DNA from: a virus
Virus record (IMG/VR): IMGVR_UViG_3300049827_000271
Location: 10,404-74,403 of that record
Length of the DNA stretch: 64,000 nt
Reading direction: 5' to 3' (one strand)
The number at the start of each line of letters is the position of its first letter. The first letter of the stretch is position 1. Shown here piece by piece: positions 1 through 64,000 of this stretch. Both the position numbers and the translations under genes were made by a program. Under the pieces are notes generated by a model, which did no database searches, was not told where the DNA came from, and was given only the letters and a program-made list of their open reading frames with translations.

Positions 1-14
1 CACCGGAATTAACA

Positions 15-272
15 GTGGACCCGAAAGGCCGCATTTACAGCGGCGACATCTGCGTGGCCCACACCGATCCGGCAGCCGTGCTGGACCGGGAGGATTTAAT
101 GGCCACCGCCAGACTGCTGGCCCACGCCTACAACCAGTTCGGTGGAATGCTCCAACTGCTGGAGGACATGGTTCCGCTGGTGAACTGGTTCCACGAGCGG
201 GAGGGCTGCCCGATTACCAAGCGGGAATTGGAGGCCACGATCAGGCGGGCGCGAATGGTTAAAGTCCAATAA
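15..272 (+). CDS. hypothetical phage protein (probably starts upstream of the window)
   Basis: ORF co-oriented with downstream early genes; no motif recognised. Confidence 0.5.
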   Translation: MDPKGRIYSGDICVAHTDPAAVLDREDLMATARLLAHAYNQFGGMLQLLEDMVPLVNWFHEREGCPITKRELEATIRRARMVKVQ

Positions 273-286
273 CCGACAATAACTTT

Positions 287-407
287 TACCCGCGCCGAGG
301 GTGCGCCCTAACCGTAAGGCTGGGCGGGGTCCATTTTCCAGGCGGTCAACGGTTGGCCGTCCAGGATTTTCTACCCGTGTATTCCCGAACGGCGCGGGTA
401 TCTCTTT
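287..407 (+). ncRNA. candidate structured RNA / regulatory multi-stem element
   Basis: Intergenic; 11-bp closing stem TACCCGCGCCG (287-297) / CGGCGCGGGTA (390-400) encloses a hairpin with a GTAA tetraloop and a second hairpin; followed by TCTCTTT. Confidence 0.4.
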
Positions 408-452
408 AACGCTCCGCATGAGAAATGCGGCACGAAAACCTGAAACAATAAT

Positions 453-809
453 ATGCTAAGTAAACAATCCAAAACCAATAGGCCAACCGCATTTCGCTAC
501 ATGCGGTTGTTAGGGCGACTCGTCAAACTATCTGAAGTCTTGAGACAGTGGGATTATGGATGGTCTGTGCATCTTAGAATAGACAAGGATGGTCCAAAAA
601 TCCATCTGTGCGATTCCGACGACGACTATGAAGGCAACGCCATGCGGCAGATACTTGAAGGCATCCAAAAGGAATGGCGCGACACCTACAGGAATCTGCC
701 AAAACCAAGAGAGGTGAACGACTACGACCGATATGACCTCTGCGAACAACGGAAAAACATCAAGGCGACTCTCGGCGAAGTAAAGCGCCGCCTCGCAAAG
801 TTGCGCTAA
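453..809 (+). CDS. hypothetical phage protein
   Basis: ATG after an A-rich leader, 118 aa, part of a tight operon. Confidence 0.6.
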   Translation: MLSKQSKTNRPTAFRYMRLLGRLVKLSEVLRQWDYGWSVHLRIDKDGPKIHLCDSDDDYEGNAMRQILEGIQKEWRDTYRNLPKPREVNDYDRYDLCEQRKNIKATLGEVKRRLAKLR

Positions 810-816
810 CAAAACT

Positions 817-1179
817 ATGAACGATAAGAAACCAACGCCTGCCGCGGGCGAATCGCGGCCCACGCATGAACTCGTCGATGCATCCATTGCATATCTGAGC
901 TCTGGCGGAAACAAAGTTGAGCAGCTTTTGAGGCTGGTAGAACTGAGCGGCGGCGACAATAGGATTGATTACGGAGCGGAATCTGGACGAATTCTCATCC
1001 GAGAACTCCATGCGCTCCGCCGGCAGCACGCTGAGTTGCTAGCGGTAGCGGAACGCGCGTGCGCTTTATGTGACAGCACACGCAATCGCGGACTGCTAGA
1101 CCTAAATACGGTCGATCTGTCCAATCTATACGCCTCCGCATACCTGGCGGTTTCCGTAGTGAAAGGAGGCAAGTCGTGA
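817..1179 (+). CDS. hypothetical phage protein
   Basis: 120 aa; stop overlaps the next start (GTGA). Confidence 0.6.
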   Translation: MNDKKPTPAAGESRPTHELVDASIAYLSSGGNKVEQLLRLVELSGGDNRIDYGAESGRILIRELHALRRQHAELLAVAERACALCDSTRNRGLLDLNTVDLSNLYASAYLAVSVVKGGKS

Positions 1180-1478
1180 AAACGCGCGAGCTTGATCGGA
1201 TGCACGCAGTCCACCGCGAGTCGCAAGCGATAGGTGAGTTTTTGGATTGGCTGCACAGCGAAAAACATGTGGAATTCCACATCGCGCACCAGCACTCCGA
1301 TGCTTGTGGGTTTATTCGGCACAGCGGTCGAGGGGAGATATGCGGTATGCGTGAAGATGACACCGTTCCGTTTACCTACAACACCGAGAAACTTCTGGCC
1401 GAGTTCTTTAGCATTGACCTGTCCACAATAGAGCAGGAGCGGAAAGCTCTGCTCGCAAAGATACGGGGTGAAGCATGA
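1176..1478 (+). CDS. conserved-looking small phage protein
   Basis: SD AGGAGG; SQAIGEFLDWL...LLAEFFSIDL pattern typical of small phage proteins; ATGA overlap with the recombinase. Confidence 0.7.
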   Translation: MKTRELDRMHAVHRESQAIGEFLDWLHSEKHVEFHIAHQHSDACGFIRHSGRGEICGMREDDTVPFTYNTEKLLAEFFSIDLSTIEQERKALLAKIRGEA

Positions 1479-2641
1479 TCGAAATCACCAAACAAGATGT
1501 CCACTTCCGGCGCGATCCGACTACTCGAAAGTGGAAGGCGGGTGTGTACTCCTACGCCGAGAAGAAACTGGTCTGGCAGGACACGGCGACCAGCAACTAC
1601 ACGCTGGCCCAGAAGTACGCAGCCGACCACAACCTGCGCGACCTCAACCGGAAGGAGCGGCAGCTTGAATCCGCCGACCTGATCGCCAAACGGTTAGGCT
1701 GCGAGGACAAGGAGACGAGCCTGCGCCTGCTCTGTGCCAAGTGGTACGAGTGGCTCAAGACCGGGCGGGCCACCAGCGGCGGACTGTCCCAGACCCGGAA
1801 CATGGTCCGACAATGGCTGCGCTACTGCGGGATTGAGGACGCCGAATCATCGGCCATCAACCCGGAGTGCATCCACCAGTTCGTCAACGATGACAGCCGG
1901 GTCCGGGCGGCCACGCGCTCCGCCCGTTACTTCTCCATCCGCAACTTCTGCGACTGGATGCACAAGCGCGGGTTTCTCCAGCGCGATTTCACGGATGAGA
2001 TCAGGGTGGACATGTCCAGGATGGACCAAGACCAACTCATGCCGGTCGAGCCTCGTGTGGCCACCGAGGACGACCTGAAGAAGCTGCTCGCCTTCGCCGA
2101 CAAGTCCGGCCACGGCTGGCCCAAGTTCTTCGCCGTGGCCGCCCACATCGCGTGGCATACCGGGCTGCGCTATGGGGACATCGCCACCTTGGAGTGGAGC
2201 AACATCAACTTCGAGCGCGGGCTGATCCGGCGTGTGACCAGGAAGCGCAGCAAGTATGTTGAGGTTGAGGCTCCGCCGGAGGTCATGCAACTACTGGTGC
2301 AACTGCGCGCGGACAGCAAAGAAGAGCGGTTTGTTTTCCCAACCCAAGCCACGAGTTACCGCAACCCCGACACATCGCGGGCATGGTCGTCCCGGTTCGC
2401 TTACGTCTCGCAGACATCAGGGGTGGGGCACTTGGGCTTCCATGCCTTTCGCCGGGCTTACTGCCAGCGCAGATACGGCCAGTTGTCCGAGCCGAAGCCG
2501 GAAGGATTGTTCAACCGAGAAGCCCTGGCCAAGATTGCCAAGGAGGTTGGCCACTCCAGCATCAACCAGACGCTGGGGTACATGCCACAACTGACACGCG
2601 CCGCACCGCCCGGCGCAGAGTCGGGGTGGGGGAAAACTTGA
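1475..2641 (+). CDS. tyrosine recombinase / phage integrase family
   Basis: Complete catalytic set: TGLRYGD (R), K, FHAFRR (HxxR), VGHSS (H), LGY (Y); no IntI-specific insertion before FVFP. Confidence 0.92.
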   Translation: MIEITKQDVHFRRDPTTRKWKAGVYSYAEKKLVWQDTATSNYTLAQKYAADHNLRDLNRKERQLESADLIAKRLGCEDKETSLRLLCAKWYEWLKTGRATSGGLSQTRNMVRQWLRYCGIEDAESSAINPECIHQFVNDDSRVRAATRSARYFSIRNFCDWMHKRGFLQRDFTDEIRVDMSRMDQDQLMPVEPRVATEDDLKKLLAFADKSGHGWPKFFAVAAHIAWHTGLRYGDIATLEWSNINFERGLIRRVTRKRSKYVEVEAPPEVMQLLVQLRADSKEERFVFPTQATSYRNPDTSRAWSSRFAYVSQTSGVGHLGFHAFRRAYCQRRYGQLSEPKPEGLFNREALAKIAKEVGHSSINQTLGYMPQLTRAAPPGAESGWGKT

Positions 2642-2888
2642 TCCGGGTATGGGGAGGGACGAACAAGGAGACATCCGGTTCCGGCTCTCCAATCCTCCGG
2701 TTCGCCGGACACTTGCACCCCTTGAACTGGGTCAGGCTGAAGACCCCCAAGTGACGTAGGTAAACACGCTCTCCCCGGCGGAGGGATTCGGCGACCAAAT
2801 GGATTACATCGCGTATGACCTGCCGGCTGTGCTCCTCGGTAAAACCGTGGCGTCTGCGCAGTTCGGCCTGTAACTTCTCAATGTTCAT
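2562..2888 (-). CDS. HU/IHF-like DNA-binding protein
   Basis: Two N-terminal helices, then LRRGERVYLRHLGVF...IKFSPTPTLRRAV, matching the HU pattern GxxVxxxGFGxF...FxPxxxLK. Confidence 0.85.
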   Translation of the reverse strand: MNIEKLQAELRRRHGFTEEHSRQVIRDVIHLVAESLRRGERVYLRHLGVFSLTQFKGCKCPANRRIGEPEPDVSLFVPPHTRIKFSPTPTLRRAVRRVSVVACTPASG

Positions 2889-2897
2889 CGGCGCATC

Positions 2898-5800
2898 TTA
2901 GCGCACTCCCGGAAGTCTGGCAACCGCACTCCGGCTCCTCCTCGCGGGGAGCCGGATTTTTTGCGTACCCGTCCGGCGTAATTTCGGCATTCTCACCGAG
3001 CGCACATGGGCCGCAGCCGCCGGACGGCGCGTGGGAATTCTGACCGACGACCGGCGTGAGGCGGGCATGGACATAGATGGCGTTGCGGAACGTCCAACGC
3101 CAGCCCTTGGCGCCGGCACGGAGACGCGGCCCACCGATGGGGCGCGCACGCCAAAGCTTGGACCAGCCGACGATCCGGCGCTGAGCGAAGGCAGGCGCAC
3201 TCCGCCAGCGTGCGGGCGCGGCAGTCCGCGGGCGCCGCCAAACGACATGCCTCCGCCCGTACCGCCCATGCGTCCCAGTCCGGTCGAAGTTTTTTCCTCC
3301 GACGGTTCCATGCTTGGAATAGAGGCTGATCCACCTCCCCCGCCTCCGGCAGAGCCGCGTTCCTGCCTGACAAATTCACGCGCTTGATGCCCGGTGGACT
3401 CGGCATAGGTGTTAAACGCCTCCTCCGCCTTCATCACCTCCGCGCGCTGGTCCGAGGACATCCGGCCCAAGATCGTCCCCCGCTCCTCCAAGGTGGGCGC
3501 TCTGCCCAGCACGGCCTGCCACGGATTACGTGACATAACCGAGGTGTCGAATGATTTTGCGGCGGCGTCATACTCGATGTTCCGCTTCTCCATGATCTTC
3601 TTGATCCCCCGTTCGCGCGCGTCCAGCATCCCCGTGGTATTCCCCAGCATCATCCAGTTCACCGCGTCCTGCGCCTCTGCCGATGTGATGGACGGACGGT
3701 AAGTTCCTCCGACTTGGGTGCGCTTGTCGATGTCCTGGCTGAATCTGTCGATGTTGGCTCGGGCATTCGAGTTCTCCACCATTCCTGCCTGTAGATCAGT
3801 GTGATTCAGGATCAGCTTGCTGTTCGGAACCCAACGTGATACCAGCCTGGCCATCTCCTGTGAGATGTCTCCGCCTTGGTAAAGCGTGCGCCATGCGCGC
3901 GGGATGTCATTGGCCATCTCCACCGCGAACAGGTTGATCCCGGTTCCGCCAAGGCCGCGGGACGGCTTGCTCACATCGAGTGCGCTGTTCAGGATTCCGG
4001 ACGACAATGGCAGGACGCTGCCGGCCATCAACATCATATACTTGAAGGCGTCCTCTGGATTCTCCGCATCCCACGCGCGGGGCGTCCGGTTGCGCGAACC
4101 ATAGACATACTCCGACAACCACGCGGCCATTGGCACAATCGCCAGACCGCCCAGCACGGAGGCGGTCAGCAGGTAGTCCGCAAACTTGGCCCCCGCTTTG
4201 ATTCCTGCCGCGCCGCGATTGCCTTTCGTGAAGATAGCGGACGTGCGCAGAATGTCCTCGTTCTGCCACAGCACCCAGTTCATCAGCGTCAGCGTGGACC
4301 GGCCCAAGCGGTTGCGCTGCGATAGGGTGGGGCGGTTGCTGAATCCGGATTTGCTCCGGGCTTGGGCCAGATCAAAGATGTATCGGTTCTCCTCCTCCTT
4401 GGTGAACAGGTTCTCCAATCCCGGATCGGCGGCGCGTTTGGAGCGCGCGTAGTAATCAAGGAAAGCGCGGTCGATGTTGATGTCACACCCCTGCATTCGC
4501 TTGCGGAATTGCAGTGCCTCATCCGGCTTGGCCCCGCGGCCCAACAATTCCGCCGGGGTCAGCACGGTTGTCTGCGGGTCCATTGGCAAACCCAGCGCCT
4601 CGCGGGCAGCCAGAACCTCGCGGGCGCGCATGGTCATGTCTTTGATGCGTCCATGCGCCTCCGAAACCGTGGCCAGCATGAGCAGGTTTTCCGAGTGCTT
4701 CATGCTCGTCAGTCCAACCCCTTGCAGGACATGCCAAGCTCCACGACCAACAGCAGTTGATGCCCTCCACAACCCTTTTGCAGATGCCAGGCGCAGGCTT
4801 GGATCAGCCTGCTGGTCCAAGATTCCTCCGCTGGCGAACCATGTGTCGATGTCGTTGCGCAGAAGTTCGCGCATGGTCCACTGGCTGGAGATGCCAAGCT
4901 CCTTGGCTCTACGCCATTCCAAGGCGGCCCGCGTGGCGGCACTGACAGACTTTCCGGTCATGGACGAAAGTTCATTCGCATTGGCCTCAATCGCCCGCTC
5001 AAAGTCGGGACCGAACTGCTTGCGCAGCGCGTCGTCACTCTTGATCACGGCGAGCAGCCCGCGCACCAACCGGCCTCCATGCTTGGTAAACTCCGCCGTG
5101 GCATACGCGGCCTTGCTCAACCCCCATACGCCAAACATCCACTTGCGGTGTTCGCCCATTGCCACTCCCTGCCGGTAGATGTCGATGGCTGGGGCCAGGA
5201 TATTCACCACTTGCGGTTTGATTGCGGCCAGGACCGCGGAGGCCGCCCTTCTGACCGCCCCGCCGAACGTTCGGGCCAACCTCGGCTCTAGCGGAGATTC
5301 CATCGACACGTAATCGCGGAGCGATTTCAGGTCCGAGTCGATCATCCGTTTGATCATCACGGCGTCCGCGTAATTCAGAAGACTCTCTCCATTCACCTGC
5401 TCTTCCCGCGTCTGCGCATTGGCCTTTTCCAAGCCCTTCGGAGATTGCGTCTCGTACCGGACATCCCAATCACCGATCTGCCTGCCCAAGCTGTCTCGCA
5501 GGTCGATCAGTGAATTTGCGTAGTTGACCAGATAGGTCTTGGTAATCCCCCAATCCAGCGCGTGGACAGAATTCTCGCTCGCCAGCGCATACTCATAGAA
5601 GTCGGGAGGCAGCGTGCCGGATTCGCGCGGTCTGGTCATAAACGAGCCTGCGCCCATGACCTCTGTGATCGGCCTCTCCCCCGGCTTGACCGATGGTGAT
5701 TCCAGTGGAAGCTCCCCCCTGGCCCCACGCAATAACTCATGCTCCAATCGTGATTTTACCTCATCGCGGGTCATCCAGTCCTTAGGGTCCGGGCGCGTCC

Positions 5801-8800
5801 GCACCTCGTCCACAATGGCGTCCAGGAGTCCGACGTAATTGGATGGCTCCGGCCTGCCGGCGTCGAATTGCCGGGCCAGGCTCAGGTATTCCATCACCAG
5901 CGGGGAACGCATGGCCATCCGGTAATGCTCGTGCTTGAACCCCCAGAGATGCGATAGCACACGATCCAGATGCTTCTCGATCACGGGCGCAAGCTGGCCA
6001 TTTTTGGCGGCGAGCGTTTGCAGGCTGAGCGCGTAATCGTTGGCTTCCGGGTTGATCCGTCTGGGCAACATGCCGCTCGTCAATTCCAGCGCCGGACGTT
6101 GCACGGTAATGCCGCCAATCTTCTCGGTGATCAATACTTCCGGGCGTCCGAACTTTTTCAGTTCCCGGCCCACCCCGGCCTTGGCCTTGTACAAGGCAAG
6201 CTCGGCCTGGACGGCGGCCATGTCCTCCGGAAGCACGGTGATACCTCGGTGGGCTTTTCCAACCGTGAGCGGCTGCCCGTGCGGATATGCCATGCTGTGG
6301 AGGATGGCGTTGCCAATCTGGTCCTCCCATTCCTGCGGGGAACGGAAGCCGTGGGCGCGCATGGCCTTGATCGTGGCTTTACGATTGCGCGTGGTCACAT
6401 TGCGCGACCCCGCCTTGCCACTGACGGCAGCGGTTTGTAATTGCTCAATAACCAAGTCCACGTCCCTGGCCGCGTTTGCCGCTTTCAACCCAAGCATGTT
6501 CCGCCCCAGCCACGGCGCGATCTCGCGCGTTTGTCCAAAGAGTTCCACCAAGTATCCTGGCAGCCATTTGGCAATACGCGAGCTTCCCTGTTCCGTCGCC
6601 AAAGCTTGGTGGGTCAGCCGCTCTTCCAATTCCTGCGCCCTCTCCCGGTAAAACGAGGCCCGCATAGGATCGCTCTCCGGGTTGTCCGCGTACTCACGAA
6701 ACCAGCGGGCGGCCTTGCGCGCGTTGTCCAAGTCCGCCTTCATCCCGGACTTGTCCCATCCCCCCGGCAGTGAAACGGTATCCTGCTGGCCCTTGGGCTG
6801 GTTTGGATTCTCCAAGATGCGGACACCTTCCAAGGTGTAGTCGGCTCCGCCCAGATTGGAGGTAATGCGACCTTTGTTAAATTCAGGATCGCTCTGCATC
6901 TGCCAAAACCCGAGCTCGGACTGGGCGCGCTGGTAGTTGCGCCAGAATTCCGTGCCCGGACTGAGCATGTTCGTCTTCAGAAAAGCCGCCGCGTCCTCAT
7001 GGGCCTTCAGCTTGTCTTGCAGCCTGACCGTTTCCTTGCTGGGAGCGCCCGCGCGAATCTGCTGCATCTGCTGCCAGAACGGCTGACTCTGGGACAGGAT
7101 GTATTTGACTCCAGCCGCAACATCGGTCCCCGTCTTGAATTTGTTGGCCAGCGCCCAAGCATCCCATCGGTTCACCAAGTCCGCCGTGGTGGACGGCCAG
7201 GTGGAGGCGTTCAATGTGTCAATGAATGCTCCGACCGTTTCCATGACCGTGTGTGATTTTGTCATGCCGTTCAGAATATCCAGCATGTGCTGCGCTTGGA
7301 TGGATGCCGGAGTCGGGCTGTTGGCGGCGGCGTTGACTACGTGTTGCAGGGCGGCCCTCTCTGAATCGCGCACATTGCGCACCCATGATCCGCCGTCCTT
7401 CGCGCGGTCGCTGGCGATGCTGTCACGAACCTTGCGAGTGTAATAGTCGATCTTGTCCGGGAGCTTGATCTGAGCAAAGTCCACCGCCAGCGCGGCGTTG
7501 GTCAGGAAGCTCTTCATTGACACGTTAAACACGTTTGGATTATCCGCCCCAAGAGCCGCGTTGCGCGCCTTTTCCACAATGTCCACGCCATGTGGGAGCG
7601 GCCTGCCGCCTGAGTTCAGGTAGGCGTTGTCAATCTCGCTTCGAGCCAGCGCGTGCGTTTCATGCAGGTACTTCATTCCGCGCAGGATGGACTTTACAGG
7701 GTCCGGCAATGCGTCGTAGAGCGGCTTGAGATACGCCATTGGCTCAATGGACAGCCAGGTGTCAACGCGCGACTCATACTTCTCGTTCTCGGTCCTGAAC
7801 GGATCGGTCATGGATTGCTGCTTCCACTGTCCGGGCGTGCGCGCCGCCTGTCGTGTAATCACATCGCCCGCCTGTTCCGGTCTGGTGTCTTGCACACGCA
7901 ACTCCGCCAGCTTCTCAGAGACAGCGCGGGCCGCCGCCCGTTCCGCCTTGCCCCGTGTCATCTGCTGGCCGGAGAACATGTCCATGACCCGGCTTACCAG
8001 CTTGCCAAACCAACTGCGCCCCTTCCATGCCTGGACCAGCGTGTCCACCCCGCGTGTGTCCAACTCCGCGCGATCCCCTGTCGTGTATCCTCTCTCGGCC
8101 ATGTCCGCCTTGATCTGGTCGATCTCTTCTGGCTTCAGCGTCTTCAACTCTTCGGCCAAACCCCCAAACTCCGTCACCGCATGGGCCGCCTCATGCTCCA
8201 GCGCGCGTGCCACGCTCTCCGCATCCGGCAGGTTCTTGGCGTTCAGCCTGACCTCCAGCACCTTTCCCGTCTTCGCGTCGATGTCCACCTGCGCGGACCA
8301 CGGCTCGTCGCTCTCTACGATCTTGATCAGTTCGGGAGATTTTCCACCGAAGACCTTGGCAGCCTCGGAGGCCACAAGATCAATCCCCATGCCTCGGCCA
8401 ATATCAGCGTCGGGAGCGATGGAATGACGAGTCACCAGACCGCCCGGCTTCATGCCAAGCCGTTCCGCCGTCTGCCGCACAGTGGCCGGCATGGTTCCCA
8501 CCACCTTCTCTCCATTGGGACCAACCCAAGTCTTGCCGAAAGGAATCTGCTCCGGGAGCGGGGGTGCCTGCGAGGCGAGCCATCGCTCGTACGCTGATAC
8601 CGCTTTCTGCTGTGGCTTCGTTTCCGCCGTCACGGGAACGGACGGCTCCGATTCTTTTCCAGCCAGTGCCAACTCCAAATTCCGCTTGGCCCGATTGAAC
8701 GCGATCAAGCTGTCGCCCGTGCGCGTCTCCTTCCACACCCGCTGCGTGCTCTCTACATCGTTACGGAGCTTGCTAAGTCGCTGCTGTTCGGTTGGGACGT

Positions 8801-11800
8801 GACGAGCGCGTTCATTGGCTGTTTCAATTCTGATGAACGCTCCAGTGGGGCGGCTTGTTTGGATTTCAACTCCCGGTCGGACTGCTCCGCCAGCAGGGAG
8901 TCCGCCAAGAGCCTTCTCGATACGCTCGAACTCATTGTATTTTTCGAGGATGGTTTGGGCAAAGTATTCTTTCTTGCCTTTGGTAGAGTGATAGGTTTCA
9001 TAAATATCGTCAGCCACAGATAGCACTACTCGCTCGGCCTCTGCATTGGTGCTTGCGCCTTCTTCTTGCAGTTTCAGGTTGACCAGATTTTTGACGGCGA
9101 AGATGAGGCGCTTAATCTCGCTTGGATCGGTCAACCCTCCAATCTGTTTTGGAAGCTGCTTGCGCTCAACCAAGCCATTCCGTTCGGACGCGAACACGCG
9201 GTCGAACTCCTCTCGGCTATTTCCAGCCGAAGGGCCGTAAGCCTTCATCAGCAGGTCAACCTCTTCCGGCATGGCCGGGCGAGCTTTTGTTCTTCTGAAT
9301 CCGTCGCCAACATCGTAAGCCGGATCATCCAAGACTGTCTCAACGTCAGCGATCTCACCTTCAGCCGAAGCATCCGTAGGCTGCTCAATAGCGCGCGTCA
9401 CCCTCGGCTGTTCCACCGCCTGCCCTTGCGCCTGCAACTCCTCGCGCTTGGCGTCGATCTTCTTGGCGAACTCCATGAACGCCGCCTCACTCTCAAACTT
9501 CTGGAGGAAACCGCGGCGCGGCTCGTCCAGGAGCATGGCGGCCATGAGCGTGTAGCGGTGCTTGCCGTTTTCCGGTCCTCCCTTGACCACGCGCTCGTCA
9601 TTGACAAACAGGTCGCGCCACTTGGAACTGTCCCTTGGGCTGCGCTCGCGCTCCGCCTCATTCTCAGTCGTGGTCTTCTTCCACTTGGCCGGGTCCACGA
9701 TCATCACGTCCGTTGCCTTCGGGTAGGCTCCAGCGACATAAACCGCTCCAGTCTGATTGTCCTTGAACACGGCGGTCATCCGTGTGGTCTTCGCGCTGAC
9801 GCCGCTCGTGCGGGCCATCCCGCCGAAAATCTTCGGCAGGTTAGGCGCGTCATCCTGGAGGTTGACACTGCGGAAGACCGGAACGTTACTGGCCCGCGCC
9901 ACCGCATCCATGATAGGCTGCGCCTGCTGGATCGTCTCATCCATCATCTGCTGGACGTGTTCTACGACTTCCTCCGCCTCCAAGTGATGCTTGTCCACGT
10001 ACGCATCCAGCGCCGCTTGGTCTTCTTTGGACAGCTTGCCGCGCTCGCTCGCGCGCAACAGCCCCTCCATGCGCGAGGCTTCCATGAACTGGTTGCCAAG
10101 CCGGTGCAGCCGTTCGTCGTTGGTGACATCCAGACCTGATTCGTCCGGCTGGCCCCGCTTGCTGAGTTTGCGATGTTTTTTCCAGATCAGGTCGTGCAAG
10201 ACCTGCGTGAAATTCTCACGACTCAACCGGACGGACTGACCGTTCTCATCTAGCGATCCTCGATACCACCCCAGATCGTTGACATCCAATTCTCCGGTGT
10301 CATTGCGGAACCGGCGGGCGTAGATCGGTTTGACGATGTGGTTGAACAACTCCGTCTGAAGCTTGCGGATGGACCATGCGCGCTCGGAGTAGGCTTCACG
10401 GTCTTTCCGGGTGTTCCGCTCGTCCTGCTTGGCGGCCTCGCGCGTGCGCTGGTCGCGTGCGAACCGCTCGGCAAATGCGAGGGACGGAGCAATTCTTTCG
10501 CGGGCCGCTGCGCGCTCCTCCTTGGTCATCTTCTTGGAGAACTCGACTTCGGGATGGACCAGCTTGTGGAGTTCCAAGCTGTCTTGGTAAATCTCTTTCT
10601 GCCGGTTTAGCAAATCGGTATCCCGTTTCACACGCTGTTCCAGCACGGAGCGCAGAACAGTGCGGGACTTGAGTTTCTGATTTTCCTCGCGCGCCAGTTC
10701 AAGCAGCTTTTCCTGCATCTCATGGAACGTGCTGGCGCTGTCCTTGGTTTCCACCGGGATTTCATCGCCGTTCTTTTTGGCTTCGTCGATCCTGGCTTTC
10801 TGCGTCAAGCGGGATTCTCCAAACGCGGCGGAAGCCCGCTTGATTTGTTCCACTTGCAGGCGCAGGCCCGCGCTTGTTCCGCGCGTCTTCTCGTCCAACT
10901 CCTTTTCCAGTTTGGACAGCTTTTGGGCCAGCGACTTCTCCTGTTTCGCATTCTCAGGATTGGTATTCTCGATCTCGGCAATCCGCTCTTGCAGTGCCGC
11001 CACTTCTTTGTCCAACTTCGCTGAAGAGCCTTCGGTCTGAATCTTTATCTTGGCTGCCGGCTCCGCGTGGATGACCCTTGAATCCTCTCCCTTGGCCGCC
11101 ATGTCATCCAAGAGCGACTTGTTGGAAGCAATCGCCTGTTCTTGGGCTTGGATTCCAAGCCCAATGCTTTCATGCCTAAAGCGTTCCAGTGGATCAGAGA
11201 GATCGAGCGCACCGCGCAGCATCAATTCCTGAGCCCGCGCAGTGGCGAATGTCTGCGGCTGAACGACGGCAAGCCGCGCCTCATCTTCTGGCGTTCGGTT
11301 CTTCTTATTGAATAGAAACTCAAATTCCCGCTCCACCGGAAGAGATGCCAGTAACTCCTGTATGCGCGCCCGGTCTTCGGGTGTCGGTTTTTTCTTGCGT
11401 GCCAATGTCCGCAACTCCTCAAGGTTCTCCTGCTCTCGCGTCTTCGGCTCCCAGTTTGTGGCCGCTAAATCTTTCAACTTCTCCCGATAGCCATGACCAA
11501 GCGCATCGCCAGCCACGTTGGCCTTCTGTGATTTTTCCGCCAACTGCTTACTGTCCAGTCCGGTGACGATCTCCGCAACCTTCTGCACAAACGCATCACG
11601 CGCGGTCAGCCAGTGGATCGGAATGTCCTTCTCCTTCAGATAAGTCGTGAACTGCTTGGGCTTGACCAAGTGCAGGTCGCGCTTGCGCGAGGACAGGAAA
11701 TCATGGGCGGCATCGAACACGCTCCGCTGGTAGTCCGGCTCCGGCGGCGGGGCAGGAACGGTCTTGACCCCAGGCGGAGGCAGGTCTGGGCTGGGAGATT

Positions 11801-13787
11801 CCTCCGCCTCTTCTACAGGCTTTGACTCCTCGGGTTTGGCGGCAGGCTCTGGCGTTATCGCGGCTTCAGTTTTTGGCGCCTCCACGGTGGGTGGCGCAGG
11901 CTTTTCTTCCTTCAGGCTGGAAACGGCAGGAGTTTCAGCCAATGCTGGCGCGGGCGCGGATGGGGCAGTCGGTACTTCAGGCTGTGTTTTCGGTGCGGTT
12001 GGAATTGAAATCCTAGCCTCCACCTTGGGCTGTGCTTCAAGTAGCGCGCTCGTTGTTGTCCCTGGGGAGGCTTGGGAAATTGGATACTTTACGCTCGTGG
12101 GAGCGGACGCAGATTCCTTCGAGATCAAAATCTTCTGCTCTGCCGTACGAAGTGCTGGCGGAGTTGATAGCGCTTCATGCAGAGCAGGATCGGCAATGCG
12201 TGGACGGCCAACTCTTGACACCTGGATAATCAACGGAGCCGATAGCGTGGCGACCGCCGGAGCTGGTTGCGCCAGCTTGATGTCATCAGGTGGTTGCAGG
12301 ACATCGGCTCCAAATGTGTAGAGTCCATCTTGCGTCTTGTTCAGAAGCCCTGAATCAACCAGTTGTTGCAGGCTGTCTTTCGGTTTGAATCCGATGATCT
12401 TTCGCACCGCCTCATCAGTGAACCATCCATCCGGAACAGACCCGGACTCCAGGATGCGCTGCCTAATCTCTGCCGCGGCATCCAGCGTGCTCAGAACTTC
12501 TTGGCCGGTATCCGCACGGGTTTTCGCTTCCCGACTCGCTGCGGAAGCTTCAGTCCCTTGCTCGACTGGTCCCACTCCTGGACGTTCACTCCCTGCTTCT
12601 GGAGCTTGCTCTGGTTGGTGTGAAAGTATCCCCTCTGTGCTGCGCTGACGTAAGGCATCTGGCTGCTCTCTTTCTGTTTGAAGTTGCTGCTCAAAATTAC
12701 CTAGCGCCCGAGAGCGCTTGGCGTAATCATCTACCTCGGATCGCAATTGCGCGATCACGTTTGGATCATACCTCCGCGGTGTGGTTGGAATCCTTGTTCC
12801 GCGTATGGCGTGCAGCGGCAAGGAGACTGCGTGCGGCCCGGCAAATAACGTGGACAACCCCAACATGCTCTCCGGAACACCTTCTCCAACAGGCTGTCCC
12901 TCAACGATATTTCCCGATCCTGTAGATGCAGCCCCAAGGATAGCCCCCTCCGCCGCCTTTGTTCCGGCCTCTGCAAGATCGCGCGTCAAATTAACAGAGC
13001 GTCTCGATGCAGCCGCTTCCACGCCTCTCTCCAACAAGCTCTTCGATGCGGAGTCCACCGCCTTTCCAACAAGCCTGTCTGCGTACTTCTTCATCACCGG
13101 AGGAAGCAGCGCCCAAACTGCGGCCTGCGTCATTCCTCCCGCGATGGCCTTGGCGATGACCTTGGAAGCCGCGGCCTCATCGGATAACCCGGACTCGCGA
13201 AGGGCGTCGAACTCTTCTTGGAAATCATGCGCGCCCACCGTTTGTGCGGCGATGGTAGCCGGAGCCGCCGGACCTGACATTACAATCGGGGCCAAGCCAA
13301 ATATGCCCTTCAAAGCCTGCCCAACTACAGGTTCACCTTCCCGCTCTGATGCCCATTCTTCGGCACGCTCGCCTTCTTTTGCGGCTATTCTTCCAGCCTG
13401 ATACAGCGGGTTCTTCTCCAGTGCGGCAGGTAACTGCTCTGGGTGCATTAGATATTTTGCAGTCTTGTCCCACCGACCTGTCAGGTATGGAAAGTATCCG
13501 CCTTCCTCAAGAACGGCAGCGCCTTTAGCCAAGGCGCCAATACCCCTTGCGGTTGCGCCAGCAATATCAGCAACCGCGCCCTTGAATGAAGGCAATAGCT
13601 CCTCGCCCTTTGATTCTGGGAATTGTTGCTCCGCCCATAGCTCAGCCCTTCGCCTCGCCGGCTCGAATGACCTGTCAAGCTCGGCGTCCGCAATCTCAAC
13701 CGGAGAAGTGTCTTCCCATTTTGGAACTGGCGCCTGACCTTGATCTACCGGAAGCGTGTCCTCCCATGCTGGGGCATTAGTCGGCAT
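2898..13787 (-). CDS. giant internal virion / DNA ejection protein (3629 aa) with a zincin-like HExxH motif
   Basis: Last gene of the virion operon; N-terminal PxWEDTxPV repeats, Pro/Glu-rich linker, coiled coils, LEHEAAH, basic R/S/P/G-rich tail. Confidence 0.7.
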   Translation of the reverse strand: MPTNAPAWEDTLPVDQGQAPVPKWEDTSPVEIADAELDRSFEPARRRAELWAEQQFPESKGEELLPSFKGAVADIAGATARGIGALAKGAAVLEEGGYFPYLTGRWDKTAKYLMHPEQLPAALEKNPLYQAGRIAAKEGERAEEWASEREGEPVVGQALKGIFGLAPIVMSGPAAPATIAAQTVGAHDFQEEFDALRESGLSDEAAASKVIAKAIAGGMTQAAVWALLPPVMKKYADRLVGKAVDSASKSLLERGVEAAASRRSVNLTRDLAEAGTKAAEGAILGAASTGSGNIVEGQPVGEGVPESMLGLSTLFAGPHAVSLPLHAIRGTRIPTTPRRYDPNVIAQLRSEVDDYAKRSRALGNFEQQLQTEREQPDALRQRSTEGILSHQPEQAPEAGSERPGVGPVEQGTEASAASREAKTRADTGQEVLSTLDAAAEIRQRILESGSVPDGWFTDEAVRKIIGFKPKDSLQQLVDSGLLNKTQDGLYTFGADVLQPPDDIKLAQPAPAVATLSAPLIIQVSRVGRPRIADPALHEALSTPPALRTAEQKILISKESASAPTSVKYPISQASPGTTTSALLEAQPKVEARISIPTAPKTQPEVPTAPSAPAPALAETPAVSSLKEEKPAPPTVEAPKTEAAITPEPAAKPEESKPVEEAEESPSPDLPPPGVKTVPAPPPEPDYQRSVFDAAHDFLSSRKRDLHLVKPKQFTTYLKEKDIPIHWLTARDAFVQKVAEIVTGLDSKQLAEKSQKANVAGDALGHGYREKLKDLAATNWEPKTREQENLEELRTLARKKKPTPEDRARIQELLASLPVEREFEFLFNKKNRTPEDEARLAVVQPQTFATARAQELMLRGALDLSDPLERFRHESIGLGIQAQEQAIASNKSLLDDMAAKGEDSRVIHAEPAAKIKIQTEGSSAKLDKEVAALQERIAEIENTNPENAKQEKSLAQKLSKLEKELDEKTRGTSAGLRLQVEQIKRASAAFGESRLTQKARIDEAKKNGDEIPVETKDSASTFHEMQEKLLELAREENQKLKSRTVLRSVLEQRVKRDTDLLNRQKEIYQDSLELHKLVHPEVEFSKKMTKEERAAARERIAPSLAFAERFARDQRTREAAKQDERNTRKDREAYSERAWSIRKLQTELFNHIVKPIYARRFRNDTGELDVNDLGWYRGSLDENGQSVRLSRENFTQVLHDLIWKKHRKLSKRGQPDESGLDVTNDERLHRLGNQFMEASRMEGLLRASERGKLSKEDQAALDAYVDKHHLEAEEVVEHVQQMMDETIQQAQPIMDAVARASNVPVFRSVNLQDDAPNLPKIFGGMARTSGVSAKTTRMTAVFKDNQTGAVYVAGAYPKATDVMIVDPAKWKKTTTENEAERERSPRDSSKWRDLFVNDERVVKGGPENGKHRYTLMAAMLLDEPRRGFLQKFESEAAFMEFAKKIDAKREELQAQGQAVEQPRVTRAIEQPTDASAEGEIADVETVLDDPAYDVGDGFRRTKARPAMPEEVDLLMKAYGPSAGNSREEFDRVFASERNGLVERKQLPKQIGGLTDPSEIKRLIFAVKNLVNLKLQEEGASTNAEAERVVLSVADDIYETYHSTKGKKEYFAQTILEKYNEFERIEKALGGLPAGGAVRPGVEIQTSRPTGAFIRIETANERARHVPTEQQRLSKLRNDVESTQRVWKETRTGDSLIAFNRAKRNLELALAGKESEPSVPVTAETKPQQKAVSAYERWLASQAPPLPEQIPFGKTWVGPNGEKVVGTMPATVRQTAERLGMKPGGLVTRHSIAPDADIGRGMGIDLVASEAAKVFGGKSPELIKIVESDEPWSAQVDIDAKTGKVLEVRLNAKNLPDAESVARALEHEAAHAVTEFGGLAEELKTLKPEEIDQIKADMAERGYTTGDRAELDTRGVDTLVQAWKGRSWFGKLVSRVMDMFSGQQMTRGKAERAAARAVSEKLAELRVQDTRPEQAGDVITRQAARTPGQWKQQSMTDPFRTENEKYESRVDTWLSIEPMAYLKPLYDALPDPVKSILRGMKYLHETHALARSEIDNAYLNSGGRPLPHGVDIVEKARNAALGADNPNVFNVSMKSFLTNAALAVDFAQIKLPDKIDYYTRKVRDSIASDRAKDGGSWVRNVRDSERAALQHVVNAAANSPTPASIQAQHMLDILNGMTKSHTVMETVGAFIDTLNASTWPSTTADLVNRWDAWALANKFKTGTDVAAGVKYILSQSQPFWQQMQQIRAGAPSKETVRLQDKLKAHEDAAAFLKTNMLSPGTEFWRNYQRAQSELGFWQMQSDPEFNKGRITSNLGGADYTLEGVRILENPNQPKGQQDTVSLPGGWDKSGMKADLDNARKAARWFREYADNPESDPMRASFYRERAQELEERLTHQALATEQGSSRIAKWLPGYLVELFGQTREIAPWLGRNMLGLKAANAARDVDLVIEQLQTAAVSGKAGSRNVTTRNRKATIKAMRAHGFRSPQEWEDQIGNAILHSMAYPHGQPLTVGKAHRGITVLPEDMAAVQAELALYKAKAGVGRELKKFGRPEVLITEKIGGITVQRPALELTSGMLPRRINPEANDYALSLQTLAAKNGQLAPVIEKHLDRVLSHLWGFKHEHYRMAMRSPLVMEYLSLARQFDAGRPEPSNYVGLLDAIVDEVRTRPDPKDWMTRDEVKSRLEHELLRGARGELPLESPSVKPGERPITEVMGAGSFMTRPRESGTLPPDFYEYALASENSVHALDWGITKTYLVNYANSLIDLRDSLGRQIGDWDVRYETQSPKGLEKANAQTREEQVNGESLLNYADAVMIKRMIDSDLKSLRDYVSMESPLEPRLARTFGGAVRRAASAVLAAIKPQVVNILAPAIDIYRQGVAMGEHRKWMFGVWGLSKAAYATAEFTKHGGRLVRGLLAVIKSDDALRKQFGPDFERAIEANANELSSMTGKSVSAATRAALEWRRAKELGISSQWTMRELLRNDIDTWFASGGILDQQADPSLRLASAKGLWRASTAVGRGAWHVLQGVGLTSMKHSENLLMLATVSEAHGRIKDMTMRAREVLAAREALGLPMDPQTTVLTPAELLGRGAKPDEALQFRKRMQGCDINIDRAFLDYYARSKRAADPGLENLFTKEEENRYIFDLAQARSKSGFSNRPTLSQRNRLGRSTLTLMNWVLWQNEDILRTSAIFTKGNRGAAGIKAGAKFADYLLTASVLGGLAIVPMAAWLSEYVYGSRNRTPRAWDAENPEDAFKYMMLMAGSVLPLSSGILNSALDVSKPSRGLGGTGINLFAVEMANDIPRAWRTLYQGGDISQEMARLVSRWVPNSKLILNHTDLQAGMVENSNARANIDRFSQDIDKRTQVGGTYRPSITSAEAQDAVNWMMLGNTTGMLDARERGIKKIMEKRNIEYDAAAKSFDTSVMSRNPWQAVLGRAPTLEERGTILGRMSSDQRAEVMKAEEAFNTYAESTGHQAREFVRQERGSAGGGGGGSASIPSMEPSEEKTSTGLGRMGGTGGGMSFGGARGLPRPHAGGVRLPSLSAGSSAGPSFGVRAPSVGRVSVPAPRAGVGRSATPSMSMPASRRSSVRIPTRRPAAAAHVRSVRMPKLRRTGTQKIRLPARRSRSAVARLPGVR
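12491..12658 (-). CDS. small basic protein nested out of frame in the giant gene
   Basis: MPYVSAAQRGYFHTNQSKLQKQGVNVQEWDQSSKGLKLPQRV resembles the small phage MP[FY]xSxAQR...EWD...LP proteins. Confidence 0.6.
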   Translation of the reverse strand: MPYVSAAQRGYFHTNQSKLQKQGVNVQEWDQSSKGLKLPQRVGKRKPVRIPAKKF

Positions 13788-14853
13788 AACGAATGAACTG
13801 TTTTGTTACCGAATCGAACATGGCAGTCCTTCCATCCTTCAATAATCTTGGAACTTCAGTGGAAGCTGACGGAGTAACTTCGTTTTCTTTAGAAACATCC
13901 TCAGCCGCAGGGTGCAGCATGTTACTACCTTCATCTGGCCTGAAGTAAGAGCCTCTCGCTTTCGGCGCAGAATAGACCGGAACGAACTGAGCCTTATTAC
14001 CTTGGAAAACAATTCGACGCTGCATGTCCTTGTCTCCTTGCGCGAACTTCATTGCCGCCATTCTGTTCTCAAGGGCTGTCGCATATCTGGGAGTTAGATA
14101 CTTGTGGAGTTCTTCAACGCTGCCAGTTGGGTACGATCCTCCTGGAGCCAATGATTTCAGCACCCCTTCTTCTCTGAGTCTTTTCTCGTACCGGTTGAAG
14201 TAATCACCTCTTCCCTCTGTAAAAGGAAACCAGGGAGCATTGTAAAAATGAGGAGTCTCCGACTCAGTTGGTTTGATTGTATCCGCAGTGAGCTTGGACC
14301 CAAGGTTTATTTCATCCGCAATACCAGCCGCTCGTGCATCCAGATTCCTCTCCCGCTCCACTTGCGGCTTTGAGGTGAGCACGGCAATCTTCGCCTCTTG
14401 CGGCGACAGTCCAAGAGCAAGCAGTTCCTGCTCGTCTGGATACCATCCTCCAGCAGCAATCGCCTTCTGCACAGAAGCGATGTCAGCCATTCCAGCCCGC
14501 TTCTCCTGAATCTTTCGCGCCGCCTCCTGTCCGGCCAGCACGCCTGCCCAGTACTTGGACTGTTCTTCCGCCTGCTTCTTGTGTGTTTCCGCCTGATCCA
14601 ACAGATAGCTGTGCTGCCAGTCCTCTGACTCACGCCGCTCCTGCTCCGCGCGCAGGCGCTCCGCCCGCTGCCATGCGCTTTCGTCGAGCGCGCGGGCGTT
14701 GGCAAAGTATTGCTGCGCCTGCTGGTTGGCGATCTGCTGGGCGGCCATGTCGTTTTGGACGGCCCGCGATTCTGCGGCCACCATCCGGTTGACGTTAGCC
14801 TCGTTGACGGAGTTGGTTAGTTGGGCGAGTTGTCCGTAGTCGGCGGCGATCAT
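13777..14853 (-). CDS. putative internal virion (ejection) protein
   Basis: A/Q/E-rich helical protein just upstream of the giant gene, the position of podovirus ejection proteins. Confidence 0.55.
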   Translation of the reverse strand: MIAADYGQLAQLTNSVNEANVNRMVAAESRAVQNDMAAQQIANQQAQQYFANARALDESAWQRAERLRAEQERRESEDWQHSYLLDQAETHKKQAEEQSKYWAGVLAGQEAARKIQEKRAGMADIASVQKAIAAGGWYPDEQELLALGLSPQEAKIAVLTSKPQVERERNLDARAAGIADEINLGSKLTADTIKPTESETPHFYNAPWFPFTEGRGDYFNRYEKRLREEGVLKSLAPGGSYPTGSVEELHKYLTPRYATALENRMAAMKFAQGDKDMQRRIVFQGNKAQFVPVYSAPKARGSYFRPDEGSNMLHPAAEDVSKENEVTPSASTEVPRLLKDGRTAMFDSVTKQFIRYAD

Positions 14854-14879
14854 AATGCTGTCTGTCAGTTACCCAAATT

Positions 14880-16496
14880 CTAGTTATACTCGTCATCGTC
14901 CCTAGAGGCGTTGGGATTGTAACCTCCAAGGTCAACCCATTCTCCGTATCCCCTGTCGTAGATAGCGTTTGGAAATCGAGGTGAAGTTGAAAAGCCTGGA
15001 TGACCCGGAATCTCCGATCCTTCTGTCAGCTTGTAATCCCAAGGCGCTTCAAAGTAAGGCTCTCCAGGAACTTTCTTGCGCCTGTCATCTCCACCGCGAT
15101 TACCCCGATCATCTCGGTTTCCGGGATTGTCTGGATCAGAATACGGGTTCTGATACGGGTTCTGCGGGTATCCTTCAGGCTGCCGCGGGTCGTATGGAGC
15201 GCGGGCCGGGCCGGAATAGTACGGCCTGCTCACCGGGCCGGGTCCATTGATCCCAGTGAAGTAGCTGCTGTTCATCAGATTCGCCTGCCCCTGCATGGCC
15301 GCGATCTCTGCCTGCGTCAAACCTTGTCGCGCCTGGATCGGCTGCAACCCCAAGCTGGAGGCGTATCCGTAGGCGTTGGGCATGGTCATCACATTGCCCG
15401 ACTGCATCCCGCGCAGCCATTGCTCATTCTGATTCCCGACGCCAAGCGCCGTCCCCTCGATTCCCATGCGGGCCTGGCCGAGCATGGCCGCGTTCTGGTT
15501 GCCGAGGTTGTAGAACTGGTTGGCCGTCCCAGCCCGCTGGCCGGCGATGGTTCCCGCTTGTCCGATCCGGCGCTCTCCCAGTTGCTGGCCGGCGCCAAGG
15601 CGAAGCCCGTTGATGGTGCCAACATCTTCGTGGCCCATGAGGCCAACCCGTTCGCCAAGCTGCGCCCCAAGCTGCTGGGCCATACCCAGAGCGCGGCGAC
15701 CACCATAGCCTGGACTGACCATTCCGCCCGCGTTCAGGGCGGAGATCATCTGGTTGGTGGTCAGTCCGGCGTTGCGCTGGCCGGCCTTCTCGTAGTCACG
15801 GCGCGATTGTCCAAGCTCAACCTCGTATGTCCCGATGTTGCCGAGCGTGCGCGCGTAATCCTCATCCGTCAGCCCGGACCACTTGCCCTCCAAACCGCTC
15901 GTGATGGAATCCAGTTCTCCACGCTGTCCTGTCCGGTTGGCCTCCAGCGTGTCGCCCATCGTGTCGATGATCCGCCCGCTGTTTGTCCTGAAGTTTCCAA
16001 GGTTGGATGCCAAGTTGCGTTGGGCTGTCCCATTGTAAAGCTCGTCAATGGCCCTCCCGCTCCTCTCCAAGCTAGTGTCAATGTTGCCTCGGTTCTTCTT
16101 GAAGTTCTGGTAGTAGGTAGCGAAGTCGGTGGTGTTGTCCGTTTGAGTTCCGGGAATCCTGTTCGCAAAATTCTGCACCGTGTTGGACCAGCCGGTTCCG
16201 AACTTCGGGGTCAGCAACGACTGGCTTGGATTGATCGTCCCAGGCACGGATGAGGAGGTTCCAAGTGTGGACCCAAAACCGGACGACCCGCCAAAGCGCA
16301 GGCCATTCGACAGATTTTTCATCTGATTATCCCAGTTGGTGGCATTAACCAGATTGCTCCAATTGCTGGCGTACGCCGGCTGGTTCCCTCGATCTGGGTT
16401 TTGCTCGGTGGTCGGCCCCGTCCCCTTGTACCGCATGGTCGTGTATGGGTTCTTGTATTGACGGTAGAGCGCGTTGTCGTCTGCCATAAAAGTCAT
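14880..16496 (-). CDS. putative internal virion / pilot protein
   Basis: G/Q/N/A-rich low-complexity helical sequence; position in the operon. Confidence 0.55.
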   Translation of the reverse strand: MTFMADDNALYRQYKNPYTTMRYKGTGPTTEQNPDRGNQPAYASNWSNLVNATNWDNQMKNLSNGLRFGGSSGFGSTLGTSSSVPGTINPSQSLLTPKFGTGWSNTVQNFANRIPGTQTDNTTDFATYYQNFKKNRGNIDTSLERSGRAIDELYNGTAQRNLASNLGNFRTNSGRIIDTMGDTLEANRTGQRGELDSITSGLEGKWSGLTDEDYARTLGNIGTYEVELGQSRRDYEKAGQRNAGLTTNQMISALNAGGMVSPGYGGRRALGMAQQLGAQLGERVGLMGHEDVGTINGLRLGAGQQLGERRIGQAGTIAGQRAGTANQFYNLGNQNAAMLGQARMGIEGTALGVGNQNEQWLRGMQSGNVMTMPNAYGYASSLGLQPIQARQGLTQAEIAAMQGQANLMNSSYFTGINGPGPVSRPYYSGPARAPYDPRQPEGYPQNPYQNPYSDPDNPGNRDDRGNRGGDDRRKKVPGEPYFEAPWDYKLTEGSEIPGHPGFSTSPRFPNAIYDRGYGEWVDLGGYNPNASRDDDEYN

Positions 16497-16741
16497 CCTT
16501 CCAATTTGATCACCCGTTTCTCCAGTTCGATGATCCGCTTTTCAATCGCGGAAAAGCGCTGGTCCAGCACGGATTGCGACTGGGTGATCCACCGCTCCTC
16601 CATGCGCGTGTTGGCCTCGTGACACACGGCCAGTTCAGGGTCGAACTGGGAAAGCTTCTTGGGAACAGGGGCCAGCACTCGCTTCGGCAGCGGGATGCTG
16701 CCGGTCCTCCCGGCGGTCGTCGTTAAAGTGTTGGCGGCCAT
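16493..16741 (-). CDS. small coiled-coil virion protein
   Basis: 82 aa, C-terminal heptads, ATGA overlap with the next gene. Confidence 0.55.
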   Translation of the reverse strand: MAANTLTTTAGRTGSIPLPKRVLAPVPKKLSQFDPELAVCHEANTRMEERWITQSQSVLDQRFSAIEKRIIELEKRVIKLEG

Positions 16742-16756
16742 TTTTCATCAAAGCCA

Positions 16757-18874
16757 TCACTGCCTGCGAGCCAGCAGCGTTGCTCCAGACACCATACACG
16801 ATCCACCGAGGGCTGGCAACAAATTGGATTTCAGGTCCGACTGGTTGGAGAGCCTTCCGATCACCAGTTCAAAGTAGAGGTAGCGGCCCGAGGCGTAGAG
16901 TTCCCACTGGGTCGCGCTGATATTTGGACTCAGGTTGCGCGCCATGTACTCGGCCCCGCGCATGAGTTGCGGGCACTTCAGGTACTTGCGCTGCTCCCTC
17001 TGCCAGACGACCGCGCAGGCATCGGCCTCCAGCGGATTGACCGGAACGCCGTGTCCACCGATCTGCATGGCCGGGTCAACCGGGGAGTATGACTGTCCCA
17101 CCCGCAGGCTGACCACGCACGGATCAATCTGGGCCTCCGGTAGCTGGTCCAGGATAAATCCGTGCAAGATGGTCTGCGTGTCCGCAAACGAGATCGGGCC
17201 GCTGGCCATGATCGAGTAGTAGCCGCGTGATTCAAAGTGGCCTACGAACGCGGTATAGTTTCCATCGCCATCCAGATCATCCGCCGTCCGCTCGGTTAGG
17301 AAGTTGGTGCAGGAATCGTACGCATACACGTCGTCAATCTGCTTCAGGCACCAGTCTTCGGCATGTGCGAAAATGAACAACTGCTTCTCGTTGCACGACC
17401 CGCACAGGTCGTCCGTCCGCAGGTTCATCCGGGAGGCGGCTGATCCAATGTCCGGCTCCACCTGAGTCCAGTCCTCCGTCTCCAAGCCATCAATGGTCAC
17501 TGTGTCTGCCGTCAGGAACACGGAGGGCGGATTGTCCGTGCATCCGCCACACCGGAAGAGCGCCTCCTTCTGCATGGACTCCTTCAAATCGTTGGTGGAG
17601 CAAATGCAGTTTCCCAGCAGCCAGTCGCGGAAGGTGGAGCGCGGGTCGCGCCGAAAAATCCCGTAACAGGATGCGGCGAAGTCACGCTCGTACACGTTCC
17701 GGTGAACCATGTCGAAGACCAATGTGCGGCTCGGCTGGCTGTGGCCAATCTCCGTCCATGACAGATAGATTTCCTTCGTCTCCGGGTGGTAGCCGGCGAC
17801 GTGCGGCTCGCACTGCTCGGTGTCAATGCTGTCGAAGATCATCTTGCTCGCCAGGTGCATCCACTCCTCGCGCCGTGGGATCATGTCGTAAAACGGATTC
17901 AGCGAGTAGATGCCATCGCGGGAGGCCCACACCAATTCCTCACCCGTGGATACCAAGGTGTTTGGATAGGCCAGGCAGCGGTCCCCCTTCGTCGATTCAT
18001 AGACGATGGCGAACTCGATGGGCTGGTCCGCGTTCCCGGTCGCAGTCCCCCTCCAGATGCGCTGGTTGGTATAGACCACGAGCGCCTCACCAAAGGTGAT
18101 CAGGCGGATGACCCGCTCGTAACTGTTGAGCATTTGTTCATCGGCCAGTGACGCCCCGGTCGTCGAGTCGATCTGGGCCGGGTCAAACTGGGTGGGCGCA
18201 AACCTGCCGCTCCAAACGATGGCGTTCTGCGTGTAAGCCCCTCCAATCGTGATCCCGCCCAATATGATGATGTCCTTGAACGCGCAGATGGTCTGGGCTT
18301 TCTCCAAGTCGATGGCATCCAAGTCCGGGATGGGCTTGAGCGCAATCCCGGTCGCTGGATCAATCGGGTCGTCCAACGTGTAGGACATGGGTTTGTCCAC
18401 CCCGTTGGTGAAGACGATGGTGTCCAGCACTTGGGCGCACTGCCAGCGCACATCCAATCCAAATGCGTCCGTGACACCCATGCCATCGGCGAGCACGCGC
18501 CAAGCCCCGGTGGACTCATTGAGTTGGTAGATGCGCGACTTGGTGCCGACAATCAGGTAACGGCTTCCGCTTGTGCTCACCGCCTCGTAGATCAGGGTTA
18601 TCGGTTCCCGAACACTCCCCGCCTGGCACAGCGGAAGAAGCTGATCATGCAGGTCTTGGTCATTGTAGTCCGCGTCGGCCCCGCCTTGGCAGTCGTAGCC
18701 GTATTCTCCGTAGAGCAGCCGGCGGTATCCGCGTGCCCGGCGCAGCTTGTTCGTATCCGGTGTCCAGAAGTTCAGGCGGCGGCGCCAAGAGCCAAAGGCC
18801 AGCAGGTCCGGTGGGGTCCGGACATCCAGCGGCCCGGTCCAAGGCTTGAGCGGAATGGGTTTGCGCAGGCTCAT
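16757..18874 (-). CDS. putative tail tubular/nozzle protein (P22 gp10 / T7 gp12-like role)
   Basis: 705 aa, beta-propeller-like strands (WQCAQVLDTIVFTNGVDKP, IVWS...P..F), upstream of the ejection proteins; Cys-rich. Confidence 0.65.
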   Translation of the reverse strand: MSLRKPIPLKPWTGPLDVRTPPDLLAFGSWRRRLNFWTPDTNKLRRARGYRRLLYGEYGYDCQGGADADYNDQDLHDQLLPLCQAGSVREPITLIYEAVSTSGSRYLIVGTKSRIYQLNESTGAWRVLADGMGVTDAFGLDVRWQCAQVLDTIVFTNGVDKPMSYTLDDPIDPATGIALKPIPDLDAIDLEKAQTICAFKDIIILGGITIGGAYTQNAIVWSGRFAPTQFDPAQIDSTTGASLADEQMLNSYERVIRLITFGEALVVYTNQRIWRGTATGNADQPIEFAIVYESTKGDRCLAYPNTLVSTGEELVWASRDGIYSLNPFYDMIPRREEWMHLASKMIFDSIDTEQCEPHVAGYHPETKEIYLSWTEIGHSQPSRTLVFDMVHRNVYERDFAASCYGIFRRDPRSTFRDWLLGNCICSTNDLKESMQKEALFRCGGCTDNPPSVFLTADTVTIDGLETEDWTQVEPDIGSAASRMNLRTDDLCGSCNEKQLFIFAHAEDWCLKQIDDVYAYDSCTNFLTERTADDLDGDGNYTAFVGHFESRGYYSIMASGPISFADTQTILHGFILDQLPEAQIDPCVVSLRVGQSYSPVDPAMQIGGHGVPVNPLEADACAVVWQREQRKYLKCPQLMRGAEYMARNLSPNISATQWELYASGRYLYFELVIGRLSNQSDLKSNLLPALGGSCMVSGATLLARRQ

Positions 18875-18877
18875 AGG

Positions 18878-20794
18878 CTATCGGGTGGTGCATTGATGGA
18901 ACTTGGCGACCGTAATCGGCCCTTCGGTCCCGTCCGGGGCCACGGTGGACACACCCACATTCCAATCACGGCAGCCGTGACAGCCGACACCGCAGTCCGC
19001 CTCGGTATGCAGGTTTTCGTACCACGTCGAATCCAAGGCATAGGATACGGTCCCTCCAGCCAAAGATGGGGCGGCAATTTCATCAACCCTGTTATTCGAC
19101 GGATTGCTGTCCTTGTACCCGCGGTAGATGCGGTAGCGCAGCGCGTAATCCACATGCGGCCAACTGACGGTCGCCGCGTTGTTGTCCACGGTCAGAACTG
19201 GAGCGGAGGCGGGAGACGGATACGGAGCTATCACTGGGAATCCAGGCGATCTTCCGAAATTATCGCTCAGTCTGATTTCTGTTCCATCAGCGAAGAACCC
19301 TACAATCTTCAACGATATATTCTGCGCTAATCCAATAGTAAACGAGTTAGGCTGACCGGGTATCGCAAATGCGTTGATCATGTTTGATGGAAGTTTAACA
19401 CCCATTATTCCAGATATGCCTAATTCACATGGATTATTCGAGCTCGGACTGTAACCATTGTGAACCGCGTCACTGGTATCAGCCAAAACTTGCGTGGTGC
19501 CATCCATCTTTCTCCAGAGTAACTGGTAGTAACTGCATCCAACGCAATACGGACATCCAGTTCCATTGTAGAACAGCAAGCTGGCAAGCTCGTGCATTGG
19601 CATTATGTAGCCAAATCCTGTAATACGCATAGTGACTGATCCGCCATCTCCGGCACCCACTTCGTAATCTCCAGGTCGCATAATCAGCCCAGCCCAAGTC
19701 TGATGGACGTGACAACCGCTGGCTGTAGTGAACTCTATGCCAGTGAGAGCCAGCGCATCAATACGATGCGTAGTGCTCCAAGATGGCATTGCATAGTGCT
19801 CTCTCCTTTGATAGCGTATTGTCTTTACATTGACTATACCGTCGATCTCTTGCAATGTGAGAGGGAAGTATTGCCCTTCGTATCCGTACCCGTGAATGTT
19901 CCAGTGGTTTGGGCAACCTGCGGCGTTATCTTGCGTGCATGTATCTCCAAGCACGTTTATGCGCGGGTATAATGGATGATCGTCCATCTCTCCTGGATAT
20001 GTCACGTTATCTTCACTTGCTCCAACAGATATAGGATGCGGCTCGTTACTGCCGCACCCCCAAAACGTCTGCGCGTTGTGCTTTACTGAGATTTTTGCCC
20101 CAGCGGGCAATCCTGATATTTCCCATTCAACACATTGATCAGGAGGGTTCTCGGTATCTGGGAACAGGATATTGAACTGCTTCACAATTCGGTATGAGAC
20201 GTGAATCTCAAACATCTCACACAATGCCGGAATGCCATGCACAATGATCGGGTTGGAATCGGTGCAATTCACCTTGGATACAAACGCCTTGTAGTAATAG
20301 GTGGTCCCATTAGTCAGTCCGGTGTCCGTAAACGAGAAAGACGTTCCAGCCACTGCCCCAGTATGCACAGTCGTCCACGGGCCTGTCTCAGACGACCCTC
20401 GCTGGATGGTGAACGCGTAGCCGGAGTTCAGTTGGGCCGCTGTGAACTGCACGGTCAGCGACGCATTTCCTACCGTGACACTTCCAATGAGCGTGATCGT
20501 AGGGCAGAGCGTGTACACGCAAGGAAGCGGGCCGCCATAGTTGTCGGCAGTCGGGTCTTGGCATGTTGTTCCACCTCCACCGCCTCCGCCGTGATACGTG
20601 CAGTCCAAGTGTGTCAAATCCTCCAAGAATGTCGTGGACGGCTTTCCGTCCTCATTCATCCAGTACTCCATGAGCTTGGCCTGCGCTTGCAAAAAACCGC
20701 GCATGGACGGGATGGCCCGCGCGCACAACGAGGCCGGCAGGGAGAACTTGGACTTCCTGAATACGACGGGTAGGGCGGCGGGATCGAGTGGCAT
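18878..20794 (-). CDS. FN3-containing tail fibre/receptor-binding-like protein
   Basis: FN3 motif FTDTGLTNGTTYYY and a C-terminal FN3-like segment (VSW...YRIYR); lower-GC central part. Confidence 0.6.
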   Translation of the reverse strand: MPLDPAALPVVFRKSKFSLPASLCARAIPSMRGFLQAQAKLMEYWMNEDGKPSTTFLEDLTHLDCTYHGGGGGGGTTCQDPTADNYGGPLPCVYTLCPTITLIGSVTVGNASLTVQFTAAQLNSGYAFTIQRGSSETGPWTTVHTGAVAGTSFSFTDTGLTNGTTYYYKAFVSKVNCTDSNPIIVHGIPALCEMFEIHVSYRIVKQFNILFPDTENPPDQCVEWEISGLPAGAKISVKHNAQTFWGCGSNEPHPISVGASEDNVTYPGEMDDHPLYPRINVLGDTCTQDNAAGCPNHWNIHGYGYEGQYFPLTLQEIDGIVNVKTIRYQRREHYAMPSWSTTHRIDALALTGIEFTTASGCHVHQTWAGLIMRPGDYEVGAGDGGSVTMRITGFGYIMPMHELASLLFYNGTGCPYCVGCSYYQLLWRKMDGTTQVLADTSDAVHNGYSPSSNNPCELGISGIMGVKLPSNMINAFAIPGQPNSFTIGLAQNISLKIVGFFADGTEIRLSDNFGRSPGFPVIAPYPSPASAPVLTVDNNAATVSWPHVDYALRYRIYRGYKDSNPSNNRVDEIAAPSLAGGTVSYALDSTWYENLHTEADCGVGCHGCRDWNVGVSTVAPDGTEGPITVAKFHQCTTR

Positions 20795-20796
20795 GG

Positions 20797-22080
20797 TTAG
20801 ACTCCTCTTCCTGAAAAATACAACTCAGGTGTTTGGGCGGATTCAATCCCGTACTGGTCCACGCTGGACACGGCGTAATACCGCTCAAAGACCCCGGCTG
20901 GAATTGCATAGTCGGTTCCAGACGGACCTGCGTTGTTGACCGCTGCTTGCAGTGCTTGGGCATGAGCATAGGCCCGGTTGTAAACCCGGTAGAAGACCGC
21001 ATTGGCCACGTAGGTAATGCGCAGCGTGCGTCCCGTGATGGAGATGGACGGCGCTACAATCGGCGGGGTCATCACACGCACGGCCCCGGAACGAAGCCAC
21101 GGTGCCACTTCTGCGTCGCATCCCGGTTTCACAATCTTGATGTTGTAGTAGTAAGTATCTCCCGGATTTAGTCCGGTATCAATCCACGAGTAATCAGAGG
21201 GTCCGGCGTCCGGCAGGATGAATGACCCCGGATCATTCTGTGCGGTGGACCTCAAGATTGTCACCGCGTATCCCACGAACGGGACACCATTGATCTTCAA
21301 CGACACCTTTCCGACTTCCGTGCTGGAGGCGGTCAGGCTGATCCCCTCGTAGGTGCATGTCACAACCGCTGTGGGTGTGGTCGGATGCTCGGTGATCATG
21401 TCATACGTCTGGCATGGAGTTCCATTTATAGTCTGTGTTACGGAGCATTTGAAGAAGTACTCCTGCCCGTTTGTTAAGCCTGTTGCTAGATAGCTGATAC
21501 TGCTTCCCTGGGTGGTCCCGGATGTGATCTCACTCCAGTTCACAGCGTCTTCCGATTTGTAGATGGTATAAGCAAACCCGTTGAGCATGTTGTGTGAATT
21601 AAACGTCATGCCAATGGCGGTATCCTGGGCGCTTGTAACCCATGTGTACAGTGTCAGGTCCGCGCAATTCCCGCCAAGCGTCGGCGGCTTGAAGCAAGGC
21701 AGTCCGCAGAACAGCGCTTTCATATTGTCCGAGAAGTCCCCGTTGTCTTTGAACTGCCACTCCACCTCTCCGGTAACGAAATTGATGTGCGGGATGACCC
21801 CGCCGATCTTGGCGCAGGGGGTCTTCGGGTTGGTGGGTAGCGCGCCCTGCACCGTCGCCGTCAGGTTGCTGTTCGCCAGCGTTGAAGCATTGACCACCGT
21901 GGCTTGGCAGATGTCTGAAGCCCAGGCATTGCTGATCTGTCCGGCGGTCTTGAACGCATACTTGTGCCAGCGCCAGTACAGGAACTGGGCGCGGAAGAAC
22001 TTGATGATCACCGTCCACAGCCGGTCATTAGCCGAGGGGACGAGCGCGGTGAATTGGGATGGGCGGACTGGGGCTGGCAT
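20797..22080 (-). CDS. FN3-repeat virion protein
   Basis: TGLTNGQEYFF, WIDTGLNPGDTYYY, YAVSSVDQYGIES. Confidence 0.65.
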   Translation of the reverse strand: MPAPVRPSQFTALVPSANDRLWTVIIKFFRAQFLYWRWHKYAFKTAGQISNAWASDICQATVVNASTLANSNLTATVQGALPTNPKTPCAKIGGVIPHINFVTGEVEWQFKDNGDFSDNMKALFCGLPCFKPPTLGGNCADLTLYTWVTSAQDTAIGMTFNSHNMLNGFAYTIYKSEDAVNWSEITSGTTQGSSISYLATGLTNGQEYFFKCSVTQTINGTPCQTYDMITEHPTTPTAVVTCTYEGISLTASSTEVGKVSLKINGVPFVGYAVTILRSTAQNDPGSFILPDAGPSDYSWIDTGLNPGDTYYYNIKIVKPGCDAEVAPWLRSGAVRVMTPPIVAPSISITGRTLRITYVANAVFYRVYNRAYAHAQALQAAVNNAGPSGTDYAIPAGVFERYYAVSSVDQYGIESAQTPELYFSGRGV

Positions 22081-22081
22081 A

Positions 22082-22567
22082 TCAGTGTTCCATCGCTGTC
22101 GGGCGCAACTGCATCAAGACCATGCCCCTCCCATCCAGGCGACGCTGAACAGTGGTCCATCCCATGCGCTCCATGATCTCCACAATGAATTTCTCGTCCG
22201 ACCTTCCGGTATCGTGCAGGGCAATCAGCCGGCATCGGTCGGCGCAGAAGAGCGCGGACGACAATCTGGCCAGCGGCCTGGCCGCCCCGGCGGGACCGTC
22301 CACAAATCCGAGGTCGTACTTTGGAAGCAGGTCTGGAATGTTCGCGCATCTGCCCGTGAACGGATGGTAGATGCACTTATTGGCCGAGGCCCCGTCCCCC
22401 AAATGCTGCTCGTTATCCTCCACGGAATCCACATGGCCGCAGACAGATGTGAAGACCTCTGTGGAATAGCCTGGGCCGAATTCCAGAACGGTCTTCACAT
22501 GATAGTGCGCGCACCACTTCCGGAGTAGTTGCTCGTCAAAATCGTCGATGGAGGATGTGGTTCTCAT
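22082..22567 (-). CDS. class I SAM-dependent methyltransferase (glycan-modifying type)
   Basis: VLEFGPGYST (motif I), SVE, FVDG, LHDT.R; ATGA-coupled to the glycosyltransferase gene. Confidence 0.8.
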   Translation of the reverse strand: MRTTSSIDDFDEQLLRKWCAHYHVKTVLEFGPGYSTEVFTSVCGHVDSVEDNEQHLGDGASANKCIYHPFTGRCANIPDLLPKYDLGFVDGPAGAARPLARLSSALFCADRCRLIALHDTGRSDEKFIVEIMERMGWTTVQRRLDGRGMVLMQLRPTAMEH

Positions 22568-23262
22568 GTCAGATCGTAGAATGGACCATCGGGCATATCC
22601 TCGAATGATGCCCAAGCTGGAGTGTATTGCAGTTCAAAGTTTTGTTCGATCCTGACACAATTTACACCCATGACCGCGCCGATATTTTGCGAGCGAGATA
22701 GCGCCGGATGAATCTCCACCATCTTGTGCTGCGCGCGGCATTCGTTCAGTCTGTAGGCGTGAACCGTCGGATCGGTTGACCACATCGGACGCGCAAGCTC
22801 AAATCGGCTCTTCCATATCCCAACGCCCCAGCAGGTGTACCATTCTCTTCGACACAGCCCGAAGAGCGAACGCGGCGTGCTCATCCTGCGGTTGTGCGCG
22901 GCGATGGAGAAGACGGACATATCTTCCGCGTATCTGTGACGGCAGTGCTCCATCATTTTGAGCATGTCAATCGCTGGAACCGTGTCGTCCTCAAGGTGGA
23001 TGATGAAATCAGATTGCTCAAACCCAGCATCCCAAGCCTGCAATGTATTTGCAGAAATCCCAATCCGTTCCCGGTTGATCTTGACAACCATTTGCTTGGC
23101 GGCGCCGAACTCGGAATAAATCTTCTCTGTCTCTGCGCACCCAGGCTCAACAAAGGCTAACACCGTGTAGTCGGAAATTCCGCGACATTTCGCCAGCGCA
23201 TCCAAGACGACCTTGGAATAGAACGGCCTGTTCCATGCGACCATTGTGATCACCCTGTTCAC
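22564..23262 (-). CDS. GT-A fold glycosyltransferase
   Basis: ITMVAWNRP, IIHLEDD (DxD-like), CWG...W, SRSQNIG; GTG start overlaps the upstream stop. Confidence 0.8.
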   Translation of the reverse strand: MNRVITMVAWNRPFYSKVVLDALAKCRGISDYTVLAFVEPGCAETEKIYSEFGAAKQMVVKINRERIGISANTLQAWDAGFEQSDFIIHLEDDTVPAIDMLKMMEHCRHRYAEDMSVFSIAAHNRRMSTPRSLFGLCRREWYTCWGVGIWKSRFELARPMWSTDPTVHAYRLNECRAQHKMVEIHPALSRSQNIGAVMGVNCVRIEQNFELQYTPAWASFEDMPDGPFYDLT

Positions 23263-25148
23263 GCGATGGCCTCCTTCACAAATTCCAGAACCTTTTCCGA
23301 ATCCTCTGGGTCGTGGACGTGCAGCGCGTTTGGCCTCGGGTAGAAGCAGTGCGTCCTGCGCCACCCCTCGACAACCGTTGGGTGCATGAGTCCGTGCGCT
23401 ATCGAGAGCGGGAATGACTCATTGCCAATGAACAATTTCGATCCACGAATCAGTTCAGCCAAGTCGAGGAAATTGTCCACCGCGCAATAATCCACATATC
23501 CGTACTGGGATTTGAATGCTGCGTGCTCTTCCGGAAGCCCGACAAACACCATATCGCATCCAAAGCGTGACACGAGCGAGCGCCAATCCAATTTCGGTGG
23601 GGTGTCGGTATAGCGGAGCGTTCGGTTGATCACGATGGGCAATGGATACGGCTTGGCTTTCGTTACCCTCAGCCACGGATTGACGTTCAAATCCTTTGGA
23701 ACGTCTCCACCGAAGTACTCCCAGTAATACTCCGATAGATTATGAGGAGGCCACCTGTGGCCGCGCCGGTCCCTGATCTGGTGAAGCCAGTCCCACGCAT
23801 GATCGTTAAAGATGTGGCGAAAGCGGTTGAGGTTAAACGCTTCATCGGGCGCCCTGTCTGCGTACTCGCATCCCGTGATATACGGCTGATCGCGCAGTAG
23901 TGGAATCAGCATCTCGGCCCGCTGGCGCGTCATCCTTTCGCGGACCACCGAGTTCGAGTGGGCCCCATTGCCGAAATCCGGCGATAGAACAAGCCCGCCT
24001 CCGCCTCGCGCGCGAATAAACGGAAGAGAGTAAATAATATCTCCAAGATCGCCGCTGTGCAGGAATGTGATCTCTTTCGGATGTGACGCAATGATCTCGA
24101 CCTGATCAGCAGTCTTTCCGATGGCTCCGAATTCCTCCAGCACCTCTATTAGCTTGCGACCGTGGTTCTCCCATGTCAGATGCTTGACCGACTCCGATGC
24201 CAACAGACCGAGCTTGGCCGCTTCAGGTCTGTCCTCATACACGGATCGCATCGCCTGCACGATGGATTCCGAATTCGGACACGCCCAATGCCCAAGCCCT
24301 CGGTAGTTTGCATCCGACTTTACCAGCTTAAAGTCGATCTGGTATCCTGCTCCAGAATTGAAAAATTCAGAGACGCCTCCAAAATTCACACTGATAACCG
24401 GCCTTCCAACCGCCATCGCCTGGTGTTGCATCAGCCCCCATCCCTCAGACATTGAGGCGCTCGCAAAGCAGGTTAATCCAGAATACCAATCGGCCATAGC
24501 GTCATCGCTTAGATACGACTGGATAACCTTGATCCTTGGATCGGAGAAGCGATCCACACGGCAATCAGGAAAGCACTTCACCCGCAGTTCCACGTCCGTC
24601 TCGCGCGGGAACGCGCGCTGAAAACAGGAGACAACCTCATTGATCCCCTTGCGAGGACCACCGTGAGAAATCCGTCCAGCAGTTCCAAACACACATTTTC
24701 CATCCATCTGCATTGGCTGAAAGTGATACTTCGATTTATCTACGCCCAATGGAACAATCCTGATCGGAGCCGTGACCCCGCAGGCTGAGAAACAACTGGC
24801 GTTCCACGCGCACGGCACGATAACAACCTCGGCTTTGTTCAACATCTGCACCGCTCCAGGCGGAAGCTGTGTGGACTCCCACATGGTAAAGTACGCAGTC
24901 TTCTTTCCTGGAGTCGGACAAAACAGCGGAGGATGAAGGAGCAATTCCCACTCCTCCGGCTGTGGTCCAGTCACAAACTTAGCCGCGATGTCAGCAGGAA
25001 TTTTTGACCCAAACGGTTCCGACTTTGAGACAGGCCGAACGGACACAAAAACACCGGCTAGTCTCTGGAGGTCGCGTATGATCTGGATCGCAAGCTGCCC
25101 GTAGCCGGTGAAGGAGTTTATGGCCCCGATGAAGGTGATGCGTTTCAT
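23259..25148 (-). CDS. bifunctional glycosyltransferase (GT4-like N-terminal plus GT9-like C-terminal)
   Basis: TGYG, TMWEST, RKG, SEGWGL...AMAVG.PVI (GT4); HSGDLGDIIYSLP and LFIGNES (GT9-like). Confidence 0.85.
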   Translation of the reverse strand: MKRITFIGAINSFTGYGQLAIQIIRDLQRLAGVFVSVRPVSKSEPFGSKIPADIAAKFVTGPQPEEWELLLHPPLFCPTPGKKTAYFTMWESTQLPPGAVQMLNKAEVVIVPCAWNASCFSACGVTAPIRIVPLGVDKSKYHFQPMQMDGKCVFGTAGRISHGGPRKGINEVVSCFQRAFPRETDVELRVKCFPDCRVDRFSDPRIKVIQSYLSDDAMADWYSGLTCFASASMSEGWGLMQHQAMAVGRPVISVNFGGVSEFFNSGAGYQIDFKLVKSDANYRGLGHWACPNSESIVQAMRSVYEDRPEAAKLGLLASESVKHLTWENHGRKLIEVLEEFGAIGKTADQVEIIASHPKEITFLHSGDLGDIIYSLPFIRARGGGGLVLSPDFGNGAHSNSVVRERMTRQRAEMLIPLLRDQPYITGCEYADRAPDEAFNLNRFRHIFNDHAWDWLHQIRDRRGHRWPPHNLSEYYWEYFGGDVPKDLNVNPWLRVTKAKPYPLPIVINRTLRYTDTPPKLDWRSLVSRFGCDMVFVGLPEEHAAFKSQYGYVDYCAVDNFLDLAELIRGSKLFIGNESFPLSIAHGLMHPTVVEGWRRTHCFYPRPNALHVHDPEDSEKVLEFVKEAIA

Positions 25149-27814
25149 CTCTGGATCATGTTCGAGTACTCCGACTCTACGCCATTGGAATCAACGCTGG
25201 TCGCCACGAACTGCATGGGTAGGAGCGGGATGGCCGCTGCGCTGACCGTCTGGCCGTTCGGGTCATCGGTCTGCGCGATGTCCGTCACGTAGAGCGTCCA
25301 GGAGTAGCCTTGGCTTCGTCTCCAATACAGGTTGTAGTGGTGAATGTTGTTCACCCGAGAGATATGAATGAGCGTCCGGTCGTTGGTGACGCTCTCCCTT
25401 GAAATCGACGGTGGCAATGCTGGGCCGTTTCCGCCTCCGCCAACCACCACAACTCCGCCCCCTTCGATGTCCTGAATGATCGGCGACGGATCAGGGCGCT
25501 GCTCTGGTGGAGGCGTGTTCAGGCATCCATCTCCGTAGCAGTTGTAGTTGTACGGATCATAGCTATATCCATCAAGCCCAGCCTCCATCGGCGGGCCTTT
25601 AGAGATGAGTTGAATTCCGGAGATGCCACAAAACTTTCCGTTCGTCGGTGTCCACCCTTCTTGTGGAATATCCATCAGGGCGATGAACAGTTTTCCAGTG
25701 TATTGCTCTCCGGAAGGTCGCACGCGAATGTTCGGGAAGAAGAGAACGCTGTAATCACGGAGATAAACCTGATACTGATCCCAGTGTTGGATGAATCCGT
25801 ATTCCTCAGTGAGCACTGCGACATCCAAATTGTACCCCCACACGTAAACGTCGTAGAGTCCTTCCGGGAGCGGACCTAGCTCCAAGTTCGGCCAGTCCAG
25901 TGGCCCGCCTATTCCTCCCGCGCGCAATCCGTAGATAGCTTGCTTGCAAAGCGTGTCCTCTCCCGCCCTTGTTCCGGATGGCTCGACGGACTCAAAGCTT
26001 CCAGCCTCCGTCTTTATGGAGGCTCCGGAAACCGTATTTCCAGCCACGTCTATGAGCGGCTGGCCGGTTTCAAGCATGGCGGTTTCAAAGTGATTCCATT
26101 GGTCGCCCGCTTTTCCGCGCACATACCCAAGACCGAAGATGTAGGCTACTCCGGTCTGTGGGAAGTGCGAAATGTCGTTATGGAACTGGATGGATATGTT
26201 CTTGGTGTCCGCCGGAGGCGGTGGCGGATTGCACACTGAATAATGATAGACGTTGTTCTCGTTGTCGAAGTCATCCGCAAATAGAACCGTTTCCGAAAGG
26301 TCATTGTTCACACGCACCAGTTTCACATCATCCAGCAGATTTCCGTAAGAAACATCTTGGGATGACCCGGTGATTTCCGGACGTGTAAACTGCTCGATCC
26401 TGATCGGATACTGTCCTCCATCTCCCGTGACGGTCAGTGAGTATTCTGTGAATGACTGGCGAGCGTTGTCCAATTCCACAACGCGCGATGTGAGTTCGTA
26501 TTCCGCGCCAAGCCCAAATTTGACAGAGAATCCAGTGCGTTCCGTGCGCTGATTTCCGGAGAGCTTGCAGGATAGCTTATAGGTCTTTCCAGACTCCAAG
26601 GTGAATGAGTCACGGCTGACAATCCGCCCCGCCCAAGGAGCACTGGAGCCAACCAGGTCCAAGTAAAGTCCATGTCCAGGAATCAGATCGAATGTGGTCC
26701 ACCCGAGACTGCCCTTGCCAATCAGGTCCACCTTGCCCGTGATATACCAGTTGCTCAACGATTCGATATTGAGCGCGCCATGACTCTCGTACACGTCTCC
26801 GTCTGGCAGGCAGTTGCCAGCGCAGAAGTAACCCTTCAAACCTTGCAGCCACACCTCTACTAGCGCCCCGGTGTCTGGGTAGGCCGACAGCAGGTATCCG
26901 CCTTCAGAGAATGACAGGAGGGTGGTATAGGCAAGACCGTAAGAACGGATGGCTACGACGATTACCATTACGTTCTTTCCTGCGAGCGCGGCACGAAGGC
27001 TGTCTATAGTCTGGGCGGACAGGCTGGTATCCAAGCCATCGGTCATCAAGATCAGGACATTGATGTCGGCATTTCCTAGTTGCGAAACCGCTGCCGTTAC
27101 ACCGGCAGCCAAGTTCGTCTTCAACTCGGTGACGAATACACCGGAAAGCTGCGCTTCGATAAACGTCTGCTCTCCCGAAAGATCGCAAACGACCGAGGCT
27201 GTTTCATTGAAGGACGTGATGCCAACCCTATCTCCCTTCCGGTAGTTGACCTTGCCCACGAAGTCCGCGGCCAGCGACTTGGCGTAGATGAACTTGGATG
27301 ACCAGCCTTGGCCAAACGATTGCAGCATCGACTTGGAAGTGTCGATGGCGATCATTATGTCCACCTTCTTGCCCGCGCATTCGTCCGCGTTGGCCATCAC
27401 TTCAAGCTGGGCGTAGCCGATCAGGTTCTGCCAAGCTGCGCTTACTGTAGCTATACCCGGAGATGTTCCGGTGCAGTTTCCGGAAGACGCGCCAATGACT
27501 CCGATCTGCTGCGAGAGCGCCCAGTGGACGCCAGCAGTAAGAACCGACTCGCTCTGTCCTGTGTGGAGAATCGCGTTGTACTGGACGTTACCAAGAATTG
27601 GTATCAGCGCAGATGGCGGTCGGACCTCCAGTGTTTGCACGGGAGGCGGAGGATAAACGCACGGCAACTGCCCTCCGAAATTGAGAGCCGCCGGGTCTTG
27701 GCATGTGTTCGGCGGAGGGGGCGTGATTGTTCCACCGCCTCCAGCACCAGAGCCGATGGATGACTTCTGCGGCGAGATCGAGCAGCGGCGCGTATTCTCT
27801 TGGTCCCAGTTCAT
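25145..27814 (-). CDS. multidomain virion protein: Ig-like + von Willebrand A + carbohydrate-binding-like domains
   Basis: Ig-like segment (W.S...GIATVSA); MIDAS DTSKS...T...TDG; jelly-roll-like VDLIG...GNLLDDVKL; C-terminal SVDSNGVES. Confidence 0.75.
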   Translation of the reverse strand: MNWDQENTRRCSISPQKSSIGSGAGGGGTITPPPPNTCQDPAALNFGGQLPCVYPPPPVQTLEVRPPSALIPILGNVQYNAILHTGQSESVLTAGVHWALSQQIGVIGASSGNCTGTSPGIATVSAAWQNLIGYAQLEVMANADECAGKKVDIMIAIDTSKSMLQSFGQGWSSKFIYAKSLAADFVGKVNYRKGDRVGITSFNETASVVCDLSGEQTFIEAQLSGVFVTELKTNLAAGVTAAVSQLGNADINVLILMTDGLDTSLSAQTIDSLRAALAGKNVMVIVVAIRSYGLAYTTLLSFSEGGYLLSAYPDTGALVEVWLQGLKGYFCAGNCLPDGDVYESHGALNIESLSNWYITGKVDLIGKGSLGWTTFDLIPGHGLYLDLVGSSAPWAGRIVSRDSFTLESGKTYKLSCKLSGNQRTERTGFSVKFGLGAEYELTSRVVELDNARQSFTEYSLTVTGDGGQYPIRIEQFTRPEITGSSQDVSYGNLLDDVKLVRVNNDLSETVLFADDFDNENNVYHYSVCNPPPPPADTKNISIQFHNDISHFPQTGVAYIFGLGYVRGKAGDQWNHFETAMLETGQPLIDVAGNTVSGASIKTEAGSFESVEPSGTRAGEDTLCKQAIYGLRAGGIGGPLDWPNLELGPLPEGLYDVYVWGYNLDVAVLTEEYGFIQHWDQYQVYLRDYSVLFFPNIRVRPSGEQYTGKLFIALMDIPQEGWTPTNGKFCGISGIQLISKGPPMEAGLDGYSYDPYNYNCYGDGCLNTPPPEQRPDPSPIIQDIEGGGVVVVGGGGNGPALPPSISRESVTNDRTLIHISRVNNIHHYNLYWRRSQGYSWTLYVTDIAQTDDPNGQTVSAAAIPLLPMQFVATSVDSNGVESEYSNMIQR

Positions 27815-29397
27815 TTGCTCAGGAGTAGGGTGTCAATCACAGCACCGTCCACTGTCACCGCCTCAAGCTTCAGACGGTCGCTCTCCACGTATCCGCGAAC
27901 AAGCCCGTGCGTGCTGTTAAACTTCGCCTTTGTGCCAGAGTGGTTTAAGGCAAGCGTGGTAAGCACGGCCCCGCTCCAGCCTCCAACAATGTGAGGAAGC
28001 CCTCCAACCTCGAACCGCTCATAGGCATGAGTGTGTCCGGATAACACCAAGTCTGCACCCCACGTCTTAAATGGCCACGAGCGCATCCATGTCTGGTTGA
28101 AATTTCCTGAGTGGTTTGTGTATGGCGGAACATGACTGACCACGATCTTCCACTTGGCTTGACTGGTTTGCAGTTGCGGCCTCAACCACCCGGCTTGCTC
28201 TGAATCGTATGTCCAGCCATCCGGCTCGTTTGTCCAAGTGCTGAGGAAGAACCAGTGAATGTCCCCGATCACCACGTCGTAGTAGTGTCGTCCGGCGGTC
28301 ACGGGGAAGAACCGATTGAACCCGGCGTACAGATCGCCGTCGTACGTGTCGTGGTTTCCGATGGCCGGCCAAAATCGGTTGGTGGCCGCCGTGGGCGTGC
28401 GCAAGTAGTCGTAGAATGTGTCCACGTCGAACACATCCCGATAGATCGGCATGTAGCTGTGGCGGACATCCCCTCCGTGGACGACGTAGCGAGGATTGAA
28501 CGACGCAGCCAGTTTCATCACGTCCGCAGACCAAGTGGTGCCAGCCTCTGTTGGTCCTGTGTCGCTGACGAAAACGAAATCCGCATCCGGGGACACTGCG
28601 GCATCCGCGTCGTAGCACGGGCTTCCCGTGGAACAACTCTGGCATGAGGCAGGACCGACGTTGACAATCCGGCGCTCCACCAAGTCCGCTTCCTCCTCGA
28701 TCATCCCGTCGATGATCAGGTTCTGGCGGTGCTCCTGCCACTTGTTCTCGTGCAACACCAGTTCGTTCGAGTCCGGCTCGAAATGCCGGATGTGCTCGGT
28801 CTTCACATACTCCAAGACCGCTTGGGACAACTCAGGGTCTTCCCAGATCAGGTCGCTGTCAGACCACGCCCGCTTGTACCCGGACCACTCCACGAGCAGC
28901 CGCTCGTTCGAGTTCAGCCTTGGCGCCACGTAGAGCCGCTCATTGTGCAGGGAGAACTTTCCGAATATAGCCCGATGCTGGGTCAGTTTGTTGAACCGTG
29001 AGTCCGACTTGACCAGGCCAATCGGCATGTCCGGCTCGCGCATAGGAAGCTCCCAGCGCTCAAAGAACCGGCGGGAAAACTCACGCAACTCATGGAGGTC
29101 GCGATGGAACTCGTAGTTTACCTCGCAACAGTTGTCCGCCAAGGAGACGATGCGGGAGATGCGTCCGCGCGGCGGATTAAGGATGACGGTCATGCCGCTG
29201 GCGCACTCGAAATAGCAATCGCAGAATGGGATGATGTCCCTGTGCTTCTCGGCCATCTTGGGGACGACCCGCTGAAGCTCAATCAGCGCCCCGACAAAGA
29301 AAAGGTCGTGAGCGCTGATCTGATTCTCGGCCTCGCCGTAGGGAAACAGGATAGCCCGAATCTGGGTGGTGAATTGCGAGTATGGGATCATTGTCAA
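27811..29397 (-). CDS. putative head-tail adaptor fused to a calcineurin-like metallophosphoesterase
   Basis: C-terminal half has SDTG, HGGD, GNHD, SHVP and GHTH motifs; the N-terminal assignment is from position and pattern only. Confidence 0.75.
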   Translation of the reverse strand: MTMIPYSQFTTQIRAILFPYGEAENQISAHDLFFVGALIELQRVVPKMAEKHRDIIPFCDCYFECASGMTVILNPPRGRISRIVSLADNCCEVNYEFHRDLHELREFSRRFFERWELPMREPDMPIGLVKSDSRFNKLTQHRAIFGKFSLHNERLYVAPRLNSNERLLVEWSGYKRAWSDSDLIWEDPELSQAVLEYVKTEHIRHFEPDSNELVLHENKWQEHRQNLIIDGMIEEEADLVERRIVNVGPASCQSCSTGSPCYDADAAVSPDADFVFVSDTGPTEAGTTWSADVMKLAASFNPRYVVHGGDVRHSYMPIYRDVFDVDTFYDYLRTPTAATNRFWPAIGNHDTYDGDLYAGFNRFFPVTAGRHYYDVVIGDIHWFFLSTWTNEPDGWTYDSEQAGWLRPQLQTSQAKWKIVVSHVPPYTNHSGNFNQTWMRSWPFKTWGADLVLSGHTHAYERFEVGGLPHIVGGWSGAVLTTLALNHSGTKAKFNSTHGLVRGYVESDRLKLEAVTVDGAVIDTLLLSK

Positions 29398-29424
29398 TCC
29401 TCGCCCACCGCAAGGGCGAGCGCG

Positions 29425-29922
29425 TTACTCGGGCGGCTTCCCCTTGCGCGGGGTCGGCACGGGCTGTCCGGATGGATTGACCGGCTCACGCCGGGAGCCG
29501 GCCAAAGCCTTGGCAACGAGCACAGCGGGAGCCTCCGCAGGAGGAGCAGCCGACGCGGCCTGATCCGCGGCAGGCTGGGCATTGGATGCCGTTCCGAGAG
29601 GATTGGCCGACTCCGGCTTGTAGAGGCGCAGGTTGTTGGTGGACGGCCCGGAGTTCGGCTTCCACCCAAGGGAGGCCAGTTTTTTTTTGAGATCGGCGAA
29701 CGTGGTAGCGTCGATGGATACCACGCCTCCAATGTGGCGCTGGGCCGCCAACTCAAGTTCGGAGATTTGCTTGGCGAGACGCTGGCCATCCGGCGTGTCT
29801 TGCGCGGCCACCGTCTCATCCAAGGCGATGAGCCGGATGTGCTGTCCGATGACGTTGTAAACCGGCTTGGAGCCGTCGCTGAAGAAGAACTCAGCCCTAC
29901 CTTCGTGCTTGAAGTATTTCAT
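29425..29922 (-). CDS. hypothetical virion-operon protein with an Ala/Pro-rich tail
   Basis: 165 aa, co-oriented in the operon. Confidence 0.6.
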   Translation of the reverse strand: MKYFKHEGRAEFFFSDGSKPVYNVIGQHIRLIALDETVAAQDTPDGQRLAKQISELELAAQRHIGGVVSIDATTFADLKKKLASLGWKPNSGPSTNNLRLYKPESANPLGTASNAQPAADQAASAAPPAEAPAVLVAKALAGSRREPVNPSGQPVPTPRKGKPPE

Positions 29923-29943
29923 GGTCGGTCTTTCGTCACTGGG

Positions 29944-30471
29944 TTATTTTCTCCACTGCGCATACCACAACCAGTAGCTGGTGTTTGTGGTCCGCGCAAC
30001 CGTGTTGGTGACGAAGTGCCCGACGTAAACCTTGTTGGTTCCAGCGTTGGTAGCCCCCAAGTAAAGCAGGTACTGGGCGTTTCCGAGGTGGCTGACCGCG
30101 ACATTCGTTCTGAATAGCGAGTAATTGCTGGCCGGAACACTGTAAACATAGATCGAGTTGTTCGTGCATCCAATAATACCGTCGTAGCTTGGTTGAAAGA
30201 TGTGGATGACGGAATTCGCGCTGTTGCTGAACGACTTCTGACCGACGATGATGTCGATCCCGGTGGTGTTCTGCAACAGTTCGATCTTGGCCGCGGTCGG
30301 CATGTTGGAGGCAACACCGATGTTGATCTCGGTAGGTCCATTCGTGATTTGAACTTGCAGGAACGTGGTGTTCGCTGTTGCCTTCGGCGTCCAAGTATCA
30401 GCCGACAGGGCGGTCAAGCAAAGAGATACAGCGATCCCGATGACGGAGGCGATTTTAGTGAAGATCTTCAT
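29944..30471 (-). CDS. signal-peptide-bearing Thr/Asn-rich beta protein
   Basis: MKIFTKIASVIGIAVSLCLTALSA-D Sec-type signal; many TN/NT motifs; directly after the capsid gene. Confidence 0.7.
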   Translation of the reverse strand: MKIFTKIASVIGIAVSLCLTALSADTWTPKATANTTFLQVQITNGPTEINIGVASNMPTAAKIELLQNTTGIDIIVGQKSFSNSANSVIHIFQPSYDGIIGCTNNSIYVYSVPASNYSLFRTNVAVSHLGNAQYLLYLGATNAGTNKVYVGHFVTNTVARTTNTSYWLWYAQWRK

Positions 30472-30516
30472 TTGATTCTGCGTTTCGATTTTGTTCGGTT
30501 TTCGTTTCTTTCGAGA

Positions 30517-30545
30517 ACGCGGGCGGCGGTCTGCGCCGCCCGCGT
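30517..30545 (-). terminator. GC-rich hairpin after the capsid gene (terminator or mRNA stabiliser)
   Basis: 12-bp perfect stem ACGCGGGCGGCG / CGCCGCCCGCGT; weak U tract. Confidence 0.5.
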
Positions 30546-30560
30546 CACACCACACTACAC

Positions 30561-32333
30561 TCAAGGGATGACACTGCAAGCTTTCGTGTAATCCACCGAT
30601 CCACGCGAGATCGGTTCGATTTCCTGGCCCAGACCCTGGAAGATCAGGCCAGCCTGTGGGGCATTGCACACAGCGGTCCACCCAATGTTAATCAGTTCGA
30701 TCCAGCGTTTGCGTCCGCTGATCTGGCACTGGAATTGCGGGTTGACCTGCGCCAGCTTCTCAATGTCGCCAACCATGCGGCTGACCTTCTTCGTGTTGAT
30801 GATCCCCATCCGGTTGTACTTCCAGGGGAGAATCCAGAGTTGGCGGCCCGCCGTTTCGATCCCGGCGGAAGTGCGCCGCATGAGAATGTCGTCAAACGCA
30901 TCATGAAAGACGACGCGCAGGGTGACGCCCGGCGGGTACTGGAGCGGGTAGTCCTTGAAGAACACGTTCGGCATGGACGTGTCCTGCTTCGGGCTCAGGT
31001 CCATGAGGGACATGAGCGTGCCGCGCGTCTGGTCCTTCAGCATGTCAATCATGGCCGCGTTCCACGTTGGATACATGGCCTTCGGCATGAGCACCTCCAC
31101 CGTGTTCCACGAGGGCATCCCGATGTCCCGGCGATAGCGGGTCAGCATGTAGAGCACGTCGATAAACGCCGCCATGTTGAATTTCTGGCCGGCGATGTCG
31201 ATGACGCGACCGCGCGCGTAGTGCTGCCAGTAGATTCCGACCGCATTGGCCTTGCGGCTGACGTACTCAGTCGCTCCGGCGGTGACACTGGAGCCAATCA
31301 CGCCCGACGGATACTTGAACTCAGTCTTCGGGAGATCGCGGTAGAGGCTCAACGTCTGGTTGGAGTCGTAGGGCTGTCCAAAGAAGAACTGCTCGGCCAG
31401 GCGCATCTTGAAGTCCTCCGCGGCCTGCACGCGATAGCGGGCTTCCGGGAGATCGTAGAACTCTTTGTAGAGCGGGTTTCCATCGAGCAATCGGGCTTGC
31501 CAGAGACGGTAGGACTCGCTCACATTGAATGCGTCTTGCGAGAACTGAATCCAGAACGGATCAAGCTGGTTCGAGAGCAGTCCGGGCGGCTGGTAGCAAT
31601 AAGGCTCGAACTCGCTGACGTTGTTGACCCCGCGAGTGAGTTCTCCAATGACGGGCGGAGTGAGATTCGGATTGGTCGCCCCCCAGTCGAAGGTGCCAGC
31701 CGGACTCGCGCCCATCGCCGGCTTCAGAACGAGCGTGCCCGCGCTGTACTTGATGACCTGCCATTGCGTGGGGCTGACGATACCGCCATCCGTGACTGTG
31801 ACCGCTTGGACGAACATGGGGTTGGACGAGTCGATCAACCACCACGCCTCGTCATTCGGAACTCCTCCAGGACTGGAGATCGTGACCAGCCAGTAGCCGC
31901 CGGCTCCATCGGGTGTTCCGTCCACCAAGCAGCGCCGGCCGCCCGTGATGTTCCACGACTGGTTGTTGATCGGCTCTTCGCGCCGCGCCCAGATGTAGGG
32001 CTTGACCTCGTACTCGCCGCTCATGTTTTCCGGGGCAGAGAGCTTGGCGCTCATGTCGATGGCGTTGTCGGCCAGCAAATCGAAGAGGCCGTATCGCTTG
32101 ATCCCCAATGCGTTGATGGTCAGGCGCCACATGAACAGGTCTTTCATGTTCCGCCAGTTGTAGTCGGGGTTGCCGGAGGTGAAGATGTTGGTCAACTCGT
32201 CCGGTTTCGGGTATTCCAAATTGGTCTGCGACATCAGGCCGCTGACATCCACAGAACTGCGGATGGCCGGCGCGCACTGGGCGAAGAACGTGGTGGGCGA
32301 AAATGATGCGACTTTATTTTCTGCGGATGGCAT
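30561..32333 (-). CDS. probable major capsid protein
   Basis: 590 aa, follows portal and scaffold, strongly biased codon usage, flanked by hairpins; EQFFFG...GI pattern compatible with an HK97-type spine helix. Confidence 0.65.
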   Translation of the reverse strand: MPSAENKVASFSPTTFFAQCAPAIRSSVDVSGLMSQTNLEYPKPDELTNIFTSGNPDYNWRNMKDLFMWRLTINALGIKRYGLFDLLADNAIDMSAKLSAPENMSGEYEVKPYIWARREEPINNQSWNITGGRRCLVDGTPDGAGGYWLVTISSPGGVPNDEAWWLIDSSNPMFVQAVTVTDGGIVSPTQWQVIKYSAGTLVLKPAMGASPAGTFDWGATNPNLTPPVIGELTRGVNNVSEFEPYCYQPPGLLSNQLDPFWIQFSQDAFNVSESYRLWQARLLDGNPLYKEFYDLPEARYRVQAAEDFKMRLAEQFFFGQPYDSNQTLSLYRDLPKTEFKYPSGVIGSSVTAGATEYVSRKANAVGIYWQHYARGRVIDIAGQKFNMAAFIDVLYMLTRYRRDIGMPSWNTVEVLMPKAMYPTWNAAMIDMLKDQTRGTLMSLMDLSPKQDTSMPNVFFKDYPLQYPPGVTLRVVFHDAFDDILMRRTSAGIETAGRQLWILPWKYNRMGIINTKKVSRMVGDIEKLAQVNPQFQCQISGRKRWIELINIGWTAVCNAPQAGLIFQGLGQEIEPISRGSVDYTKACSVIP

Positions 32334-32396
32334 AGCGTATTTCAGTTTGACTGTTTCATCGAGTTTATCGAATGCACAGTACGTTAATCCGTACGC

Positions 32397-32429
32397 AAAA
32401 GGGCCGTCGCCTTTTTATGCGACGGCCCT
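32397..32429 (-). terminator. rho-independent terminator-like hairpin between scaffold and capsid genes
   Basis: 11-bp stem AGGGCCGTCGC / GCGACGGCCCT running into a short T tract on the minus strand. Confidence 0.6.
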
Positions 32430-32482
32430 ACCAACCGCAGGCTTTGCCTGACACGCTCGCCCGCGCGGTTAGAGTTCTCCGC

Positions 32483-33946
32483 TCAACCATCCCCGTAAAA
32501 CGCTCTGGCAAACACATTCATGGCCGAAGCCTCCTTGGCCGGAGCCGGACTTCCCGGCATAACCGCGGCCCCCGTGGAAGGTGAGGATGGCTTAGAGTCC
32601 GCAGCGGGAGCCGCAGCTTGAACCGGAGCCGCAGCCGTCGGCTTTCCTGGGGTGATCCCATGCTTGGCTAAGATTCGTTCTGCCTGCTTTCGAGCTTGTT
32701 CAGCGGCCTTGGCCGCATCACGGCTGATGATATTGGCCGCAGCGTGCTGCACGTATTCGGGGGTCAACGTCCAGTGCTTGGCCTTCTCGGCTCTTGACAG
32801 CCGGTTGAATTGCGGAAGCGGAACAAACTCTCGCCCCTTGTCGTCCACCCTCAGTTCAGGGGTGGAAGCAATGTCCTGATCCAATGATTTGCAGAATGTC
32901 TCCACTTCTTTCAGCGCCTCTTCCGACATGTCTGCGCCGGAAAAGGCCATGCGCGTGCTCTTCGTGAAGTTACTGACCCGTCGCACCGCATCCACCAAAA
33001 TATCTCCGTCATCCGGGCGGGCTTCCAGATATTGCTCAACCCGTTTCTTGTCCAGTTCCCCGTCAGAATCCAAGATGGCCGCCGCATCCTTGCTACCAAG
33101 TAGATCAGCCGCCACCTCGACAACCTGCACGGCATCTCGTTTGGCCAGCGGAGCGGCCTCCATCGTGGCCAGCCGTCGCTCCAGCGCGAGGTTGCGCTCG
33201 ATCTGTTCATCCAGCCTCCGCTGGATAGGAACTGTCTCCCGTTTGAGCTTGGCGACTTCCAAATCTTCATCCGTGAACTCAACGCCCAACGCCTTCCACA
33301 ACCCAGACGCCTCCTCGCCCTCCGGATCAAGTGACTTCTGCTTGATTGTCTCGATCACACGCTTCACCCCGTCCGCTGTTCCCTTCGGGTACTTGCGCGG
33401 GTTTGTAATCTCCAGTACTTGCGCCAGTTCAACCTGCTCGTTTTCCTCCGGAAGAAGCTCCACTTGGATACGTTGTGGTTGCTGCTTGGCGACCGCAGTG
33501 GCCACGGCAGAGGCGGCGGCGGAGGCGGCCACTTCGGCGATCTCCCGCTTATCCTCCGGGGCCATCCCTTCATAGCCCTTCGGGGTCTTCAGCTTCTTGA
33601 AGGCTGGCTTGACCGGCTCTTCCGGCTTCTTCTCCTCCGGCTTCTTCTCCTCCGGCTTCTTCTCCTCCGGCTTCTTCTCCTCCGGCTTCTTCTCCTCCGG
33701 CTTCTTCTCCTCCGGCTTCTTCTCCTCCGGCTTCTTCTCCTCCGGCTTCTTCTCTTCCGGCTTCACTGGCTCTGGAGCCGCGGCGCCCAAGAACGATCCA
33801 GATAGTCCCGAATCAACTGGGACAGGTGTTTCAGTTCCGCCAGCAGGTGTAGTTTCCGGCGCAGTCGCAGACGGCTTGACCTCCGCTGGCGCTCCGCCAT
33901 CGGCAGGCTTTGGGTCAAGGAGCAATTTGAGTGTGTGCATGTTCAT
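32483..33946 (-). CDS. probable capsid scaffolding protein
   Basis: Charged, Pro/Ala-rich, coiled-coil protein between portal and capsid genes; (PEEKK)n repeat. Confidence 0.65.
   Translation of the reverse strand: MNMHTLKLLLDPKPADGGAPAEVKPSATAPETTPAGGTETPVPVDSGLSGSFLGAAAPEPVKPEEKKPEEKKPEEKKPEEKKPEEKKPEEKKPEEKKPEEKKPEEKKPEEPVKPAFKKLKTPKGYEGMAPEDKREIAEVAASAAASAVATAVAKQQPQRIQVELLPEENEQVELAQVLEITNPRKYPKGTADGVKRVIETIKQKSLDPEGEEASGLWKALGVEFTDEDLEVAKLKRETVPIQRRLDEQIERNLALERRLATMEAAPLAKRDAVQVVEVAADLLGSKDAAAILDSDGELDKKRVEQYLEARPDDGDILVDAVRRVSNFTKSTRMAFSGADMSEEALKEVETFCKSLDQDIASTPELRVDDKGREFVPLPQFNRLSRAEKAKHWTLTPEYVQHAAANIISRDAAKAAEQARKQAERILAKHGITPGKPTAAAPVQAAAPAADSKPSSPSTGAAVMPGSPAPAKEASAMNVFARAFYGDG
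33621..33764. repeat. 15-bp tandem repeat, 9 full copies plus a partial, encoding PEEKK
   Basis: TCCGGCTTCTTCTCC units starting at 33621. Confidence 0.95.
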
Positions 33947-34227
33947 TGTTGTTCGATTTTGATTTTGTTGTGGTGTGTCTTGGCCCTGAACTCTTTGAAC
34001 AAGGCCAGAAATCGTGACAGTTCCAGCGCCCGCTTGTAATCTTCGCTTGACCCCAAAGTCAATTCGTTTTCCGTCATTCCCTCCAGCGCCCCTTGCGAGA
34101 ATTGAATCCTAAGATGGTCTATCTCCGCACGCACTGTCTCCAAGAACTGATCCGCGTCACTCGATCTTAGCCAAGAGATAATCCGGCTGCTCCGCGCGTC
34201 CTCCAGGGGTTCTAGTCTTGATGTCAT
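33943..34227 (-). CDS. small protein between portal and scaffold
   Basis: 94 aa, ATGA overlaps on both sides. Confidence 0.7.
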   Translation of the reverse strand: MTSRLEPLEDARSSRIISWLRSSDADQFLETVRAEIDHLRIQFSQGALEGMTENELTLGSSEDYKRALELSRFLALFKEFRAKTHHNKIKIEQQ

Positions 34228-36902
34228 TGCGGAGGCATTTGTTCCATAGGCGATGGCGCAGGTGACGGCATGGAGGGCGGCTGGGCCAGCGTTGCGATCA
34301 CCTGCTCCAATTGTCCGATATGCGTGGCCAGCGTCTGCTCGTCCTGCTTGGTTTGGATAAGCGCGTTGGTCACTTGTGTAAGCCGAGCTTGAATCTTCTG
34401 CAAGGCCGGCCCAATCTCTCCGTTGACCGCCTGCATGGACTCCTGCACCGCAACTTGCACGGCTTGAGCCATCATCTGCTGAAGCTGGTCAGATTGCGGT
34501 GGCGGTGCGCCCTGTCCATCTTGTGTCTTGGGAGCTTGCTCTTTGGCATTGGCCTGCTGTTGAAACGCGGCTTCACGCATTTTCGACGGGACAAGCCCAG
34601 CCTGCGCCTCGATCTGTGCTTGAACATCCGGCGGCGCCGTGTCGTAGCGGATTGTCTCGAAGATTTTGAGCGGAGGACGTATCGCCCCTGTCGGCTCTTC
34701 CGGCGGACGCGGGGGCAGGAACTTGTAATCCTTCGGCGCCCCAAGTAGCGGGGCCGCGCGATTGATCAATTCGATCAACTGCTCGCGCGCTCCGGGGCTT
34801 CCGTCATTTATGAACGGGACCGCCAATTGCATGAGTTGGATCATCACGTTCGCCAATTGCTGGCTGACCATACGATTGGCCAGCGTCCGCTCGGACACAA
34901 AATCATCCACGTCCAGAAGTTCCTTCTTACCCTTGACGCTGTGCCGCTTTCCACCGGCGGGCATGGTCGATCCTTTTCCAACATCGAATCCCAAATCATT
35001 CAGAACCTTCAGCGCATCCTCGTCGGCGTCCACCACATGGGTAGTGAACTCCGAGTCTCCAAACGCCGCCCAGTAGCGGATGACCCGGCGCTTCAGCGTG
35101 TCCAAAAAGTCGTCGAAAAATCCTCCCGTGTAGGTCAGCCTGGTTGTGCTCTGCTGACCTACTGCTGTCGTCTCAGCGGCGGTTGTAACGCGCGGTGCGT
35201 TGACCCCGAACTCATTGGCGCTCATTCCGAGCACGCGCTCCATCAGGCTCAGGTACGTGTTGAGGGCAACGATAAGCGAAGTGGTGTCTTGGTATCCGAA
35301 TGTGATCGGATGGAATATCCGTTGAGGGTCTATTCCGGCCTGTTTGAATTTTCTGGCGCTGAACGGAACCCAGAGCACATGGTTGTACTCGTGAGCCTCC
35401 GCCTTGATATTTTTGATCGCATCCGTGACCCCCTCGGAATCCTTGTCGTACCAAACGATCTTCACCAAGTTCTGCTTCACTGTAAGCCGGTGCTGGCTCA
35501 CCAGGTTCTGCACGAAATCCTGGTGGGGCATGGCCAGCAACGCCAAGGACGCTTGTGTGCTGCGGCTCTCGTCCGTGTCCCATCCACAGAACATCACCGG
35601 ACAGTCCGGTAGAGGCTCGGCGAAGGTGATCGCCGAGTCGGAGGCAATGACCAAACGGAACCAGAGCGGACAGTCGTAGTCGCCAAGTTCGTAACGGCTC
35701 GGCACAACCTTGACCGCCATGTCCGCCAAGAACAGTGCGTTATCACGCTGATTGCTCGTGTAAAGCGTGCTCTGAAAAGCCCGGTCCCCGTTTGCCTCCG
35801 CATTATACCAAGCCTCCAACTGGTGTGGCACATTGGCCGTGCATGGATACACCTCTTGGAAGTAATTCCAAGAGACAGTCGGATGAAACCAGCAGGTTCC
35901 GTAGCTGATCCTGTCCTTATTCCAGTACTTCGGATCATCCAGGACCGCTCCGTAACGGTCCACATACCAGTGGGCCGCCCAAGTGCAGCCCGTATCCGTG
36001 TTGAAACTGGAAATCGGGTGAACCAAGTCCCAGCCCATGCGCGACGGGTGTGGGATGAAAAATCGCAACCCCTCCTTCTTCGTCCGCTTCTTTCCGTCTT
36101 CCATGTCCTGCTCGTGGTGCCACGCCTCGCGGATGAATACGAGTTGATTGTTGTACATCGCAGCTTGCAGCAGGGCAGTGCGCGCCGAGGACTTTAATCC
36201 GTATTGCTGGACCATCCGCTCCAGTAGATTGGTGAGAATCTGGCACTTCAAGTGTGACTCCTCGGTCCAGATCAGCGGATCGCATGGCAGCCAAGGAACA
36301 CGGTCGCGCTCGACAAACAGCTTGGCCACACGAGCGTCCACAATCGCTTTCACCAACGGGATGCGAACCTTCCAGAACGTCTCGTTCTTACGCACCCGTT
36401 GCATCTGCGCGGAGTTGGCTCCAGACGGACTGGTGGGCGTGCTGGGAATCTCGAAGAAATCAGACTCGTTCAATTGCCAGTTCTTAATCCCCTCCAGCAG
36501 CTTGGCCTCATCGTTCAACGAGCCGAACGAGAGTTTGTTCAGCAAGGTCGGAGTGATCGACGAGGTGGCGTCGTACATCACGCTGTCAATGGCCGCGTAG
36601 GTTCGGAATTCCCGCAGGTTGCGCAGTCGAGTTTCCCGCAGGCGCGCGGCCACCATGTCCACAAATGTCTTCTGCGGCCCAGTCAGCTTGCTGACATCCT
36701 GATCGAAGATTTTTTGAAGGGTCTTGCTGCTGATCCCAATCCGCTTCTCGAATTCGTTGGTCAGCAGCGGCTCCTCTGGCTTGGCTGTCGGAACCTCGGG
36801 CAGCACGGCGGTCGCGGCAGCCGACATGTTGCGTGACTCCGTGGTAACGTGCGAGCCAAGCACGTTGGTATCAATGGCCGCGGCGCTGGCGATGGGCTTC
36901 AC
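34224..36902 (-). CDS. probable portal protein
   Basis: 892 aa near the terminase; TTAAETTAV motif (TAxE-like) and a Gln-rich C-terminal coiled coil, as in P22-type portals. Confidence 0.75.
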   Translation of the reverse strand: MKPIASAAAIDTNVLGSHVTTESRNMSAAATAVLPEVPTAKPEEPLLTNEFEKRIGISSKTLQKIFDQDVSKLTGPQKTFVDMVAARLRETRLRNLREFRTYAAIDSVMYDATSSITPTLLNKLSFGSLNDEAKLLEGIKNWQLNESDFFEIPSTPTSPSGANSAQMQRVRKNETFWKVRIPLVKAIVDARVAKLFVERDRVPWLPCDPLIWTEESHLKCQILTNLLERMVQQYGLKSSARTALLQAAMYNNQLVFIREAWHHEQDMEDGKKRTKKEGLRFFIPHPSRMGWDLVHPISSFNTDTGCTWAAHWYVDRYGAVLDDPKYWNKDRISYGTCWFHPTVSWNYFQEVYPCTANVPHQLEAWYNAEANGDRAFQSTLYTSNQRDNALFLADMAVKVVPSRYELGDYDCPLWFRLVIASDSAITFAEPLPDCPVMFCGWDTDESRSTQASLALLAMPHQDFVQNLVSQHRLTVKQNLVKIVWYDKDSEGVTDAIKNIKAEAHEYNHVLWVPFSARKFKQAGIDPQRIFHPITFGYQDTTSLIVALNTYLSLMERVLGMSANEFGVNAPRVTTAAETTAVGQQSTTRLTYTGGFFDDFLDTLKRRVIRYWAAFGDSEFTTHVVDADEDALKVLNDLGFDVGKGSTMPAGGKRHSVKGKKELLDVDDFVSERTLANRMVSQQLANVMIQLMQLAVPFINDGSPGAREQLIELINRAAPLLGAPKDYKFLPPRPPEEPTGAIRPPLKIFETIRYDTAPPDVQAQIEAQAGLVPSKMREAAFQQQANAKEQAPKTQDGQGAPPPQSDQLQQMMAQAVQVAVQESMQAVNGEIGPALQKIQARLTQVTNALIQTKQDEQTLATHIGQLEQVIATLAQPPSMPSPAPSPMEQMPPQ

Positions 36903-37318
36903 TTCGATCCTTTCGGTGGGTTTCTGCCGATGCGCGAGGCCAGCCCGATCCTGTCCGGACGGCGGCGCATGGGCATCGCTTCCTGCTCTTCTGCTGTCTC
37001 CTCTGCGTCTTCTCCGCCCGTGTCTTCAGAATCATCTTCTCCTTGATCCTCGGATTCACATGGGGCGATGGACAGAAGATCGCACCGCACACCCTTGTCG
37101 TATTTCTCGGCGCTGAGTGCGGTGATCTTCATCCTGAACGTGCCTTCGATGATCTGCCCCAACTTCAGGGAGCAACATTCTCCAAGCTTTTCGACAAGAT
37201 CATCGCGGAAGGACACGCTGGGATAAGTCTTTCCAGGACTTGATTGTTGAGGCGTTGCCGGAGAAGTGAGGCTGTCCTTCGATGGGGAAACCCCCAAGTC
37301 GATCTCGTTGTCGTTCAT
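36899..37318 (-). CDS. acidic hypothetical protein, first gene of the virion operon
   Basis: D/E-rich stretch; stop overlaps the portal start; start at ATG 37318 preferred. Confidence 0.6.
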   Translation of the reverse strand: MNDNEIDLGVSPSKDSLTSPATPQQSSPGKTYPSVSFRDDLVEKLGECCSLKLGQIIEGTFRMKITALSAEKYDKGVRCDLLSIAPCESEDQGEDDSEDTGGEDAEETAEEQEAMPMRRRPDRIGLASRIGRNPPKGSK

Positions 37319-37386
37319 ATTTGCAAGCTGTTGAAGTTTCGTTACAGTAAGTAGAACTTTCGGACAAACTCGCCGATTGTCAAGAC

Positions 37387-38943
37387 ATGCCATTCGACAA
37401 ACAGGGCCGGCACTATCTGCCGGTATTTGAAAAACAACTGCGACTGATCAATTCCAGGAAGCGGTTTCGACTGGCCAGCGGCCCGCGACTGTGCGGCAAA
37501 ACCCTCGGCTGCTGCCATGCGGTGTTGCAACATTGCCGTTCGGTCAAGAACGCACGGTTCTGCATCTTGGGAAATACAGCCAGCCAGAATGCGGACGGCG
37601 GAGCATGGATGGACCTGACAGGCCCAGACGGGGTGATTGAGCAATGGGTTAATGATGGGCTGCTCAAGTGGAAGACCAAGCCGTGCATCAAGTCCGACAC
37701 CAAGAAGTGGCACTGCGAGGTTGAGGGCCCAAATGGAGTGGCCGACATTATTCTCGACAGTCTTCCGGTGGAGCGGGAAGTAAAATCAAGATTCTTCGGA
37801 CGCAAGTACACTGGAATCTGGGTCACGCAGATGGATCAAGTATTTACCACACGCGCTCCGTTCGACGTAATAACTGAGTGCCTGCGCGCCGGGCCGGAGG
37901 TGCGTGAGGACCAGTTTCTTTTCCTGGCCGACGTTAATCCTCCAGATGACGGAGTTGATTCATGGTTCTACAAGCTGTGGTTCGACTTTCCAGACTCTGA
38001 AATTCCAAAGGACATCCCTGAGATTCAACGCAAGGCAATGGAGGAATTGAAGACAAATTTGGAGGTCGTCACCTTCAGTATCGACGACAACATTTTCGTC
38101 ACCGACGCGCGCAAGCGGGTGCTCTACAGCAATCTCTGCCACGACCAGAACCTGCTCGACCGATTTTACTACGGCAAGTACGTGAGGGCGAGCGCCACCG
38201 GATTCTTCAAGGAGGTGTGGGTGCCAGCGGTTCACCGGGTTGGCGAAATCGCGGTCACAAAATCACTGGACGAGCGGATGCTCCCAGAAAAGAACTGCCA
38301 TCTCCTGATCACCGGAAATGACATTGGGAGCGTCAACCCGGCCATTGTCTTCATCGAGCCGTGGGACATCGGGATCGACGGCGACCAGAAGTGGGCGTTC
38401 AAGGTCTTGGATGAACTGATCATCCAGAAAACACAAACACCGCTATCCGACTTGGTTGAGATGATGATGGACAAGATGGACGCCTTGGAAGAACTGGTGA
38501 GAAAAATGAACAAGGCGGACAAGCTGGAGGGTGCTCCGAAAATCATGTGGCGCCATTTCTCGGATACAAGTTCATTCGACAGGTACGACAACATTGCCGA
38601 TACCTTCGAGTGGCGGGAAATTTACCGACTGAGTGAAGGGAGAATTGAGTTCGAGGCGGTGGACAAGTCACATGGGCAGATCAACCGGCATGTCACAATG
38701 ATCAAACGACTACTCTTCCAGAATCGGCTGTTCACCGATGCTCACTGTGAATATGTATTGCGCATGTTCGGCAATCTTGCGCCCAATAAACACGGAAGGA
38801 TGACCAATACTGACCCGGACAAGCACGCCTTCGACGCTCTGCGTTACGCCATCGCCGGCTTATGCTATGAGGAGCTTCAGCTTGGAGACATACCAACAGT
38901 TGGACCCATCACTCAACCGACCGTGCTGACAACATCTCTTTGA
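37387..38943 (+). CDS. terL: terminase large subunit
   Basis: Walker A SGPRLCGKT, DVNP coupling motif, SIDDN, nuclease motifs GNDIG, DEL, HAFDALRY. Confidence 0.88.
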   Translation: MPFDKQGRHYLPVFEKQLRLINSRKRFRLASGPRLCGKTLGCCHAVLQHCRSVKNARFCILGNTASQNADGGAWMDLTGPDGVIEQWVNDGLLKWKTKPCIKSDTKKWHCEVEGPNGVADIILDSLPVEREVKSRFFGRKYTGIWVTQMDQVFTTRAPFDVITECLRAGPEVREDQFLFLADVNPPDDGVDSWFYKLWFDFPDSEIPKDIPEIQRKAMEELKTNLEVVTFSIDDNIFVTDARKRVLYSNLCHDQNLLDRFYYGKYVRASATGFFKEVWVPAVHRVGEIAVTKSLDERMLPEKNCHLLITGNDIGSVNPAIVFIEPWDIGIDGDQKWAFKVLDELIIQKTQTPLSDLVEMMMDKMDALEELVRKMNKADKLEGAPKIMWRHFSDTSSFDRYDNIADTFEWREIYRLSEGRIEFEAVDKSHGQINRHVTMIKRLLFQNRLFTDAHCEYVLRMFGNLAPNKHGRMTNTDPDKHAFDALRYAIAGLCYEELQLGDIPTVGPITQPTVLTTSL

Positions 38944-39613
38944 GACGCGAAAACGCCCGATCCACAGGGGTTTCCGCCGGATGCCGTGCCAACTTTGGTT
39001 TGAGTTTCCGATTCGGATTGGCATTCGGGTGAATTCCATAGGCGAAGTTCGGATTATGCCCGGCGTTGGCGATGTAATTACGCAACTCCTTCGTGGTGTA
39101 TTTCGTGTAATGGGCGCGTACGGTTTCCAGAAGCTCAGGCGCGTGTCGGTGCCTCTTGGACAGCTTGGAGTTGCTCAGGCGCCAGTCAATAGCGAGCCAT
39201 GAGCATTCCGGAAGGATCATGTCGTCCTTGGTCCTCTGCTTTCCAAGGAGCCACGCCTCCTCGTCACGCCGGACCTTCCCCCATGTCATCCACCGGAACT
39301 CGTCAGTGATGTCCTTTGATTCCGTGTCGATGCACCAAATAATCCACAGCACGCGCTTCTCCACCTCTGAAGCCTCCACTCTTCCAGAGGATATGAAATT
39401 CAACCTTCCGCACGGGATTCCAGTCATGGAGGCCAGCCTTGACCGCGGCCATCGGTGCATCTGGCACAGCCCGCCAATCAACGCCTGCACCTCCTCCAGA
39501 CCCAGCGAATAACGCCTGGCATTCTCCGAGTAGCACTGAGGCTTCAACTCCTCTCCGAGCCTGTCCCAGTAATCTCCAGCACTAGGGGTGCTGGCTTGCT
39601 CATTTTTTGTCAT
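38909..39613 (-). CDS. putative HTH DNA-binding protein
   Basis: WPRSRLASMTGIPCGRLNFISSG resembles an XRE-type HTH; start uncertain. Confidence 0.5.
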   Translation of the reverse strand: MTKNEQASTPSAGDYWDRLGEELKPQCYSENARRYSLGLEEVQALIGGLCQMHRWPRSRLASMTGIPCGRLNFISSGRVEASEVEKRVLWIIWCIDTESKDITDEFRWMTWGKVRRDEEAWLLGKQRTKDDMILPECSWLAIDWRLSNSKLSKRHRHAPELLETVRAHYTKYTTKELRNYIANAGHNPNFAYGIHPNANPNRKLKPKLARHPAETPVDRAFSRLKEMLSARSVE

Positions 39614-39632
39614 GGGATATGATTGTGACACG

Positions 39633-40016
39633 ATGCAATCGAATTTCAAGTTCGCCTTGGCCTTGCTTGTTGGCGCGGTGTTCGGGATCATGCGCGATGG
39701 ATTTTGGAAGCGGGTTTCCGGATTCTTCTGGACCATTCGCCACCGGGACGACCGGGTTGTTCCGGAAGCGGTGGCCAGAGAGCGGATGGATTGGTGCCAA
39801 ACCAGATGCCCGCTCTTCTACGAAAGGCTTGGAACCTGCGGCTCTCCGCTCAGCGCAGAGTATCAGGAGAAAGGGTGCTACTGCTTCATGGAGCGCAAGG
39901 TGACAATGGCGTGCAACTGCTGGCTGTATGACAAGGCTTCTGGCAAAACCTTGATCGGATGGCCGCACCGGCTAAACTCGTTTCCGTATGAGCAACTCAG
40001 TCCTTCCAATCAATAG
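39633..40016 (+). CDS. Cys-rich hypothetical protein
   Basis: R...CQTRCP...C...GCYCFM..K......C.CW metal-binding pattern. Confidence 0.6.
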   Translation: MQSNFKFALALLVGAVFGIMRDGFWKRVSGFFWTIRHRDDRVVPEAVARERMDWCQTRCPLFYERLGTCGSPLSAEYQEKGCYCFMERKVTMACNCWLYDKASGKTLIGWPHRLNSFPYEQLSPSNQ

Positions 40017-40500
40017 CGAGCGAGCCTCCGATGTGGAGGCCAGGGCTTCCGATGTTGACCCGCTGATTATCGAGTCGGCGCTGAAGAAATCCAATCTCCG
40101 ACTGACCGTGGCAGAAATTGAGGCTCGAAGCCTAGCCGGGGACTTCCGCACAACCAAGGCACGCGGAATCATCTCCTACAACATGGCGCGGTTTGCCGAC
40201 AATCTGGAGATGCTGCTGGATGGGCACATGCAGGATTTCGGAGAAGCGGACACTCCAAAAGAACGCCGCCAGGCCAGCGGAGCGGCACTTGGCTGCATGG
40301 AAATGGCGTGCAACATGGCGGCCATAGATTTGAAATTAGCCGAGATCGGAGGACATTCCAGGTCCAAAATGGGGGAAAACCCGCGTGTGCCCGATGCGGA
40401 TTCTCCGATGGCCTGTATGCAGGCGAATGTGAACGTGAATGTTCGCACCGACCGAGAAACCAGTGTTACGGTCACAGCAGACGACCAGAAAGGTCAATGA
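39988..40500 (+). CDS. hypothetical protein, possibly terminase small subunit
   Basis: Helical core with a C-terminal QANVNVNV strand, near terL; no definitive motif. Confidence 0.35.
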   Translation: MSNSVLPINSERASDVEARASDVDPLIIESALKKSNLRLTVAEIEARSLAGDFRTTKARGIISYNMARFADNLEMLLDGHMQDFGEADTPKERRQASGAALGCMEMACNMAAIDLKLAEIGGHSRSKMGENPRVPDADSPMACMQANVNVNVRTDRETSVTVTADDQKGQ

Positions 40501-41105
40501 TTATGACGTACACTGAATTGCTGACCAACAGCTACAAGCCTGCCACGGCGCTGGCCCCGCAGACCAGCCCGGCCTACGAATCCAAACGCCTGTTCACAAA
40601 CACGGCAGGGCGATGCTTGGGAACGCTGTCTGTTTTTAACAAGGGTTCTGATGCTTATGTATTTGTGTTCGACAGTTCCGTGGCGGCGGTCCCTGGATCG
40701 GACAACACAACCATTGACTTAGGCATCCTGTACACCGACTCCACTCACGCAAGCTGGGCGACTGGAACTCCATGTCGCCAAGACAGCGATCCAACCGTTT
40801 ACTACATGGCGGCAGACGCCGATGAAGAGTCTCTTCAGCAGTCTTTCACCTTGCACGAGACTTGGATCGACGCGATGAATGGAGTCAATCCAATCATTCC
40901 CGATTGCACTACCATCCATGTCTTGGACTGGCCGGCAGCACTCACCTTGGACGTAGCACAAAACGCTACCAAAGGATACTCAGACGAAAACATGGAGTTC
41001 GAGCACGGCATCTACGTCCTGTCCTCCACCGATCCATCCACCTATGCCGCGGGCGGAAACGATTTCAAGTTCACCCTGACCCCAACATTTCCATTCCAGC
41101 ATTGA
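40497..41105 (+). CDS. putative virion beta-sandwich protein
   Basis: ATG overlaps the upstream stop; S/T/D-rich; FEHGIYVLSST.PST pattern. Confidence 0.55.
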   Translation: MIMTYTELLTNSYKPATALAPQTSPAYESKRLFTNTAGRCLGTLSVFNKGSDAYVFVFDSSVAAVPGSDNTTIDLGILYTDSTHASWATGTPCRQDSDPTVYYMAADADEESLQQSFTLHETWIDAMNGVNPIIPDCTTIHVLDWPAALTLDVAQNATKGYSDENMEFEHGIYVLSSTDPSTYAAGGNDFKFTLTPTFPFQH

Positions 41106-41106
41106 T

Positions 41107-42858
41107 ATGAACACAGTCAGATTATTGCTCCTCTCACTGATCCTCACGCTTGCTATTCCGGCGCGTTCAGCCGATCCAGTCTATGGAGGAGGCTCTGTTT
41201 CCGCCTCAGCGTGGATGCGCAGCGTGCTCAAGGCAACCAATGCGCTGGATTTCTCGAACCGGCTGGCCATGCCGATCATATCGGTGGTGCAGTCCAACAT
41301 CAACGTGGCGGTATCAAACTGGTATGCGGTGAACGTGGCCACCTCCGGCAACCTGATCAACCGAGTAATAGGAGACGGACTCCAACAGTGGAATGATGGT
41401 GTGACCACCAATCTGTTTGAAGGTTTGGCCCTGTGGAATCAGGCAGAGCCTGGGGTGTTCTTCGCTTGTGGATTTTACAACTACTACAACTATTTGGGAG
41501 ACGAAATTTTTCCCGACGGCCACATCAACACATGCTCTTGGCAAGGGGTTGACTACAATACAGGCTTCAGAAATTGGAGGACCGGGACTCCAGTTTGGTC
41601 TTACGCCCCGACCAACGATGTCGATACGCGACCGTGGGAGTTGCGCGGGAATCATCCATACTATTTGATCATGCCGGAATACCTGACCGGCCCCAGCACA
41701 GATGGGGATGGATTCTATGTGGCTTCCAACTACCTCAATGCCATCAGCGATATTCGGATTTCGTTTCGGAGCACCAACGGCCAGCCGTCTCCGTGGAGCT
41801 ATACCAATACGGGATTCAGTTTTAACTCCTCCAAGCCTTTCCTGTTGGTGGCACATCCTGGACTTGTCTTTCCATCAAACAATTTCAAGATGACGTTGAA
41901 TTCGCTAGATATTACCAACTTGATCTTCGCCAACAACACTATGCTGACGAATTTCGTTAATGGTGCTGTGGGAAGCCTTAATCGGCATTTCTATTTTGCT
42001 AATGTAACTAACGATTTCAACACTGGCAATGTGTTGACCAATTCTAGTGGGCTGACAAATTTGATTATGATTGATTTTCCGGTAGCAACAGCAGCCACCA
42101 ATTCATTTTCCGTCAATAATCTAGCCAATTCCTATTTCATCACACGCATTTCTACAAACACCATCTCCAGAATCGAGTCTGGTCCGATTGAGCTTGAGAC
42201 ATACATGTTCATTACTGGATCAGGCAGCCCCAGTGTCACAGCGCATCCAGAGATTTACTTGTGGTTTACAAATAACACCATCAATGAGATTGCTTCGTCA
42301 GGTGATGCTGTTTACAACAATAGCACATTGTCGAGGGTTGTTTTATCAATGAGTGTGGCTAACTCTACCAACTGTTTGCCAGGAACTCGTCTAGTTCTTA
42401 GATGGAAAATCACTTCGGAGACAGGAGCTCCAACGTGGAACTTTGTGATTGGTGGTGATTATGATTCACACCTATCCGTGAATGTTGGTGGTTCTTCTAT
42501 TACTGCTCCATCAACAGTTCTTCAGACCAACTCGCTTTATAGCTCTACTGTTATTGTACCTTGTGACAAAGATGTTTTCATGGATGTGACAAATGCAGTG
42601 GGTGGAAATGTTGCTTTGGTGTTGACGAATTGTGTGGTTGGTCGAAGCGGTTCTGCATCATTCATGTCTGATGGTTCTGCTCGCACCATCGCCGTGCTGA
42701 ATCCGGCGGCTACTCTGACTGTGCTTTCCACAAATTCAGCCTTGGTTGGAACAAACCTGATCACGACGGACAGCAAAAATTCCCTTCTATGTTGGCGTGT
42801 TTGTCGTGGTATTGGTGGATCGACTAATGTTCTATATTGGGGAATATCACAACCATGA
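41107..42858 (+). CDS. exported Thr/Asn-rich protein (583 aa)
   Basis: Signal peptide MNTVRLLLLSLILTLAIPARSA-D; more than 20 TN dipeptides; AT-richer 3' half. Confidence 0.75.
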   Translation: MNTVRLLLLSLILTLAIPARSADPVYGGGSVSASAWMRSVLKATNALDFSNRLAMPIISVVQSNINVAVSNWYAVNVATSGNLINRVIGDGLQQWNDGVTTNLFEGLALWNQAEPGVFFACGFYNYYNYLGDEIFPDGHINTCSWQGVDYNTGFRNWRTGTPVWSYAPTNDVDTRPWELRGNHPYYLIMPEYLTGPSTDGDGFYVASNYLNAISDIRISFRSTNGQPSPWSYTNTGFSFNSSKPFLLVAHPGLVFPSNNFKMTLNSLDITNLIFANNTMLTNFVNGAVGSLNRHFYFANVTNDFNTGNVLTNSSGLTNLIMIDFPVATAATNSFSVNNLANSYFITRISTNTISRIESGPIELETYMFITGSGSPSVTAHPEIYLWFTNNTINEIASSGDAVYNNSTLSRVVLSMSVANSTNCLPGTRLVLRWKITSETGAPTWNFVIGGDYDSHLSVNVGGSSITAPSTVLQTNSLYSSTVIVPCDKDVFMDVTNAVGGNVALVLTNCVVGRSGSASFMSDGSARTIAVLNPAATLTVLSTNSALVGTNLITTDSKNSLLCWRVCRGIGGSTNVLYWGISQP

Positions 42859-43580
42859 AGACCGTATTTACATTGCTTCTATCCGTTCTGTCCGCTTGGT
42901 CGCAGGCGGATTACACCACGCTGCTGGCGCTAGACTCGCCGCCCGCCGCCCCTACGACGCTGTGGACGGGATTGACTCACTATTGGAGCATGGATGAGGC
43001 ATCAGGTAACAGCCGGATTGACTCGGTTGGCACCGATCATTTATCAGAAACTCCATTCGCGGTCGAGTCCGCTCCGGGGTTGATCGGGAACTGCGCAACC
43101 AATGTGTCGGCGGGGAATTACCTCGCCGGCGCCGCCCTGGATCAAACGACCACCTGGACCGTCCACTGCTGGATATGGCCCTTCGACTACGACCTCAGTT
43201 ATTTCATCATAAACCCAGACGACTACACCAGTTGGGCCATTCGCCAGGACCAGAATGATTCGACCACGCTGGAAACGTTCGCCTGGGATGGAACCTCGTT
43301 CAACCAGCATTTCACGTCCTCCGCAGCCACCAACCAATGGCACCGTTTGGCCTATGGCTTCAACTCCTCGGCCAATGAAGTCTGGTTCAAGTTCAACAAC
43401 GAAACAACCGTGACCAACTCCACCGCCGGGCCTATCATGGCCGGCGTCAGCACTACGCTGGCCATGCTGACCGGCACGGGCGCGCTCGATGAAGTGGGCT
43501 ATTGGACCCGCGTTCTAAGCGAAGACGATTTAAGCGCCCTTTGGAATGGTGGCGCGGGGACCAGTTACCTTTCGCATTAA
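42855..43580 (+). CDS. exported LamG / concanavalin A-like lectin domain protein
   Basis: Signal peptide; GLTHYWSMDEASG, NQWH.L, LDEVGYWTRVLSEDDLSALWNGG. Confidence 0.85.
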   Translation: MKTVFTLLLSVLSAWSQADYTTLLALDSPPAAPTTLWTGLTHYWSMDEASGNSRIDSVGTDHLSETPFAVESAPGLIGNCATNVSAGNYLAGAALDQTTTWTVHCWIWPFDYDLSYFIINPDDYTSWAIRQDQNDSTTLETFAWDGTSFNQHFTSSAATNQWHRLAYGFNSSANEVWFKFNNETTVTNSTAGPIMAGVSTTLAMLTGTGALDEVGYWTRVLSEDDLSALWNGGAGTSYLSH

Positions 43581-43592
43581 CCACACAAAAAA

Positions 43593-43817
43593 ATGAAATT
43601 AACATCAGTCATCATTCAGCCGATCAGCCCGGACACACATTGCATCAAGCTCGACCCGTCGATGGCTCGTCCGGATTCCGAAGTGAGCGCGGCCTATCTC
43701 AACCCACCCAACGAAGACGAGTGTGAGCCGCTATCCGTCGCATTCAATACCGACTTGAATTCGTGGGTTGTTTACGGTCAGGACAATCTGCCGGTCCTAA
43801 TCACCGTGCAACAATAA
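43593..43817 (+). CDS. hypothetical protein
   Basis: 74 aa after an A-rich leader. Confidence 0.55.
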   Translation: MKLTSVIIQPISPDTHCIKLDPSMARPDSEVSAAYLNPPNEDECEPLSVAFNTDLNSWVVYGQDNLPVLITVQQ

Positions 43818-43883
43818 CAGTGGATCGACGGTTTGGCGTTATCTTGTGTGGGATGGGTGGATTTGTAATGTGGAAGGAAATGA

Positions 43884-44207
43884 ATGATGAGTGCTGAAAG
43901 AGCGACGAAGATTATGCCTTGGCTGTCCAACGCAGTGAGCGTGCTGTGCTTGGCAATGTTGACGTGGATAGCGGCAGAGTTCTACACGATGCCAAAACGT
44001 GTGTTGATCTTGGAAACGAAACAAGTGTCAATGGCTGAGTGGGCGCGGGAGAACAATGAGATTCTGCGTGCAAACGCGGACAGGATTCAGAACATTCAGC
44101 TTCTCTTGGCCAAGATGCCGGGCGAATATCCACCTGCCGAATTCCGCCGCAGCTTCGACGATCTCAAGCATCGCGTTGAGGAGCTTGAAAAACGTGCTCG
44201 GTTATGA
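43884..44207 (+). CDS. single-TM coiled-coil protein (lysis-cassette type)
   Basis: N-terminal hydrophobic helix followed by heptads. Confidence 0.55.
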   Translation: MMSAERATKIMPWLSNAVSVLCLAMLTWIAAEFYTMPKRVLILETKQVSMAEWARENNEILRANADRIQNIQLLLAKMPGEYPPAEFRRSFDDLKHRVEELEKRARL

Positions 44208-44446
44208 AGAACCTGTTTCACGCCATGTGGCTGATCTCATTCCTGGTCAACGCCACATCCAGCGCGATCATTATGGCGCTGGCCAACATCCAATGGGAAA
44301 ACCTGGACCGGCAGGCCAAGTTCTTGGTTGTGCTGGTCACGCTCCAATCGCTGAGCAATGTCCTGATGGCTTTTCTGTACCGGGCGGTCAACAGAAAAGA
44401 AGGGGAATCATTCGAGGAACCGCCATCAACAAAAACAACACCATGA
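44204..44446 (+). CDS. putative holin (2 TM)
   Basis: 80 aa, two hydrophobic helices, charged C-terminus, ATGA overlaps. Confidence 0.5.
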   Translation: MKNLFHAMWLISFLVNATSSAIIMALANIQWENLDRQAKFLVVLVTLQSLSNVLMAFLYRAVNRKEGESFEEPPSTKTTP

Positions 44447-45072
44447 AAAAACACGTCAAACGCCTGATACTCTCACTCATCTTCACTGCGCTCGCCGCCC
44501 TAGCCGGATCAGGCTGCGTTACCATGCCGGGCGGGCAGAGGTCCGTTTCACCCGAAGTGCTGGCCTCCACTGAATCAGTCGTCTGTGCGGGCGTGGCCGC
44601 GGATGTAATGCTCCGCCCGCAGGATGCAGCAATCTTTCACGCGGCCAAGGATGCCGTCGATTCCGTGTTGGCCACCAACGGCGTGCGCGTTGGCGCAATT
44701 TCCAATTTGCTGCGCGACATCCCCGGCGGAAACCAGATGCCGTGGCTTGCGCCGGCCATCATTCTGTTCGACTACTGGGTGGATTACGGATTGAAACAGG
44801 ACGACACCGGGAGCGCCCGCGCGATTTTGGATTCGATACGCAATGGTCTGGCCTGCGCGGTAGCAACCGCTCCTCCTCAAACAGTGGTTGCACCCGAGAC
44901 AAAAGGCAGAGTCGAACTCTTCAAGGACATCTCCAATCGCTGGCGATGGCGCCGTATCGCGGCTAACGGACAGATCGTATCCATCTGGGGAGAGTCCTCG
45001 CGTTGGAAGTGGAATTGCAAGCGGAGCGCCACCAAGCAAAATCCAGGACTGCCCGTTCTTACCTACCGCTGA
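44443..45072 (+). CDS. lipoprotein with a C-terminal YegP/DUF1508-like domain
   Basis: MKKHVKR, hydrophobic stretch, LAGSG-C lipobox; ELFKDISNRWRWRRIAANGQIV. Confidence 0.7.
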   Translation: MKKHVKRLILSLIFTALAALAGSGCVTMPGGQRSVSPEVLASTESVVCAGVAADVMLRPQDAAIFHAAKDAVDSVLATNGVRVGAISNLLRDIPGGNQMPWLAPAIILFDYWVDYGLKQDDTGSARAILDSIRNGLACAVATAPPQTVVAPETKGRVELFKDISNRWRWRRIAANGQIVSIWGESSRWKWNCKRSATKQNPGLPVLTYR

Positions 45073-45358
45073 CCATGTGCATCGTCATCTACACCGGGGG
45101 CAGGATGCGCGGCTACTGGAGGGCTGGACTCAAACCATCCGCCAGCACCATCCGCGCAATGGCCCCCCGACTACGCGACCGCCTACGAGATTGTGGACCT
45201 AGAGGACTCGCGGCGTGAGCGCGTAATTGCCAAGCGCAGGCGGCTGTAATCAAGATTTCCCATCTGCATTCGATGTCTGATTTCATGATATTAGTATTAG
45301 TTATACTGATACTATGTATAACTCTGGATACAAACTGCGGGCGCCTGCAAAATTTTTG

Positions 45359-45390
45359 TTGCACTCTGCTACGCGCATAGCATTATAGCA
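45359..45390 (+). promoter_or_regulatory. putative promoter with a palindromic operator
   Basis: TTGCAC-N16-CATTAT in an AT-rich intergenic region; TGCTA-N6-TAGCA palindrome (45367-45382) over the spacer. Confidence 0.4.
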
Positions 45391-45395
45391 CCACG

Positions 45396-45557
45396 ATGTC
45401 TGAAATAGATCGAGTTCAATTCAACCGGCGCATCCAGCGCCAGACGGCCCGAGACGTGGCGTTGCGCGCGTTTCTACGCAATGAGACGCAGGACGCCTTC
45501 GCTGAGCGCGCCCTGAAAAAAGAGCTGAAGCGCACCACCAACGGACGAAAAGCATGA
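45396..45557 (+). CDS. Arc/MetJ-like ribbon-helix-helix regulator (53 aa, absent from the ORF track)
   Basis: MSEIDRVQFNRRIQRQTARDVALRAFLRNETQDAFAERALKKEL: strand plus two helices; first gene of the replication operon. Confidence 0.6.
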   Translation: MSEIDRVQFNRRIQRQTARDVALRAFLRNETQDAFAERALKKELKRTTNGRKA

Positions 45558-45721
45558 GTAGAATCTACACCGCTGTTTTCGCCGGCATGGCTTCGATCTG
45601 TATGATTGTCTCCATCTGCGATCTGGCCCAACTGAAAAAGGCATCACCCATTTCTTGCGCGCTCGTGGCGGTCGCTGCCGCTGTGTGCGCAAGGCTGTTC
45701 CAAACACCACACGACAAATAA
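45554..45721 (+). CDS. small 2-TM membrane protein (55 aa)
   Basis: ATGA overlap; two hydrophobic segments; ends 3 nt before the RecT start. Confidence 0.55.
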   Translation: MSRIYTAVFAGMASICMIVSICDLAQLKKASPISCALVAVAAAVCARLFQTPHDK

Positions 45722-45724
45722 ACA

Positions 45725-47110
45725 ATGAATCCAACCTCGACATCTCTTGTCCGTGGAGGCTCCCAGATGGGGGTCGCCGGACTGCGCGCCACACTCAACG
45801 ATCCCAACGTGCAAAATCGCATGAGGGAAGTGCTGCGCGATAAAGCGCCCGCCTTCTGCTCGTCGCTGATCACGATCTCCAACGACTACAAGTTCCAGAA
45901 TGTGGAGCCGCACTCCATCCTGGGATCGGCCATGATCGCGGCCACGCTGGACCTCCCTATCGAGAAATCGCTCGGCTTTGCCCACATCGTTCCCTACGGG
46001 AGCAAGGCCCAATTCCAGATCGGGGCCAAAGGGCTGGTGCAACTGGCCCTCCGTTCCGGCCAGTACAAGAAGATGAACGCTTTTTGCGTCAATCGCGACG
46101 CCTTTGGCGGATACGACGAAGTGGGCGACCCCGTCATCCTCTGGGACAAGCTGGATGAAACCGAGGAAATCGTGGGCTATGCGTTTGCCTGGACGCTTGT
46201 GACCGGATTCACCAAGATCGTCTATTGGACGAAGGAAAAGGTGGAGCAGCACGCGGCCAAGTATTCCCAAGCCTACCGCTACGGAAAACAGAATCCGTCC
46301 AAGGCCGACTCCCCGTGGTTCACCGCCTTTGACCAGATGGCGCTCAAGACGGTCATCAAATCCGGGATCACCCATTGGGGGATCATGTCCGTCCAGTTGC
46401 AGACCGCGGTTCGCATGGACAACGCGGCGGTCGCCGACATTGATGCCCCTCCTGAGTATATCGACAACACAAATGGGGTCCATCAGATCAAACAGGCGAC
46501 CGTTGATTCAGCCGTGCTCAACCCTGCTGGGAACCCGGAAGATGATCAAGTTCCAATGGTGGAAGTGGCGGTCAGCCCGGAAGTCGGATATGCGCCTGCC
46601 GCACCTCCGCCTAGCACGCCTCCTCCGCCTCCAGTTGCACCGCAACCAAAAGTGGTGCCCATGCCTGCTACCAAACCGCAACCAGCACCCGTCACTCCCA
46701 CGCCCGTTCCCGTGGCGTCCCCGCCTCTCGCTCGTCCAATGGGCCGTCCTGCCAATCGCAAGCCAGAGCCTGCGCCCACGCCTGCGGTGGCAGCGCCTGC
46801 ACCCGCCCCTGAAGCGCCTTCGGAACATGAACAGGCTGCGCCATCCCAGCCTGTCTCATCCACTCCAACGCCGCCAGAAGAGCCAGCCTCGTCCCCGCAA
46901 GAAGAGTTGGCCGCCGTCTTTGAGAGGTGTGACTTCGACGACTACAAGGGCTACTTCCAGACCACTGATTTCGCTGTCTTCAACCAGATCAAAGAGGCCA
47001 AGACATGGACTGAACTCCCCACAGAACATTGCAAAGACGTGCTCTCGCGTCCACCTATCAAGGGGAAGACGCTGGTGATGAAGATTATGTCGGTCATCTC
47101 TCCTGCCTGA
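45725..47110 (+). CDS. recT: RecT/Bet family single-strand annealing protein with a Pro-rich extension
   Basis: LGFAHIVPY..KAQFQIGAKGLVQLALRSGQY, SPW...FDQMALKTVIK. Confidence 0.92.
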   Translation: MNPTSTSLVRGGSQMGVAGLRATLNDPNVQNRMREVLRDKAPAFCSSLITISNDYKFQNVEPHSILGSAMIAATLDLPIEKSLGFAHIVPYGSKAQFQIGAKGLVQLALRSGQYKKMNAFCVNRDAFGGYDEVGDPVILWDKLDETEEIVGYAFAWTLVTGFTKIVYWTKEKVEQHAAKYSQAYRYGKQNPSKADSPWFTAFDQMALKTVIKSGITHWGIMSVQLQTAVRMDNAAVADIDAPPEYIDNTNGVHQIKQATVDSAVLNPAGNPEDDQVPMVEVAVSPEVGYAPAAPPPSTPPPPPVAPQPKVVPMPATKPQPAPVTPTPVPVASPPLARPMGRPANRKPEPAPTPAVAAPAPAPEAPSEHEQAAPSQPVSSTPTPPEEPASSPQEELAAVFERCDFDDYKGYFQTTDFAVFNQIKEAKTWTELPTEHCKDVLSRPPIKGKTLVMKIMSVISPA

Positions 47111-47111
47111 T

Positions 47112-47306
47112 ATGCGCGTCATCATTCTATATGGTTCCGAGAAGAAGCTGACCGGCTCCCATAAACGGGTTACATCCAAGAAGCATCCGGCCTACTATGT
47201 GCGCGCGGAGTTTGCTCCAAAAACATGCACTCAAGATGTGCTCGCGCTAGATCGTGCAAAGGCGCTTCCGGGAGAAGTATTGCTGAACACGGAGGAGATC
47301 GCATAA
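47112..47306 (+). CDS. hypothetical protein
   Basis: 64 aa; TAATG overlap with the next gene. Confidence 0.5.
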   Translation: MRVIILYGSEKKLTGSHKRVTSKKHPAYYVRAEFAPKTCTQDVLALDRAKALPGEVLLNTEEIA

Positions 47307-48238
47307 TGGACTTCGACACCAGCAATCTGAATCAATACGTAGGTGCCCACGCGGGCTGGCCATTCGCGGACTACGCCAAGTTTCCGGCGGTAAACGCCAG
47401 CCTGCTAAAGCGGCTGGCCGATACCAACCCGTTGAAAACCCAGCACTCGCTGACCGAACCGGAAGAGGAAGAAGTGCCCGAATACTTCATCATCGGCACC
47501 TGCGTTCACCAGCTTGTGCTGGAACCGGATCGTCCATTGCCAGCAATGGCCGTTCCACCCAAGCAATATCCAGCCCCAGCCGATTGCTCGTTGGTCAAAC
47601 AAAAGAAGGTCGCCGCCGGGGACATGATCGACTGGTCTGGAAACGCGACCTATTGCAAACAATGGATTGCCGAGCAAAAGGCTGCGGGCAAGCTTGTGTT
47701 GAGCGAGCGCGCGTACGAGGCCATGCACGGGATGGCCCGCGCGATAGCCCGGCACAAGACGGCCCGGCGCTTCTTCGAGATGCGGGACGGCAGAAGCGAA
47801 CTCACGCTCGTCTGGCAGGACAGGCAGACCGGGCTGTATTGCAAGGCCCGCGCTGACTGGGTTCCGCCCGCGCCGTCCACAGACCTTCCGGACATCAAAA
47901 CCTCGCGGGATGCCAACCCGAAATTCTGGTCCAAAACCGCATTTGACCTCTTCTACCACATCCAGGCCGCGCACTATCTAATCGGCTGGAATACGCTGAA
48001 CGGACCAACGGATACCCGGTCGCAATGGCCCATCATCTGCGTAGAGAGCGAAGCCCCCTACGACGTAGTGGTGTTTCACCCGGAACCAGAGTGGATAAAT
48101 GACGGGGCAGAAATGCGCCGCCGCCTTCTGGAGTTGTGGGCCGACTGCATCATGCACAACACCTTCCCAGGTTACGCAGAAGACCCAATGCCGCTAGTCC
48201 TCCCAGATTGGCGCAAGCGCGAGAAAGGAATGCTGTGA
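47306..48238 (+). CDS. PD-(D/E)XK exonuclease, RecE / exonuclease VIII C-terminal-like
   Basis: NASLLK, GTCVHQLVLEP, CKARADW, DIKTS, YHIQAAHY. Confidence 0.9.
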   Translation: MDFDTSNLNQYVGAHAGWPFADYAKFPAVNASLLKRLADTNPLKTQHSLTEPEEEEVPEYFIIGTCVHQLVLEPDRPLPAMAVPPKQYPAPADCSLVKQKKVAAGDMIDWSGNATYCKQWIAEQKAAGKLVLSERAYEAMHGMARAIARHKTARRFFEMRDGRSELTLVWQDRQTGLYCKARADWVPPAPSTDLPDIKTSRDANPKFWSKTAFDLFYHIQAAHYLIGWNTLNGPTDTRSQWPIICVESEAPYDVVVFHPEPEWINDGAEMRRRLLELWADCIMHNTFPGYAEDPMPLVLPDWRKREKGML

Positions 48239-48816
48239 ACTACTCACTCATCTTCGACACGGAGACGACGGGCAAGCTCGACTTCAAACTCCCGCCCGAT
48301 CACATTACGCAACCAAGGGTTGTCCAACTGGCCGCCATGCTACTGGATGAAAAATGGATGGAGGTCCAAGCCATGAACTTCATCATCAAGCCCGGCGCGT
48401 TCACCATCCCGGACGAGGCGGCGGAGATTCACGGGATCGACACCGATACCGCCAGCCGGATTGGGGTCAACCTCTATCACGCGCTGGGCGCCTTTGTAAA
48501 GCTGGCGTCTGTCGCCAGCGAGAAAGTGGCGTTCAACATCGAATTCGATGTGGCACTCATCACCGGAGAGCTTTCCCGCACGGGCTACAGCAACTTCGCG
48601 GGACTGCTCCAGAAGGGTCAGTTCTGCGTGATGAAGGCGATGACCCCCATCTGCAAACTGCCCGGACAACACAATGACTACAAGTGGCCAAAGCTCCAAG
48701 AGGCGCACAAACACGCATTTGGCGCTGAATTCGACGGGGCGCACGATGCAATGGCGGACGTGCGGGCCACCGCCGCGCTCTACCGCTGGCTGAAAGAGGG
48801 AGGGGCCAAGGCGTGA
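48235..48816 (+). CDS. DnaQ-like DEDDh 3'-5' exonuclease
   Basis: FDTETTG, AFNIEFD, AHDAMADV. Confidence 0.92.
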   Translation: MNYSLIFDTETTGKLDFKLPPDHITQPRVVQLAAMLLDEKWMEVQAMNFIIKPGAFTIPDEAAEIHGIDTDTASRIGVNLYHALGAFVKLASVASEKVAFNIEFDVALITGELSRTGYSNFAGLLQKGQFCVMKAMTPICKLPGQHNDYKWPKLQEAHKHAFGAEFDGAHDAMADVRATAALYRWLKEGGAKA

Positions 48817-49148
48817 ATTCAACCCTGATTATCAAACCGGAGTTAGGGCATATACTTCTGGAACCGGAAGATCATCTGGCCGGAGGCACATACCGAAGGA
48901 CGGAAGACCACGGAGCGACATGGAAAAATGTCCGCGTGACACCAAGCCATAGATGGTTTGAGAAATCCGTGGGCCGAATTTGCGCTGGACGGCCAGGACG
49001 GGCTTTGGCCGTGCTGCCGGATATATTCACCACAATCAAACAGAAGGCTCACCATATCCGCGGTCGAAAAAAGATTCACCTGCTAAGCCTGGGGAGCCTA
49101 TGCTACCCAACCCCAAAAGAACTAGCTTCCATTTTCAAAAGAAAATGA
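48813..49148 (+). CDS. hypothetical protein
   Basis: Coupled to neighbours on both sides. Confidence 0.55.
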   Translation: MNSTLIIKPELGHILLEPEDHLAGGTYRRTEDHGATWKNVRVTPSHRWFEKSVGRICAGRPGRALAVLPDIFTTIKQKAHHIRGRKKIHLLSLGSLCYPTPKELASIFKRK

Positions 49149-49786
49149 TCACCACATCCGACAAACTGAAATCCATCCAGAGCGAAACCTTCACCCATTG
49201 CGCGAAGGTGATGGAGGCCAAGAACCACGACTATTGCGCCGGGTCCGCTGATGCGCTGGCCAACTTTCGCATGGCCACTGCCATCGGATTAACCCCGATC
49301 CAAGGAGTGCTCCTGCGGGTCATGGACAAAATTCAGCGCATCCGCACCTTCGACAATTCCTGCACGCTCAAGGTGCCGGAGTCGGCGTGCGATGCGTGCG
49401 ATGACATCGTGAACTATGCGGTGCTGATCAAGGCGCTGTTGCTGGAAAAAACCCAACAGGAAGCCATGCAGTCCAAGATCGAGAACCGCGAGATTGAATC
49501 GACCGGAGGCGTGTTCTTGGATGGTTTGGCCAAAGCGATTGGCAAACCGAAAGCAACATCGGAAGTTTCAACTGAAGGCTTGGGCTGCGAGGGGTTAAAA
49601 GATTGGGCCGGCACTCATCACTCGAACGAAAAGGCCATCCACGCGCGCGTGCTCGCCGTTGACACCGATGTCGTGACGGAAGCGGAGATCAAGGAAATGA
49701 TCGACCGATCTCAGCCGGTCATTATACGATACAGCGGGCAAAGATTCAGAGTTTTAGGCAATGACGCACAAGACCTGATCACATGA
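49145..49786 (+). CDS. DUF1599 / nucleotide-modification-associated domain 1-like protein
   Basis: KNHDY...ANF...RVMDKIQRI...DACDDIVNY. Confidence 0.75.
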   Translation: MITTSDKLKSIQSETFTHCAKVMEAKNHDYCAGSADALANFRMATAIGLTPIQGVLLRVMDKIQRIRTFDNSCTLKVPESACDACDDIVNYAVLIKALLLEKTQQEAMQSKIENREIESTGGVFLDGLAKAIGKPKATSEVSTEGLGCEGLKDWAGTHHSNEKAIHARVLAVDTDVVTEAEIKEMIDRSQPVIIRYSGQRFRVLGNDAQDLIT

Positions 49787-50208
49787 CTCCTCCATTCACC
49801 ACCTCCGACTACATAGCTATGAAAGAGCGCACGGACAGGGCCAGGCTCAAAGGCGGAACACTGTCTCCGATGACCGCGCCGCGTCACGGTATCGACGATC
49901 TTCCGCCAAATCCGTCACCCAAGGCGCTGCTGGAGCGGCATCTCCACGAGGACATCATCAGACACTGCAACCAACAGTGGCCGAGATGGAAATACATTCA
50001 CGCCAGGATGGACCAGAAATCCACCATCCAAGAGGGGGCGCAGGACTTCACGATCTTCATGCCCGGAAACCGGACCTTGTGCGTGGAGTGCAAGCGGCCC
50101 GGTGAGAAGCCCACCGCCGAACAGCGGGCTTGGGCCAAGGAGATGGAGATGCTGGGGCACACCGTACACGTCATTACAACAATGGAACAGTTCAAGGCGC
50201 TGCTGTGA
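49783..50208 (+). CDS. VRR-NUC domain nuclease
   Basis: E..L, GAQD, VECKRPGEKPTAEQRAW. Confidence 0.85.
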   Translation: MTPPFTTSDYIAMKERTDRARLKGGTLSPMTAPRHGIDDLPPNPSPKALLERHLHEDIIRHCNQQWPRWKYIHARMDQKSTIQEGAQDFTIFMPGNRTLCVECKRPGEKPTAEQRAWAKEMEMLGHTVHVITTMEQFKALL

Positions 50209-50276
50209 TCTCAACCCAGAAAAACTTTTTCCGAACCCGCGGCCTGCGCTGGGCCGCGCGACAGTCCAGAACACCT

Positions 50277-50687
50277 ATGAACACACCACCAAACACTACA
50301 CCAACCATCGAACAAGAACATCACCTGCTGGTAAAACGGCTGGCCAAACCGGGACCGGAGATCGCGCAGGATTTTCTGCGTGATCCAGGCAAGGCCCATC
50401 TCATGCACATGATCGTCGGGATCATGGGAGAGGCCGGGGAATTGCTGGACACAGTAAAGAAGCACTGCATCTACAACAAGCCGCTCGATGTCACCAACAT
50501 CGAAGAAGAATTGGGCGATCTCGAATTCTACACGCGCGGCCTGCGAGATGCGCTGGGGATCGAACGAGACTATACGCTTCGGATGAATATAGCCAAGCTC
50601 AACACGCGCTACCCGGAGGGCTACACAGATCGGGCCGCGCAGAAGCGAGCGGACAAGGAATTTGAAAAGGAGGCGTCCAATGGCTGA
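50277..50687 (+). CDS. MazG-like nucleoside triphosphate pyrophosphohydrolase
   Basis: GIMGEAGELLD, EEELGDLEFY, NIAKLNTRYPEGY. Confidence 0.9.
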   Translation: MNTPPNTTPTIEQEHHLLVKRLAKPGPEIAQDFLRDPGKAHLMHMIVGIMGEAGELLDTVKKHCIYNKPLDVTNIEEELGDLEFYTRGLRDALGIERDYTLRMNIAKLNTRYPEGYTDRAAQKRADKEFEKEASNG

Positions 50688-51348
50688 CCAGAAACGCAAC
50701 CGCACCGTATTCGGACGCATGGAAATCGACTACCCTGCCGGGGCGGTCAGTGTGATCGGGCAGCAATGCGATGGCATCCATGTTCACACCAAGAAGTGTC
50801 AGGACGAAAGGGTTATACCTTTCGACGCCCTGATTGACAGCGATCCGGGCCGCCGCCGGTTCTCGGCGTTGGGCGCGGAGTGGGACTCCAAATTCACCAC
50901 CTCCGGATTTCTGCTCAAGAAAGCGTGGCAGCCGTGGGATCGCGCCAAACTCATCACTTGGCAGATGCTAGCCGAGGCCGCGGTAGGCCAGTTCCATCTG
51001 GATTTTGGAGCAGAGCGCGCCACGGTCACTGCTGTAAGCCCTCCGGAGCCGAGCGTAGAACTTTATCCATTATCAGGCCAAAATCCGCAAGCTCCCTACG
51101 GAAAGATTGAGATTGGAACCTCAGAGCAGATTCCCAACCCAAGACTTCGTGACGGCTGGAGCCTGTGGATTGAAAACAGAACTTGGTGTGTTGCGCCAAA
51201 AATTGATCCTGAGCATTTCGGAAAACACGCATACATGGATGATATGGGAGATTGTCCATGTGGGTGCATAATGAACCAGACCTCCTCAAGCGGCCCGGTC
51301 GATCCGTTCGGCCCGTGCCCGCTCAACCCGCTGGAGGTGACTCCATGA
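50680..51348 (+). CDS. hypothetical protein with a C-terminal Cys cluster
   Basis: SD AAGGAGG; CPCGC...GPCP.NP. Confidence 0.6.
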   Translation: MADQKRNRTVFGRMEIDYPAGAVSVIGQQCDGIHVHTKKCQDERVIPFDALIDSDPGRRRFSALGAEWDSKFTTSGFLLKKAWQPWDRAKLITWQMLAEAAVGQFHLDFGAERATVTAVSPPEPSVELYPLSGQNPQAPYGKIEIGTSEQIPNPRLRDGWSLWIENRTWCVAPKIDPEHFGKHAYMDDMGDCPCGCIMNQTSSSGPVDPFGPCPLNPLEVTP

Positions 51349-51608
51349 GTTGGCTGAAAGACGATCCGCGCCCGCTCCTATATGCGGTGGATGGAGACGG
51401 GCAGAAACTGATGCACCATAAGAAACCCCGCTATTTCAGGTTGACCGGAAACCAGTCTAGCACCGGAGGCGGAACACCTGAGAATTGTCCAGTGGAAGTG
51501 GAGTATGTGGATGGAAGCAATGGGTGGATTCACCCATCATCTATTCGAGTGCTCGTTGAAGCGACCCGCGTAGGCTCGCCTGCACCGACGGTTAGGACTA
51601 CGGTATGA
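51345..51608 (+). CDS. hypothetical protein
   Basis: SD GGAGG, ATGA overlaps. Confidence 0.6.
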   Translation: MSWLKDDPRPLLYAVDGDGQKLMHHKKPRYFRLTGNQSSTGGGTPENCPVEVEYVDGSNGWIHPSSIRVLVEATRVGSPAPTVRTTV

Positions 51609-51826
51609 AATCAAAAATAACACAAAAAGACGGACTGAAACTCTCAACGGCTCTCGACGCGCTCGCGCTCGCGCTGGCCGGTCACAAGCACAAATGGACT
51701 GCAAAACAACGGTCTGCTTACGAGCGTGCCGTGTCGGTGCTCGGCAAAACCTTCGCAGGTGAAGTGCCGCCGCCACGGCGGCGCAATACTCAGGAACACC
51801 GGAGACTTTATTCCGAACGACCATGA
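51605..51826 (+). CDS. hypothetical protein
   Basis: ATGA overlaps; 3' end lies in a degenerate attC-like site. Confidence 0.55.
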   Translation: MKSKITQKDGLKLSTALDALALALAGHKHKWTAKQRSAYERAVSVLGKTFAGEVPPPRRRNTQEHRRLYSERP

Positions 51827-51896
51827 CAACCGAATCACCGAAACCGTCCGACGAAGCCAAAGCGGGGGCACTACTGCCTCCAGCGATGGGTTCAAC
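51744..51896 (-). other. degenerate attC-like site
   Basis: Good left arm GTTGAAC-CCATC-GCTGGAGGCAGTAGTGCC; eroded right arm GGCACTTCACCTGC...GTTTTGC. Confidence 0.45.
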
Positions 51897-52038
51897 CAAC
51901 TACAACTCACGCCAAGAGACAAACGAACACATCCTGCGCGTGCGCGAACTCGGTTGGTCGGCCGCCCAAGCTCAGCGACGGCAGCCGACAGCGCCGCCGC
52001 GAGCGCAAAAGAAAGGAAAAAATCACGATGATCTCTGA
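51823..52038 (+). CDS. cassette-borne hypothetical protein
   Basis: Both termini are encoded by attC-like arms. Confidence 0.5.
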   Translation: MTTESPKPSDEAKAGALLPPAMGSTNYNSRQETNEHILRVRELGWSAAQAQRRQPTAPPRAQKKGKNHDDL

Positions 52039-52080
52039 ACGTAAAGCGTGGCTGCCGTTCGCTGAAGTGCATAGTTCGGC
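51957..52080 (-). other. attC-like site with a mutated R' core
   Basis: GCCGAAC-TATGC-ACT(T)CAGCGA(A)CGGCAGCC ... GGCTGCCGTCGCTGAGC-TTGGGC-GGCCGAC. Confidence 0.75.
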
Positions 52081-52309
52081 GACCTGCTGCCTGTGCAACT
52101 GGACAAACGTAAACCTCTTAAACCTAGGAGAACCCGGAGCACCGCGATGGACGTGCCACGGCTGCTGCAAGCGAATGCTCGATACACTGGAGAAACTCCG
52201 AGAAGGAGACTTCGCTGGCACGCCAATCAATCGCGGCAGTTCTGCGATGCTGCTCATAGATGAAACGCTGTCGTCTAACAAAGAACAGGCCGCACTGCGT
52301 ACACCATGA
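52028..52309 (+). CDS. cassette-borne small Zn-finger-like protein
   Basis: CCLC...CHGC; SD AAAGGA and ATG lie inside the attC loop. Confidence 0.6.
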   Translation: MISERKAWLPFAEVHSSATCCLCNWTNVNLLNLGEPGAPRWTCHGCCKRMLDTLEKLREGDFAGTPINRGSSAMLLIDETLSSNKEQAALRTP

Positions 52310-52536
52310 ACAGGACACTTGGACAGATTCGCCGGAAAAGATTCTCCCTAATGCGGGCCGCCAAGGAGCGGAAACGTCTGGCCAGCCAGCCTACGGAACG
52401 GGAGCCTAGAATAGAAAAGTTTCATCGGATGGAAGTGACAGTAAAAGACCGTCTCACAGGAGAATCCGGTTCCGCGGAGATCAAGAGTGCCCGCCATGCG
52501 GCCAGACTGTTTCAGTGCTTTTTCGGGAGCATTTAG
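52306..52536 (+). CDS. basic hypothetical protein
   Basis: ATGA overlap. Confidence 0.55.
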   Translation: MNRTLGQIRRKRFSLMRAAKERKRLASQPTEREPRIEKFHRMEVTVKDRLTGESGSAEIKSARHAARLFQCFFGSI

Positions 52537-52549
52537 CGCAATATCCATC

Positions 52550-52777
52550 ATGCCCGTCAACACACTGAAATCCATCTCTAAATGGCAGGCGGACTACCGC
52601 CGCTACCTGTCAGACGTGCGACGCCAGCAACCGGCGCCGATCATGCCCGCCGAACCCGCGCTGGAAACCCCAATGGAGCGCGCCGTGCTCGCGGAGGCCA
52701 AGCGACAGGAAGACTTGGCGCACGCCAGGGCGCTGGATCGACAGCAGGCAAACCCGTACTGGAAGAAACCGAGTTGA
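52550..52777 (+). CDS. hypothetical protein
   Basis: 75 aa, co-oriented. Confidence 0.5.
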   Translation: MPVNTLKSISKWQADYRRYLSDVRRQQPAPIMPAEPALETPMERAVLAEAKRQEDLAHARALDRQQANPYWKKPS

Positions 52778-52970
52778 CATTTTTTCCGGCCAGCCGATGT
52801 TGGCCGGAAATCTCCCGCGAGCGGCGCGGGACTGCGGCCCGTGACGGGGCCGGTAAAACCGTGGTAAGCATGAACATTGATCCATCCAGTCTGCCCGTGG
52901 CGATCCCGCCCATCTTCGGCCCCGCCGGAGAGCCACGGCCCGTCACCGTCGCGGGCAGACTGGGTGGATT
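52774..52970 (+). promoter_or_regulatory. highly structured leader / candidate ncRNA upstream of ssb
   Basis: TTGACA followed by three hairpins and a ~22-bp stem (52880-52901 / 52948-52969) with G-U pairs. Confidence 0.55.
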
Positions 52971-52990
52971 TTCTATCACAAACTACACTT

Positions 52991-53428
52991 ATGGCATCAT
53001 TCAATAAAGTAATTTTAGCCGGAAATCTGTGCCGCGACCCGGAGGTCCGCTACACTCCCAAGGGAACGGCGGTCTGCAAATTCTCCATCGCGGTCAACCG
53101 CAAGTGGAAGAACGAGGCTGGAGAACAGAAGGAGGACGTGACCTTTGTGGACATCGACTCGTTTGGTAAGCAGGCGGAAACCGTGGCGCAATGGTTCAAG
53201 AAGGGGAATCCAATTCTGGTGGAGGGCCGGCTCAAGCTGGATCAGTGGGAGGACAAGAATACAAAGGAAAAGCGGAGCAAGCTTGGTGTGGTGTTGGAAG
53301 GGTTTTCGTTCTTGGGCGGAAAGTCAGATGCGGCCCCCAAGGAATCACAAGCCTCCAATCCGGAGGCAAGCGCTGGACAGGCGGCGTCTCCGCCTCCAGC
53401 CGGAGATGATTCGGACATTCCGTTTTGA
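52991..53428 (+). CDS. ssb: single-stranded DNA-binding protein
   Basis: NKVILAGNLCRDPEVRYTP, VEGRL, acidic DSDIPF tail. Confidence 0.97.
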   Translation: MASFNKVILAGNLCRDPEVRYTPKGTAVCKFSIAVNRKWKNEAGEQKEDVTFVDIDSFGKQAETVAQWFKKGNPILVEGRLKLDQWEDKNTKEKRSKLGVVLEGFSFLGGKSDAAPKESQASNPEASAGQAASPPPAGDDSDIPF

Positions 53429-53440
53429 CCCGCTTCCGGT

Positions 53441-55465
53441 ATGACTGACATTATCTCCAGCTTCCGCCAAGCACTCCATGCCTCTGGCTTGGAGTATGAC
53501 GGCCCGATCCACGCGGACGGGACCATTCACCGATTCTCCAATAACGGCGACGAAGAGCGGAATAGCTGGTATCTACTGCATCCAGACGGAATTCCATCCG
53601 GAGCGTTTGGATGCTGGAAGCGGTCGATCAGCCAGACTTGGTGTTCCAAGTCCAAGAACGAGATGTCCCGCGAGGAGATGTCTGCGTTCTCCCGCCTCTG
53701 CGCGGAGGCCCGGCGCATGGCCGACGAGAAACAGGCGGCCATGCACGCGCTGGCCCAGGAGACGGCGAAGGAATTGTTCGAGCGGCTCCCCGGCGCTACA
53801 GGCGATCATCCGTATCTGCGGCGCAAGGGGGTAAAAGCACACGGAGACATCAAGGTGGATGAGCGCGGAAACCTGGTCATCCCCCTCCGGGACGAGCATG
53901 GTGATGTCTGGTCTGTCCAGACCATTTCACCAGATGGGGAAAAACGCTACATGTCAGGCGGACGCAAGCGCGGCTGCATGTTCTCCATCGCCAAGGCGGA
54001 GATGGGACCGCTCATCATCGCGGAAGGCTACGCAACGGGAGCCACATTGCACGAGGCCACAGGATACTCCGTAACCTGCGCGATGGACTCGCATGGATTG
54101 GAGGCCGCCGCCGTGGCCGCCCGAACCGCCTACCCGGATCGCCGGATCGTCATCGCCGCCGATTGCGACAAGTGGGACAAAGATGGGAAACTCCGCAAAG
54201 ACCCAAGCGGAAAGCTGCTCAATCCAGGCAAAGACGCGGCGGATAAGGCAGCGCGGGCGGCGGGCGCAACCGTGGCCTATCACGATTTTAAGGAGCCGAA
54301 CACAGGCTCGGACTTCAACGATTTGGCCAAACTCGCCTCTTTGCGAGAGGTCAAGCGGATGATCGACCGTGCGATCCCGGAGTGCAGTAAACGTATAACA
54401 ATCGAAGAACTTATGAATCATGTAAAAAATGAAGACCCAACCAACTTACTAGGCGACCGATGGCTGTGCCAGGGCGGATCATGTCTGATCGTCGGGCCAA
54501 CCCATGTTGGAAAGTCATCACTGGCCCTGCAAATGGCCGTCTTCTGGGCATTGGGCATGTCGTTTTACGGGATAAAGCCGGCGCGACCGCTGCGGAGCGT
54601 GTTCATCCAGGCGGAAAATGATACCGGGGACATAGCTGAGATGATCCAAGGCATCCTTCTTGGGGGAGGACTGATCCGGGATGACTTGGCGGCCAACGAA
54701 GAGATTATGAGGATGCTGGACGCAAACCTGTTCATCGTCCGGGACCAGACTCATGTGGGAGAGGCGTTCGCCGTTTTCATCAGGGAGTTGATCTCTTTTT
54801 ACAAGCCGGACCTGTGCTGGGGCGACCCGCTCATGTCCTACTACGGGGATGACATCAACAACCAGCAGGCGGCTACGAAGTTCTGCCGAGAGTTGATCAA
54901 TCCAATTGCCGAGCGCACCGGGGTCACATTCATCTTCCTCCACCACACGGGCAAGCCGATGAAGGACGCGGCCAAGACCACCAAGGGCTGGGCCTCGGGA
55001 GATTACGCCTACATGGGGATGGGGAGTTCCGAGTTCTCCAATTGGGCTCGGGCCATCATCTGCGTGGTCCGCACCGCCGAGGACGAGTTCAAGTGTATTT
55101 TCGCCAAGCGCGGCTGGCGGGCGGGGGCGAAAGCCGACGACGGAACGGTCACGAACGAACTGCTGCTCGCCCACTCGGCGGAGCACATTCACTGGAAACA
55201 GATTCCGCAACCCCCAGAGAAAGAGGAGGAGGAGGAGGGTGCGTGCGCCGCGTTCGCCAAGCGGCTGATCGGAGAGAACCTGACGGCCACCCAAGTCGTC
55301 CACCGGGCGTCCAAGGATATGAAGCGGGGCATCCGCACCGTCTGGAAGCTGTGGGGCCAGGGCCAGGGCGCGCTCGGAAAGATGTTCCGACAAGACCCGG
55401 CGACCAAACTCTATACCCCGCTCAACGCGGCCATGCCGGTTGCGCGGGGGTGCAAGGATGACTGA
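53441..55465 (+). CDS. Toprim primase fused to a RepA/AAA_25-type helicase
   Basis: HPYLRRKG, AEGYATG, AADCD, DFND; Walker A GPTHVGKS, DPL, HHTGK. Confidence 0.92.
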   Translation: MTDIISSFRQALHASGLEYDGPIHADGTIHRFSNNGDEERNSWYLLHPDGIPSGAFGCWKRSISQTWCSKSKNEMSREEMSAFSRLCAEARRMADEKQAAMHALAQETAKELFERLPGATGDHPYLRRKGVKAHGDIKVDERGNLVIPLRDEHGDVWSVQTISPDGEKRYMSGGRKRGCMFSIAKAEMGPLIIAEGYATGATLHEATGYSVTCAMDSHGLEAAAVAARTAYPDRRIVIAADCDKWDKDGKLRKDPSGKLLNPGKDAADKAARAAGATVAYHDFKEPNTGSDFNDLAKLASLREVKRMIDRAIPECSKRITIEELMNHVKNEDPTNLLGDRWLCQGGSCLIVGPTHVGKSSLALQMAVFWALGMSFYGIKPARPLRSVFIQAENDTGDIAEMIQGILLGGGLIRDDLAANEEIMRMLDANLFIVRDQTHVGEAFAVFIRELISFYKPDLCWGDPLMSYYGDDINNQQAATKFCRELINPIAERTGVTFIFLHHTGKPMKDAAKTTKGWASGDYAYMGMGSSEFSNWARAIICVVRTAEDEFKCIFAKRGWRAGAKADDGTVTNELLLAHSAEHIHWKQIPQPPEKEEEEEGACAAFAKRLIGENLTATQVVHRASKDMKRGIRTVWKLWGQGQGALGKMFRQDPATKLYTPLNAAMPVARGCKDD

Positions 55466-55721
55466 CCGTGCGCCACGTCTATCCATTAACCGACGAATTA
55501 TGCTAGACCTAGAACAAATCAAACTCATCGGCTCCATCAACGCGCTGCGCGAGCAGATCGAATCCCGGCTGTGGATCGTGCGCAACAACTGCTTCAACGA
55601 CTACGTGGACGGCCCGGCATACATCTGCTTGGGCAAGTGCATCGAAAGAGCCCGCTCCGAGCTTAGGGATGTTGAAGCCCTGCTCCAAGAGATGAATCGG
55701 CTGGACGGAAGGAGCCAGTAG
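55458..55721 (+). CDS. hypothetical coiled-coil protein
   Basis: Overlaps the primase stop. Confidence 0.5.
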   Translation: MTDRAPRLSINRRIMLDLEQIKLIGSINALREQIESRLWIVRNNCFNDYVDGPAYICLGKCIERARSELRDVEALLQEMNRLDGRSQ

Positions 55722-55722
55722 T

Positions 55723-56190
55723 ATGTGCGACCATAATTCTCCTGCTGAACCCATCTCCGCGGCCTGCCCGGCGCCCTCTGACAGCACCGCTGGAGACTTC
55801 AAACTCCCCCTGGCAAACGCGCCGTGTTTCTTGGCCGGGGTGAATCAGACCGCGCCGCTCCGTCCGGGGGACGAAGAGAGTAGTGGGGCACACTCCACTC
55901 TTGCCCCCGGCGGCGCGGCGCAAGCTGAAAGAATCGAATGGATTGACTTGCTCATCGTTCCGCAGGACGTGGACCGCGTGCGTATTTCCGAGATGATCCG
56001 TGAAGTTGGAGGAGTGCTCTCATGGCATGATGAAGACATGCGCGCCGGATTGCCGCTCAATGCTGCGGTGGGCGCTTTTCCAGGAAGAGCCGATGATGTT
56101 CGCAGCACGATGCTGAAGCTACGCGGACACAACGACCCAAGCTCTGCCACATGGCGGGGCGGAAAGGACTCCAAATGCAAAGTGAACTGA
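55723..56190 (+). CDS. hypothetical protein whose C-terminus is encoded by an attC-like arm
   Basis: Ends ...GHN-DPSSATWRGGKDSKCKVN inside the 56127-56227 site. Confidence 0.5.
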   Translation: MCDHNSPAEPISAACPAPSDSTAGDFKLPLANAPCFLAGVNQTAPLRPGDEESSGAHSTLAPGGAAQAERIEWIDLLIVPQDVDRVRISEMIREVGGVLSWHDEDMRAGLPLNAAVGAFPGRADDVRSTMLKLRGHNDPSSATWRGGKDSKCKVN

Positions 56191-56227
56191 ATCGCCCCGC
56201 CATGTCGGCAGCAGCGCATGGTTTGGC
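56127..56227 (-). other. attC-like recombination site
   Basis: GCCAAAC-CATGC-GCT(G)CTGCC(G)ACATGGCGGGGCG ... CGCCCCGCCATGTGGCAGAGC-TTGGGTC-GTTGTGT. Confidence 0.85.
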
Positions 56228-56588
56228 AAAAAACCCACATGACTCAATGACGGCATGGGATAGAAGCTGGAAACCTCACCATCTTCCAATGTGGGCGAGA
56301 AAATCTATCCGACTGGATGCGATAAAAAAAGACAACTGGCGTGCCTATCCAGGATGGCCAGTCAACAACCATGCCGAGGCACACCTTCCGCACGAACTGT
56401 TTGACCATTGGGGCAGCGTAAAGCGCGGTAAAACACGCGCACTCATAGCGCAACCCTATGGCGAACATGATGCACTCGCGAAATCATTCGCATCCGAACT
56501 CGGATGGTCAGTCAAATCTTTCACGCCCGGCCCGTGGAATGATGGAACGTGGTGCTACGAGTTTTTGCCGAACAATGCGCAATCCTAA
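56175..56588 (+). CDS. cassette-borne hypothetical protein
   Basis: SD AAAGGA and ATG in the attC loop; FDHWG...QPY...PW motif; ends LPN-NAQS. Confidence 0.7.
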   Translation: MQSELNRPAMSAAAHGLAKNPHDSMTAWDRSWKPHHLPMWARKSIRLDAIKKDNWRAYPGWPVNNHAEAHLPHELFDHWGSVKRGKTRALIAQPYGEHDALAKSFASELGWSVKSFTPGPWNDGTWCYEFLPNNAQS

Positions 56589-56600
56589 ACCGAGTACGCC

Positions 56601-57104
56601 ATGCACAAGATTGTTTCCCGCCACATCCTTTGGCCATGCCTCTTGCTTCTAACGGCGTGCCACCATCCTGTTGGTCATCCCGCTTCCCCTCCGCTGCCTG
56701 CGCGTTCCGTCCCGCGATCCGGTCTGCTTCCATTGCGGCCCTGGACCAACATCATCCAGGAGACGCTGGTGCCCGCCGAGTTACGATGGAGCCAGCAGGC
56801 GGCTCCGGCTTTCATCAACGGCCAGTGCGTGGAAAGTAATTCATGTCCAATCATGCTCACAGTAGGCCGTCTCCAGTGGTTCTCGGCCAGCACGGAGGGA
56901 GGCGAGGAGACGAACCGGCTGGCGGTCCTGGCCTGGCCTGATCCCGCGTCTCCGGACACCGCGGTTCTGAAGGTCACAACCGCTGTGCGCCGAACTGCCG
57001 CTGGGAGTGAAATCATTTCCCGGACGACCAACGCCGGGACGGACAGGATAACCCTGTTGTCAGCAACCAATCCAACTGGATTTTTTTTAATACTTAGACC
57101 GTAA
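56601..57104 (+). CDS. putative lipoprotein
   Basis: LLLLTA-C lipobox; TN motifs; ends ATNPTGFF. Confidence 0.55.
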   Translation: MHKIVSRHILWPCLLLLTACHHPVGHPASPPLPARSVPRSGLLPLRPWTNIIQETLVPAELRWSQQAAPAFINGQCVESNSCPIMLTVGRLQWFSASTEGGEETNRLAVLAWPDPASPDTAVLKVTTAVRRTAAGSEIISRTTNAGTDRITLLSATNPTGFFLILRP

Positions 57105-57105
57105 T

Positions 57106-57474
57106 ATGAAAATAGAACAACACATACAACTAGACCGATGGATCGCCGTGAATATCAACAAATGGCCGGAGCCGGAGTGGGTTTACGATGATGGGATTGA
57201 CTACAAGCACGGGACGCCGGGCAACAGCGTGCTGTGCCGCTATGCGCCGACCGAAAACCGCAGCGAGGCCCTGCATGTGCTGGAGAAGTGCGCAGAGCGA
57301 ATGAGCAAGCTGCATGATGATGATCGCTATATCGCCATTGGCTATGAGCGTCTGACTGGCAATTTTATTGTATGCGAGTCAGACGTGGCCAACGGCATTA
57401 GCGTGGATGGGGATACGCTTCCACTCGCCATCTGCCTGTTCGCCCGCCGGCTCTTTGAGAAAGGCGCGGAATGA
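57106..57474 (+). CDS. phage ABA-sandwich (BC1872-like) protein
   Basis: LDRWIA...W...PTENRSEALHVLEK...TLPLAICLFA. Confidence 0.65.
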   Translation: MKIEQHIQLDRWIAVNINKWPEPEWVYDDGIDYKHGTPGNSVLCRYAPTENRSEALHVLEKCAERMSKLHDDDRYIAIGYERLTGNFIVCESDVANGISVDGDTLPLAICLFARRLFEKGAE

Positions 57475-57848
57475 ACACACCACAAACCGATCAGTGTGTC
57501 TCCGAAATACAGGCGCAGGTCCAAGCGCTGGAGAATGCCGGAACGACCGTGTGCATTGATGACGCAGAAAATATGTTGAAGGGTTACTTCGATAAGATCA
57601 TCGCGCTTTCCCGCCGGCTGGAGCAGGAGCTTTCCGCCGAGAAAGCGCGGGCGGAGGAGGCAGAGGAGGCGTTGGCGGAGTTGAAAGACGCGGCAGGGGC
57701 AATTTTCTCCGACTTCGTGGATGACGCTCTCGACCAGCCTTTTTGTGAAGTCCAAATGAACGTGCAGCTTGGCAAGGTGAGAAGGGTGATGCGCGCGATT
57801 TCAGCCGCCCGCTCCTCCGGCTTGACAAACGAAAAACCATCAGCGTGA
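57471..57848 (+). CDS. hypothetical coiled-coil protein
   Basis: MNTPQTD...RRLEQEL pattern common in small phage proteins. Confidence 0.6.
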   Translation: MNTPQTDQCVSEIQAQVQALENAGTTVCIDDAENMLKGYFDKIIALSRRLEQELSAEKARAEEAEEALAELKDAAGAIFSDFVDDALDQPFCEVQMNVQLGKVRRVMRAISAARSSGLTNEKPSA

Positions 57849-57994
57849 TTACCCCATGACGCAAAAAATCATCAACTGGCAGCGGCGCTACACCATCGTC
57901 AAATACCTGGCCTACACGATGGCCGCCGGCTCCCTCGTCTCCCTCTCCTACATCCTGAAGGCCATCGCCATCCACCTCGAAACCTGCCACTGAC

Positions 57995-58192
57995 ATGGCA
58001 TCCCACAGCCGCAAAAGAAAACCCTGCGATCCCAACCGCTGCTGCTTCTCGTTCCGGGGTTATGAGTGCCAGGAGAGCCCGGCTTGGTTCAGCACCAGCA
58101 ACGGACACACCACTTACTGGTGTGACGGACACAAGAAGGCTTTGGAACAGTACTGCTGCCCCGCCTCGTGGCAGAGATTGAGAGGCCCATGA
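57995..58192 (+). CDS. small Cys/His-rich protein
   Basis: RCC...C...WCDGH. Confidence 0.5.
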   Translation: MASHSRKRKPCDPNRCCFSFRGYECQESPAWFSTSNGHTTYWCDGHKKALEQYCCPASWQRLRGP

Positions 58193-58542
58193 ATATCCAT
58201 CTCCATCCCAACAAACGCCGCGGTGGCTGGTTCGTCGTCGCCTGCATCGTGGTCGTCGCCCTGGCCGTGGTCGTCACCATCACCTACTGCATTTACGACG
58301 CGGCCCAGATACCGCCCCGCCCGCCCCCGGACGAGGAGAACATCCGGTCGGTCATGTTCCGGGTGTCCGGCCTTGTCAACTCCACGAATGGCGCCGCCCG
58401 GATCACCGCACCGGTCGCTCGGGTCGGGAGGTTTGTACTCCAGTTCTCCACCAACTTGACGGACTGGCAGGACCGGGAGGCCATGCTGTTCGACGACCTG
58501 ACCAACCGCTGCGGTTTTTATCGCTGGAAACTTGAGCAATGA
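58189..58542 (+). CDS. membrane-anchored protein with an STNLTDW...FYR C-terminal domain
   Basis: N-terminal TM helix; LQFSTNLTDW...GFYR. Confidence 0.65.
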   Translation: MNIHLHPNKRRGGWFVVACIVVVALAVVVTITYCIYDAAQIPPRPPPDEENIRSVMFRVSGLVNSTNGAARITAPVARVGRFVLQFSTNLTDWQDREAMLFDDLTNRCGFYRWKLEQ

Positions 58543-58754
58543 AACCACAACATCACCTGCTACCCCTCCGGCCAGACTGCGCCCGGCTGGCCTCCCGCTG
58601 CCACCCGGACGCGGCCACGCACGTCCTGGTCCACGCCGATGACACGCTGGAAATGCGGTGCGCCCAATGCCAGAGGGCGTTCGCCTGGCTTCGGTTCAGC
58701 CCTCCACTTCAACCGGGCCGTCCGCGCGGTGCCGGAGCCAATGAGTCCGGATAG
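58539..58754 (+). CDS. small Zn-binding protein
   Basis: SRCHP...RCAQC; ATGA overlap. Confidence 0.55.
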   Translation: MKPQHHLLPLRPDCARLASRCHPDAATHVLVHADDTLEMRCAQCQRAFAWLRFSPPLQPGRPRGAGANESG

Positions 58755-58871
58755 CGACCGGATGAACTGTGAGGTAACGAGCAAATCACAGCGACGATTA
58801 ACAAATGGAAGAAAGCCCACTCCGCCGTATGACGGTGTGAACTCGTCAATTTCCGCTCCCGCCATTCAACG

Positions 58872-59312
58872 ATGTCAAACTGGATAACCTCCCCGGACAA
58901 CCGGCCCTCCCATTCCGCCCGCACTCCATCTGAGCGCGACCGGCTGGTCCACGAGGCCAAGGAGAAGCTGGTCCTCCTCAAAATGCAAAGGGAATCCCTT
59001 GACTTGGAGATCAACCGGAAGACCGTGCTGCTGGAGGAACTGCTGTTGATGAAAGACGAGTCCAAGGTGGCGCTGGTGGGCGGGCAGCTTCACGACCAGA
59101 CCGTGGCCGGGATGGTGATCAAGGCGCTGGACGCTCATGGCCAGGATGAGTTCACGGCCCGAGAGATCAAGAACCGGGCGATCCGCATGTTCCCCTTGGA
59201 GGAGCGCCGGATCAAGCTGGGGTTCTACGCCGCGCTCGCCCAACTGTCCAAGAAGGGGATGGTCCGGCGACGCTGCCGGAATCAGTGGAGCCGTATTCCA
59301 GTGGAGGTTTGA
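58872..59312 (+). CDS. coiled-coil plus winged-helix protein
   Basis: FTAREI...YAALAQLSKKGMV...W. Confidence 0.55.
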   Translation: MSNWITSPDNRPSHSARTPSERDRLVHEAKEKLVLLKMQRESLDLEINRKTVLLEELLLMKDESKVALVGGQLHDQTVAGMVIKALDAHGQDEFTAREIKNRAIRMFPLEERRIKLGFYAALAQLSKKGMVRRRCRNQWSRIPVEV

Positions 59313-59319
59313 TTGCGTA

Positions 59320-59346
59320 TGAAACGACTTGCGCGGGGTCGTTTCA
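59320..59346. terminator. hairpin between convergent gene blocks
   Basis: TGAAACGAC / GTCGTTTCA 9-bp stem with AT-rich flanks. Confidence 0.55.
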
Positions 59347-59371
59347 ATATACGAGCTAAAGTTGCCGAATC

Positions 59372-60037
59372 CTAGTTGGGCCACTTGGCGCACGTCGCAG
59401 CCAATTCGAGCAGGTAGTGCGCAAACGCGGGAGGTGTGGCGTTTGCCTCACGCTTTGAGAGTGTCGGTTTGTTTGCGGCCTTTCCGCGCTGGTCGTGGAA
59501 GCCGACTTGGTGCGAGCCGGTTGGCCGCTCCCATCGAGGTTGAAGTGGCGCATCCGTGCCGGAGCAGTAGAGCCACGTCCGCTTGTTCGCTCGATGGCCG
59601 TAGGCCGATTGCCAGACTTCGCAGACCAATCCTTGCTTCCATCGCGTTCATCCAGTTGCCGGACGCGGCAGGCCGTGCGCTGGCCATGCGTAGGTTTCTG
59701 CTGGATGTTCCAGCACACCGCCGCAGCGGTTCACGGTATCAAGCGCGAAGCGGAAGCATCCGCCATCGTTGCCCGGCTTGTTGTGTTCGCCGCCCCATCG
59801 CAGGTAGTTTATCTTCGCCATCTTTCCCCACAGTTGGCAGGGAGGATGCGCCACGACCGGCGCGTTGCCGGTGTAGGTCATCGCGTCACGCTCTGCATCG
59901 TAGCAGTCGCAGCCTAGCGACTTGTAGAGAGAGTCTTTCATCACAAACAACACGACGTGGCCCAACCATGCGCTGCTGCCAATGAGTGCCGCGTCGGGCA
60001 TCACTGTCGATTGAACGTCTTGGGTCGCGGCACTCAT
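59372..60037 (-). pseudogene. cassette-borne C5-cytosine methyltransferase-like gene with an in-frame TGA
   Basis: VAHPPC and VLEHP motifs; track ORFs 59648-60076 and 59372-59629 share a frame and are split by one TGA (59648-59650). Confidence 0.65.
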
Positions 60038-60058
60038 GGCAGAGCTTGGTCGTTCGGT
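59960..60058 (+). other. attC-like recombination site 1
   Basis: GCCCAAC-CATGC-GCT(G)CTGCC(A)ATGAGTGCCGCG ... CGCGGCACTCATGGCAGAGC-TTGGTC-GTTCGGT. Confidence 0.88.
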
Positions 60059-60312
60059 GGACCACACTTGTCGCATCGGACTTCGCCGTTATAGCGGAGG
60101 ATGTGCTCAAAGGAGTGCGTCTCCTTTTCTTCCGGCGTCACCCAGATTGTCCACGCTTCGCCATTGCACAGTTTGCAGTTCAGAGGGCCGTATAGTTCTC
60201 CAAATGTCACCGGGACATGCGTGCTTGAGCGTGGTTGCATCAACGAGGCCACCGAACAACCGGATGCAGACAACCCCGCCATTGCGCCTTGTTCGAGTTC
60301 AAGAGTCTTCAT
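60034..60312 (-). CDS. cassette-borne Zn-ribbon-like protein
   Basis: CKLC...CDKC; starts in attC2 and stops in attC1. Confidence 0.6.
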   Translation of the reverse strand: MKTLELEQGAMAGLSASGCSVASLMQPRSSTHVPVTFGELYGPLNCKLCNGEAWTIWVTPEEKETHSFEHILRYNGEVRCDKCGPPNDQALP

Positions 60313-60342
60313 GGGGGGGGTGTCTGATCCGGAGCGTTAGGC
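60251..60342 (+). other. attC-like recombination site 2
   Basis: ACCGAAC-AACCG-GAT(G)CAGACA(A)CCCC ... GGGGTGTCTGATC-CGGAGC-GTTAGGC. Confidence 0.88.
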
Positions 60343-60636
60343 ATCTAGGCCATCTTTCTTCATGGCGGCATCAACCGCATCGCGGTATGTGTCGCCCCAG
60401 CACGTTGTCCCGTCGCTGGCCATCACGAGGAATGGCGCTTCCTTCACGTTCTCGCGCTGGTGGGTTTCTTCGAGCCAGCACAGGTAGTCGAAGCAGTCAG
60501 CTTTATACATCATCTCCTGCGTCATCATCGCGCACAGGCGGGTTGCTAGTTGGTCGTCGGAGAGCTTTGACGCCGCCGAGCCACTGCATGGAGCAGAACC
60601 CGGCGGAGCGTCAGGCTGTTGAGAGTCACTTGGCAT
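60337..60636 (-). CDS. cassette-borne hypothetical protein
   Basis: SD AAAGGA and ATG in the attC3 loop; C-terminal TYRDAVDAAM motif; TAA stop lies in the attC2 core. Confidence 0.65.
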   Translation of the reverse strand: MPSDSQQPDAPPGSAPCSGSAASKLSDDQLATRLCAMMTQEMMYKADCFDYLCWLEETHQRENVKEAPFLVMASDGTTCWGDTYRDAVDAAMKKDGLDA

Positions 60637-60686
60637 TGGTATCCTTTCGGGTTGTCGCGCCGGGTCGCTCATGCAGGCCGTTAGGA
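60575..60686 (+). other. attC-like recombination site 3
   Basis: GCCGAGC-CACTG-CAT(G)GAGC(A)GA(A)CCCGGCG ... CGCCGGGTCGCTCATG-CAGGCC-GTTAGGA. Confidence 0.8.
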
Positions 60687-61195
60687 GAATAGAGCGCGCT
60701 CACCTTGCTTGGTGGGTGGACGCCTTTACCGAAGTCCAGCGCGAGAGCGACGAGCCACGGCAGATTGCCGATGGTCTTTTCTTCGCCGCCCGCTATCGCC
60801 TTCGATGACACCACTTCGATTTGTTCGGACTCCATTGATGTCAGTTTGTGCGGCTCGCCGATGGTGTAGAAGAACTCGACCTCAAAACTTCCGCCGTCGT
60901 TATTTGTTCCTGACATTGAGCAGAAGTGCGTCCAGTCGGAAGGCCACAGTCCGGCTTCTTCGCCGAACTCTCGGCACATGGCGTTGATTGCTTCTTCGCC
61001 GGCTTCGACCTTGCCGCCGATGCCGTTGAGCAGCCCGGCTTGCCACGCTGGTTTGTTTTTGCGGATTAACGCGACGTTCGACATGGCCACATCGAACATG
61101 AAGCCGACCACATATTTGGTTTGGCCCGATTCTCCTAGCAAGTCGCTGGAGGCAACGGCGGGTTTGCGTTGCTCGATTGTCTTTGGTGCATTCAT
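60626..61195 (-). CDS. cassette-borne NUDIX hydrolase
   Basis: Nudix box GGKVEAGEEAINAMCREFGEEAGL. Confidence 0.92.
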   Translation of the reverse strand: MNAPKTIEQRKPAVASSDLLGESGQTKYVVGFMFDVAMSNVALIRKNKPAWQAGLLNGIGGKVEAGEEAINAMCREFGEEAGLWPSDWTHFCSMSGTNNDGGSFEVEFFYTIGEPHKLTSMESEQIEVVSSKAIAGGEEKTIGNLPWLVALALDFGKGVHPPSKVSALYSPNGLHERPGATTRKDTNAK

Positions 61196-61238
61196 ACGTT
61201 TTGGTTGTTCTCGCCGTGCCTCAGCTTAATCGTCAGAT
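61133..61238 (+). other. attC-like recombination site 4
   Basis: TCCTAGC-AAGTC-GCT(G)GAGGCA(A)CGGCG ... CGCCGTGCCTCAGC-TTAATC-GTCAGAT. Confidence 0.8.
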
Positions 61239-61294
61239 ACAGGTTCATTGACCCCTCCCCTCTTCTACGTCACGCGCAGTCGTCACTGGTTCAT

Positions 61295-61600
61295 TCATGG
61301 TTTCCTTTCCGCTCCACCGTTTCCGCCGGAGCGGGCAGGGGGAGCTTTATCGTTTGGCTTACTCCGCCGCCATCCAGCGGGGCCGCTTGATCCCCCCCTA
61401 TTTTTAGACCGATGCAGGAACGCCTCACACACTGTCAGCCGGATATAAACTTGCTCGCAGTCGAGGCATATTGCCCGCCTCCACACGCCTGGCGCGTCTG
61501 TGTATTTGTAGCTAGAACAGACCGGGCAACGTCCGTCCGTGGAAGCCAGCCTGCCCGACGGTTCCCGTCTGGCTGGAGCGGGTGAAGGTTTATGGCTCAT
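61295..61600 (-). CDS. small Zn-ribbon protein
   Basis: CPVC...CLDC; ends PN-DKAPP in an attC right-arm remnant. Confidence 0.5.
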   Translation of the reverse strand: MSHKPSPAPARREPSGRLASTDGRCPVCSSYKYTDAPGVWRRAICLDCEQVYIRLTVCEAFLHRSKNRGGSSGPAGWRRSKPNDKAPPARSGGNGGAERKP

Positions 61601-62004
61601 CGTGCGGCTCCTTTCGCCGTGTCCCCAGCCGACCTGCTCCGCTCCCGTCTCTGCGCCTCCCGCTCGATCTTATCCAGCGAGTCGCAGTAGTCGCGGACGA
61701 ACTCGGACATGTATTTCCCAGCCCTATCCACCTTCCGGTTAAGAGCGCGGACCTTCTGTGTCAGGCTGTCGTTGCAATCCGGGCAGGACCATAACTGCTC
61801 TGCGTGCGGGGCATTCCCCTGTGAGGCCCAGTAGGCAGGGCGCCTTGGCTGAATGCTCACGAGCGATTTATTCAGGCATTGGCAGCAGGATTCCCTGCCG
61901 CACACCACGCAGGTTGCTGGCTGGCAGGCCATGTCCTCGGACCCGCCGCAGAAGTCGCAGACGTGAACCTCTCGTGTCTCGGTGATGGTTTGAGTGGATT
62001 TCAT
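61597..62004 (-). CDS. multi-CxxC Zn-finger protein
   Basis: CDFC, CVVC, CCQC, CPDC; ATGA overlaps. Confidence 0.65.
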   Translation of the reverse strand: MKSTQTITETREVHVCDFCGGSEDMACQPATCVVCGRESCCQCLNKSLVSIQPRRPAYWASQGNAPHAEQLWSCPDCNDSLTQKVRALNRKVDRAGKYMSEFVRDYCDSLDKIEREAQRRERSRSAGDTAKGAAR

Positions 62005-63314
62005 CGGACAGATGGTTGCTCGCCGTCCTCCTCGCGCGCTTCAGGTCCATCCAAATGCAGATCATCGCACAGGCCGCCCGCCAACAGTCCGGCGCACGGG
62101 CGCTCCGACTTCGGGGTGCAGGTGCATTTGACGGCCAGTTCTCCGACGAGCTTCTGGTGTTCCGGGCTGCCCTCCGGCGCCGCCTCCTCAACCTCCACCC
62201 GCGGCACATCGACGACCACACACGGCTCCGCCCCGTCCGTGGAGTTTCCACAGTGCGGGCAGATGACGTGGCCCTCCGCGTCCTCGGGCGTGTCCTGGGC
62301 CAGCCACCACTCATTCAGGCAGATCGTGCAACGGCAGGCCGGGGCGCCGGCAGGTCTTGGATTGGCCCTGGCCGCCCGATCCGCCTCCAGCGAGCGCCGA
62401 TCCTGCTCTCTTTGCTCTTGGAGCCAAGCCTCCTTCTCGGCCTTTTTCTTGGCCTCGTCCGCAGCCCGGTCCTGGCGTATCTTGGCCAGTAGTGCTTCCA
62501 TGTTTGGAGTTCCATCAGGATTTACCAGTGGGTCACGAACAGGTGGCTTGGCCGGCTCATAGGTCAATCTTCCGTCCGGGCGGAAGCGCGGGATCATCCC
62601 TTCGGTTGAAGTAGTTGGATTAAGTGGCTTGTTAGTGGGTTTAGGCTCTACTGAAGTCTTTTTTTCTATAGCTTCATCATTCTTGCATTTCAGTACTGCA
62701 ACTCCTGCTGCACTGAAGTTATTGTGAACTGAAGAATTGGTGCTCTTATCTGCTTCACTATCTGGTTTGCTGACTTTTTGACAGTGATTTGATGAATTTG
62801 ACGGCTGATTTTGGCCTTCCACTGCAATGTCATGCTGCACTTGGTTCTCGGTTTTAAGCACCCACTTTCCATTTTTGGTCGTGAGTTCTTTTTGGATGTT
62901 TCTCCAGTAGGTCCAGATGGTGCGTGCGCTGCGCTTGCGTTCCGCGGCTAGCCAATGGACAATCTCAGTGCTCCGGGCCGGATAGAGCGGGCACCGCAGG
63001 ATCATCTCCCGGATGATCTCTTTGTTGGACATGATGGAAGGGCGCCCAATGACCGTCTGTGAAGCTCTCTCTTTGTGGTCTTTGATAAATGTGGGATTGC
63101 CCTGCCACAGCTTGGTTTCCTTGTCATACACGATCATCCCGCGTTGCATGATCTGGGTGACAAAATGGTTCACCACGTCGTCGTGGGAAAGGAGCCATGC
63201 GGCTACCTGTGACTTCTTGATGTCGAACGGTTCCATGTCCCGGTTTGGGTAATGGCTCAACGGCGGCATGGTCGTTATTGTATCTGCGCATTTCGGTATT
63301 GACTTCGATAACAT
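62001..63314 (-). CDS. multidomain early protein (HTH-like segment, low-complexity linker, Zn-finger C-terminus)
   Basis: STEIVHW...KRSARTIW..W helix pair; CTIC...CPHC; start uncertain (63314, 63269 or later). Confidence 0.6.
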   Translation of the reverse strand: MLSKSIPKCADTITTMPPLSHYPNRDMEPFDIKKSQVAAWLLSHDDVVNHFVTQIMQRGMIVYDKETKLWQGNPTFIKDHKERASQTVIGRPSIMSNKEIIREMILRCPLYPARSTEIVHWLAAERKRSARTIWTYWRNIQKELTTKNGKWVLKTENQVQHDIAVEGQNQPSNSSNHCQKVSKPDSEADKSTNSSVHNNFSAAGVAVLKCKNDEAIEKKTSVEPKPTNKPLNPTTSTEGMIPRFRPDGRLTYEPAKPPVRDPLVNPDGTPNMEALLAKIRQDRAADEAKKKAEKEAWLQEQREQDRRSLEADRAARANPRPAGAPACRCTICLNEWWLAQDTPEDAEGHVICPHCGNSTDGAEPCVVVDVPRVEVEEAAPEGSPEHQKLVGELAVKCTCTPKSERPCAGLLAGGLCDDLHLDGPEAREEDGEQPSVR

Positions 63315-63322
63315 AGTGGTGA

Positions 63323-63350
63323 AGCCTACTGAAGATAATGCGAATGTCAA
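63323..63350 (-). promoter_or_regulatory. putative sigma70-type promoter
   Basis: TTGACA-N16-TAGGCT with an A-rich upstream element. Confidence 0.4.
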
Positions 63351-63423
63351 ACTCTTTTTACAACATTTTTTCAATCAGTGGTTGCAGTCAGTGCAGCACT
63401 GATGCACCGTGCTGCAAATGCAC

Positions 63424-63532
63424 AGCGGAAAAGGCAGGCCGATGCACACTGCAAGGGAGGGTGGGGGCCCCTACCCCCAACCCTCCCTTGCATTGGCATG
63501 TGCTTTCGCTCGGCCTGCCGATCTTTTCCGCT
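63424..63532. repeat. long imperfect inverted repeat (~109 bp)
   Basis: AGCGGAAAAG-GCAGGCCGA...TGCAAGGGAGGGTGGGGG / CCCCCAACCCTCCCTTGCA...TCGGCCTGC...CTTTTCCGCT. Confidence 0.8.
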
Positions 63533-64000
63533 CCCGCGCGTATCTGGCGGGATGGGAGGAGGGGATGAGGAAGAAAAAAGACCAACAACTTGAACTGGCG
63601 GTTGAGAGCGACAACTACCGGGTGGTCGAGGTGTGGCTGGAGGAGCTTTACCACCGGATGACCCACCTTGAACCTGGGTGGAGGGTGTTAAGCCTGATCT
63701 TCAAGGAGAAGGGAATGGGGCATGGCAGGGCCAGGCTTGGCCTAGGGCGCGTCGGAAGCACCTTGGGGGTATCCAGACACCCCCCAGAGGATCAGACCGG
63801 CCTTAAATCGCCAGCACGGCCCCTGGAGCCGGGTGGAAATTCGACGGTTGGCGGTGGAAACAAGTGCGATAATAGCGAGATGAGCGAGGGGGAGATGTTA
63901 TAGGGGTTGAAACGAGTGGGATGGGTTAGTGTTGAATGAGGGGAGGGGAAGGAGGGTGAAAAAGTGGGGGGAAAGGATGAAAATTGGCGTTGTTGTAAGT

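Follow-up and report, generated by a model that had tools for sequence, protein, structure and literature searches.

The small early genes of this viral genome are packed so closely that neighbouring genes share hairpin DNA at their junctions, which raises the question of whether these hairpins are recombination sites of the integron attC type and, if so, how genes that are read straight through such sites could be exchanged. A preliminary description of the window (the whole 64-kb stretch of DNA analysed here, part of a 74-kb record) had proposed that attC sites double as joints for translational coupling, with the AAC of the crossover core read as an in-frame Asn codon. The results mostly support this interpretation, and they support a view of the virus as a phage of Verrucomicrobiota that keeps several of its small early genes as integron-type swappable cassettes. 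We consider it probable that these are integron-type gene cassettes whose genes, in contrast to those of ordinary cassettes, occupy the attC bottom strand.

Both strands of the entire window (128 kb in all) were scanned for a single long hairpin bounded by AAC...GTT. Three hairpins alone (A, B and C) scored at or below -21 kcal/mol, and all others were at -16 or above. Three additional sites (E, F and D) are decayed or weak; all six were scored with R1, a covariance model built from 32 related copies. Rfam gave no relevant match for the elements. The sites are as follows:

Element A, 56127-56229, plus strand: intact attC-type site (fold -26 kcal/mol, z -3.5; scan outlier; R1 86.2 bits) in which ACACAAC and a 6-nt spacer lead into a 21-bp stem that carries two bulges on its 3' arm, followed by GCATG and GTTTGGC; its loop contains AAAGGA and ATG 56175, and its hairpin core is 100% identical to that of L112.
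Element B, 59958-60059, minus strand: intact attC-type site, ACCGAAC ... GTTGGGC (fold z -3.4; R1 94.9 bits); the ATGA at 60037-60034 is the upstream stop overlapping the downstream start.
Element C, 60249-60343, minus strand: intact attC-type site of another sequence type, GCCTAAC ... GGATCAG..CTGCATCC ... GTTCGGT (-17 to -22 kcal/mol, outlier in the hairpin scan; R1 26.9 bits), of the same subtype as the L088 sites at 10050 and 11804.
Element D, 60573-60687, minus strand: weak or decayed site with left core TCCTAAC and right core mutated to GCTCGGC; R1 score weak (6.6 bits, E = 4.5) and hairpin seen in the centroid fold only.
Element E, 51963-52082, plus strand: attC-like hairpin whose left core is mutated and whose right core, at 52074-52080, reads GTTCGGC (R1 27.6 bits, E 1e-6); the loop holds AAAGGA, ATG 52028 and the stop of the upstream ORF.
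Element F, 61131-61239, minus strand: decayed site that retains stem and bulges, with both cores mutated (GAC / GCT); R1 28.1 bits.
Lone core, 59375-59381, minus strand: GCCCAAC then TAG, without a hairpin, at the end of the minus-strand array.
Remnant left half-site, 61333-61358, minus strand: GCCAAAC GATAA AGCTCCCCCTGCC, without a hairpin partner, read as KP-N (core 61358-61352) within ORF 61295-61600.

All six elements lie on the coding strand, which is the attC bottom strand as judged by bulge position. Elements F, D, C and B sit in one orientation on the minus strand within 1.3 kb with no intI nearby, and thus form a CALIN (at least two attC sites close together under these conditions); A and E are solitary, with a lone core downstream of each. 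The end boxes RYYYAAC / GTTRRRY are present in A, B and C and in nearly all related copies, the cores of E, F and D being mutated, and half of this phage's sites are decaying. A stretch at 51744-51896 that had been read as an eroded attC gives no match to R1.

Every codon reading that had been claimed across the cores is present in the sequence, as are the ATGA overlaps at 60034, 51823 and 61295 and the AAAGGA motifs 4-10 nt ahead of the ATGs at 52028, 56175, 60636 and 61298. Four of the junctions (59375, 52279, 56573 and 61352) are bare cores without a hairpin. The ORFs that meet at these junctions are:

51823-52038, plus strand: upstream ORF, 71 aa, that traverses the left arm of E in a frame equivalent to phase 0, the core there being mutated to GCC; its stop, TGA at 52036-52038, is in the loop of E.
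52028-52309, plus strand: zinc-ribbon-like cassette ORF, 93 aa, with its start in the E loop; it reads the lone core GTCTAAC (52273-52279) as SS-N and ends in the tail KEQAALRTP*.
55723-56190, plus strand: upstream ORF, 155 aa, with AAC 56131-56133 read as Asn (GH-N) and a 19-aa tail and stop supplied by element A.
56175-56588, plus strand: cassette ORF, 137 aa; the lone core GCCGAAC (56567-56573) is read as LP-N, followed by NAQS*.
59372-60037, minus strand: cassette ORF phrog_12600, of unknown function, which begins with the ATGA in B's left arm and terminates in WP-N* (TGG CCC AAC TAG, core 59381-59375); it contains an in-frame TGA at 59650-59648.
60034-60312, minus strand: cassette ORF, 92 aa, with its ATG in the left arm of C; it ends PP-N and then the tail DQALP* from B.
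60337-60636, minus strand: cassette ORF, 99 aa from ATG 60636 (AAAGGA ahead), with the TAA of GCCTAAC inside the core of C as its stop (60339-60337).
60626-61195, minus strand: NUDIX hydrolase cassette ORF (Pfam PF00293), 189 aa, starting in the loop of F; it ends SP-N and then a 17-aa tail from D.

In control ORFs elsewhere in the window, an in-frame x-N (YYY-AAC) was found near the C-terminus in 2 of 39, and the strict in-frame YYY-AAC motif occurs in only 6 of 28 early genes (a list compiled by hand). The x-N dipeptide is therefore unusable as a detector on its own, and our support rests instead on the hairpins and on comparative data. In the searches for related sequence, blastn of 8 kb against isolate phages returned only one short match, to a Ralstonia phage, and a related-locus search with the primase-helicase returned none.

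For comparison, 51 element copies were assembled from the window, other phage contigs, metagenomes and Verrucomicrobiota MAGs, 32 of them sequence-similar and phylogenetically non-independent, and 19 sequence-diverse. The published attC bottom strand has a 5' RYYYAAC, an unpaired spacer of 5-6 nt and, on the arm opposite the cleaved AAC, 2-3 bulged bases about 6 bp apart with T as the distal one (PMC5027507). Our sites have the same 5' RYYYAAC and the same unpaired 5-6 nt spacer, with a length of 95-120 nt. On the coding strand the 3' arm carries two bulged bases, 5-6 bp apart, of which the distal is T in 31 of 32 copies and the proximal is C instead of the usual G; the spacing in the commonest type is 5 bp, as against the 6 needed by IntI1 (PMC5027507). 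The left-core consensus is GCCNAAC; many right cores read GTTCGGC and so lack the R of position 4. Pairing was conserved in 97% of cells (slid controls gave 24-61%), with compensatory two-sided changes at 9 of 21 pairs. Elements unrelated in sequence (the C and L088 subtypes) have spacer, bulge and core geometry in common. Arrays run in a single orientation with a spacing of 370-1200 nt. Canonically, a cassette ORF occupies the attC top strand with attC on its 3' side; the six elements and all their relatives are instead antisense, the coding strand being fixed by the NUDIX and methyltransferase genes.

The reading frame is locked to these sites. In 41 of the 51 copies the AAC of the crossover is read in frame as Asn, and in 5 a TAA in the core serves as a stop; copies outside phase 0 mostly use TAA-C in this way. 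The bias in core frame that had been predicted for a larger set thus holds in both groups, phase 0 being found in 27 of 32 sequence-similar and 14 of 19 sequence-diverse copies, with one third expected by chance. The distance between the in-frame stop and the next start falls within -11 to +14 nt for 32 of 34 sequence-similar copies, and stop and start overlap as ATGA in 15.

The proposal had also been that similarity between cargo proteins should stop at the xN junction. This could be followed at the protein level in three cases, with unrelated tails beyond the junction in each: alignments of the NUDIX homologues end at ...YS[AP]N, the 18 homologues of the 56175-56588 protein are conserved up to ...EFLPN and variable thereafter, and the closest relatives of the 52028-52309 protein end their alignment at [SK][SP]N. 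Some homologue tails (NDQALRP, NDPSSAT) appear to be the translated left arm of a neighbouring hairpin. N-termini of homologues are likewise variable up to the ..LG encoded by the right core, as anticipated. For ORF 55723, homologues were sought that would tell whether precise excision restores ..GHNNAQS*, and none was found.

At the DNA level, segments common to different contigs begin and end at core AACs. The window and L104, a metagenome contig, have in common a gapless 680-nt cassette (60054-59375) of 91% identity that runs from AAC to AAC and ends exactly at the AAC of the lone core 59375; its protein terminates in ..KWPN* in the window and in ..KWPNR* in L104. L089/L121 (710 nt), L099/L101 (253 nt) and L096/L118 break at, or a few nucleotides from, the left-core AAC. 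A 929-nt indel, located between two copies of the element, distinguishes L083 from L090; this junction does not by itself fix the crossover position. Where contig pairs have only one flank in common, it is the downstream flank in 4 of 5. The borrowing of C-terminal tails from downstream sequence is supported by the frame bias, the unrelated tails past xN and the DNA breakpoints at core AACs taken together.

No match to the IntI model TIGR02249 was obtained in the whole 74-kb record, in which the sole tyrosine recombinase is a weak Xer-like phage integrase, and the record holds no complete integron (an intI with its insert, plus attI beside the array). As the phage has no IntI, its sites form integrase-less, partly decaying clusters. 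In two related phage contigs, G158 and G157, IntI-like genes adjoin the arrays (TIGR02249 scores of 246 and 230 bits, below the curated cut-off of 265 bits), and with Xer models the same proteins reach only some 95 bits; no attI was identified. A full-length alignment of the G158 protein with a host IntI shows 38% identity and spans a ..LP..LA.KYP....W.W.FP stretch, which we take to be the IntI-specific insert. A methyltransferase cassette adjoins the gene in G158, and in the relatives the intI-to-attC orientation is canonical, with the intI 5' end toward the array. Two of three host MAGs carry a true IntI, and the intI contigs end at the array. Cutting in the present phage would be done by an integron integrase from the host or from a co-infecting phage.

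The strongest competing explanation holds that the hairpins are mainly translation-control structures in mRNA and that the genes are swapped by homologous recombination between repeats of about 100 nt, with no integron integrase. The RNA fold is indeed very stable (-43 to -47 kcal/mol, z -4.1 to -4.9), the G-U pairs are located on the sense strand, where such wobble pairs are equally compatible with folded RNA and with a folded DNA bottom strand, and the phage is without IntI; hairpin cores are also 95-100% identical across otherwise unrelated contigs, and so provide ample homology for recombination. Yet breakpoints fall at bare 7-nt cores without flanking homology as well (the window against L104 at 59375), elements of unrelated sequence keep an identical geometry, and IntI-like genes stand beside arrays in canonical orientation. 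We regard this explanation as unlikely, and RNA and DNA roles are in any case not mutually exclusive. A further alternative is that selfish miniature palindromic insertions (MITE, REP or RPE-like) landed at gene junctions, the stop and start signals being incidental. It would suit near-identical units of about 100 nt between unrelated flanks, and the scattered, mostly single matches in 8 of 151 Verrucomicrobiota genomes, a survey that scored only 26 candidates per genome and carries little weight. What contigs have in common, however, is the hairpin with its ORF rather than the hairpin alone, no pairs with an empty site were seen, the arrays run in one direction at spacings of 370-1200 nt, and frame lock with the upstream ORF is unexpected under random insertion; we find this alternative highly improbable. 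That ordinary overlapping phage genes carry x-N near their C-termini by chance, as in the control ORFs and at the four junctions without a hairpin, is scarcely credible given three scan outliers in 128 kb of strand, the covariation, the phase-0 excess and the exact AAC-to-AAC homology.

Integron-type cassettes thus being the preferred reading, their resemblance to known systems can be drawn more closely. In T4-type phages, promoter/stem-loop 'mobile regulatory cassettes' occur on either side of small early genes and are believed to promote the modular shuffling of the genomes. These resemble the present elements as repeated structured units flanking small early genes, but differ in having promoters and in relying on homology for recombination, with no attC geometry, integrase or frame lock. 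Canonical integrons (class 1 and Vibrio chromosomal, in which IntI acts on the folded bottom strand) are alike in the R boxes RYYYAAC / GTTRRRY, the unpaired central spacer, the L box with extrahelical bases on the L'' arm, the variable centre, the site length (57-141 nt), the single orientation of arrays, the AA|C crossover of the bottom strand (putative in the phage) and, in the phage relatives, the intI 5' end facing the array. Unlike them, the phage ORFs lie on the bottom strand with attC ahead of the ORF, the presumed crossover falls inside the upstream coding sequence in fixed phase, the arrays have no Pc-type layout and are read toward intI, the proximal extrahelical base is C rather than G, and the window has no integrase. 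Clusters of attC sites (CALINs) and integrons have been described in temperate and virulent phages, often without intI and with methyltransferase cargo (Qi et al. 2023, PMC9892861), which matches the present clusters and the G158 cassette. In the parts of that study available to us, cassettes are oriented as in bacterial arrays or are mixed, and antisense ORFs, an in-frame crossover and hairpin-borne stops and starts are not reported. The parts of a review that we consulted (PMC8876359) describe ORF-11/ORF-18, which extend across the attI1 crossover, short ORFs within attC sites that permit termination-reinitiation, and attC mRNA hairpins that block ribosomes unless translated through. There too a reading frame runs over the recombination point and is closed by a stop in the core of the adjacent cassette; but as described there the coupling involves a small leader peptide or an occasional short ORF, whereas here cargo proteins cross every attC in fixed phase over whole arrays. 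Phage attC clusters are thus already published (Qi 2023), and our literature search found no published account of antisense, frame-locked coupling.

We therefore propose the following mechanism. In the coding direction, the mobile unit would consist of C, a 5-6 nt spacer, an imperfect hairpin, GTTxGGC, the ORF body and ...RYYYAA; since it runs from C to ...RYYYAA, the putative AA|C crossover on the bottom strand, placed there by the homology breakpoints, would lie within the upstream gene. Nearly every cassette ends with AAC as a whole codon, usually Pro-Asn, so that any upstream gene enters the next hairpin in frame. The hairpin then gives a short tail and a stop a few nucleotides from the start of the next gene, and this start is either in the loop behind a Shine-Dalgarno sequence or overlaps the stop as ATGA. 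Exchange of cassettes would thus restore an operon with translational coupling and alter C-terminal tails alone. Such coupling presumably operates in vivo, and the reverse orientation may suit a compact phage operon, as the preliminary description suggested; none of the tests it had set for its own refutation went against it. More tentatively, and at somewhat less than even odds in our judgement, antisense frame-locked cassettes could represent the usual architecture of a separate integron lineage carried by phages, with intI as the last gene of the early operon, attC sites co-opted as universal stop/RBS/start linkers, and the integron as a shuffler of small early genes that may act in counter-defence. 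In the same view, placing the recombinogenic bottom strand on the non-template strand may tie attC folding, hence cassette exchange, to transcription of the operon.

The usual teaching presents integrons as arrays driven by a promoter, in which orientation serves expression from Pc and attC hairpins hinder translation. Here the same recombination chemistry is apparently run in reverse, with the crossover in coding sequence in fixed phase and the hairpin bearing stop and start. The C-terminal (and N-terminal) residues are then linker-encoded and dependent on context, which affects gene calling and homology searches, and the arrangement, if true, would provide a new annotation rule for cassette boundaries and a simple system in which to study strand choice and the way translation and attC folding affect each other. 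It would also mean that phages could swap genes with the coupled operon intact, and would supply a definite mechanism by which their early regions become mosaic.

The source IMG/VR virus record is 74.4 kb long and an estimated 97% complete, and 64 kb of it make up the window. The preliminary description had proposed that upstream ORFs of the window cross attC cores with the AAC read as an in-frame Asn codon, that stop and start codons lie in the hairpin and that tails are borrowed from downstream. All the codon readings it listed at junctions were found in the sequence (its labels are gene coordinates); the observation is confirmed and its interpretation is supported. The junctions lie in two gene blocks:

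~50.1 to 59.3 kb (+): early genes, including MazG-like, SSB and primase-helicase
63.4 down to 59.37 kb (-): second gene block

Ordinary overlapping phage genes were our initial expectation, which was dropped after homologues of the NUDIX protein had been aligned: these are conserved from KYVVGF to YS[AP]N and then continue into unrelated tails. Similarity ended at the same kind of xN junction in two further cargo proteins. Homologues of protein 56175-56588 are conserved to CYEFLPN, followed by the variable tails NAQS, DKLTDG, DPSSAT (the translated left arm of an A-type element) and EKS, and the closest relatives of protein 52028-52309 show [SK][SP]N in the same column, with differing tails beyond it. 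Cargo N-termini are variable up to LLG or GLA, which are encoded by the right core. In the 221-aa protein of the cassette of element B, phrog_12600 covers residues 29-216, and the 28 hairpin-encoded residues lie outside the match.

Two NUDIX-homologue tails (NDEALRP and NDQALRP) resemble PPNDQALP, the tail, ended by a stop, of an unrelated window ORF, and this likeness led to a ~100-nt element common to 56127-56229 (+) and 59958-60059 (-). The two copies have the same ends, and their centres differ yet are complementary. Each copy (A and B) folds into a 21-bp hairpin interrupted by two bulges of one base each (z -3.4 to -3.7). When both strands of the window were scanned end to end for AAC...GTT around one long hairpin, three sites reached -21 kcal/mol or lower (A, B and C), each at a junction named in the preliminary description, and no other site fell below -16 kcal/mol. 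A covariance model of the element family (R1), searched against the window, gave six sites, all on the local coding strand; the cores of D, E and F are mutated, and three of the six are decayed or weak:

51963-52082 (+): element E, R1 27.6 bits
56127-56229 (+): element A, R1 86.2 bits
59958-60059 (-): element B, R1 94.9 bits
60249-60343 (-): element C, R1 26.9 bits
60573-60687 (-): element D, R1 6.6 bits
61131-61239 (-): element F, R1 28.1 bits

Fainter traces were also seen. TCCGAACGACCATGA at 51812-51826 (+) resembles the left end of B (core, spacer and ATGA) without a stem, its AAC being out of phase (GAA CGA), and may be a collapsed site. The stretch 58140-58232, at the ATGA junction 58189, has CTCTGCCAC..GGCGGGGC / GGCAGCAG in common with type-1 arms in a repeat search; it may be an element remnant, for which R1 gives 5.9 bits only. 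In-frame P-L-N (GCTCAAC) occurs 6-12 codons before the stop of the primase-helicase (55425-55465, +) and of ORF 50662-51348 (51320-51348, +); neither site has a hairpin, and each may be a coincidence or a very old core. Separately, past the last minus-strand gene, 63447-63495 holds an almost perfect inverted repeat (21 bp, 7-nt loop), for which Rfam returned chance-level miRNA matches only.

The reading frame at the core is biased. Of the sequence-similar copies whose upstream frame is open for at least 40 codons, 27 of 32 read AAC as a whole codon (phase 0) and two have a TAA-C stop; among sequence-diverse copies, phase 0 was found in 14 of 19, with TAA in the core in three more. In 32/34 copies the first phase-0 stop falls within -11 to +14 nt of the downstream start, with an ATGA overlap in 15; non-zero phases are usually open for hundreds of nucleotides, often reaching the next ORF. 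The common right arm is translated in two frames (AAAHG and GSSAW), and conservation is therefore at the DNA or RNA level. Of the window elements, A, D and E carry AAAGGA and ATG in the loop with the upstream stop 8-13 nt past the ATG, B has ATGA in its left arm, the core of C supplies TAA, and the NUDIX start is located inside F. As RNA, A, B and C form highly stable hairpins (-43 to -47 kcal/mol). A ribosome completing the upstream ORF would need to open the stem; translational coupling classically depends on such opening and may operate in this way at the window elements. In 61298-61194 (-), a pair of mini-ORFs, each some 17-18 codons long and linked by ATGA overlaps (61298, ~61250 and 61195), joins ORF 61295-61600 to the NUDIX start across decayed F, in what looks like a termination-reinitiation relay.

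Comparison of the window minus strand with another contig, L104, by blastn gave a single gap-free 680-nt match (91% identity) running from the left-core AAC of B (60054) to the AAC of a lone core, GCCCAAC (59375), with unrelated flanks; the cassette protein ends in KWPN and a stop in the window and in KWPNR and a stop in L104. The phrog_12600 cassette gene (ORF 59372-60037) is interrupted in both, at different Trp codons: an in-frame TGA at 59650-59648 (-) is TGG in L104, and L104 3511-4180 has TAG where the window reads TGG. Common segments from all-versus-all blastn (L089/L121, 710 nt; L099/L101, 253 nt; also L096/L118) start, and end where the contig allows, at or within a few nucleotides of the left-core AAC, and none starts or ends at a right core. 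Between two identical elements, contig L090 has a unit of 929 nt that is absent from L083; because both copies are identical, this junction leaves the crossover position unplaced. Among contigs with the same hairpin, a single shared flank is the downstream one in four pairs and the upstream one only in the L083/L090 indel. Taken together, AAC breakpoints and downstream-flank sharing point to a mobile unit of hairpin plus downstream ORF, cut between the AA and C. Bare cores end all three window arrays in the coding direction (59381-59375, 56567-56573 and 52273-52279), and would be the expected leftover of insertion at a simple AAC target.

Exact-pattern scans located the element type in 6 viral contigs, 30 metagenome contigs and 3 Verrucomicrobiota MAG contigs (Chthoniobacter, Verrucomicrobiales and one unclassified member), with 37 distinct copies in total. 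A 32-copy alignment shows 97% pairing and compensatory changes in 9/21 pairs; slid controls pair at 24-61%. The coding strand reads RYYYAAC, 5-6 unpaired nt, stem, variable centre, 4-5 unpaired nt and GTTxGGC, and two bases, separated by 5-6 bp, bulge from the 3' arm of the stem, with T at the distal position. This geometry is that of the published attC bottom strand, with the cleaved AAC at the 5' end (R') and extrahelical bases near L'' (PMC5027507), and the coding strand is therefore the bottom strand. Unlike published attC (PMC5027507), the elements described here have C instead of G as the proximal bulge, and 5-bp spacing in the commonest type. The cargo ORFs lie on the reverse strand relative to ordinary integron cassettes. 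Elements in L088, L086 and L093 are unrelated in sequence and alike in geometry, which is typical for attC and atypical for sequence-defined repeats.

Phage-genome attC clusters and integrons have already been published, some of them recombined by IntI1, as set out in Qi 2023 (PMC9892861). PMC8876359 describes ribosomes impeded by attC mRNA hairpins, and termination-reinitiation coupling through ORF-11 at attI1 and through short ORFs within attC. What differs here from the published phage clusters is ORFs antisense to attC with a frame-locked crossover, arrays for which a full-text literature search found no description.

IntI-like proteins are encoded in two of five element-bearing viral records, the related phages G158 (246 bits) and G157 (230 bits), both below the TIGR02249 cut-off of 265 bits; Xer models score only ~95 bits on them. 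The G158 protein aligns over its full length with a true IntI of a host MAG (411 bits) at 38% identity, including the stretch ..LP..LA.KYP....W.W.FP. We take this stretch to be the IntI-specific insert. The two loci look like complete integrons:

G158, L145 53-2439 (all one strand): two sites, DNA methyltransferase cassette, terminal core, IntI-like gene
G157, L088 6155-14575 and L146 171-1412: at least 12 R1 matches in one orientation at a contig end

The terminal core of G158 is only ~30 nt ahead of the IntI-like start, and in G157 one further R1 match immediately precedes the IntI-like gene at a contig start. Placement of intI relative to attC polarity is canonical, and the cargo ORFs alone are inverted. 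Among the three element-bearing Verrucomicrobiota host MAGs, two encode true integron integrases that exceed the cut-off (L125, G002:C331, 411 bits; L126, G001:C135, 268 bits); both contigs stop where the cassette array should begin. In the window, ORF 1475-2641, a weak Xer-like phage integrase, is the sole tyrosine recombinase, and the integron-integrase model did not match it. The window's phage is without IntI, and its sites are therefore CALIN-like, an attC cluster lacking an integrase, and partly decayed.

Follow-up and report, generated by a model that had tools for sequence, protein, structure and literature searches.

The phage genome and the cassette region

The window analysed here, a stretch of 64,000 nucleotides of phage DNA, forms part of a virus record of 74,403 bases that is 97% complete. 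Between 44 and 56 kb, its + strand carries a phage recombination and replication module, which encodes RecT, a PDDEXK nuclease, an RNase T-like exonuclease and a VRR-NUC protein, together with MazG, SSB and a primase-helicase, and which encloses the cassette region, a run of small overlapping + strand ORFs lying between MazG and SSB:

51605-51826, + strand: upstream phage gene, phrog_29001, with the PHROG match on residues 12-47
51823-52038, + strand: ORF of 71 aa, with a leader encoded by the site, a body of 20 codons and a tail that runs through the attC of cassette 1
52028-52309, + strand: cargo gene of cassette 1, 93 aa, Cys/His-rich, antisense to its attC, with 16 homologues

The integron integrase profile TIGR02249 had no match anywhere in the 74-kb record, and the sole tyrosine recombinase of the record (1475-2641) gave weak Xer-type matches only. 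Neither attI nor intI lies near the phage attC sites described below, which do not therefore constitute a complete integron. At gathering thresholds, Rfam returned no family in the window, and a tRNA search found none. A blastn search of the phage collection with 51300-52800 gave no match, and no phage relatives were found in viral contigs when the primase was used as the query.

A family of attC sites in the window

Members of one site family are present in the window at 52.0 kb, at 56.1 kb and, as a group of four, at 59.9-61.2 kb. The sites at 59960-60058 (+) and 56127-56227 (-) have about 20 nt in common at each end and differ in their inner stems, and alignment of the sites on one strand gave a common plan. 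On the 5' side, a 7-nt box ending in AAC or AGC is followed by a 5-nt spacer, three base pairs and an unpaired base; the inner part consists of about five pairs, a second unpaired base, a stem and a variable loop; and, on the 3' side, the return arm leads through a 6-7-nt spacer to a GTT box (GTC in the 61.2-kb site). Both unpaired bases fall on the same arm across the 56.1-kb and 59.9-61.2-kb sites, and the 60.6-kb site has one additional unpaired A. The common hairpin plan is that of an integron attC site, which is characterized by its R and L boxes, by a central spacer that stays unpaired, by extrahelical bases close to L'' and by a terminal structure that varies (PMC5027507). Three of the five hairpins folded from the 56-kb and 59-61-kb regions were far better than shuffled sequences on at least one strand, with z values ranging from -2.4 to -5.0 across both strands.

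Two covariance models were used to search for further members. Model R1 was built from the five other sites of the window and was used to scan the whole window with filters off; model R2 was built only from 94 sites in bacterial arrays, one of which adjoins an intI gene. The 52.0-kb site was in neither training set, but the members of R2 were collected with R1, so that R2 retains some dependence on the window; both models derive, directly or indirectly, from the other sites of the window. Noise in the window starts at 11.8 bits for R1 and reaches at most 11.9 bits for R2, and exactly six window sites stand above the R2 noise:

56125-56229, - strand: attC site, R2 57.6 bits
59958-60060, + strand: attC site, R2 57.3 bits
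60249-60344, + strand: attC site, R2 52.5 bits
61131-61240, + strand: attC site, R2 46.0 bits
51955-52082, - strand: attC site, R2 29.5 bits, E about 4.5e-6
60573-60688, + strand: attC site, R2 29.3 bits

A site-like hairpin at 402-517 (-), in an AT-rich gap that precedes the tyrosine integrase gene by about 1 kb, scored 23.4 bits with R1 but was absent from the R2 matches, and was left unconfirmed as a member of the family.

Cassettes cut at G|TT classically show complementarity between the start of the cassette and the R'' flank of its attC, and, within the intact array at 59375-61240, the cassette starts are complementary to their own attC R'' flanks at 11/12, 10/12, 6/12 and 10/12 positions. 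The first cassette of this 59-61-kb array holds a phrog_12600 homologue (59372-60076, - strand) in two ORFs, 59648-60076 and 59372-59629, which match positions 6-97 and 106-194 of the 203-position profile; the split could be the result of a frameshift, a stop or a programmed shift.

The attC site at 52.0 kb

The initial annotation, made from the letters of the window, had placed an attC with its R' box mutated to GGCCGAC at 51957-52080 on the - strand. The motifs are as it described them, with the + strand reading GTCGGCC at 51957-51963 and GTTCGGC at 52074-52080, and the site could be delineated by R1, R2, folding, the arm test and the family alignment:

51957-52080, - strand: attC of cassette 1, 124 nt
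52074-52080, - strand: R'' box, GCCGAAC
52069-52073, - strand: 5-nt spacer
52050-52068, - strand: L'' and stem, with unpaired T 52065 and unpaired A 52059
51987-52049, - strand: loop, 63 nt
51970-51986, - strand: 3' arm
51964-51969, - strand: 6-nt spacer
51957-51963, - strand: R' box, GGCCGAC, with GTT lost

The relaxed-threshold covariance search that had been suggested as a check recovered the site with both models. With R1, run without filters, 51955-52082 (-) was the best match outside the training set, at 23.8 bits (E about 1e-3), and the R2 score of 29.5 bits likewise compares with noise of no more than 11.9 bits; the opposite strand scored 9.2 bits with R1 and was absent from the R2 list. 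The shuffled controls, which had also been proposed, supported the site as well: its fold of -27 kcal/mol corresponds to z = -2.0, with 7 of 200 shuffles equally good, and the complementarity of its arms gave p = 0.011 against dinucleotide shuffles, compared with p = 0.001 for the 56.1-kb site.

Set against the published description of attC sites (PMC5027507), the R'' box GCCGAAC has the AAC of RYYYAAC and is off at one of the four degenerate positions, and the hairpin has unpaired spacers, two extrahelical bases on the L'' arm and a variable loop. The R2 score of 29.5 bits ties the site to attC sites from integrase-linked arrays. Its R' box does not conform to GTTRRRY and lacks the GTT/AAC triplet, and the site is therefore filed as a degenerate, rather than a functional, member. 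Relative to the bacterial consensus, the first L'' base is changed, the first unpaired base is T instead of G and the spacer is 1 nt shorter. The 52.0-kb site belongs to the integron attC family.

Boundaries and cargo of cassette 1

At its other end, cassette 1 is bounded by a lone core:

52273-52279, - strand: lone core GTTAGAC, placed by sequence, by the homologue alignment and by the end of the DNA homology with metagenome locus L010
51957-52278, - strand: cassette 1, 322 nt, comprising a body that is wholly coding on the + strand and its own attC

The core reads GTCTAAC on the + strand, as had been noted, its AAC (52277-52279) being an in-frame Asn codon of the ORF at 52028-52309, and the crossover falls between 52279 and 52278. 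As a 7-mer the core is worthless, GTTRRRY occurring 43 and 58 times per strand against about 51 expected, and, although the 8/10 end pairing reported for it was correctly counted, 0.14 occurrences per site are expected by chance, so that the pairing is not significant. The boundary is instead fixed by the homologues of the cargo protein (n = 16, 50-87% identity), which have a Cys/His-rich core in common and among which all 15 that reach the AAC column have Asn there. Pairwise identity between the homologues is 81% in the core, 55% over the ten columns up to the Asn and 11% after it (21% at the N-termini), and this drop confirms, at the level of the alignment, that the predicted core is a true cassette boundary.

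Alignment of the DNA with that of L010 extends from the R' box through the gene to the AAC, both flanks being unrelated, and the differences between the two genes lie mostly at third codon positions of the + frame, which fits coding on the + strand. The breaks in homology at R' and the AAC mark out 51957-52278 as a discrete cassette, that is, a unit between two crossovers that has other neighbours elsewhere (L010, L011 and the 15 protein homologues).

The R'' box encodes the conserved Gly-Ser-Ala of the cargo protein, and the last ten codons of the gene lie beyond the cassette, in neighbouring DNA. The protein has no match in Pfam or PHROG. Its structure model (pLDDT 71.6) gave weak matches to zinc-finger-like folds (Foldseek against the PDB, E > 1), and searches of the protein atlas and with Foldseek for a function returned only a weak zinc-finger-like resemblance; as modelled, the cargo is probably a small zinc-binding protein. 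No relative of the gene was found in 185,579 species genomes, and eleven metagenome loci (L010-L020) encode homologues. R1 family sites, always antisense, lie at the ends of the homologue genes in five of these (L010, L011, L016, L017 and L018), and L012-L015, L019 and L020 gave no R1 site match at that threshold. L010 is an otherwise canonical array whose Cys-rich cassette is cassette 1 of the phage with its GTT core intact. The array in this contig (Ga0208371_1011092, positions 1-1721) has four sites, with three cassettes sense to attC and the Cys-rich one antisense.

Relationship to bacterial integrons

In a scan of one genome per prokaryote species, the motif pair of the family matched at least 120 loci in bacteria, and many of these are arrays. 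Verrucomicrobiota (Limisphaerales and Pedosphaera), Planctomycetota, Cyanobacteria and integron-rich gamma-proteobacteria account for many of the matches, often with several on a contig. The 94 sites found with R1 are spread across 35 bacterial loci, in one-directional arrays, and three of the five such genomes tested encode an IntI above the TIGR02249 cut-off. In one Limisphaerales MAG a divergent intI, split into two ORFs, lies about 540 nt from the start of the array. The two ORFs overlap (899560-900027 and 900005-900493, within about 898-900.5 kb of CBDIPT010000001.1; L139/L144/L147), and the split reflects either a frameshift or a long-read assembly error.

The longest ORF between neighbouring sites is sense to attC in 120 intervals of the bacterial arrays and antisense in 17; the same count in the window gave none sense and two antisense.

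A probable decayed site and a putative second cassette

A second, eroded attC had been proposed at 51744-51896 on the - strand and, with it, an array of two cassettes:

51744-51896, - strand: decayed attC, with its 5' half recognisable and its 3' half barely so
51890-51896, - strand: R'' GTTGAAC (+ strand GTTCAAC), next to a 5-nt spacer and an L'' with unpaired G 51881 and A 51875
51746-51773, - strand: arm of the 3' half, with GTTTTGC at 51744-51750; weak
51750-51956, - strand: putative cassette 2, comprising a body of about 60 nt (51897-51956) and the decayed attC

This proposal was only partly confirmed. No R1 or R2 match spans 51744-51896 at E values up to 10, the only model match inside it being 51844-51898 at 7.3 bits, and the shuffle control went against the fold (z = -0.6, with 45 of 200 shuffles equally good), so that the element has neither the model match nor the better-than-shuffle hairpin by which an attC would be recognized. 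Its parts fared better. In a position matrix for the 5' half, built from bacterial sites, 51873-51898 (-) ranked sixth among about 128,000 positions, directly after the true sites and with its unpaired bases in register. It is thus the best non-site match in the window, and the probability that chance would place it on the same strand and within 360 nt on the downstream side of the 52.0-kb site is about 0.003. An ungapped matrix for the 3' half gave no information, since the spacer length varies between 6 and 7 nt; the arm at 51746-51773 did, in the shuffle control, show complementarity at p = 0.024 against dinucleotide shuffles. The end pairing claimed for this site was also borne out, the start of cassette 2, GGCCGACCAAC, agreeing with the complement of the 51.8-kb R'' flank at 8/11 positions, with p about 0.0016 at fixed positions.

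The neighbouring ORFs were compared with their relatives. The first 22 or so residues of ORF 51823-52038, which are encoded by the site, recur with 96-100% identity on two otherwise unrelated proteins; homologues were found for this leader only, and the ORF is possibly no functional gene. The conserved part of the upstream gene, 51605-51826, stops at about residue 47 (nt 51745), at the proposed R' of the decayed site. Most of its 56 representatives match to residue 46-50 and many end there, and residues 48-73 of the phage product are read from the decayed site. The leader peptide had no relative among the viral contigs, and blastn and tblastn searches of all the loci retrieved gave nothing, whether the query was the 51.8-kb site or either of the two upstream ORFs.

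We regard 51744-51896 as a probable, heavily decayed attC, and the array as probably one of two cassettes. By the definition of a CALIN (at least two attC sites within 4 kb and no integrase), only one site of the 52-kb array passes the model, and 4,043 nt separate it from the next confirmed site on the same strand, 56125-56229, a distance that borders on the usual limit of 4 kb (cited in PMC8352920).

It is unlikely that the locus holds one cassette only, with 51744-51896 being ordinary phage sequence and GGCCGAC the original junction at a non-GTT secondary target. The lack of a model match, the fold no better than shuffles and a cassette 2 'body' of only 60 nt or so would all be explained in this way, and IntI1 inserts at very loose genomic targets with the consensus GWT (bioRxiv 10.1101/2022.09.11.507474). 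However, GGC is off this consensus; the best non-site match of the window lies where the next site would be expected (chance about 0.003), with the unpaired bases in register; the end pairing (p = 0.0016) and the arm (p = 0.024) add to this; and the site-encoded leader recurs on other proteins.

Loss of the core and mobility of cassette 1

The initial annotation further held that these were older cassettes being fixed by core mutation, and an alignment of orthologous loci had been suggested to see whether relatives retain GTT. At the position of GGCCGAC in the window, L010 reads GTTAGGC and L011 reads GTTCGTA, so that both cassettes keep GTT at R'. In a third relative, the protein P0019, Pro-Pro-Asn occurs close to the C-terminus, at the place expected for such a junction, and at the protein level this suggests an intact AAC. 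The loss of GTT with respect to L010 and L011 stands, whereas the greater age of the cassettes and their fixation by core mutation are conjecture.

With IntI1, changes of single triplet positions in one partner are tolerated, and changing T2T3 to GG in attC alone cut recombination about 160-fold without abolishing it (PMC2811028). As this is a drop and not an abolition, the 52.0-kb site may fairly be called 'crippled', not 'dead'. The other flank of cassette 1 is a bare core without a folded site, and on this side the cassette appears, from the analysis of its flanks, to be trapped. Given the GGC core, the degraded next site and the bare-core flank, cassette 1 has very probably lost the ability to be excised and become an ordinary gene of the phage. 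Contigs from two sequencing runs, one of them the probable source of the phage, contained no excision joints and no variants, rare variants being invisible in contigs; as to habitat, the runs give only their 'freshwater' labels. A second public run, from a freshwater metagenome of another study, contains a few contigs identical to parts of 50500-62000, these being 151-185 nt in length and of depth 2-3.

Gene orientation and the loop of the site

The phage genes are antisense to attC, unlike those of the bacterial arrays. At 52 and 56 kb the sites are on the - strand and the genes on the +, and at 59-61 kb, where NUDIX and phrog_12600 matches mark coding on the - strand, the sites are on the +; the two regions mirror one another, and the earlier observation that site orientation follows transcription, not genome strand, was correct. 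The loop of the 52.0-kb site carries translation signals on the gene strand:

51987-52049, + strand: attC loop, with AAGGA at 52013-52017, ATG at 52028-52030 and TGA at 52036-52038

This ATG starts the ORF 52028-52309 and the TGA ends the ORF 51823-52038. An upstream stop and a candidate downstream start lie inside the hairpin at 52.0, 56.1 and 60.0 kb and in the decayed site at 51.8 kb; a clear AAGGA is present in the loop at 52.0 and 56.1 kb, none is evident at 51.8 kb and, at 60.0 kb, the ATG is in the stem and has no clear ribosome-binding site.

With stops and candidate starts inside four of the hairpins and AAGGA in the loop of two, and with the 52.0-kb stem preserved where the R' box is not, the hairpins might be kept mainly for a role as RNA, hiding or exposing the ribosome-binding site and start and coupling small genes, in which case their integron origin would be incidental and the loss of GTT without consequence. 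The decayed 51.8-kb site argues against this, because its stem has not been kept, and as the main explanation we hold such a role to be improbable; on the origin of the sites it does not conflict with the cassette-array interpretation that we prefer.

Origin of the array

We favour, at a probability of about 0.78, the interpretation that the 52-kb locus is the remnant of an integron-type cassette array (CALIN-like) in the early + operon, in which cassette 1 was inserted, is read antisense and has probably been locked in. The family membership of the 52.0-kb site, both boundaries of the cassette, the loss of GTT against the orthologues and the antisense coding are established points on which it builds. 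Cassette 1 would combine its small Cys-rich gene with an attC of a kind known from the chromosomal integrons of Verrucomicrobiota and Planctomycetota-type bacteria, and a host integron integrase, of a kind that the phage itself lacks, may have inserted it at a bare GTT target. The loop of the attC would supply the ribosome-binding site and ATG of the cargo gene; reading would then proceed through the R'' box and the whole body, cross the crossover AAC as Asn and stop in the neighbouring DNA. With start signals in the loop and antisense reading, the folded site would also serve as the junction of two cistrons. In a later state, which would be the one seen, R' has GGC for GTT, the next site is presumed to have degraded to its 5' half and the other flank is a bare core. 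Removal of 51750-52278 in silico gave no tidy junction of the flanking genes, which counts against this interpretation, and a single simple insertion is therefore not demonstrated.

That chance core-like motifs and chance inverted repeats in densely packed small phage genes would account for the locus is highly improbable: GTTRRRY does occur at random frequency, 8/10 pairing arises about 0.14 times per site and every proposed site overlaps ORFs, but the model scores are 12-18 bits above the window noise on one strand only, the site ends share sequence identity with the bacterial attC consensus and the homology breakpoints fall at the predicted crossover points, so that chance is refuted for the 52.0-kb site and the lone core and is left for the 3' half of the 51.8-kb site. 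The original identification of integron-type cassette remnants, as opposed to chance motifs, is upheld by the site family, the R1 and R2 scores and the breakpoints.

Beyond the cassette-array interpretation of this locus, we put forward, tentatively and as something rather less than an even chance, that reverse-coded integron cassettes form a special class employed by this phage and its relatives. In such cassettes the bottom strand of attC, which is the recombinogenic one, would have the sense of the mRNA, and the variable loop would carry a stop codon, a ribosome-binding site and a start codon; with the signals borne by the loop, any order of cassettes would yield a translationally coupled operon. 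Small early genes, perhaps with anti-defence roles, would be exchanged by means of a borrowed host integron integrase, and the 52-kb array would be a domesticated module of this sort. The antisense cassettes that form a minority in bacteria, such as that of L010, might then represent a gene pool shared by phage and bacterium.

Comparison with known systems

Clusters of attC sites without an integrase (CALINs) have been published in phage genomes, and phage attCs were recombined by IntI1 in an assay (PMC9892861); in that work (Qi et al. 2023) same-direction arrays are typical and divergent sites are mentioned in passing. The window resembles those CALINs in having attC sites and cassettes, and no intI, in a phage genome, and differs in a host type that is Verrucomicrobiota/Planctomycetota-like, in the three separate insertions found within a single phage, in cargo genes that are all antisense and start in the attC loop, and in the degraded state of the 52-kb array. 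With the chromosomal integrons (Ghaly et al. 2021, PMC8352920; arrays of Limisphaerales, Pedosphaera and Planctomycetota MAGs) the window has the attC family and its geometry in common, and its Cys-rich cassette is found also in the canonical L010; however, the sense/antisense count of 120/17 in the chromosomal arrays contrasts with 0/2 in the window, where there is no nearby intI or attI. Insertion outside att sites, by attC x attG recombination, has been described, such cassettes being expressed from resident promoters (Loot et al., bioRxiv 10.1101/2022.09.11.507474). In a similar way, the window array begins at a bare GTT core without a folded partner, which is what insertion into a genomic, non-att target should leave behind, although that work was experimental, in E. 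coli and with IntI1, whereas the route in the window is inferred and its target is a phage operon. New here are the host-type attC family, the three insertions in one phage, the antisense coding with signals in the attC loop and the documented loss of a core against intact orthologues.

In resistance integrons, neighbouring cassettes become joined as a single immobile unit when an attC is lost or truncated. The loss in the window differs from this, in that it consists of substitutions in the R' triplet, the hairpin is kept and the joined unit is read antisense.

Integron cassettes are best known as a means of gene stockpiling by bacteria, and recent work ties them to anti-phage defence. Here the traffic would run in reverse, with a phage of a poorly studied host group carrying host-type cassettes at three early-operon places. 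The 52-kb array would be a cassette caught in the course of becoming a fixed phage gene, its hairpin kept, its triplet lost and the site of its neighbour crumbled, and the window thus illustrates how cassettes of bacteria may enter a phage and end up there as fixed, ordinary genes. Antisense coding with start and stop in the loop is not the textbook arrangement and, if general, would define a class of cassettes built for reading from the other strand. The attC type may also offer a practical means of guessing the hosts of phages.

Other features of the window

A single ORF of 3,629 codons occupies 2898-13787 on the - strand, which is unusually long given the size of the phage. Close to the cassette region, at 52880-52969, there is a 23-nt inverted repeat, 87% complementary and with its arms 44 nt apart, which sits in the ssb ORF as annotated, ahead of the SSB domain, which begins at residue 42.

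Follow-up and report, generated by a model that had tools for sequence, protein, structure and literature searches.

An attC-bearing gene cassette in an uncultured freshwater phage, probably inserted at a secondary site near the end of a gene

The genome of an uncultured tailed phage from freshwater carries an integron-type cassette, composed of an attC site and one gene, that was most likely inserted in trans by an integron integrase (IntI) at a secondary site by the 3' end of an upstream gene, ORF 55723; we place the probability of this reading at roughly 0.8. The stretch of DNA analyzed here (the window; 64,000 nt) comprises bases 10404-74403 of a 74.4-kb IMG/VR virus record with a CheckV completeness estimate of 97%. 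The phage encodes a large terminase, a virion structural protein, RecT and an exonuclease VIII-like protein (both at 45725-48238), and a Toprim/AAA primase, and the cassette (cassette A) is located downstream of the primase within a series of small plus-strand genes. No integron integrase was found in the phage and no IntI remnant in the window; the lone tyrosine recombinase (1475-2641, 388 aa) was considered for this role and rejected, not being an integron integrase. With ORF 55723, the primase or the P0020 alignment as queries, no relatives of the phage were recovered among viral contigs, and no cassette-free relative was found in the searched collections.

The cassette and its place in the phage genome

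The attC-type recombination site of cassette A (site 1) occupies positions 56127-56227 with its top strand on the minus strand, as the preliminary description had proposed, and is confirmed as an attC-type hairpin with a folding energy of -25.6 kcal/mol (z -3.1; 0 of 200 shuffles folded as well). Read on the minus strand, its outer half consists of R'' GCCAAAC (56227-56221), the spacer CATGC and L'' GCTGCTGCC (56215-56207), which with its bulged base reads GCT(G)CTGCC and is followed by a further (G) before the stem. The variable stem is a perfect helix of 13 bp (56149-56161 / 56193-56205) closed by a loop of 31 nt, and the 3' part continues with L' GGCAGAGC (56148-56141), the spacer TTGGGTC and a hybrid R' GTTGTGT (56133-56127). 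The unpaired spacers thus measure 5-7 nt, the two bulged bases share one arm (the top-strand 5' arm), and R'' and R' each deviate at one position from RYYYAAC and GTTRRRY, respectively. A scan of site 1 against Rfam found no matching family, and terminator and promoter scans at the site found nothing.

Cassette A itself spans 440 nt on the plus strand (56133-56572), with the C of the left AA|C as its first base and the AA of the right AA|C as its last two, and contains the attC site followed by the gene body, with the gene on the bottom strand of attC. Its right junction is a lone core, GCCGAAC, present at 56567-56573 where it had been described, with the crossover at 56572|56573. In other genomes the equivalent of this AAC is the start of a complete attC (e.g., at 5342-5431 of viral contig L194), and the tails of proteins P0004 and P0010 read “LPN-DPSSAT,” i.e., the translation of the arm of another such site. 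The near-complementarity of the cassette ends over about 13 bp had been noted before and was borne out by their forming the longest inverted repeat of the region (56214-56232 versus 56562-56580; 19 nt, 89%), with a pairing of 13 bp that includes one wobble and one bulge. This is what one would expect of ends that complete the R stem when brought together in a circular cassette.

The cassette ORF (56175-56588, plus strand, 137 aa) starts at an ATG in the hairpin loop, has its first approximately 20 residues coded by the attC arm and a conserved internal Met at 56247, and borrows its last four residues and stop codon (56574-56588) from the target. Its 17 homologues share a conserved stretch, from about ...GKNGHAAM to ...WCYEFLPN, outside which their N-termini and tails are entirely different. 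The homologue on L194 shares 62% protein identity, and the DNA identity between the two loci is 62.8% between the core boxes compared to 27-34% outside. This restriction of conservation to the interval between the core boxes upholds the boundaries originally assigned to an integron-type cassette, and 56133-56572 is confirmed to behave as one such unit; the strand polarity originally assigned is likewise supported. An AF2 model of the cassette protein has a mean pLDDT of 83, with values below 50 for the attC-encoded residues 1-16. The protein has no match in Pfam or PHROG and no fold match in PDB or BFVD, and a single-protein search returned only one match of 9 residues that we attribute to chance. 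Distant homologues in other phages sit in ordinary contexts without sites. In two unrelated phage contexts, homologues lie directly downstream of a DNA cytosine methyltransferase (L198 4780-5380 and L194 4075-5393), a neighborhood that hints at a function tied to DNA modification or to countering host defense.

The upstream gene, ORF 55723 (55723-56190, plus strand, 155 aa), has a conserved body that ends at Asn137 (AAC at 56131-56133), and its last 18 residues and stop codon are read from the arm and loop of attC. The sole homologue of this gene, P0020 (73 aa), aligns to residues 67-137 and ends in ...TANN-P*, one codon past the junction Asn, so that the ancestral end of ORF 55723 suggested here is that of a single homologue. 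Deleting 56133-56572 in silico (440 nt) gives an ORF 55723 of 141 aa that ends in ...LRGHNNAQS*, reproducing the tail that the preliminary description had derived, and this tail and stop codon are those now used by the cassette ORF. The accompanying claim that excision restores an intact gene was overstated, since the conserved part is already intact and the deletion exchanges an 18-residue tail for one of 4 residues.

On the other side of the cassette, the right flank (56574-56600, plus strand) is presumed to be half of the target; it supplies the NAQS tail and stop codon and places 28 nt upstream of the next gene's ATG (56601). The target contains G|TT. The interval 56560-56630 was evaluated as a degenerate attC and rejected (fold z +0.91). 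Because the right flank has no hairpin, the window has no IntI remnant and P0020 ends one codon past the junction Asn, insertion at a secondary site (attG/SALIN-like) is the best reading of the position of the cassette within the phage. In the earlier claim of a non-disruptive secondary-site insertion, the sparing of the conserved body of ORF 55723 and the non-attC nature of the right flank therefore stand, while the secondary site as such is what we infer from these features. Contigs of two runs that cover the region contain neither an empty site nor a circular junction (contigs only); run X2 contains 56534-57332 in identical form and thus has the same right junction.

In the sequence of events that we propose, the folded bottom strand of attC would have been joined to a double-stranded secondary G|TT at the 3' end of ORF 55723 by an IntI that may have come from a related phage such as L194 or from an integron of a Verrucomicrobiota host. 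After insertion, the upstream gene would end in the attC loop and the cassette gene would inherit the old tail and stop codon, so that neither gene would be broken and both would belong to one translationally linked transcription unit. Precise excision at both AA|C points would return ...LRGHNNAQS*.

The cassette had also been called a solo cassette, and this holds only partly: it is isolated, but the same phage has at least two further clear attC sites at 59.4-60.3 kb. Cassette B with attC site 2 (59376-60052, top strand on the plus strand; R'' at 59960-59966, GTT at 60052-60054) carries a phrog_12600-like gene on the minus strand and begins with G|TTGGGCCAC, which is complementary to its own R'' region GTGGCCCAAC at 10 of 10 positions. 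Both outer arms of site 2 (59960-60058, plus strand) match those of site 1 exactly, which goes beyond the resemblance that had been reported. Cassette C with attC site 3 (60053-60336, plus strand; site at 60251-60342) belongs to a different sequence type, carries a gene of 92 aa on the minus strand (60312-60034) and begins with TTCGGTGG, complementary to its R'' CCACCGAAC; site 3 folds with -23.4 kcal/mol (z -3.3) and, like sites 1 and 2, has two bulges, which are located on the corresponding arm. Cassettes B and C (59376-60342) are adjacent to each other in a convergent block of minus-strand genes, in opposite orientation to cassette A and with their attC sites 3.7 and approximately 4.1 kb away from it. 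With at least two attC sites and no IntI in a bona fide phage, they constitute an integrase-less attC cluster (CALIN).

Several weaker elements lie in the same part of the window. The phrog_12600-like gene (59372-59941, minus strand) is split into two frames (59941-59648 and 59629-59372) by a frameshift or sequencing error. A candidate second isolated cassette (51947-52279) extends from an AA|C at 51948|51949 to a lone core TCGTCTAAC with the crossover at 52278|52279, and comprises long-loop hairpin arms (51970-51986 / 52050-52067), a loop ATG at 52028 and R'' GTTCGGC at 52074-52080. A degenerate attC-like element with a weak fold (60585-60687) occupies a gene junction upstream of a 111-aa gene and a NUDIX gene. 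The candidates near 52.0 kb (z -0.8) and 60.6 kb have the right boxes but fold no better than shuffles. A short remnant reading AAC GATAAAGCTC, also with a weak fold, is found at approximately 61330-61350. A near-perfect palindrome of about 40 nt (63441-63500), intergenic and upstream of a divergent gene of 457 aa, has weak miRNA-like Rfam matches on both strands.

The presence of several other attC sites in this phage is compatible with a different history, which we regard as unlikely: cassette A may be all that is left of a small array, or of an attI-type dock, after decay of the neighboring sites. The right flank would then represent a degenerate att site, and ORF 55723 itself may at one time have been carried in a cassette. 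The missing fold of the right flank (z +0.91) speaks against such a history, yet the 7 bases past the right junction, AATGCGC, resemble the spacer and L'' start of site 1, CATGCGC. This likeness is not predicted by the simple model of insertion and may reflect either a target that mimics an IntI-binding half-site or a decayed att site. Similarly, ATTG|TT is the top-strand sequence of the terminal junctions in the window, in L194 and in both L004 and L005 (viral contigs), and ORF 55723 ends in CACAAC like box GGCACAAC of an L005 cassette; however, no box complementary to GGACACAAC exists upstream of ORF 55723, inspection by eye reveals no hairpin at 55.4-56.0 kb, and a decayed array would also have to account for a window with no trace of IntI.

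A family of attC sites linked to integron integrases

Site 1 belongs to a family of sites (family 1) whose exact arm pattern recurs in about 35 distinct sites elsewhere, in metagenomes and in metagenome-assembled genomes (MAGs) of Verrucomicrobiota, compared to some 3-4 matches that we estimate to be expected by chance. Two copies of the exact outer arms are present in the window phage; others are found on viral contigs L004 and L005, in 3 genomes among 185,579 species, all three of them Verrucomicrobiota MAGs, and in about 33 contigs of freshwater, sediment and soil metagenomes. The AAC and GTT triplets were not part of the scanned pattern; nonetheless, the left arm is immediately preceded by AAC in every true family member, a GTT follows the right arm at a distance of 4-7 nt in nearly all of them, and sequence similarity within the family ends exactly at these triplets. 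In the inner stem, 5 of 14 predicted pairs covary with compensatory double changes across 34 sites (e.g., CG in 17 and UA in 16). Given this recurrence and covariation, site 1 is not a product of chance.

The anatomy of the family is that of attC, i.e., R''/L''/L'/R' boxes, unpaired spacers, one-sided bulges and a variable center, with consensus boxes GCCNAAC / GTTNGGC. All family members, as well as sites 1, 2 and 3 of the window, have two extrahelical bases that are always on the same arm, and the bulged bases are C/C versus the classical G/T. Generic attC scanners based on minimum free energy missed most of these sites because the closing AAC/GTT pairs are absent from the minimum-energy fold. 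A relaxed site pattern gave mostly chance matches, and only those in L009, L010 and L065 have the look of distant members.

The link to a genuine integrase is provided by two relatives. Viral contig L194 (IMGVR_UViG_3300043394_000263) has a complete integron with at least four attC sites at 2900-7353, and L193 is near-identical in this region. Among its cassette genes are those for a C5 cytosine methyltransferase and a GNAT-like acetyltransferase, together with the homologue of the window cassette gene. Roughly 1 kb downstream of this homologue, L194 encodes an integron integrase of 322 aa (TIGR02249, 353 bits; cut-off 265). The homologue lies between two attC sites, of which the preceding one is a different attC with the ATG in its loop and the next one begins at the equivalent AAC; the flanking boxes are complementary at 13 of 13 positions. 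On L152, an IntI homologue (43% identical) is followed by an attI-like spacer of about 100 bp and a first cassette that ends in a family-1 attC; this cassette begins with G|TTCGGCTCT, complementary at 10 of 10 positions to the R'' region AGAGCCGAAC of that attC. The association with IntI and attI is thus absent in the window phage and found beside the homologous cassette in L194 and beside a family-1 site in L152. Of the three MAGs in which family-1 sites occur, two also encode an IntI above the cut-off.

Evidence bearing on mobility comes from L004 and L005, whose flanks are identical over 3000 of 3000 positions on the left and 2999 of 3000 on the right and which differ by exactly one unit of 929 bp (L004 3604-3693 versus L005 7162-8180). 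This unit consists of two cassettes at a 99-nt site ending in ...GTCGTT, and in L005 the cassette start is complementary to its own R'' box at 12 of 12 bases. The terminal junction of L004 and L005, CCGAAC|AATCATTAGACACAC, resembles the attI-side junction TCTAAC|AATCATTACACAC of L194, and no intI follows it in L004 or L005.

The 929-bp difference, lying between two identical 99-nt repeats, could also have been produced by homologous recombination, and the window phage encodes RecT and an exonuclease VIII-like protein that could drive such exchange. One may therefore ask whether the hairpins, with start and stop codons in their loops, are regulatory or translational-coupling modules (terminator- or attenuator-like) that are spread, and at which genes are shuffled, by this RecT/RecE-like system through homologous recombination on the conserved arms, with no site-specific recombination. 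A precedent is available in the mobile regulatory cassettes of T4-type phages known as PeSLs (promoter-early stem-loops), reportedly described by Arbiol and colleagues in 2010. PeSLs carry promoters and are thought to act by homologous recombination, and they share with the present sites the repetition of stem-loops at accessory gene junctions of phages, the shuffling of genes and a role in expression. Unlike PeSLs, the present sites have attC anatomy, a fixed crossover and a link to IntI. Shuffling by homologous recombination leaves unexplained the complementarity of 10-13 bp between the far end of a cassette and its own R'' box, the end of homology exactly at AAC and GTT, the one-sided bulges and the adjacency to true IntI and attI, and neither a terminator-like feature nor an Rfam match was found at site 1. 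We therefore consider it very improbable.

Gene orientation and reading frames across the junctions

Genes of this cassette type lie on the bottom strand of attC and are thus reversed relative to classical cassettes. This conclusion follows from four observations on polarity together with the lack of a GGACACAAC-complementary box upstream of ORF 55723. The bulges of site 1 fall on the gene-sense strand's 3' arm, the arm that carries them in a canonical bottom strand. On L152 and L194, the start of intI abuts attI, followed by the gene body and then attC, which is the canonical order. Isolated or terminal cassettes in the window, L004/L005, L152 and L194 always read site, gene and lone box. Finally, a gene keeps the site that lies 5' of it across loci that differ in the other flank (window/L140/L142, L127/L163 and L149/L172/L174). 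In the window, L152, L194 and L005, the ORFs are found on the bottom strand and read towards attI and intI, and none of them has the classical layout, in which a promoterless ORF precedes its attC on the top strand and is expressed from Pc at attI/intI, away from attI. On L194 all cassette genes are co-directional with intI and read towards it, with the TAA of the last ORF immediately before the intI ATG. In a Verrucomicrobiales MAG (L199 2640-2935), a chromosomal IntI (411 bits) is accompanied by a first cassette gene in classical orientation, so the reversed layout is not general to integrons of this phylum.

The least probable of the readings considered is the opposite polarity, with site 1 as the attC of ORF 55723 and the downstream gene as a cassette reduced to its R'' box GCCGAAC: box complementarity around a gene body inside an array fits both polarities equally, and classical cassette ORFs often end within their own attC, but the bulged bases would be on the wrong arm, the unit beside attI and intI in L152 and L194 is a gene body plus lone box with attC distal, and neither the constant 5'-side sites nor the absence of the upstream box agrees with it.

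With genes in this orientation, the junctions follow a consistent coding rule. At 26 of 29 informative family-1 junctions the crossover AAC is in frame as Asn of the upstream ORF, compared to a chance expectation of one third, and the upstream ORFs stop 2-19 codons past the AAC, inside the site. Cassette genes end in ...(P)N with no stop of their own and take tail and stop codon from the next site or the target, and the hairpin loops of the family carry the ATG of the next gene. It follows from this rule that insertion at an in-frame AAC is non-disruptive, as in the window. Cassettes of the family would thus bring a ribosome-binding region and ATG in the hairpin loop, a 3' arm that would code for a dispensable N-terminal peptide, and a gene whose frame, with the crossover AAC read as Asn, would continue into whatever comes next.

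A broader interpretation, to which we give even odds, is that a lineage of freshwater phages shares an operon-adapted variant of the integron in which reversed, stop-less cassettes can be dropped into an in-frame AAC near a gene end or into an array, with all frames kept open, short tails swapped and translational linkage. Phages of the L193/L194 type would then serve both as targets and as vectors.

Relation to known systems and meaning for phage biology

Integrons are best known from bacteria, where they serve as platforms for the spread of resistance genes; parts of integrons have been reported in phages only recently, and demonstrations of insertion outside att sites so far come mainly from the laboratory. 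The present sites share with attC sites (59-base elements) the imperfect palindrome R''-L''...L'-R' with unpaired spacers and one-sided extrahelical bases, a variable and covarying central stem, a crossover at G|TT and cassette ends that restore a paired R box upon circularization, besides the adjacency to true IntI and attI in relatives L194 and L152. They differ from classical cassettes in that the genes are on the bottom strand of attC and transcribed towards attI and intI, the start codon is in the cassette's own attC loop, and there is no stop codon, the AAC being read onward in frame; moreover, the L boxes (GCTGCTGCC / GGCAGAGC) are not core-like and the window phage has no intI.

Secondary-site insertion is a published route that gives rise to SALINs at attG sites (Loot et al., bioRxiv 10.1101/2022.09.11.507474). 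Like a SALIN, cassette A is a single attC cassette away from intI and attI with an unstructured right flank, its target shares only G|TT (GWT) with att sites and forms no hairpin, it would be expressed from resident transcription, and excision is predicted at the insertion point. Unlike SALINs, it resides in a phage genome rather than a bacterial chromosome, is in frame at the last codons of a gene so that two ORFs swap tails, has other attC sites at a distance of 3.7-4.1 kb and comes with no observed empty site.

Qi et al. (2023, PMC9892861) described integron parts in 21 phages whose hosts are cultured or known; in two of the virulent phages all cassettes run in one direction, a layout that the authors call the most typical of bacterial arrays (PMC9892861). 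As in those phage integrons and CALINs, attC sites and cassettes are phage-borne and mostly lack an integrase, and DNA methyltransferase cassettes recur, with a C5-methyltransferase cassette on L194. The present phages differ from them in being uncultured freshwater phages, in a site family shared with Verrucomicrobiota MAGs, in their reversed and stop-less ORFs and in the complete integron on viral contigs L193 and L194. Publications thus exist both on phage-borne integron components (PMC9892861) and on insertion at secondary sites (bioRxiv 10.1101/2022.09.11.507474). What looks new is the layout, with genes on the bottom strand of attC, the start codon in their own loop, no stop codon and the AAC read in frame; the phage contigs with a complete integron are a further variant feature.

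The locus described here is a natural and well-delimited candidate for secondary-site insertion in a phage. The family around it points to a different mode of cassette expression that would depend on resident read-through instead of an integron promoter, with start and stop codons built into the recombination hairpin. If confirmed, this would represent a site-specific recombination site molded by coding constraints and a route by which phages may gain accessory genes with their operons unbroken, and uncultured freshwater phages would become a new group in which complete integrons are carried by phages.

Follow-up and report, generated by a model that had tools for sequence, protein, structure and literature searches.

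Between positions 59372 and 61238 of the stretch analysed here (the window, 64,000 nucleotides from the 74-kb record of a freshwater-sediment phage), four integron-type cassettes stand in a row at the 3' end of a leftward operon, with their hairpin sites on the plus strand and all of their genes on the minus strand. The record is that of a tailed phage with terminase, RecT, exonuclease, primase and integrase genes, which is probably temperate and whose host probably belongs to the Verrucomicrobiota; a first guess at an N4-like phage, made from a 3629-aa ORF, was dropped on this gene content and on the ORF's lack of a family match. An integron integrase is absent from the record, as a TIGR02249 profile search of the whole 74 kb returned no IntI match, and the sole recombinase is a 388-aa tyrosine recombinase (window positions 1475-2641) unrelated to integron integrases. 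The features of the array are as follows, with unpaired bases of the sites in square brackets:

59375-59384, plus strand: left border of the array, bare core GTTGGGCCAC, with crossover probably between G 59375 and T 59376
59376-60052, plus strand: cassette 1, 677 bp, from the TT of the start core to the G of the site 1 R' box
60053-60336, plus strand: cassette 2, 284 bp
60337-60680, plus strand: cassette 3, 344 bp
60681-61232, plus strand: cassette 4, 552 bp
59960-60058, plus strand: attC-type site 1; GCCCAAC, 5 nt, GCT[G]CTGC, CA, [A], stem-loop, TG, GCAGAGC, 6 nt, GTTCGGT
60251-60342, plus strand: attC-type site 2; ACCGAAC, 5 nt, GAT[G]CAGA, CA, [A], stem-loop, TG, TCTGATC, 6 nt, GTTAGGC
60575-60686, plus strand: attC-type site 3; GCCGAGC, 5 nt, CAT[G]GAGC, stem with two unpaired A, long loop, GCTCATG, 6 nt, GTTAGGA
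61133-61238, plus strand: attC-type site 4; TCCTAGC, 5 nt, GCT[G]GAGG, CA, [A], stem-loop, TG, CCTCAGC, 6 nt, GTCAGAT
59372-60037, minus strand: gene A (phrog_12600), two ORFs (59941 to 59648 and 59629 to 59372) split by a frameshift
60034-60312, minus strand: gene B, small CxxC (zinc-ribbon-like) protein, start at 60312 or 60282, inside site 2
60337-60672, minus strand: gene C, hypothetical, likely start ATG 60636 in the site 3 loop
60626-61195, minus strand: NUDIX hydrolase gene (Pfam 3e-06), start ATG 61195 in the site 4 loop

An earlier sequence-only reading had called four hairpins with attC architecture at 59960-61238, and all four are found there on the plus strand with the complete layout: an R'' 7-mer, a 5-nt spacer, an 8-nt L'' with an unpaired fourth base (G), 2 bp, an unpaired A, 51-71 nt of stem and loop (28-50 nt unpaired), 2 bp, a 7-nt L', a 6-nt spacer and R', with one extra unpaired A in site 3. 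The L boxes pair at 7/7 positions in every site, the 5-nt and 6-nt spacers on the R'' and R' sides are kept in 4/4 sites as in attC, and the lengths of 92-112 bp fall inside the attC range of about 57-141 bp, with variable terminal structure. R'' ends in AAC in sites 1 and 2 and in AGC in sites 3 and 4, R' starts with GTT in sites 1-3 and with GTC in site 4, and across the 59 sites of the wider family the cores are nearly all of the AAC...GTT type that defines attC core boxes. The attC of aadA1 (plasmid R100), read directly on the gene's sense strand, shows a layout identical to that of the phage sites. Top strands of attC carry two unpaired bases on the AAC-carrying arm, six base pairs apart (Nivina et al. 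2016, PMC5027507), and the unpaired bases of the phage sites occupy the same arm with the same 6-bp spacing. On the bottom strand, where the extrahelical bases of attC are usually a G in L'' and a conserved T (PMC5027507), sites 1-4 have a C in L'' instead of the usual G, a T as the distal base, and the position and 6-bp spacing seen in attC. Judged by this layout, the four sites are of attC type.

A strict pattern scan over both strands of the 74-kb record matched only sites 1, 2 and 4, three matches as compared with two in total across 100 Markov-1 simulated genomes. By free energy, hairpins 1 and 2 stand apart from shuffled sequence (z of -2.1 to -3.5); hairpins 3 and 4, because of their long loops, do not (z of about 0). 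Rfam gave no attC-like match at gathering or at permissive thresholds, in a collection that may hold no attC model. A possible fifth, eroded site at about 61300-61359 was rejected, as its small hairpin and GTTTGGC are accompanied by neither a model match nor a partner core. We further built a covariance model, R1, trained on six sites of this phage only, which detects canonical class 1 integron attCs on the gene's sense strand (aadA1, 39.6 bits; cmlA5, 46.1; aadB, 35.1), and no other score in 87 kb of plasmid DNA exceeds 10 bits. R1 has a sensitivity of about one half: several canonical attCs, including those of arr-2 and ereA, were missed, and no site was detected in phage TJE1, whose CALIN and attCs are published.

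The array also bears the footprint expected of cassette integration. The start of each unit had been proposed to be complementary to its own R'' region, and this is indeed the case at 10/10 positions in unit 1 and at 10/11, 6/11 and 10/11 in units 2-4, unit 3 being weak; the cassette start thus pairs with its own R'', giving the hybrid R' of integrated cassettes. Over 36 cassette units in eight arrays, the match between R'' and its own cassette start averages 9.4/11 positions, versus 6.4/11 for the R' of the same site and 6.5/11 for other R' boxes, and the G|TT footprint proposed for this array holds both here and in eight arrays from other contigs. At the left border, the bare core pairs at 10/10 positions with the site 1 R'' flank (59957-59966) and has no hairpin to its left; the right border is the R' box of site 4, which has no complementary partner. 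At the array ends, as in solo cassettes, the top strand carries a bare GTT core upstream and a hairpin downstream, so that crossover would take place at R', as in integrons. Flank complementarity alone does not settle orientation inside the array, which we read instead from the asymmetry of the hairpins, the ends of the array and the solo cassettes. On the same three grounds we rejected a minus-strand reading, with each gene followed by its own site and crossover at R''. A search for an attI remnant found no similarity between the left flank of the array and the intI-proximal regions of three phage integrons (G001, L055 and L056).

Whereas the ORF of a classical cassette shares the attC top strand and ends before or within R'', 4/4 ORFs of the array lie on the bottom strand, and the antisense layout holds at 7/7 sites of the phage. 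That all four cargo genes are antisense, as previously claimed, is borne out by the minus-strand matches of the NUDIX gene and of gene A (phrog_12600, 7.7e-35 and 2.6e-20) and, in cassettes 2 and 3, by the GC content by codon position, which in the open minus frame has a coding pattern (0.54/0.46/0.65 and 0.58/0.41/0.75) and in the open plus frame the inverse, shadow pattern. Gene A has candidate starts at 60037 (in an ATGA overlap with the gene B stop), 60001 (in the loop) and 59941, and its TAG stop (59372-59374) lies just beyond the cassette edge. A blastn comparison of the phage with cultured phages matched only a homologue of gene A, in Ralstonia phage PQ43W, where it is intact (199 aa) and has no hairpins. 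The label of MTase-like once given to this gene is not supported, as neither Pfam nor NCBIfam gave a match, even with the intact 199-aa homologue; its product belongs to the phrog_12600 family, which has no assigned role, and is of unknown function. Gene B, without a family match in profile searches, crosses the core as ..PP-N and stops (TGA, 60034-60036) within an arm of site 1. The likely start of gene C is preceded 6 nt upstream by AAAGGA, and the TTA of the G|TTAGGC core doubles as its TAA stop. Finally, the NUDIX gene reads through the core as ..SP-N, and its end at 60626, within site 3, lies 11 nt beyond the likely gene C start.

The same phage harbors mirrored cassettes at a minimum of three more locations (56.1-56.6 kb, 51.7-52.3 kb and 0.4-0.8 kb), each antisense to the local genes, for a total of about eight cassettes at four places:

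56127-56573, minus strand: solo cassette with site 5 (56227 to 56127) and a bare core GTTCGGC at 56573
51744-52279, minus strand: decaying pair including site 6 (52080 to 51957), its R' mutated to GGCCGAC
404-810, minus strand: solo cassette 7, with its G|TT core at 810/809 and its site at 515 to 404 (25.5 bits)

The arms of site 5 are almost identical to those of site 1, and a plus-strand gene (56151-56588) runs antisense to its cassette. Sites 1, 2 and 5 have perfect L boxes and flank matches of 10/10 to 12/13. In the decaying pair, whose surrounding genes are on the plus strand, the second site (51896 to 51744) is eroded. The gene of solo cassette 7 (453-809, plus strand) begins within the loop, and the core provides its TAA stop.

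The mirrored site family is not confined to this phage: it is also present in phage contigs unrelated to this one and in contigs from metagenome-assembled genomes (MAGs) of Verrucomicrobiota. Matches at the phage locus were obtained with a model trained on this site family and are hence not independent of it. Antisense cassettes with family-supported cargo number 9/9 across four independent records, the cargo including two N6_N4_Mtase genes, Methyltransf_24 and PAPS_reduct in phage contig G001 and DUF5131 (1.9e-83), HNH and CoiA in MAG contigs. In G001, 16 or more sites accompany an integrase that scores 230 bits on TIGR02249 and is 35% identical to IntI1, IntI-specific insert included, and phage contig L055 has 11 sites directly upstream of a member of the same IntI clade. 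About 69 protein clusters are at least 45% identical to the G001-type integrase, versus at most 38% for named integron integrases, and by sequence identity the integrase beside the phage arrays is a separate IntI clade. In a single case, a Verrucomicrobiales MAG with a host-type chromosomal IntI, the first cassette is in the normal sense orientation.

The hairpins of the family also coincide with translation signals. In 50/59 sites, an internal ATG or GTG begins a bottom-strand ORF of 70 aa or longer, versus 21/59 for the top strand; the loops conserve Shine-Dalgarno sequences with ATG and ATGA stop-start overlaps; and at 36/44 junctions upstream ORFs on the sense strand read the AAC core in one codon phase. 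The stop/start pattern itself is observed, and we infer from it a linker function: with the gene on the attC bottom strand, the hairpin would precede its own gene in the mRNA, give the upstream gene its stop and, in many sites, supply a Shine-Dalgarno sequence and start codon to its own gene. Such fixed-phase crossing of AAC by upstream ORFs would keep the operon translatable in any cassette order.

A CALIN is a run of at least two attC sites that has no integron integrase in its vicinity; here, four sites lie within 1.3 kb on one strand of a record devoid of IntI, and the record equally lacks the intI and attI that would flank the array in a complete integron. We consider it likely that the array is a CALIN with four cassettes of a mirrored, phage-associated integron variant, the recombination part of this reading being drawn from the footprint. 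Each cassette would once have been a circle that entered by single-strand crossover at the G|TT of an attC-type hairpin, and further movement would require an integrase in trans, as the phage has no IntI, from either a host integron or an integron of that separate IntI clade carried by a co-infecting phage. The proposal of the sequence-only reading that phages shuffle accessory genes by attC recombination is consistent with the unrelated cargo in unrelated phages, the arrays beside an IntI-clade integrase and the solo cassettes. With somewhat less assurance, we favor a broader model of a separate integron lineage associated with phages, which would have an IntI clade of its own and mirror-image cassettes. 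In this lineage the hairpin would be both recombination site and frame-locked stop/start linker, and cassettes would be shuffled among phages, possibly also involving their Verrucomicrobiota hosts, without breaking the operon, this phage being a recipient. Two protein-based scans of viral contigs found no close relatives of the phage in which cassette gain or loss at the cores could be traced. In two public runs that contain the stretch, of which one is probably from the source sample, no cassette joints, circles or empty sites were seen; the runs are stored as contigs, whose uncovered part is uninformative in this respect.

Part of the array may be fossil, given the AGC of sites 3 and 4, the GTC of site 4, the 6/11 flank of unit 3 and the broken gene A. 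It is unlikely, in our assessment, that this applies to all of the cassettes, in the sense that they arrived by attC recombination and are now immobile, with the hairpins serving only as stop/start linkers at the RNA level. Such a reading would accommodate the missing IntI, the degraded core triplets, the frameshift in gene A and the decayed pair at 51.7-52.3 kb, and the fixed reading phase and in-site start codons do suggest selection at the level of translation; however, sites 1, 2 and 5 are intact, and an integrase could be provided in trans, since two of the three Verrucomicrobiota MAGs bearing the site family encode an IntI above the family cut-off.

Still less probable is that the phage's own 388-aa recombinase moves the cassettes. 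It is the only recombinase in the record, and its gene is found some 1 kb downstream of solo cassette 7, in the sense of the cassette gene and opposite to the site, an arrangement reminiscent of intI in G001 and L055, yet it has no IntI-family match, is weakly Xer-like (2e-07), aligns to IntI1 by BLASTP with an E value of 0.012 and without the IntI insert, and resembles an ordinary lysogeny integrase. That the hairpins are ordinary intergenic terminators or repeats, attC-like by chance, we regard as highly improbable: the free energies of hairpins 3 and 4 and the lack of an Rfam match would fit, but the complete architecture in 4/4 sites, the scarcity of pattern matches in simulated genomes, the recovery of real attCs by R1, the hybrid-R' footprint across 36 units and the linkage of the site family to IntI-clade genes all speak against coincidence.

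Integrons are the textbook bacterial system of gene capture, with the rule of gene then hairpin under a single promoter; in these phages the same recombination site appears to be used in reverse and to double as a portable translation start. If active, the system would allow site-specific swapping of accessory and likely anti-defence genes (methylases, NUDIX, nucleases) in phages, link the evolution of phages to the integrons of their hosts and account for some of phage mosaicism at the resolution of single genes. The link between strand choice and cassette expression moreover becomes directly accessible to experiment.

In comparison with classical integrons, both class 1 (intI1/attI1/attC) and sedentary chromosomal, the mirrored variant shares the attC architecture, the G|TT footprint and, in G001 and L055, an intI located at the attI end, on the strand opposite the attC top strand. 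Classical cassettes carry the ORF on the attC top strand and are read from Pc outward from attI, whereas the mirrored cassettes carry theirs on the bottom strand, with C instead of G as the unpaired L'' base, and the associated IntI belongs to a separate clade; the ORFs of G001 and L055 are moreover read toward intI as one operon, so that new cassettes would enter at the promoter-distal end. The PeSL regulatory cassettes of T4-type phages, units of promoter and stem-loop exchanged by homologous recombination, are similar in that they reshuffle phage accessory genes as small modules flanked by repeated stem-loops with expression signals, but have neither attC-type sites nor G|TT crossover.

Insertion of integron cassettes outside att sites, at attG (bioRxiv 10.1101/2022.09.11.507474), could account for the solo cassettes and for an array beginning at a bare GTT without attI-like sequence, although that report deals with bacterial genomes and normal sense cassettes. 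Phage CALINs as such are already known, with arrays that 'resemble bacterial arrays' (Qi et al. 2023, Front Microbiol, PMC9892861), and we found no description of the mirrored layout in the literature. The published arrays and the one described here have in common rows of attC sites, single-gene cassettes, a phage without intI and accessory-type cargo, including DNA methylases there and in the relatives found here. In contrast to those arrays, for which no antisense genes are reported, all genes here are antisense, with starts inside the hairpins and fixed-phase crossing of the cores.

Sequence reading confirmed all four attC-type hairpins that the sequence-only reading had placed on the + strand at 59960-60058, 60251-60342, 60575-60686 and 61133-61238 (sites 1-4). 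In + strand order each begins with a 7-nt R'' box ending in AAC or AGC, followed by 5 nt, an 8-nt L'' box whose fourth base is unpaired, 2 bp and an unpaired A, and continues through stem, loop, stem, 2 bp, a 7-nt L' box and 6 nt to an R' box starting with GTT (GTC in site 4), with L box pairing of 7/7 in every site. The aadA1 attC of plasmid R100, read on the sense strand of its gene, has exactly the same order, and its extra bases lie on the AAC arm. Extra bases on the AAC-carrying arm mark the attC top strand, and the two outer unpaired bases of attC sites lie 6 bp apart, the one in L'' being usually a G on the bottom strand and the distal one a conserved T (Nivina et al. 2016, PMC5027507); the phage sites agree in base positions, 6-bp spacing and distal T, and have a C in place of the usual G. 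A strict scan for this architecture matched only sites 1, 2 and 4 in the 74-kb record and gave 2 matches in total on 100 simulated genomes. Folding energy on its own supports hairpins 1 and 2 only.

The class and strand of the sites were tested independently with R1, a covariance model trained on six sites of the phage under study and representing the + strand of the array. In addition to the sites it was trained on, R1 retrieved the aadA1 attC of R100 as its sole match in 50 kb (39.6 bits), together with the attCs of cmlA5 (46.1 bits) and aadB (35.1 bits) from two further class 1 integrons. All three immediately follow their genes, on the genes' sense strands, and the strand assignment was right in 3/3 canonical attCs. 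No further score exceeded 10 bits in the 87 kb searched, and since arr-2, ereA and one aadA1 copy were not detected, we put the sensitivity of R1 at about half. In the window the R1 strand is opposite to the genes, as had been claimed for all of the cargo: the family matches of the NUDIX gene (cassette 4) and of gene A (phrog_12600, cassette 1) lie on the minus strand, and codon-position GC likewise places genes B and C (cassettes 2 and 3) there.

The 74.4-kb IMG/VR record (completeness rating 97%; window at bases 10404-74403) is a tailed phage, probably from a freshwater sediment metagenome, which in addition to its terminase encodes a virion protein, RecT, exonuclease VIII and a primase. Sequence reading and R1 located further cassettes in it, listed here with two phage genes.

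56573 to 56127, minus strand: solo cassette, its arms nearly matching site 1
52279 to 51744: decaying pair of cassettes
810 to 404: solo cassette 7
37387-38943: large terminase gene
1475-2641: gene for a 388-aa tyrosine recombinase

The genes around these additional cassettes are on the + strand, and sites are antisense to their genes in 7/7 cases in this phage. The solo cassette at 56127-56573 is inserted near the 3' end of a + strand gene (55723..56190), the tail of which now enters the hairpin. To the right of the array, a small hairpin at 61304-61339 is followed by GTTTGGC, and gene 61295..61600 reads through CCAAAC in frame (..KP-N); the segment 61295-61360, in which we found neither a covariance model match nor a partner core, may represent a fifth, eroded site, in which case the array would reach further to the right. 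The tyrosine recombinase, whose gene is located some 1 kb downstream of solo cassette 7, is only weakly Xer-like and not an IntI; it may serve lysogeny or, much less probably, cassette movement. A 3629-aa ORF without a Pfam match (2898-13787) heads the minus-strand virion gene block, next to genes for a glycosyltransferase, a VWA-domain protein and a metallophosphatase.

The earlier reading had also relied on complementarity between each unit's start and its R'' box. The complementarity is present as a footprint; it is insufficient alone to set polarity inside the array, because crossover at either core would leave it there. The left end of the array (59375) is a bare GTT core without a hairpin, the right end (61232) a complete hairpin whose R' has no match, and in the solo cassettes, read on the top strand, a bare GTT core precedes the hairpin. 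Hairpin asymmetry, array ends and solo cassettes all place the crossover at R', as in integrons. The footprint is seen across 36 units in 8 arrays, where the 11-nt segment whose last base is the C of R'' agrees with the beginning of its own cassette at a mean of 9.4/11, versus 6.4/11 for the R' of the same site and 6.5/11 for other R' boxes. Similarity between phages is limited to the sites, from R'' to R' (73-82% identity), and the cargo is unrelated.

On the bottom strand, aligned sites of the subfamily of sites 1 and 5 (the latter being the solo-cassette hairpin at 56227 to 56127) contain a Shine-Dalgarno sequence plus an ATG, located in the loop or at the stem base, and the preceding ORF often stops there in an ATGA overlap. 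In 50/59 sites, an ORF of at least 70 aa on the bottom strand starts from an internal ATG or GTG, versus 21/59 for the top strand. A reading-phase bias is seen at the junctions, with the AAC core in frame in the upstream ORF at 36/44 of them, a count that leaves out ORFs ending on the TAA of a TAAC core, such as gene C and gene 453..809. The stop of gene B lies in the arm of site 1 and overlaps a possible start of gene A; the NUDIX gene ends 11 nt beyond the likely start of gene C, whose own stop is on the core itself. Such hairpins would couple translation.

The sites are spread over unrelated phages. A 17-nt word common to sites 1 and 5 is present in ten IMG/VR contigs, in which R1 found 28 sites. 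A 59.7-kb contig with terminase and portal genes (G001), which has one protein only in common with the phage under study, bears at least 16 sites, all on one strand, with a cargo of two N6_N4 methylases, a Methyltransf_24 protein and a PAPS reductase on the strand opposite to the sites. These arrays are linked to an IntI clade: the integrase at the end of the G001 array scores 230 bits against the integron-integrase family and aligns with IntI1 over 285 residues at 35% identity; the alignment has four gaps and runs through the IntI-specific insert. About 69 protein clusters are at least 45% identical to this integrase, and named integron integrases reach at most 38%; on another phage contig (52 kb, unbroken), 11 sites lie directly upstream of a member of the clade. 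The attI-proximal cassette of G001 (L017 170-430, L019 19463-19560, both from that contig) nearly duplicates the cassette at the contig's far end, spans about 250 bp and contains only a 30-codon ORF; the start of intI follows about 35 nt after a core, GTTAGGAC.

A gapped site pattern matched three genomes, all Verrucomicrobiota MAGs, whose contigs contain more arrays with antisense cargo (DUF5131, 1.9e-83; HNH; CoiA), and IntI exceeds the family cut-off in 2 of them. One of these two, the Verrucomicrobiales MAG G007 (L045 16385-16830), encodes an IntI of chromosomal type that scores 411 bits and shares 49% identity with IntI1; a GTTAGGC core comes next and, directly after it, a sense-strand ORF with a signal-peptide-like start. 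Here, in the likely host phylum, the cassette that comes first after the attI core has a normal sense ORF, unlike the phage cassettes, which are mirrored in that the gene is on the attC bottom strand. As a single case this is only a hint that mirroring is a trait of phage-linked cassettes and not of the phylum.

We propose that the cassettes entered as circles via IntI-type recombination, with an integrase that would act in trans on the phage under study. The array starts with a bare core and has no attI-like flank there, which fits insertion at a secondary site. Some decay is visible in the AGC and GTC cores, the weak flank match in unit 3 and the frameshifted gene A. The latter is split into two ORFs at 59629-59648 by a frameshift or small deletion, with about nine residues absent at the break relative to the intact 199-aa homologue in Ralstonia phage PQ43W. 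The break may mark a pseudogene or stem from misassembly. In X2, a public freshwater metagenome run from another study, two 151-nt contigs are identical to the phage (window 58731-59101) and an 87%-identical piece of gene A precedes a GCCCAAC core whose spacer differs; the phage or a near relative may be present there.

CALINs, attC clusters without an integron integrase, have been described in virulent phages and are recombined by IntI1; antisense cargo goes unmentioned in that work (Qi et al. 2023, PMC9892861). Our literature search, incomplete in coverage and therefore not proof of absence, returned no paper that describes mirrored cassettes or a phage IntI clade. The observation of integron-type cassettes with antisense genes in a phage is confirmed and its interpretation supported: the array is a variant of the integron cassette system, mirrored. 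In the phage contigs that carry an integrase next to their array, intI keeps, relative to the attC top strand, the position and strand usual in integrons and the cargo alone is flipped; cassette genes and intI therefore share one transcription direction.
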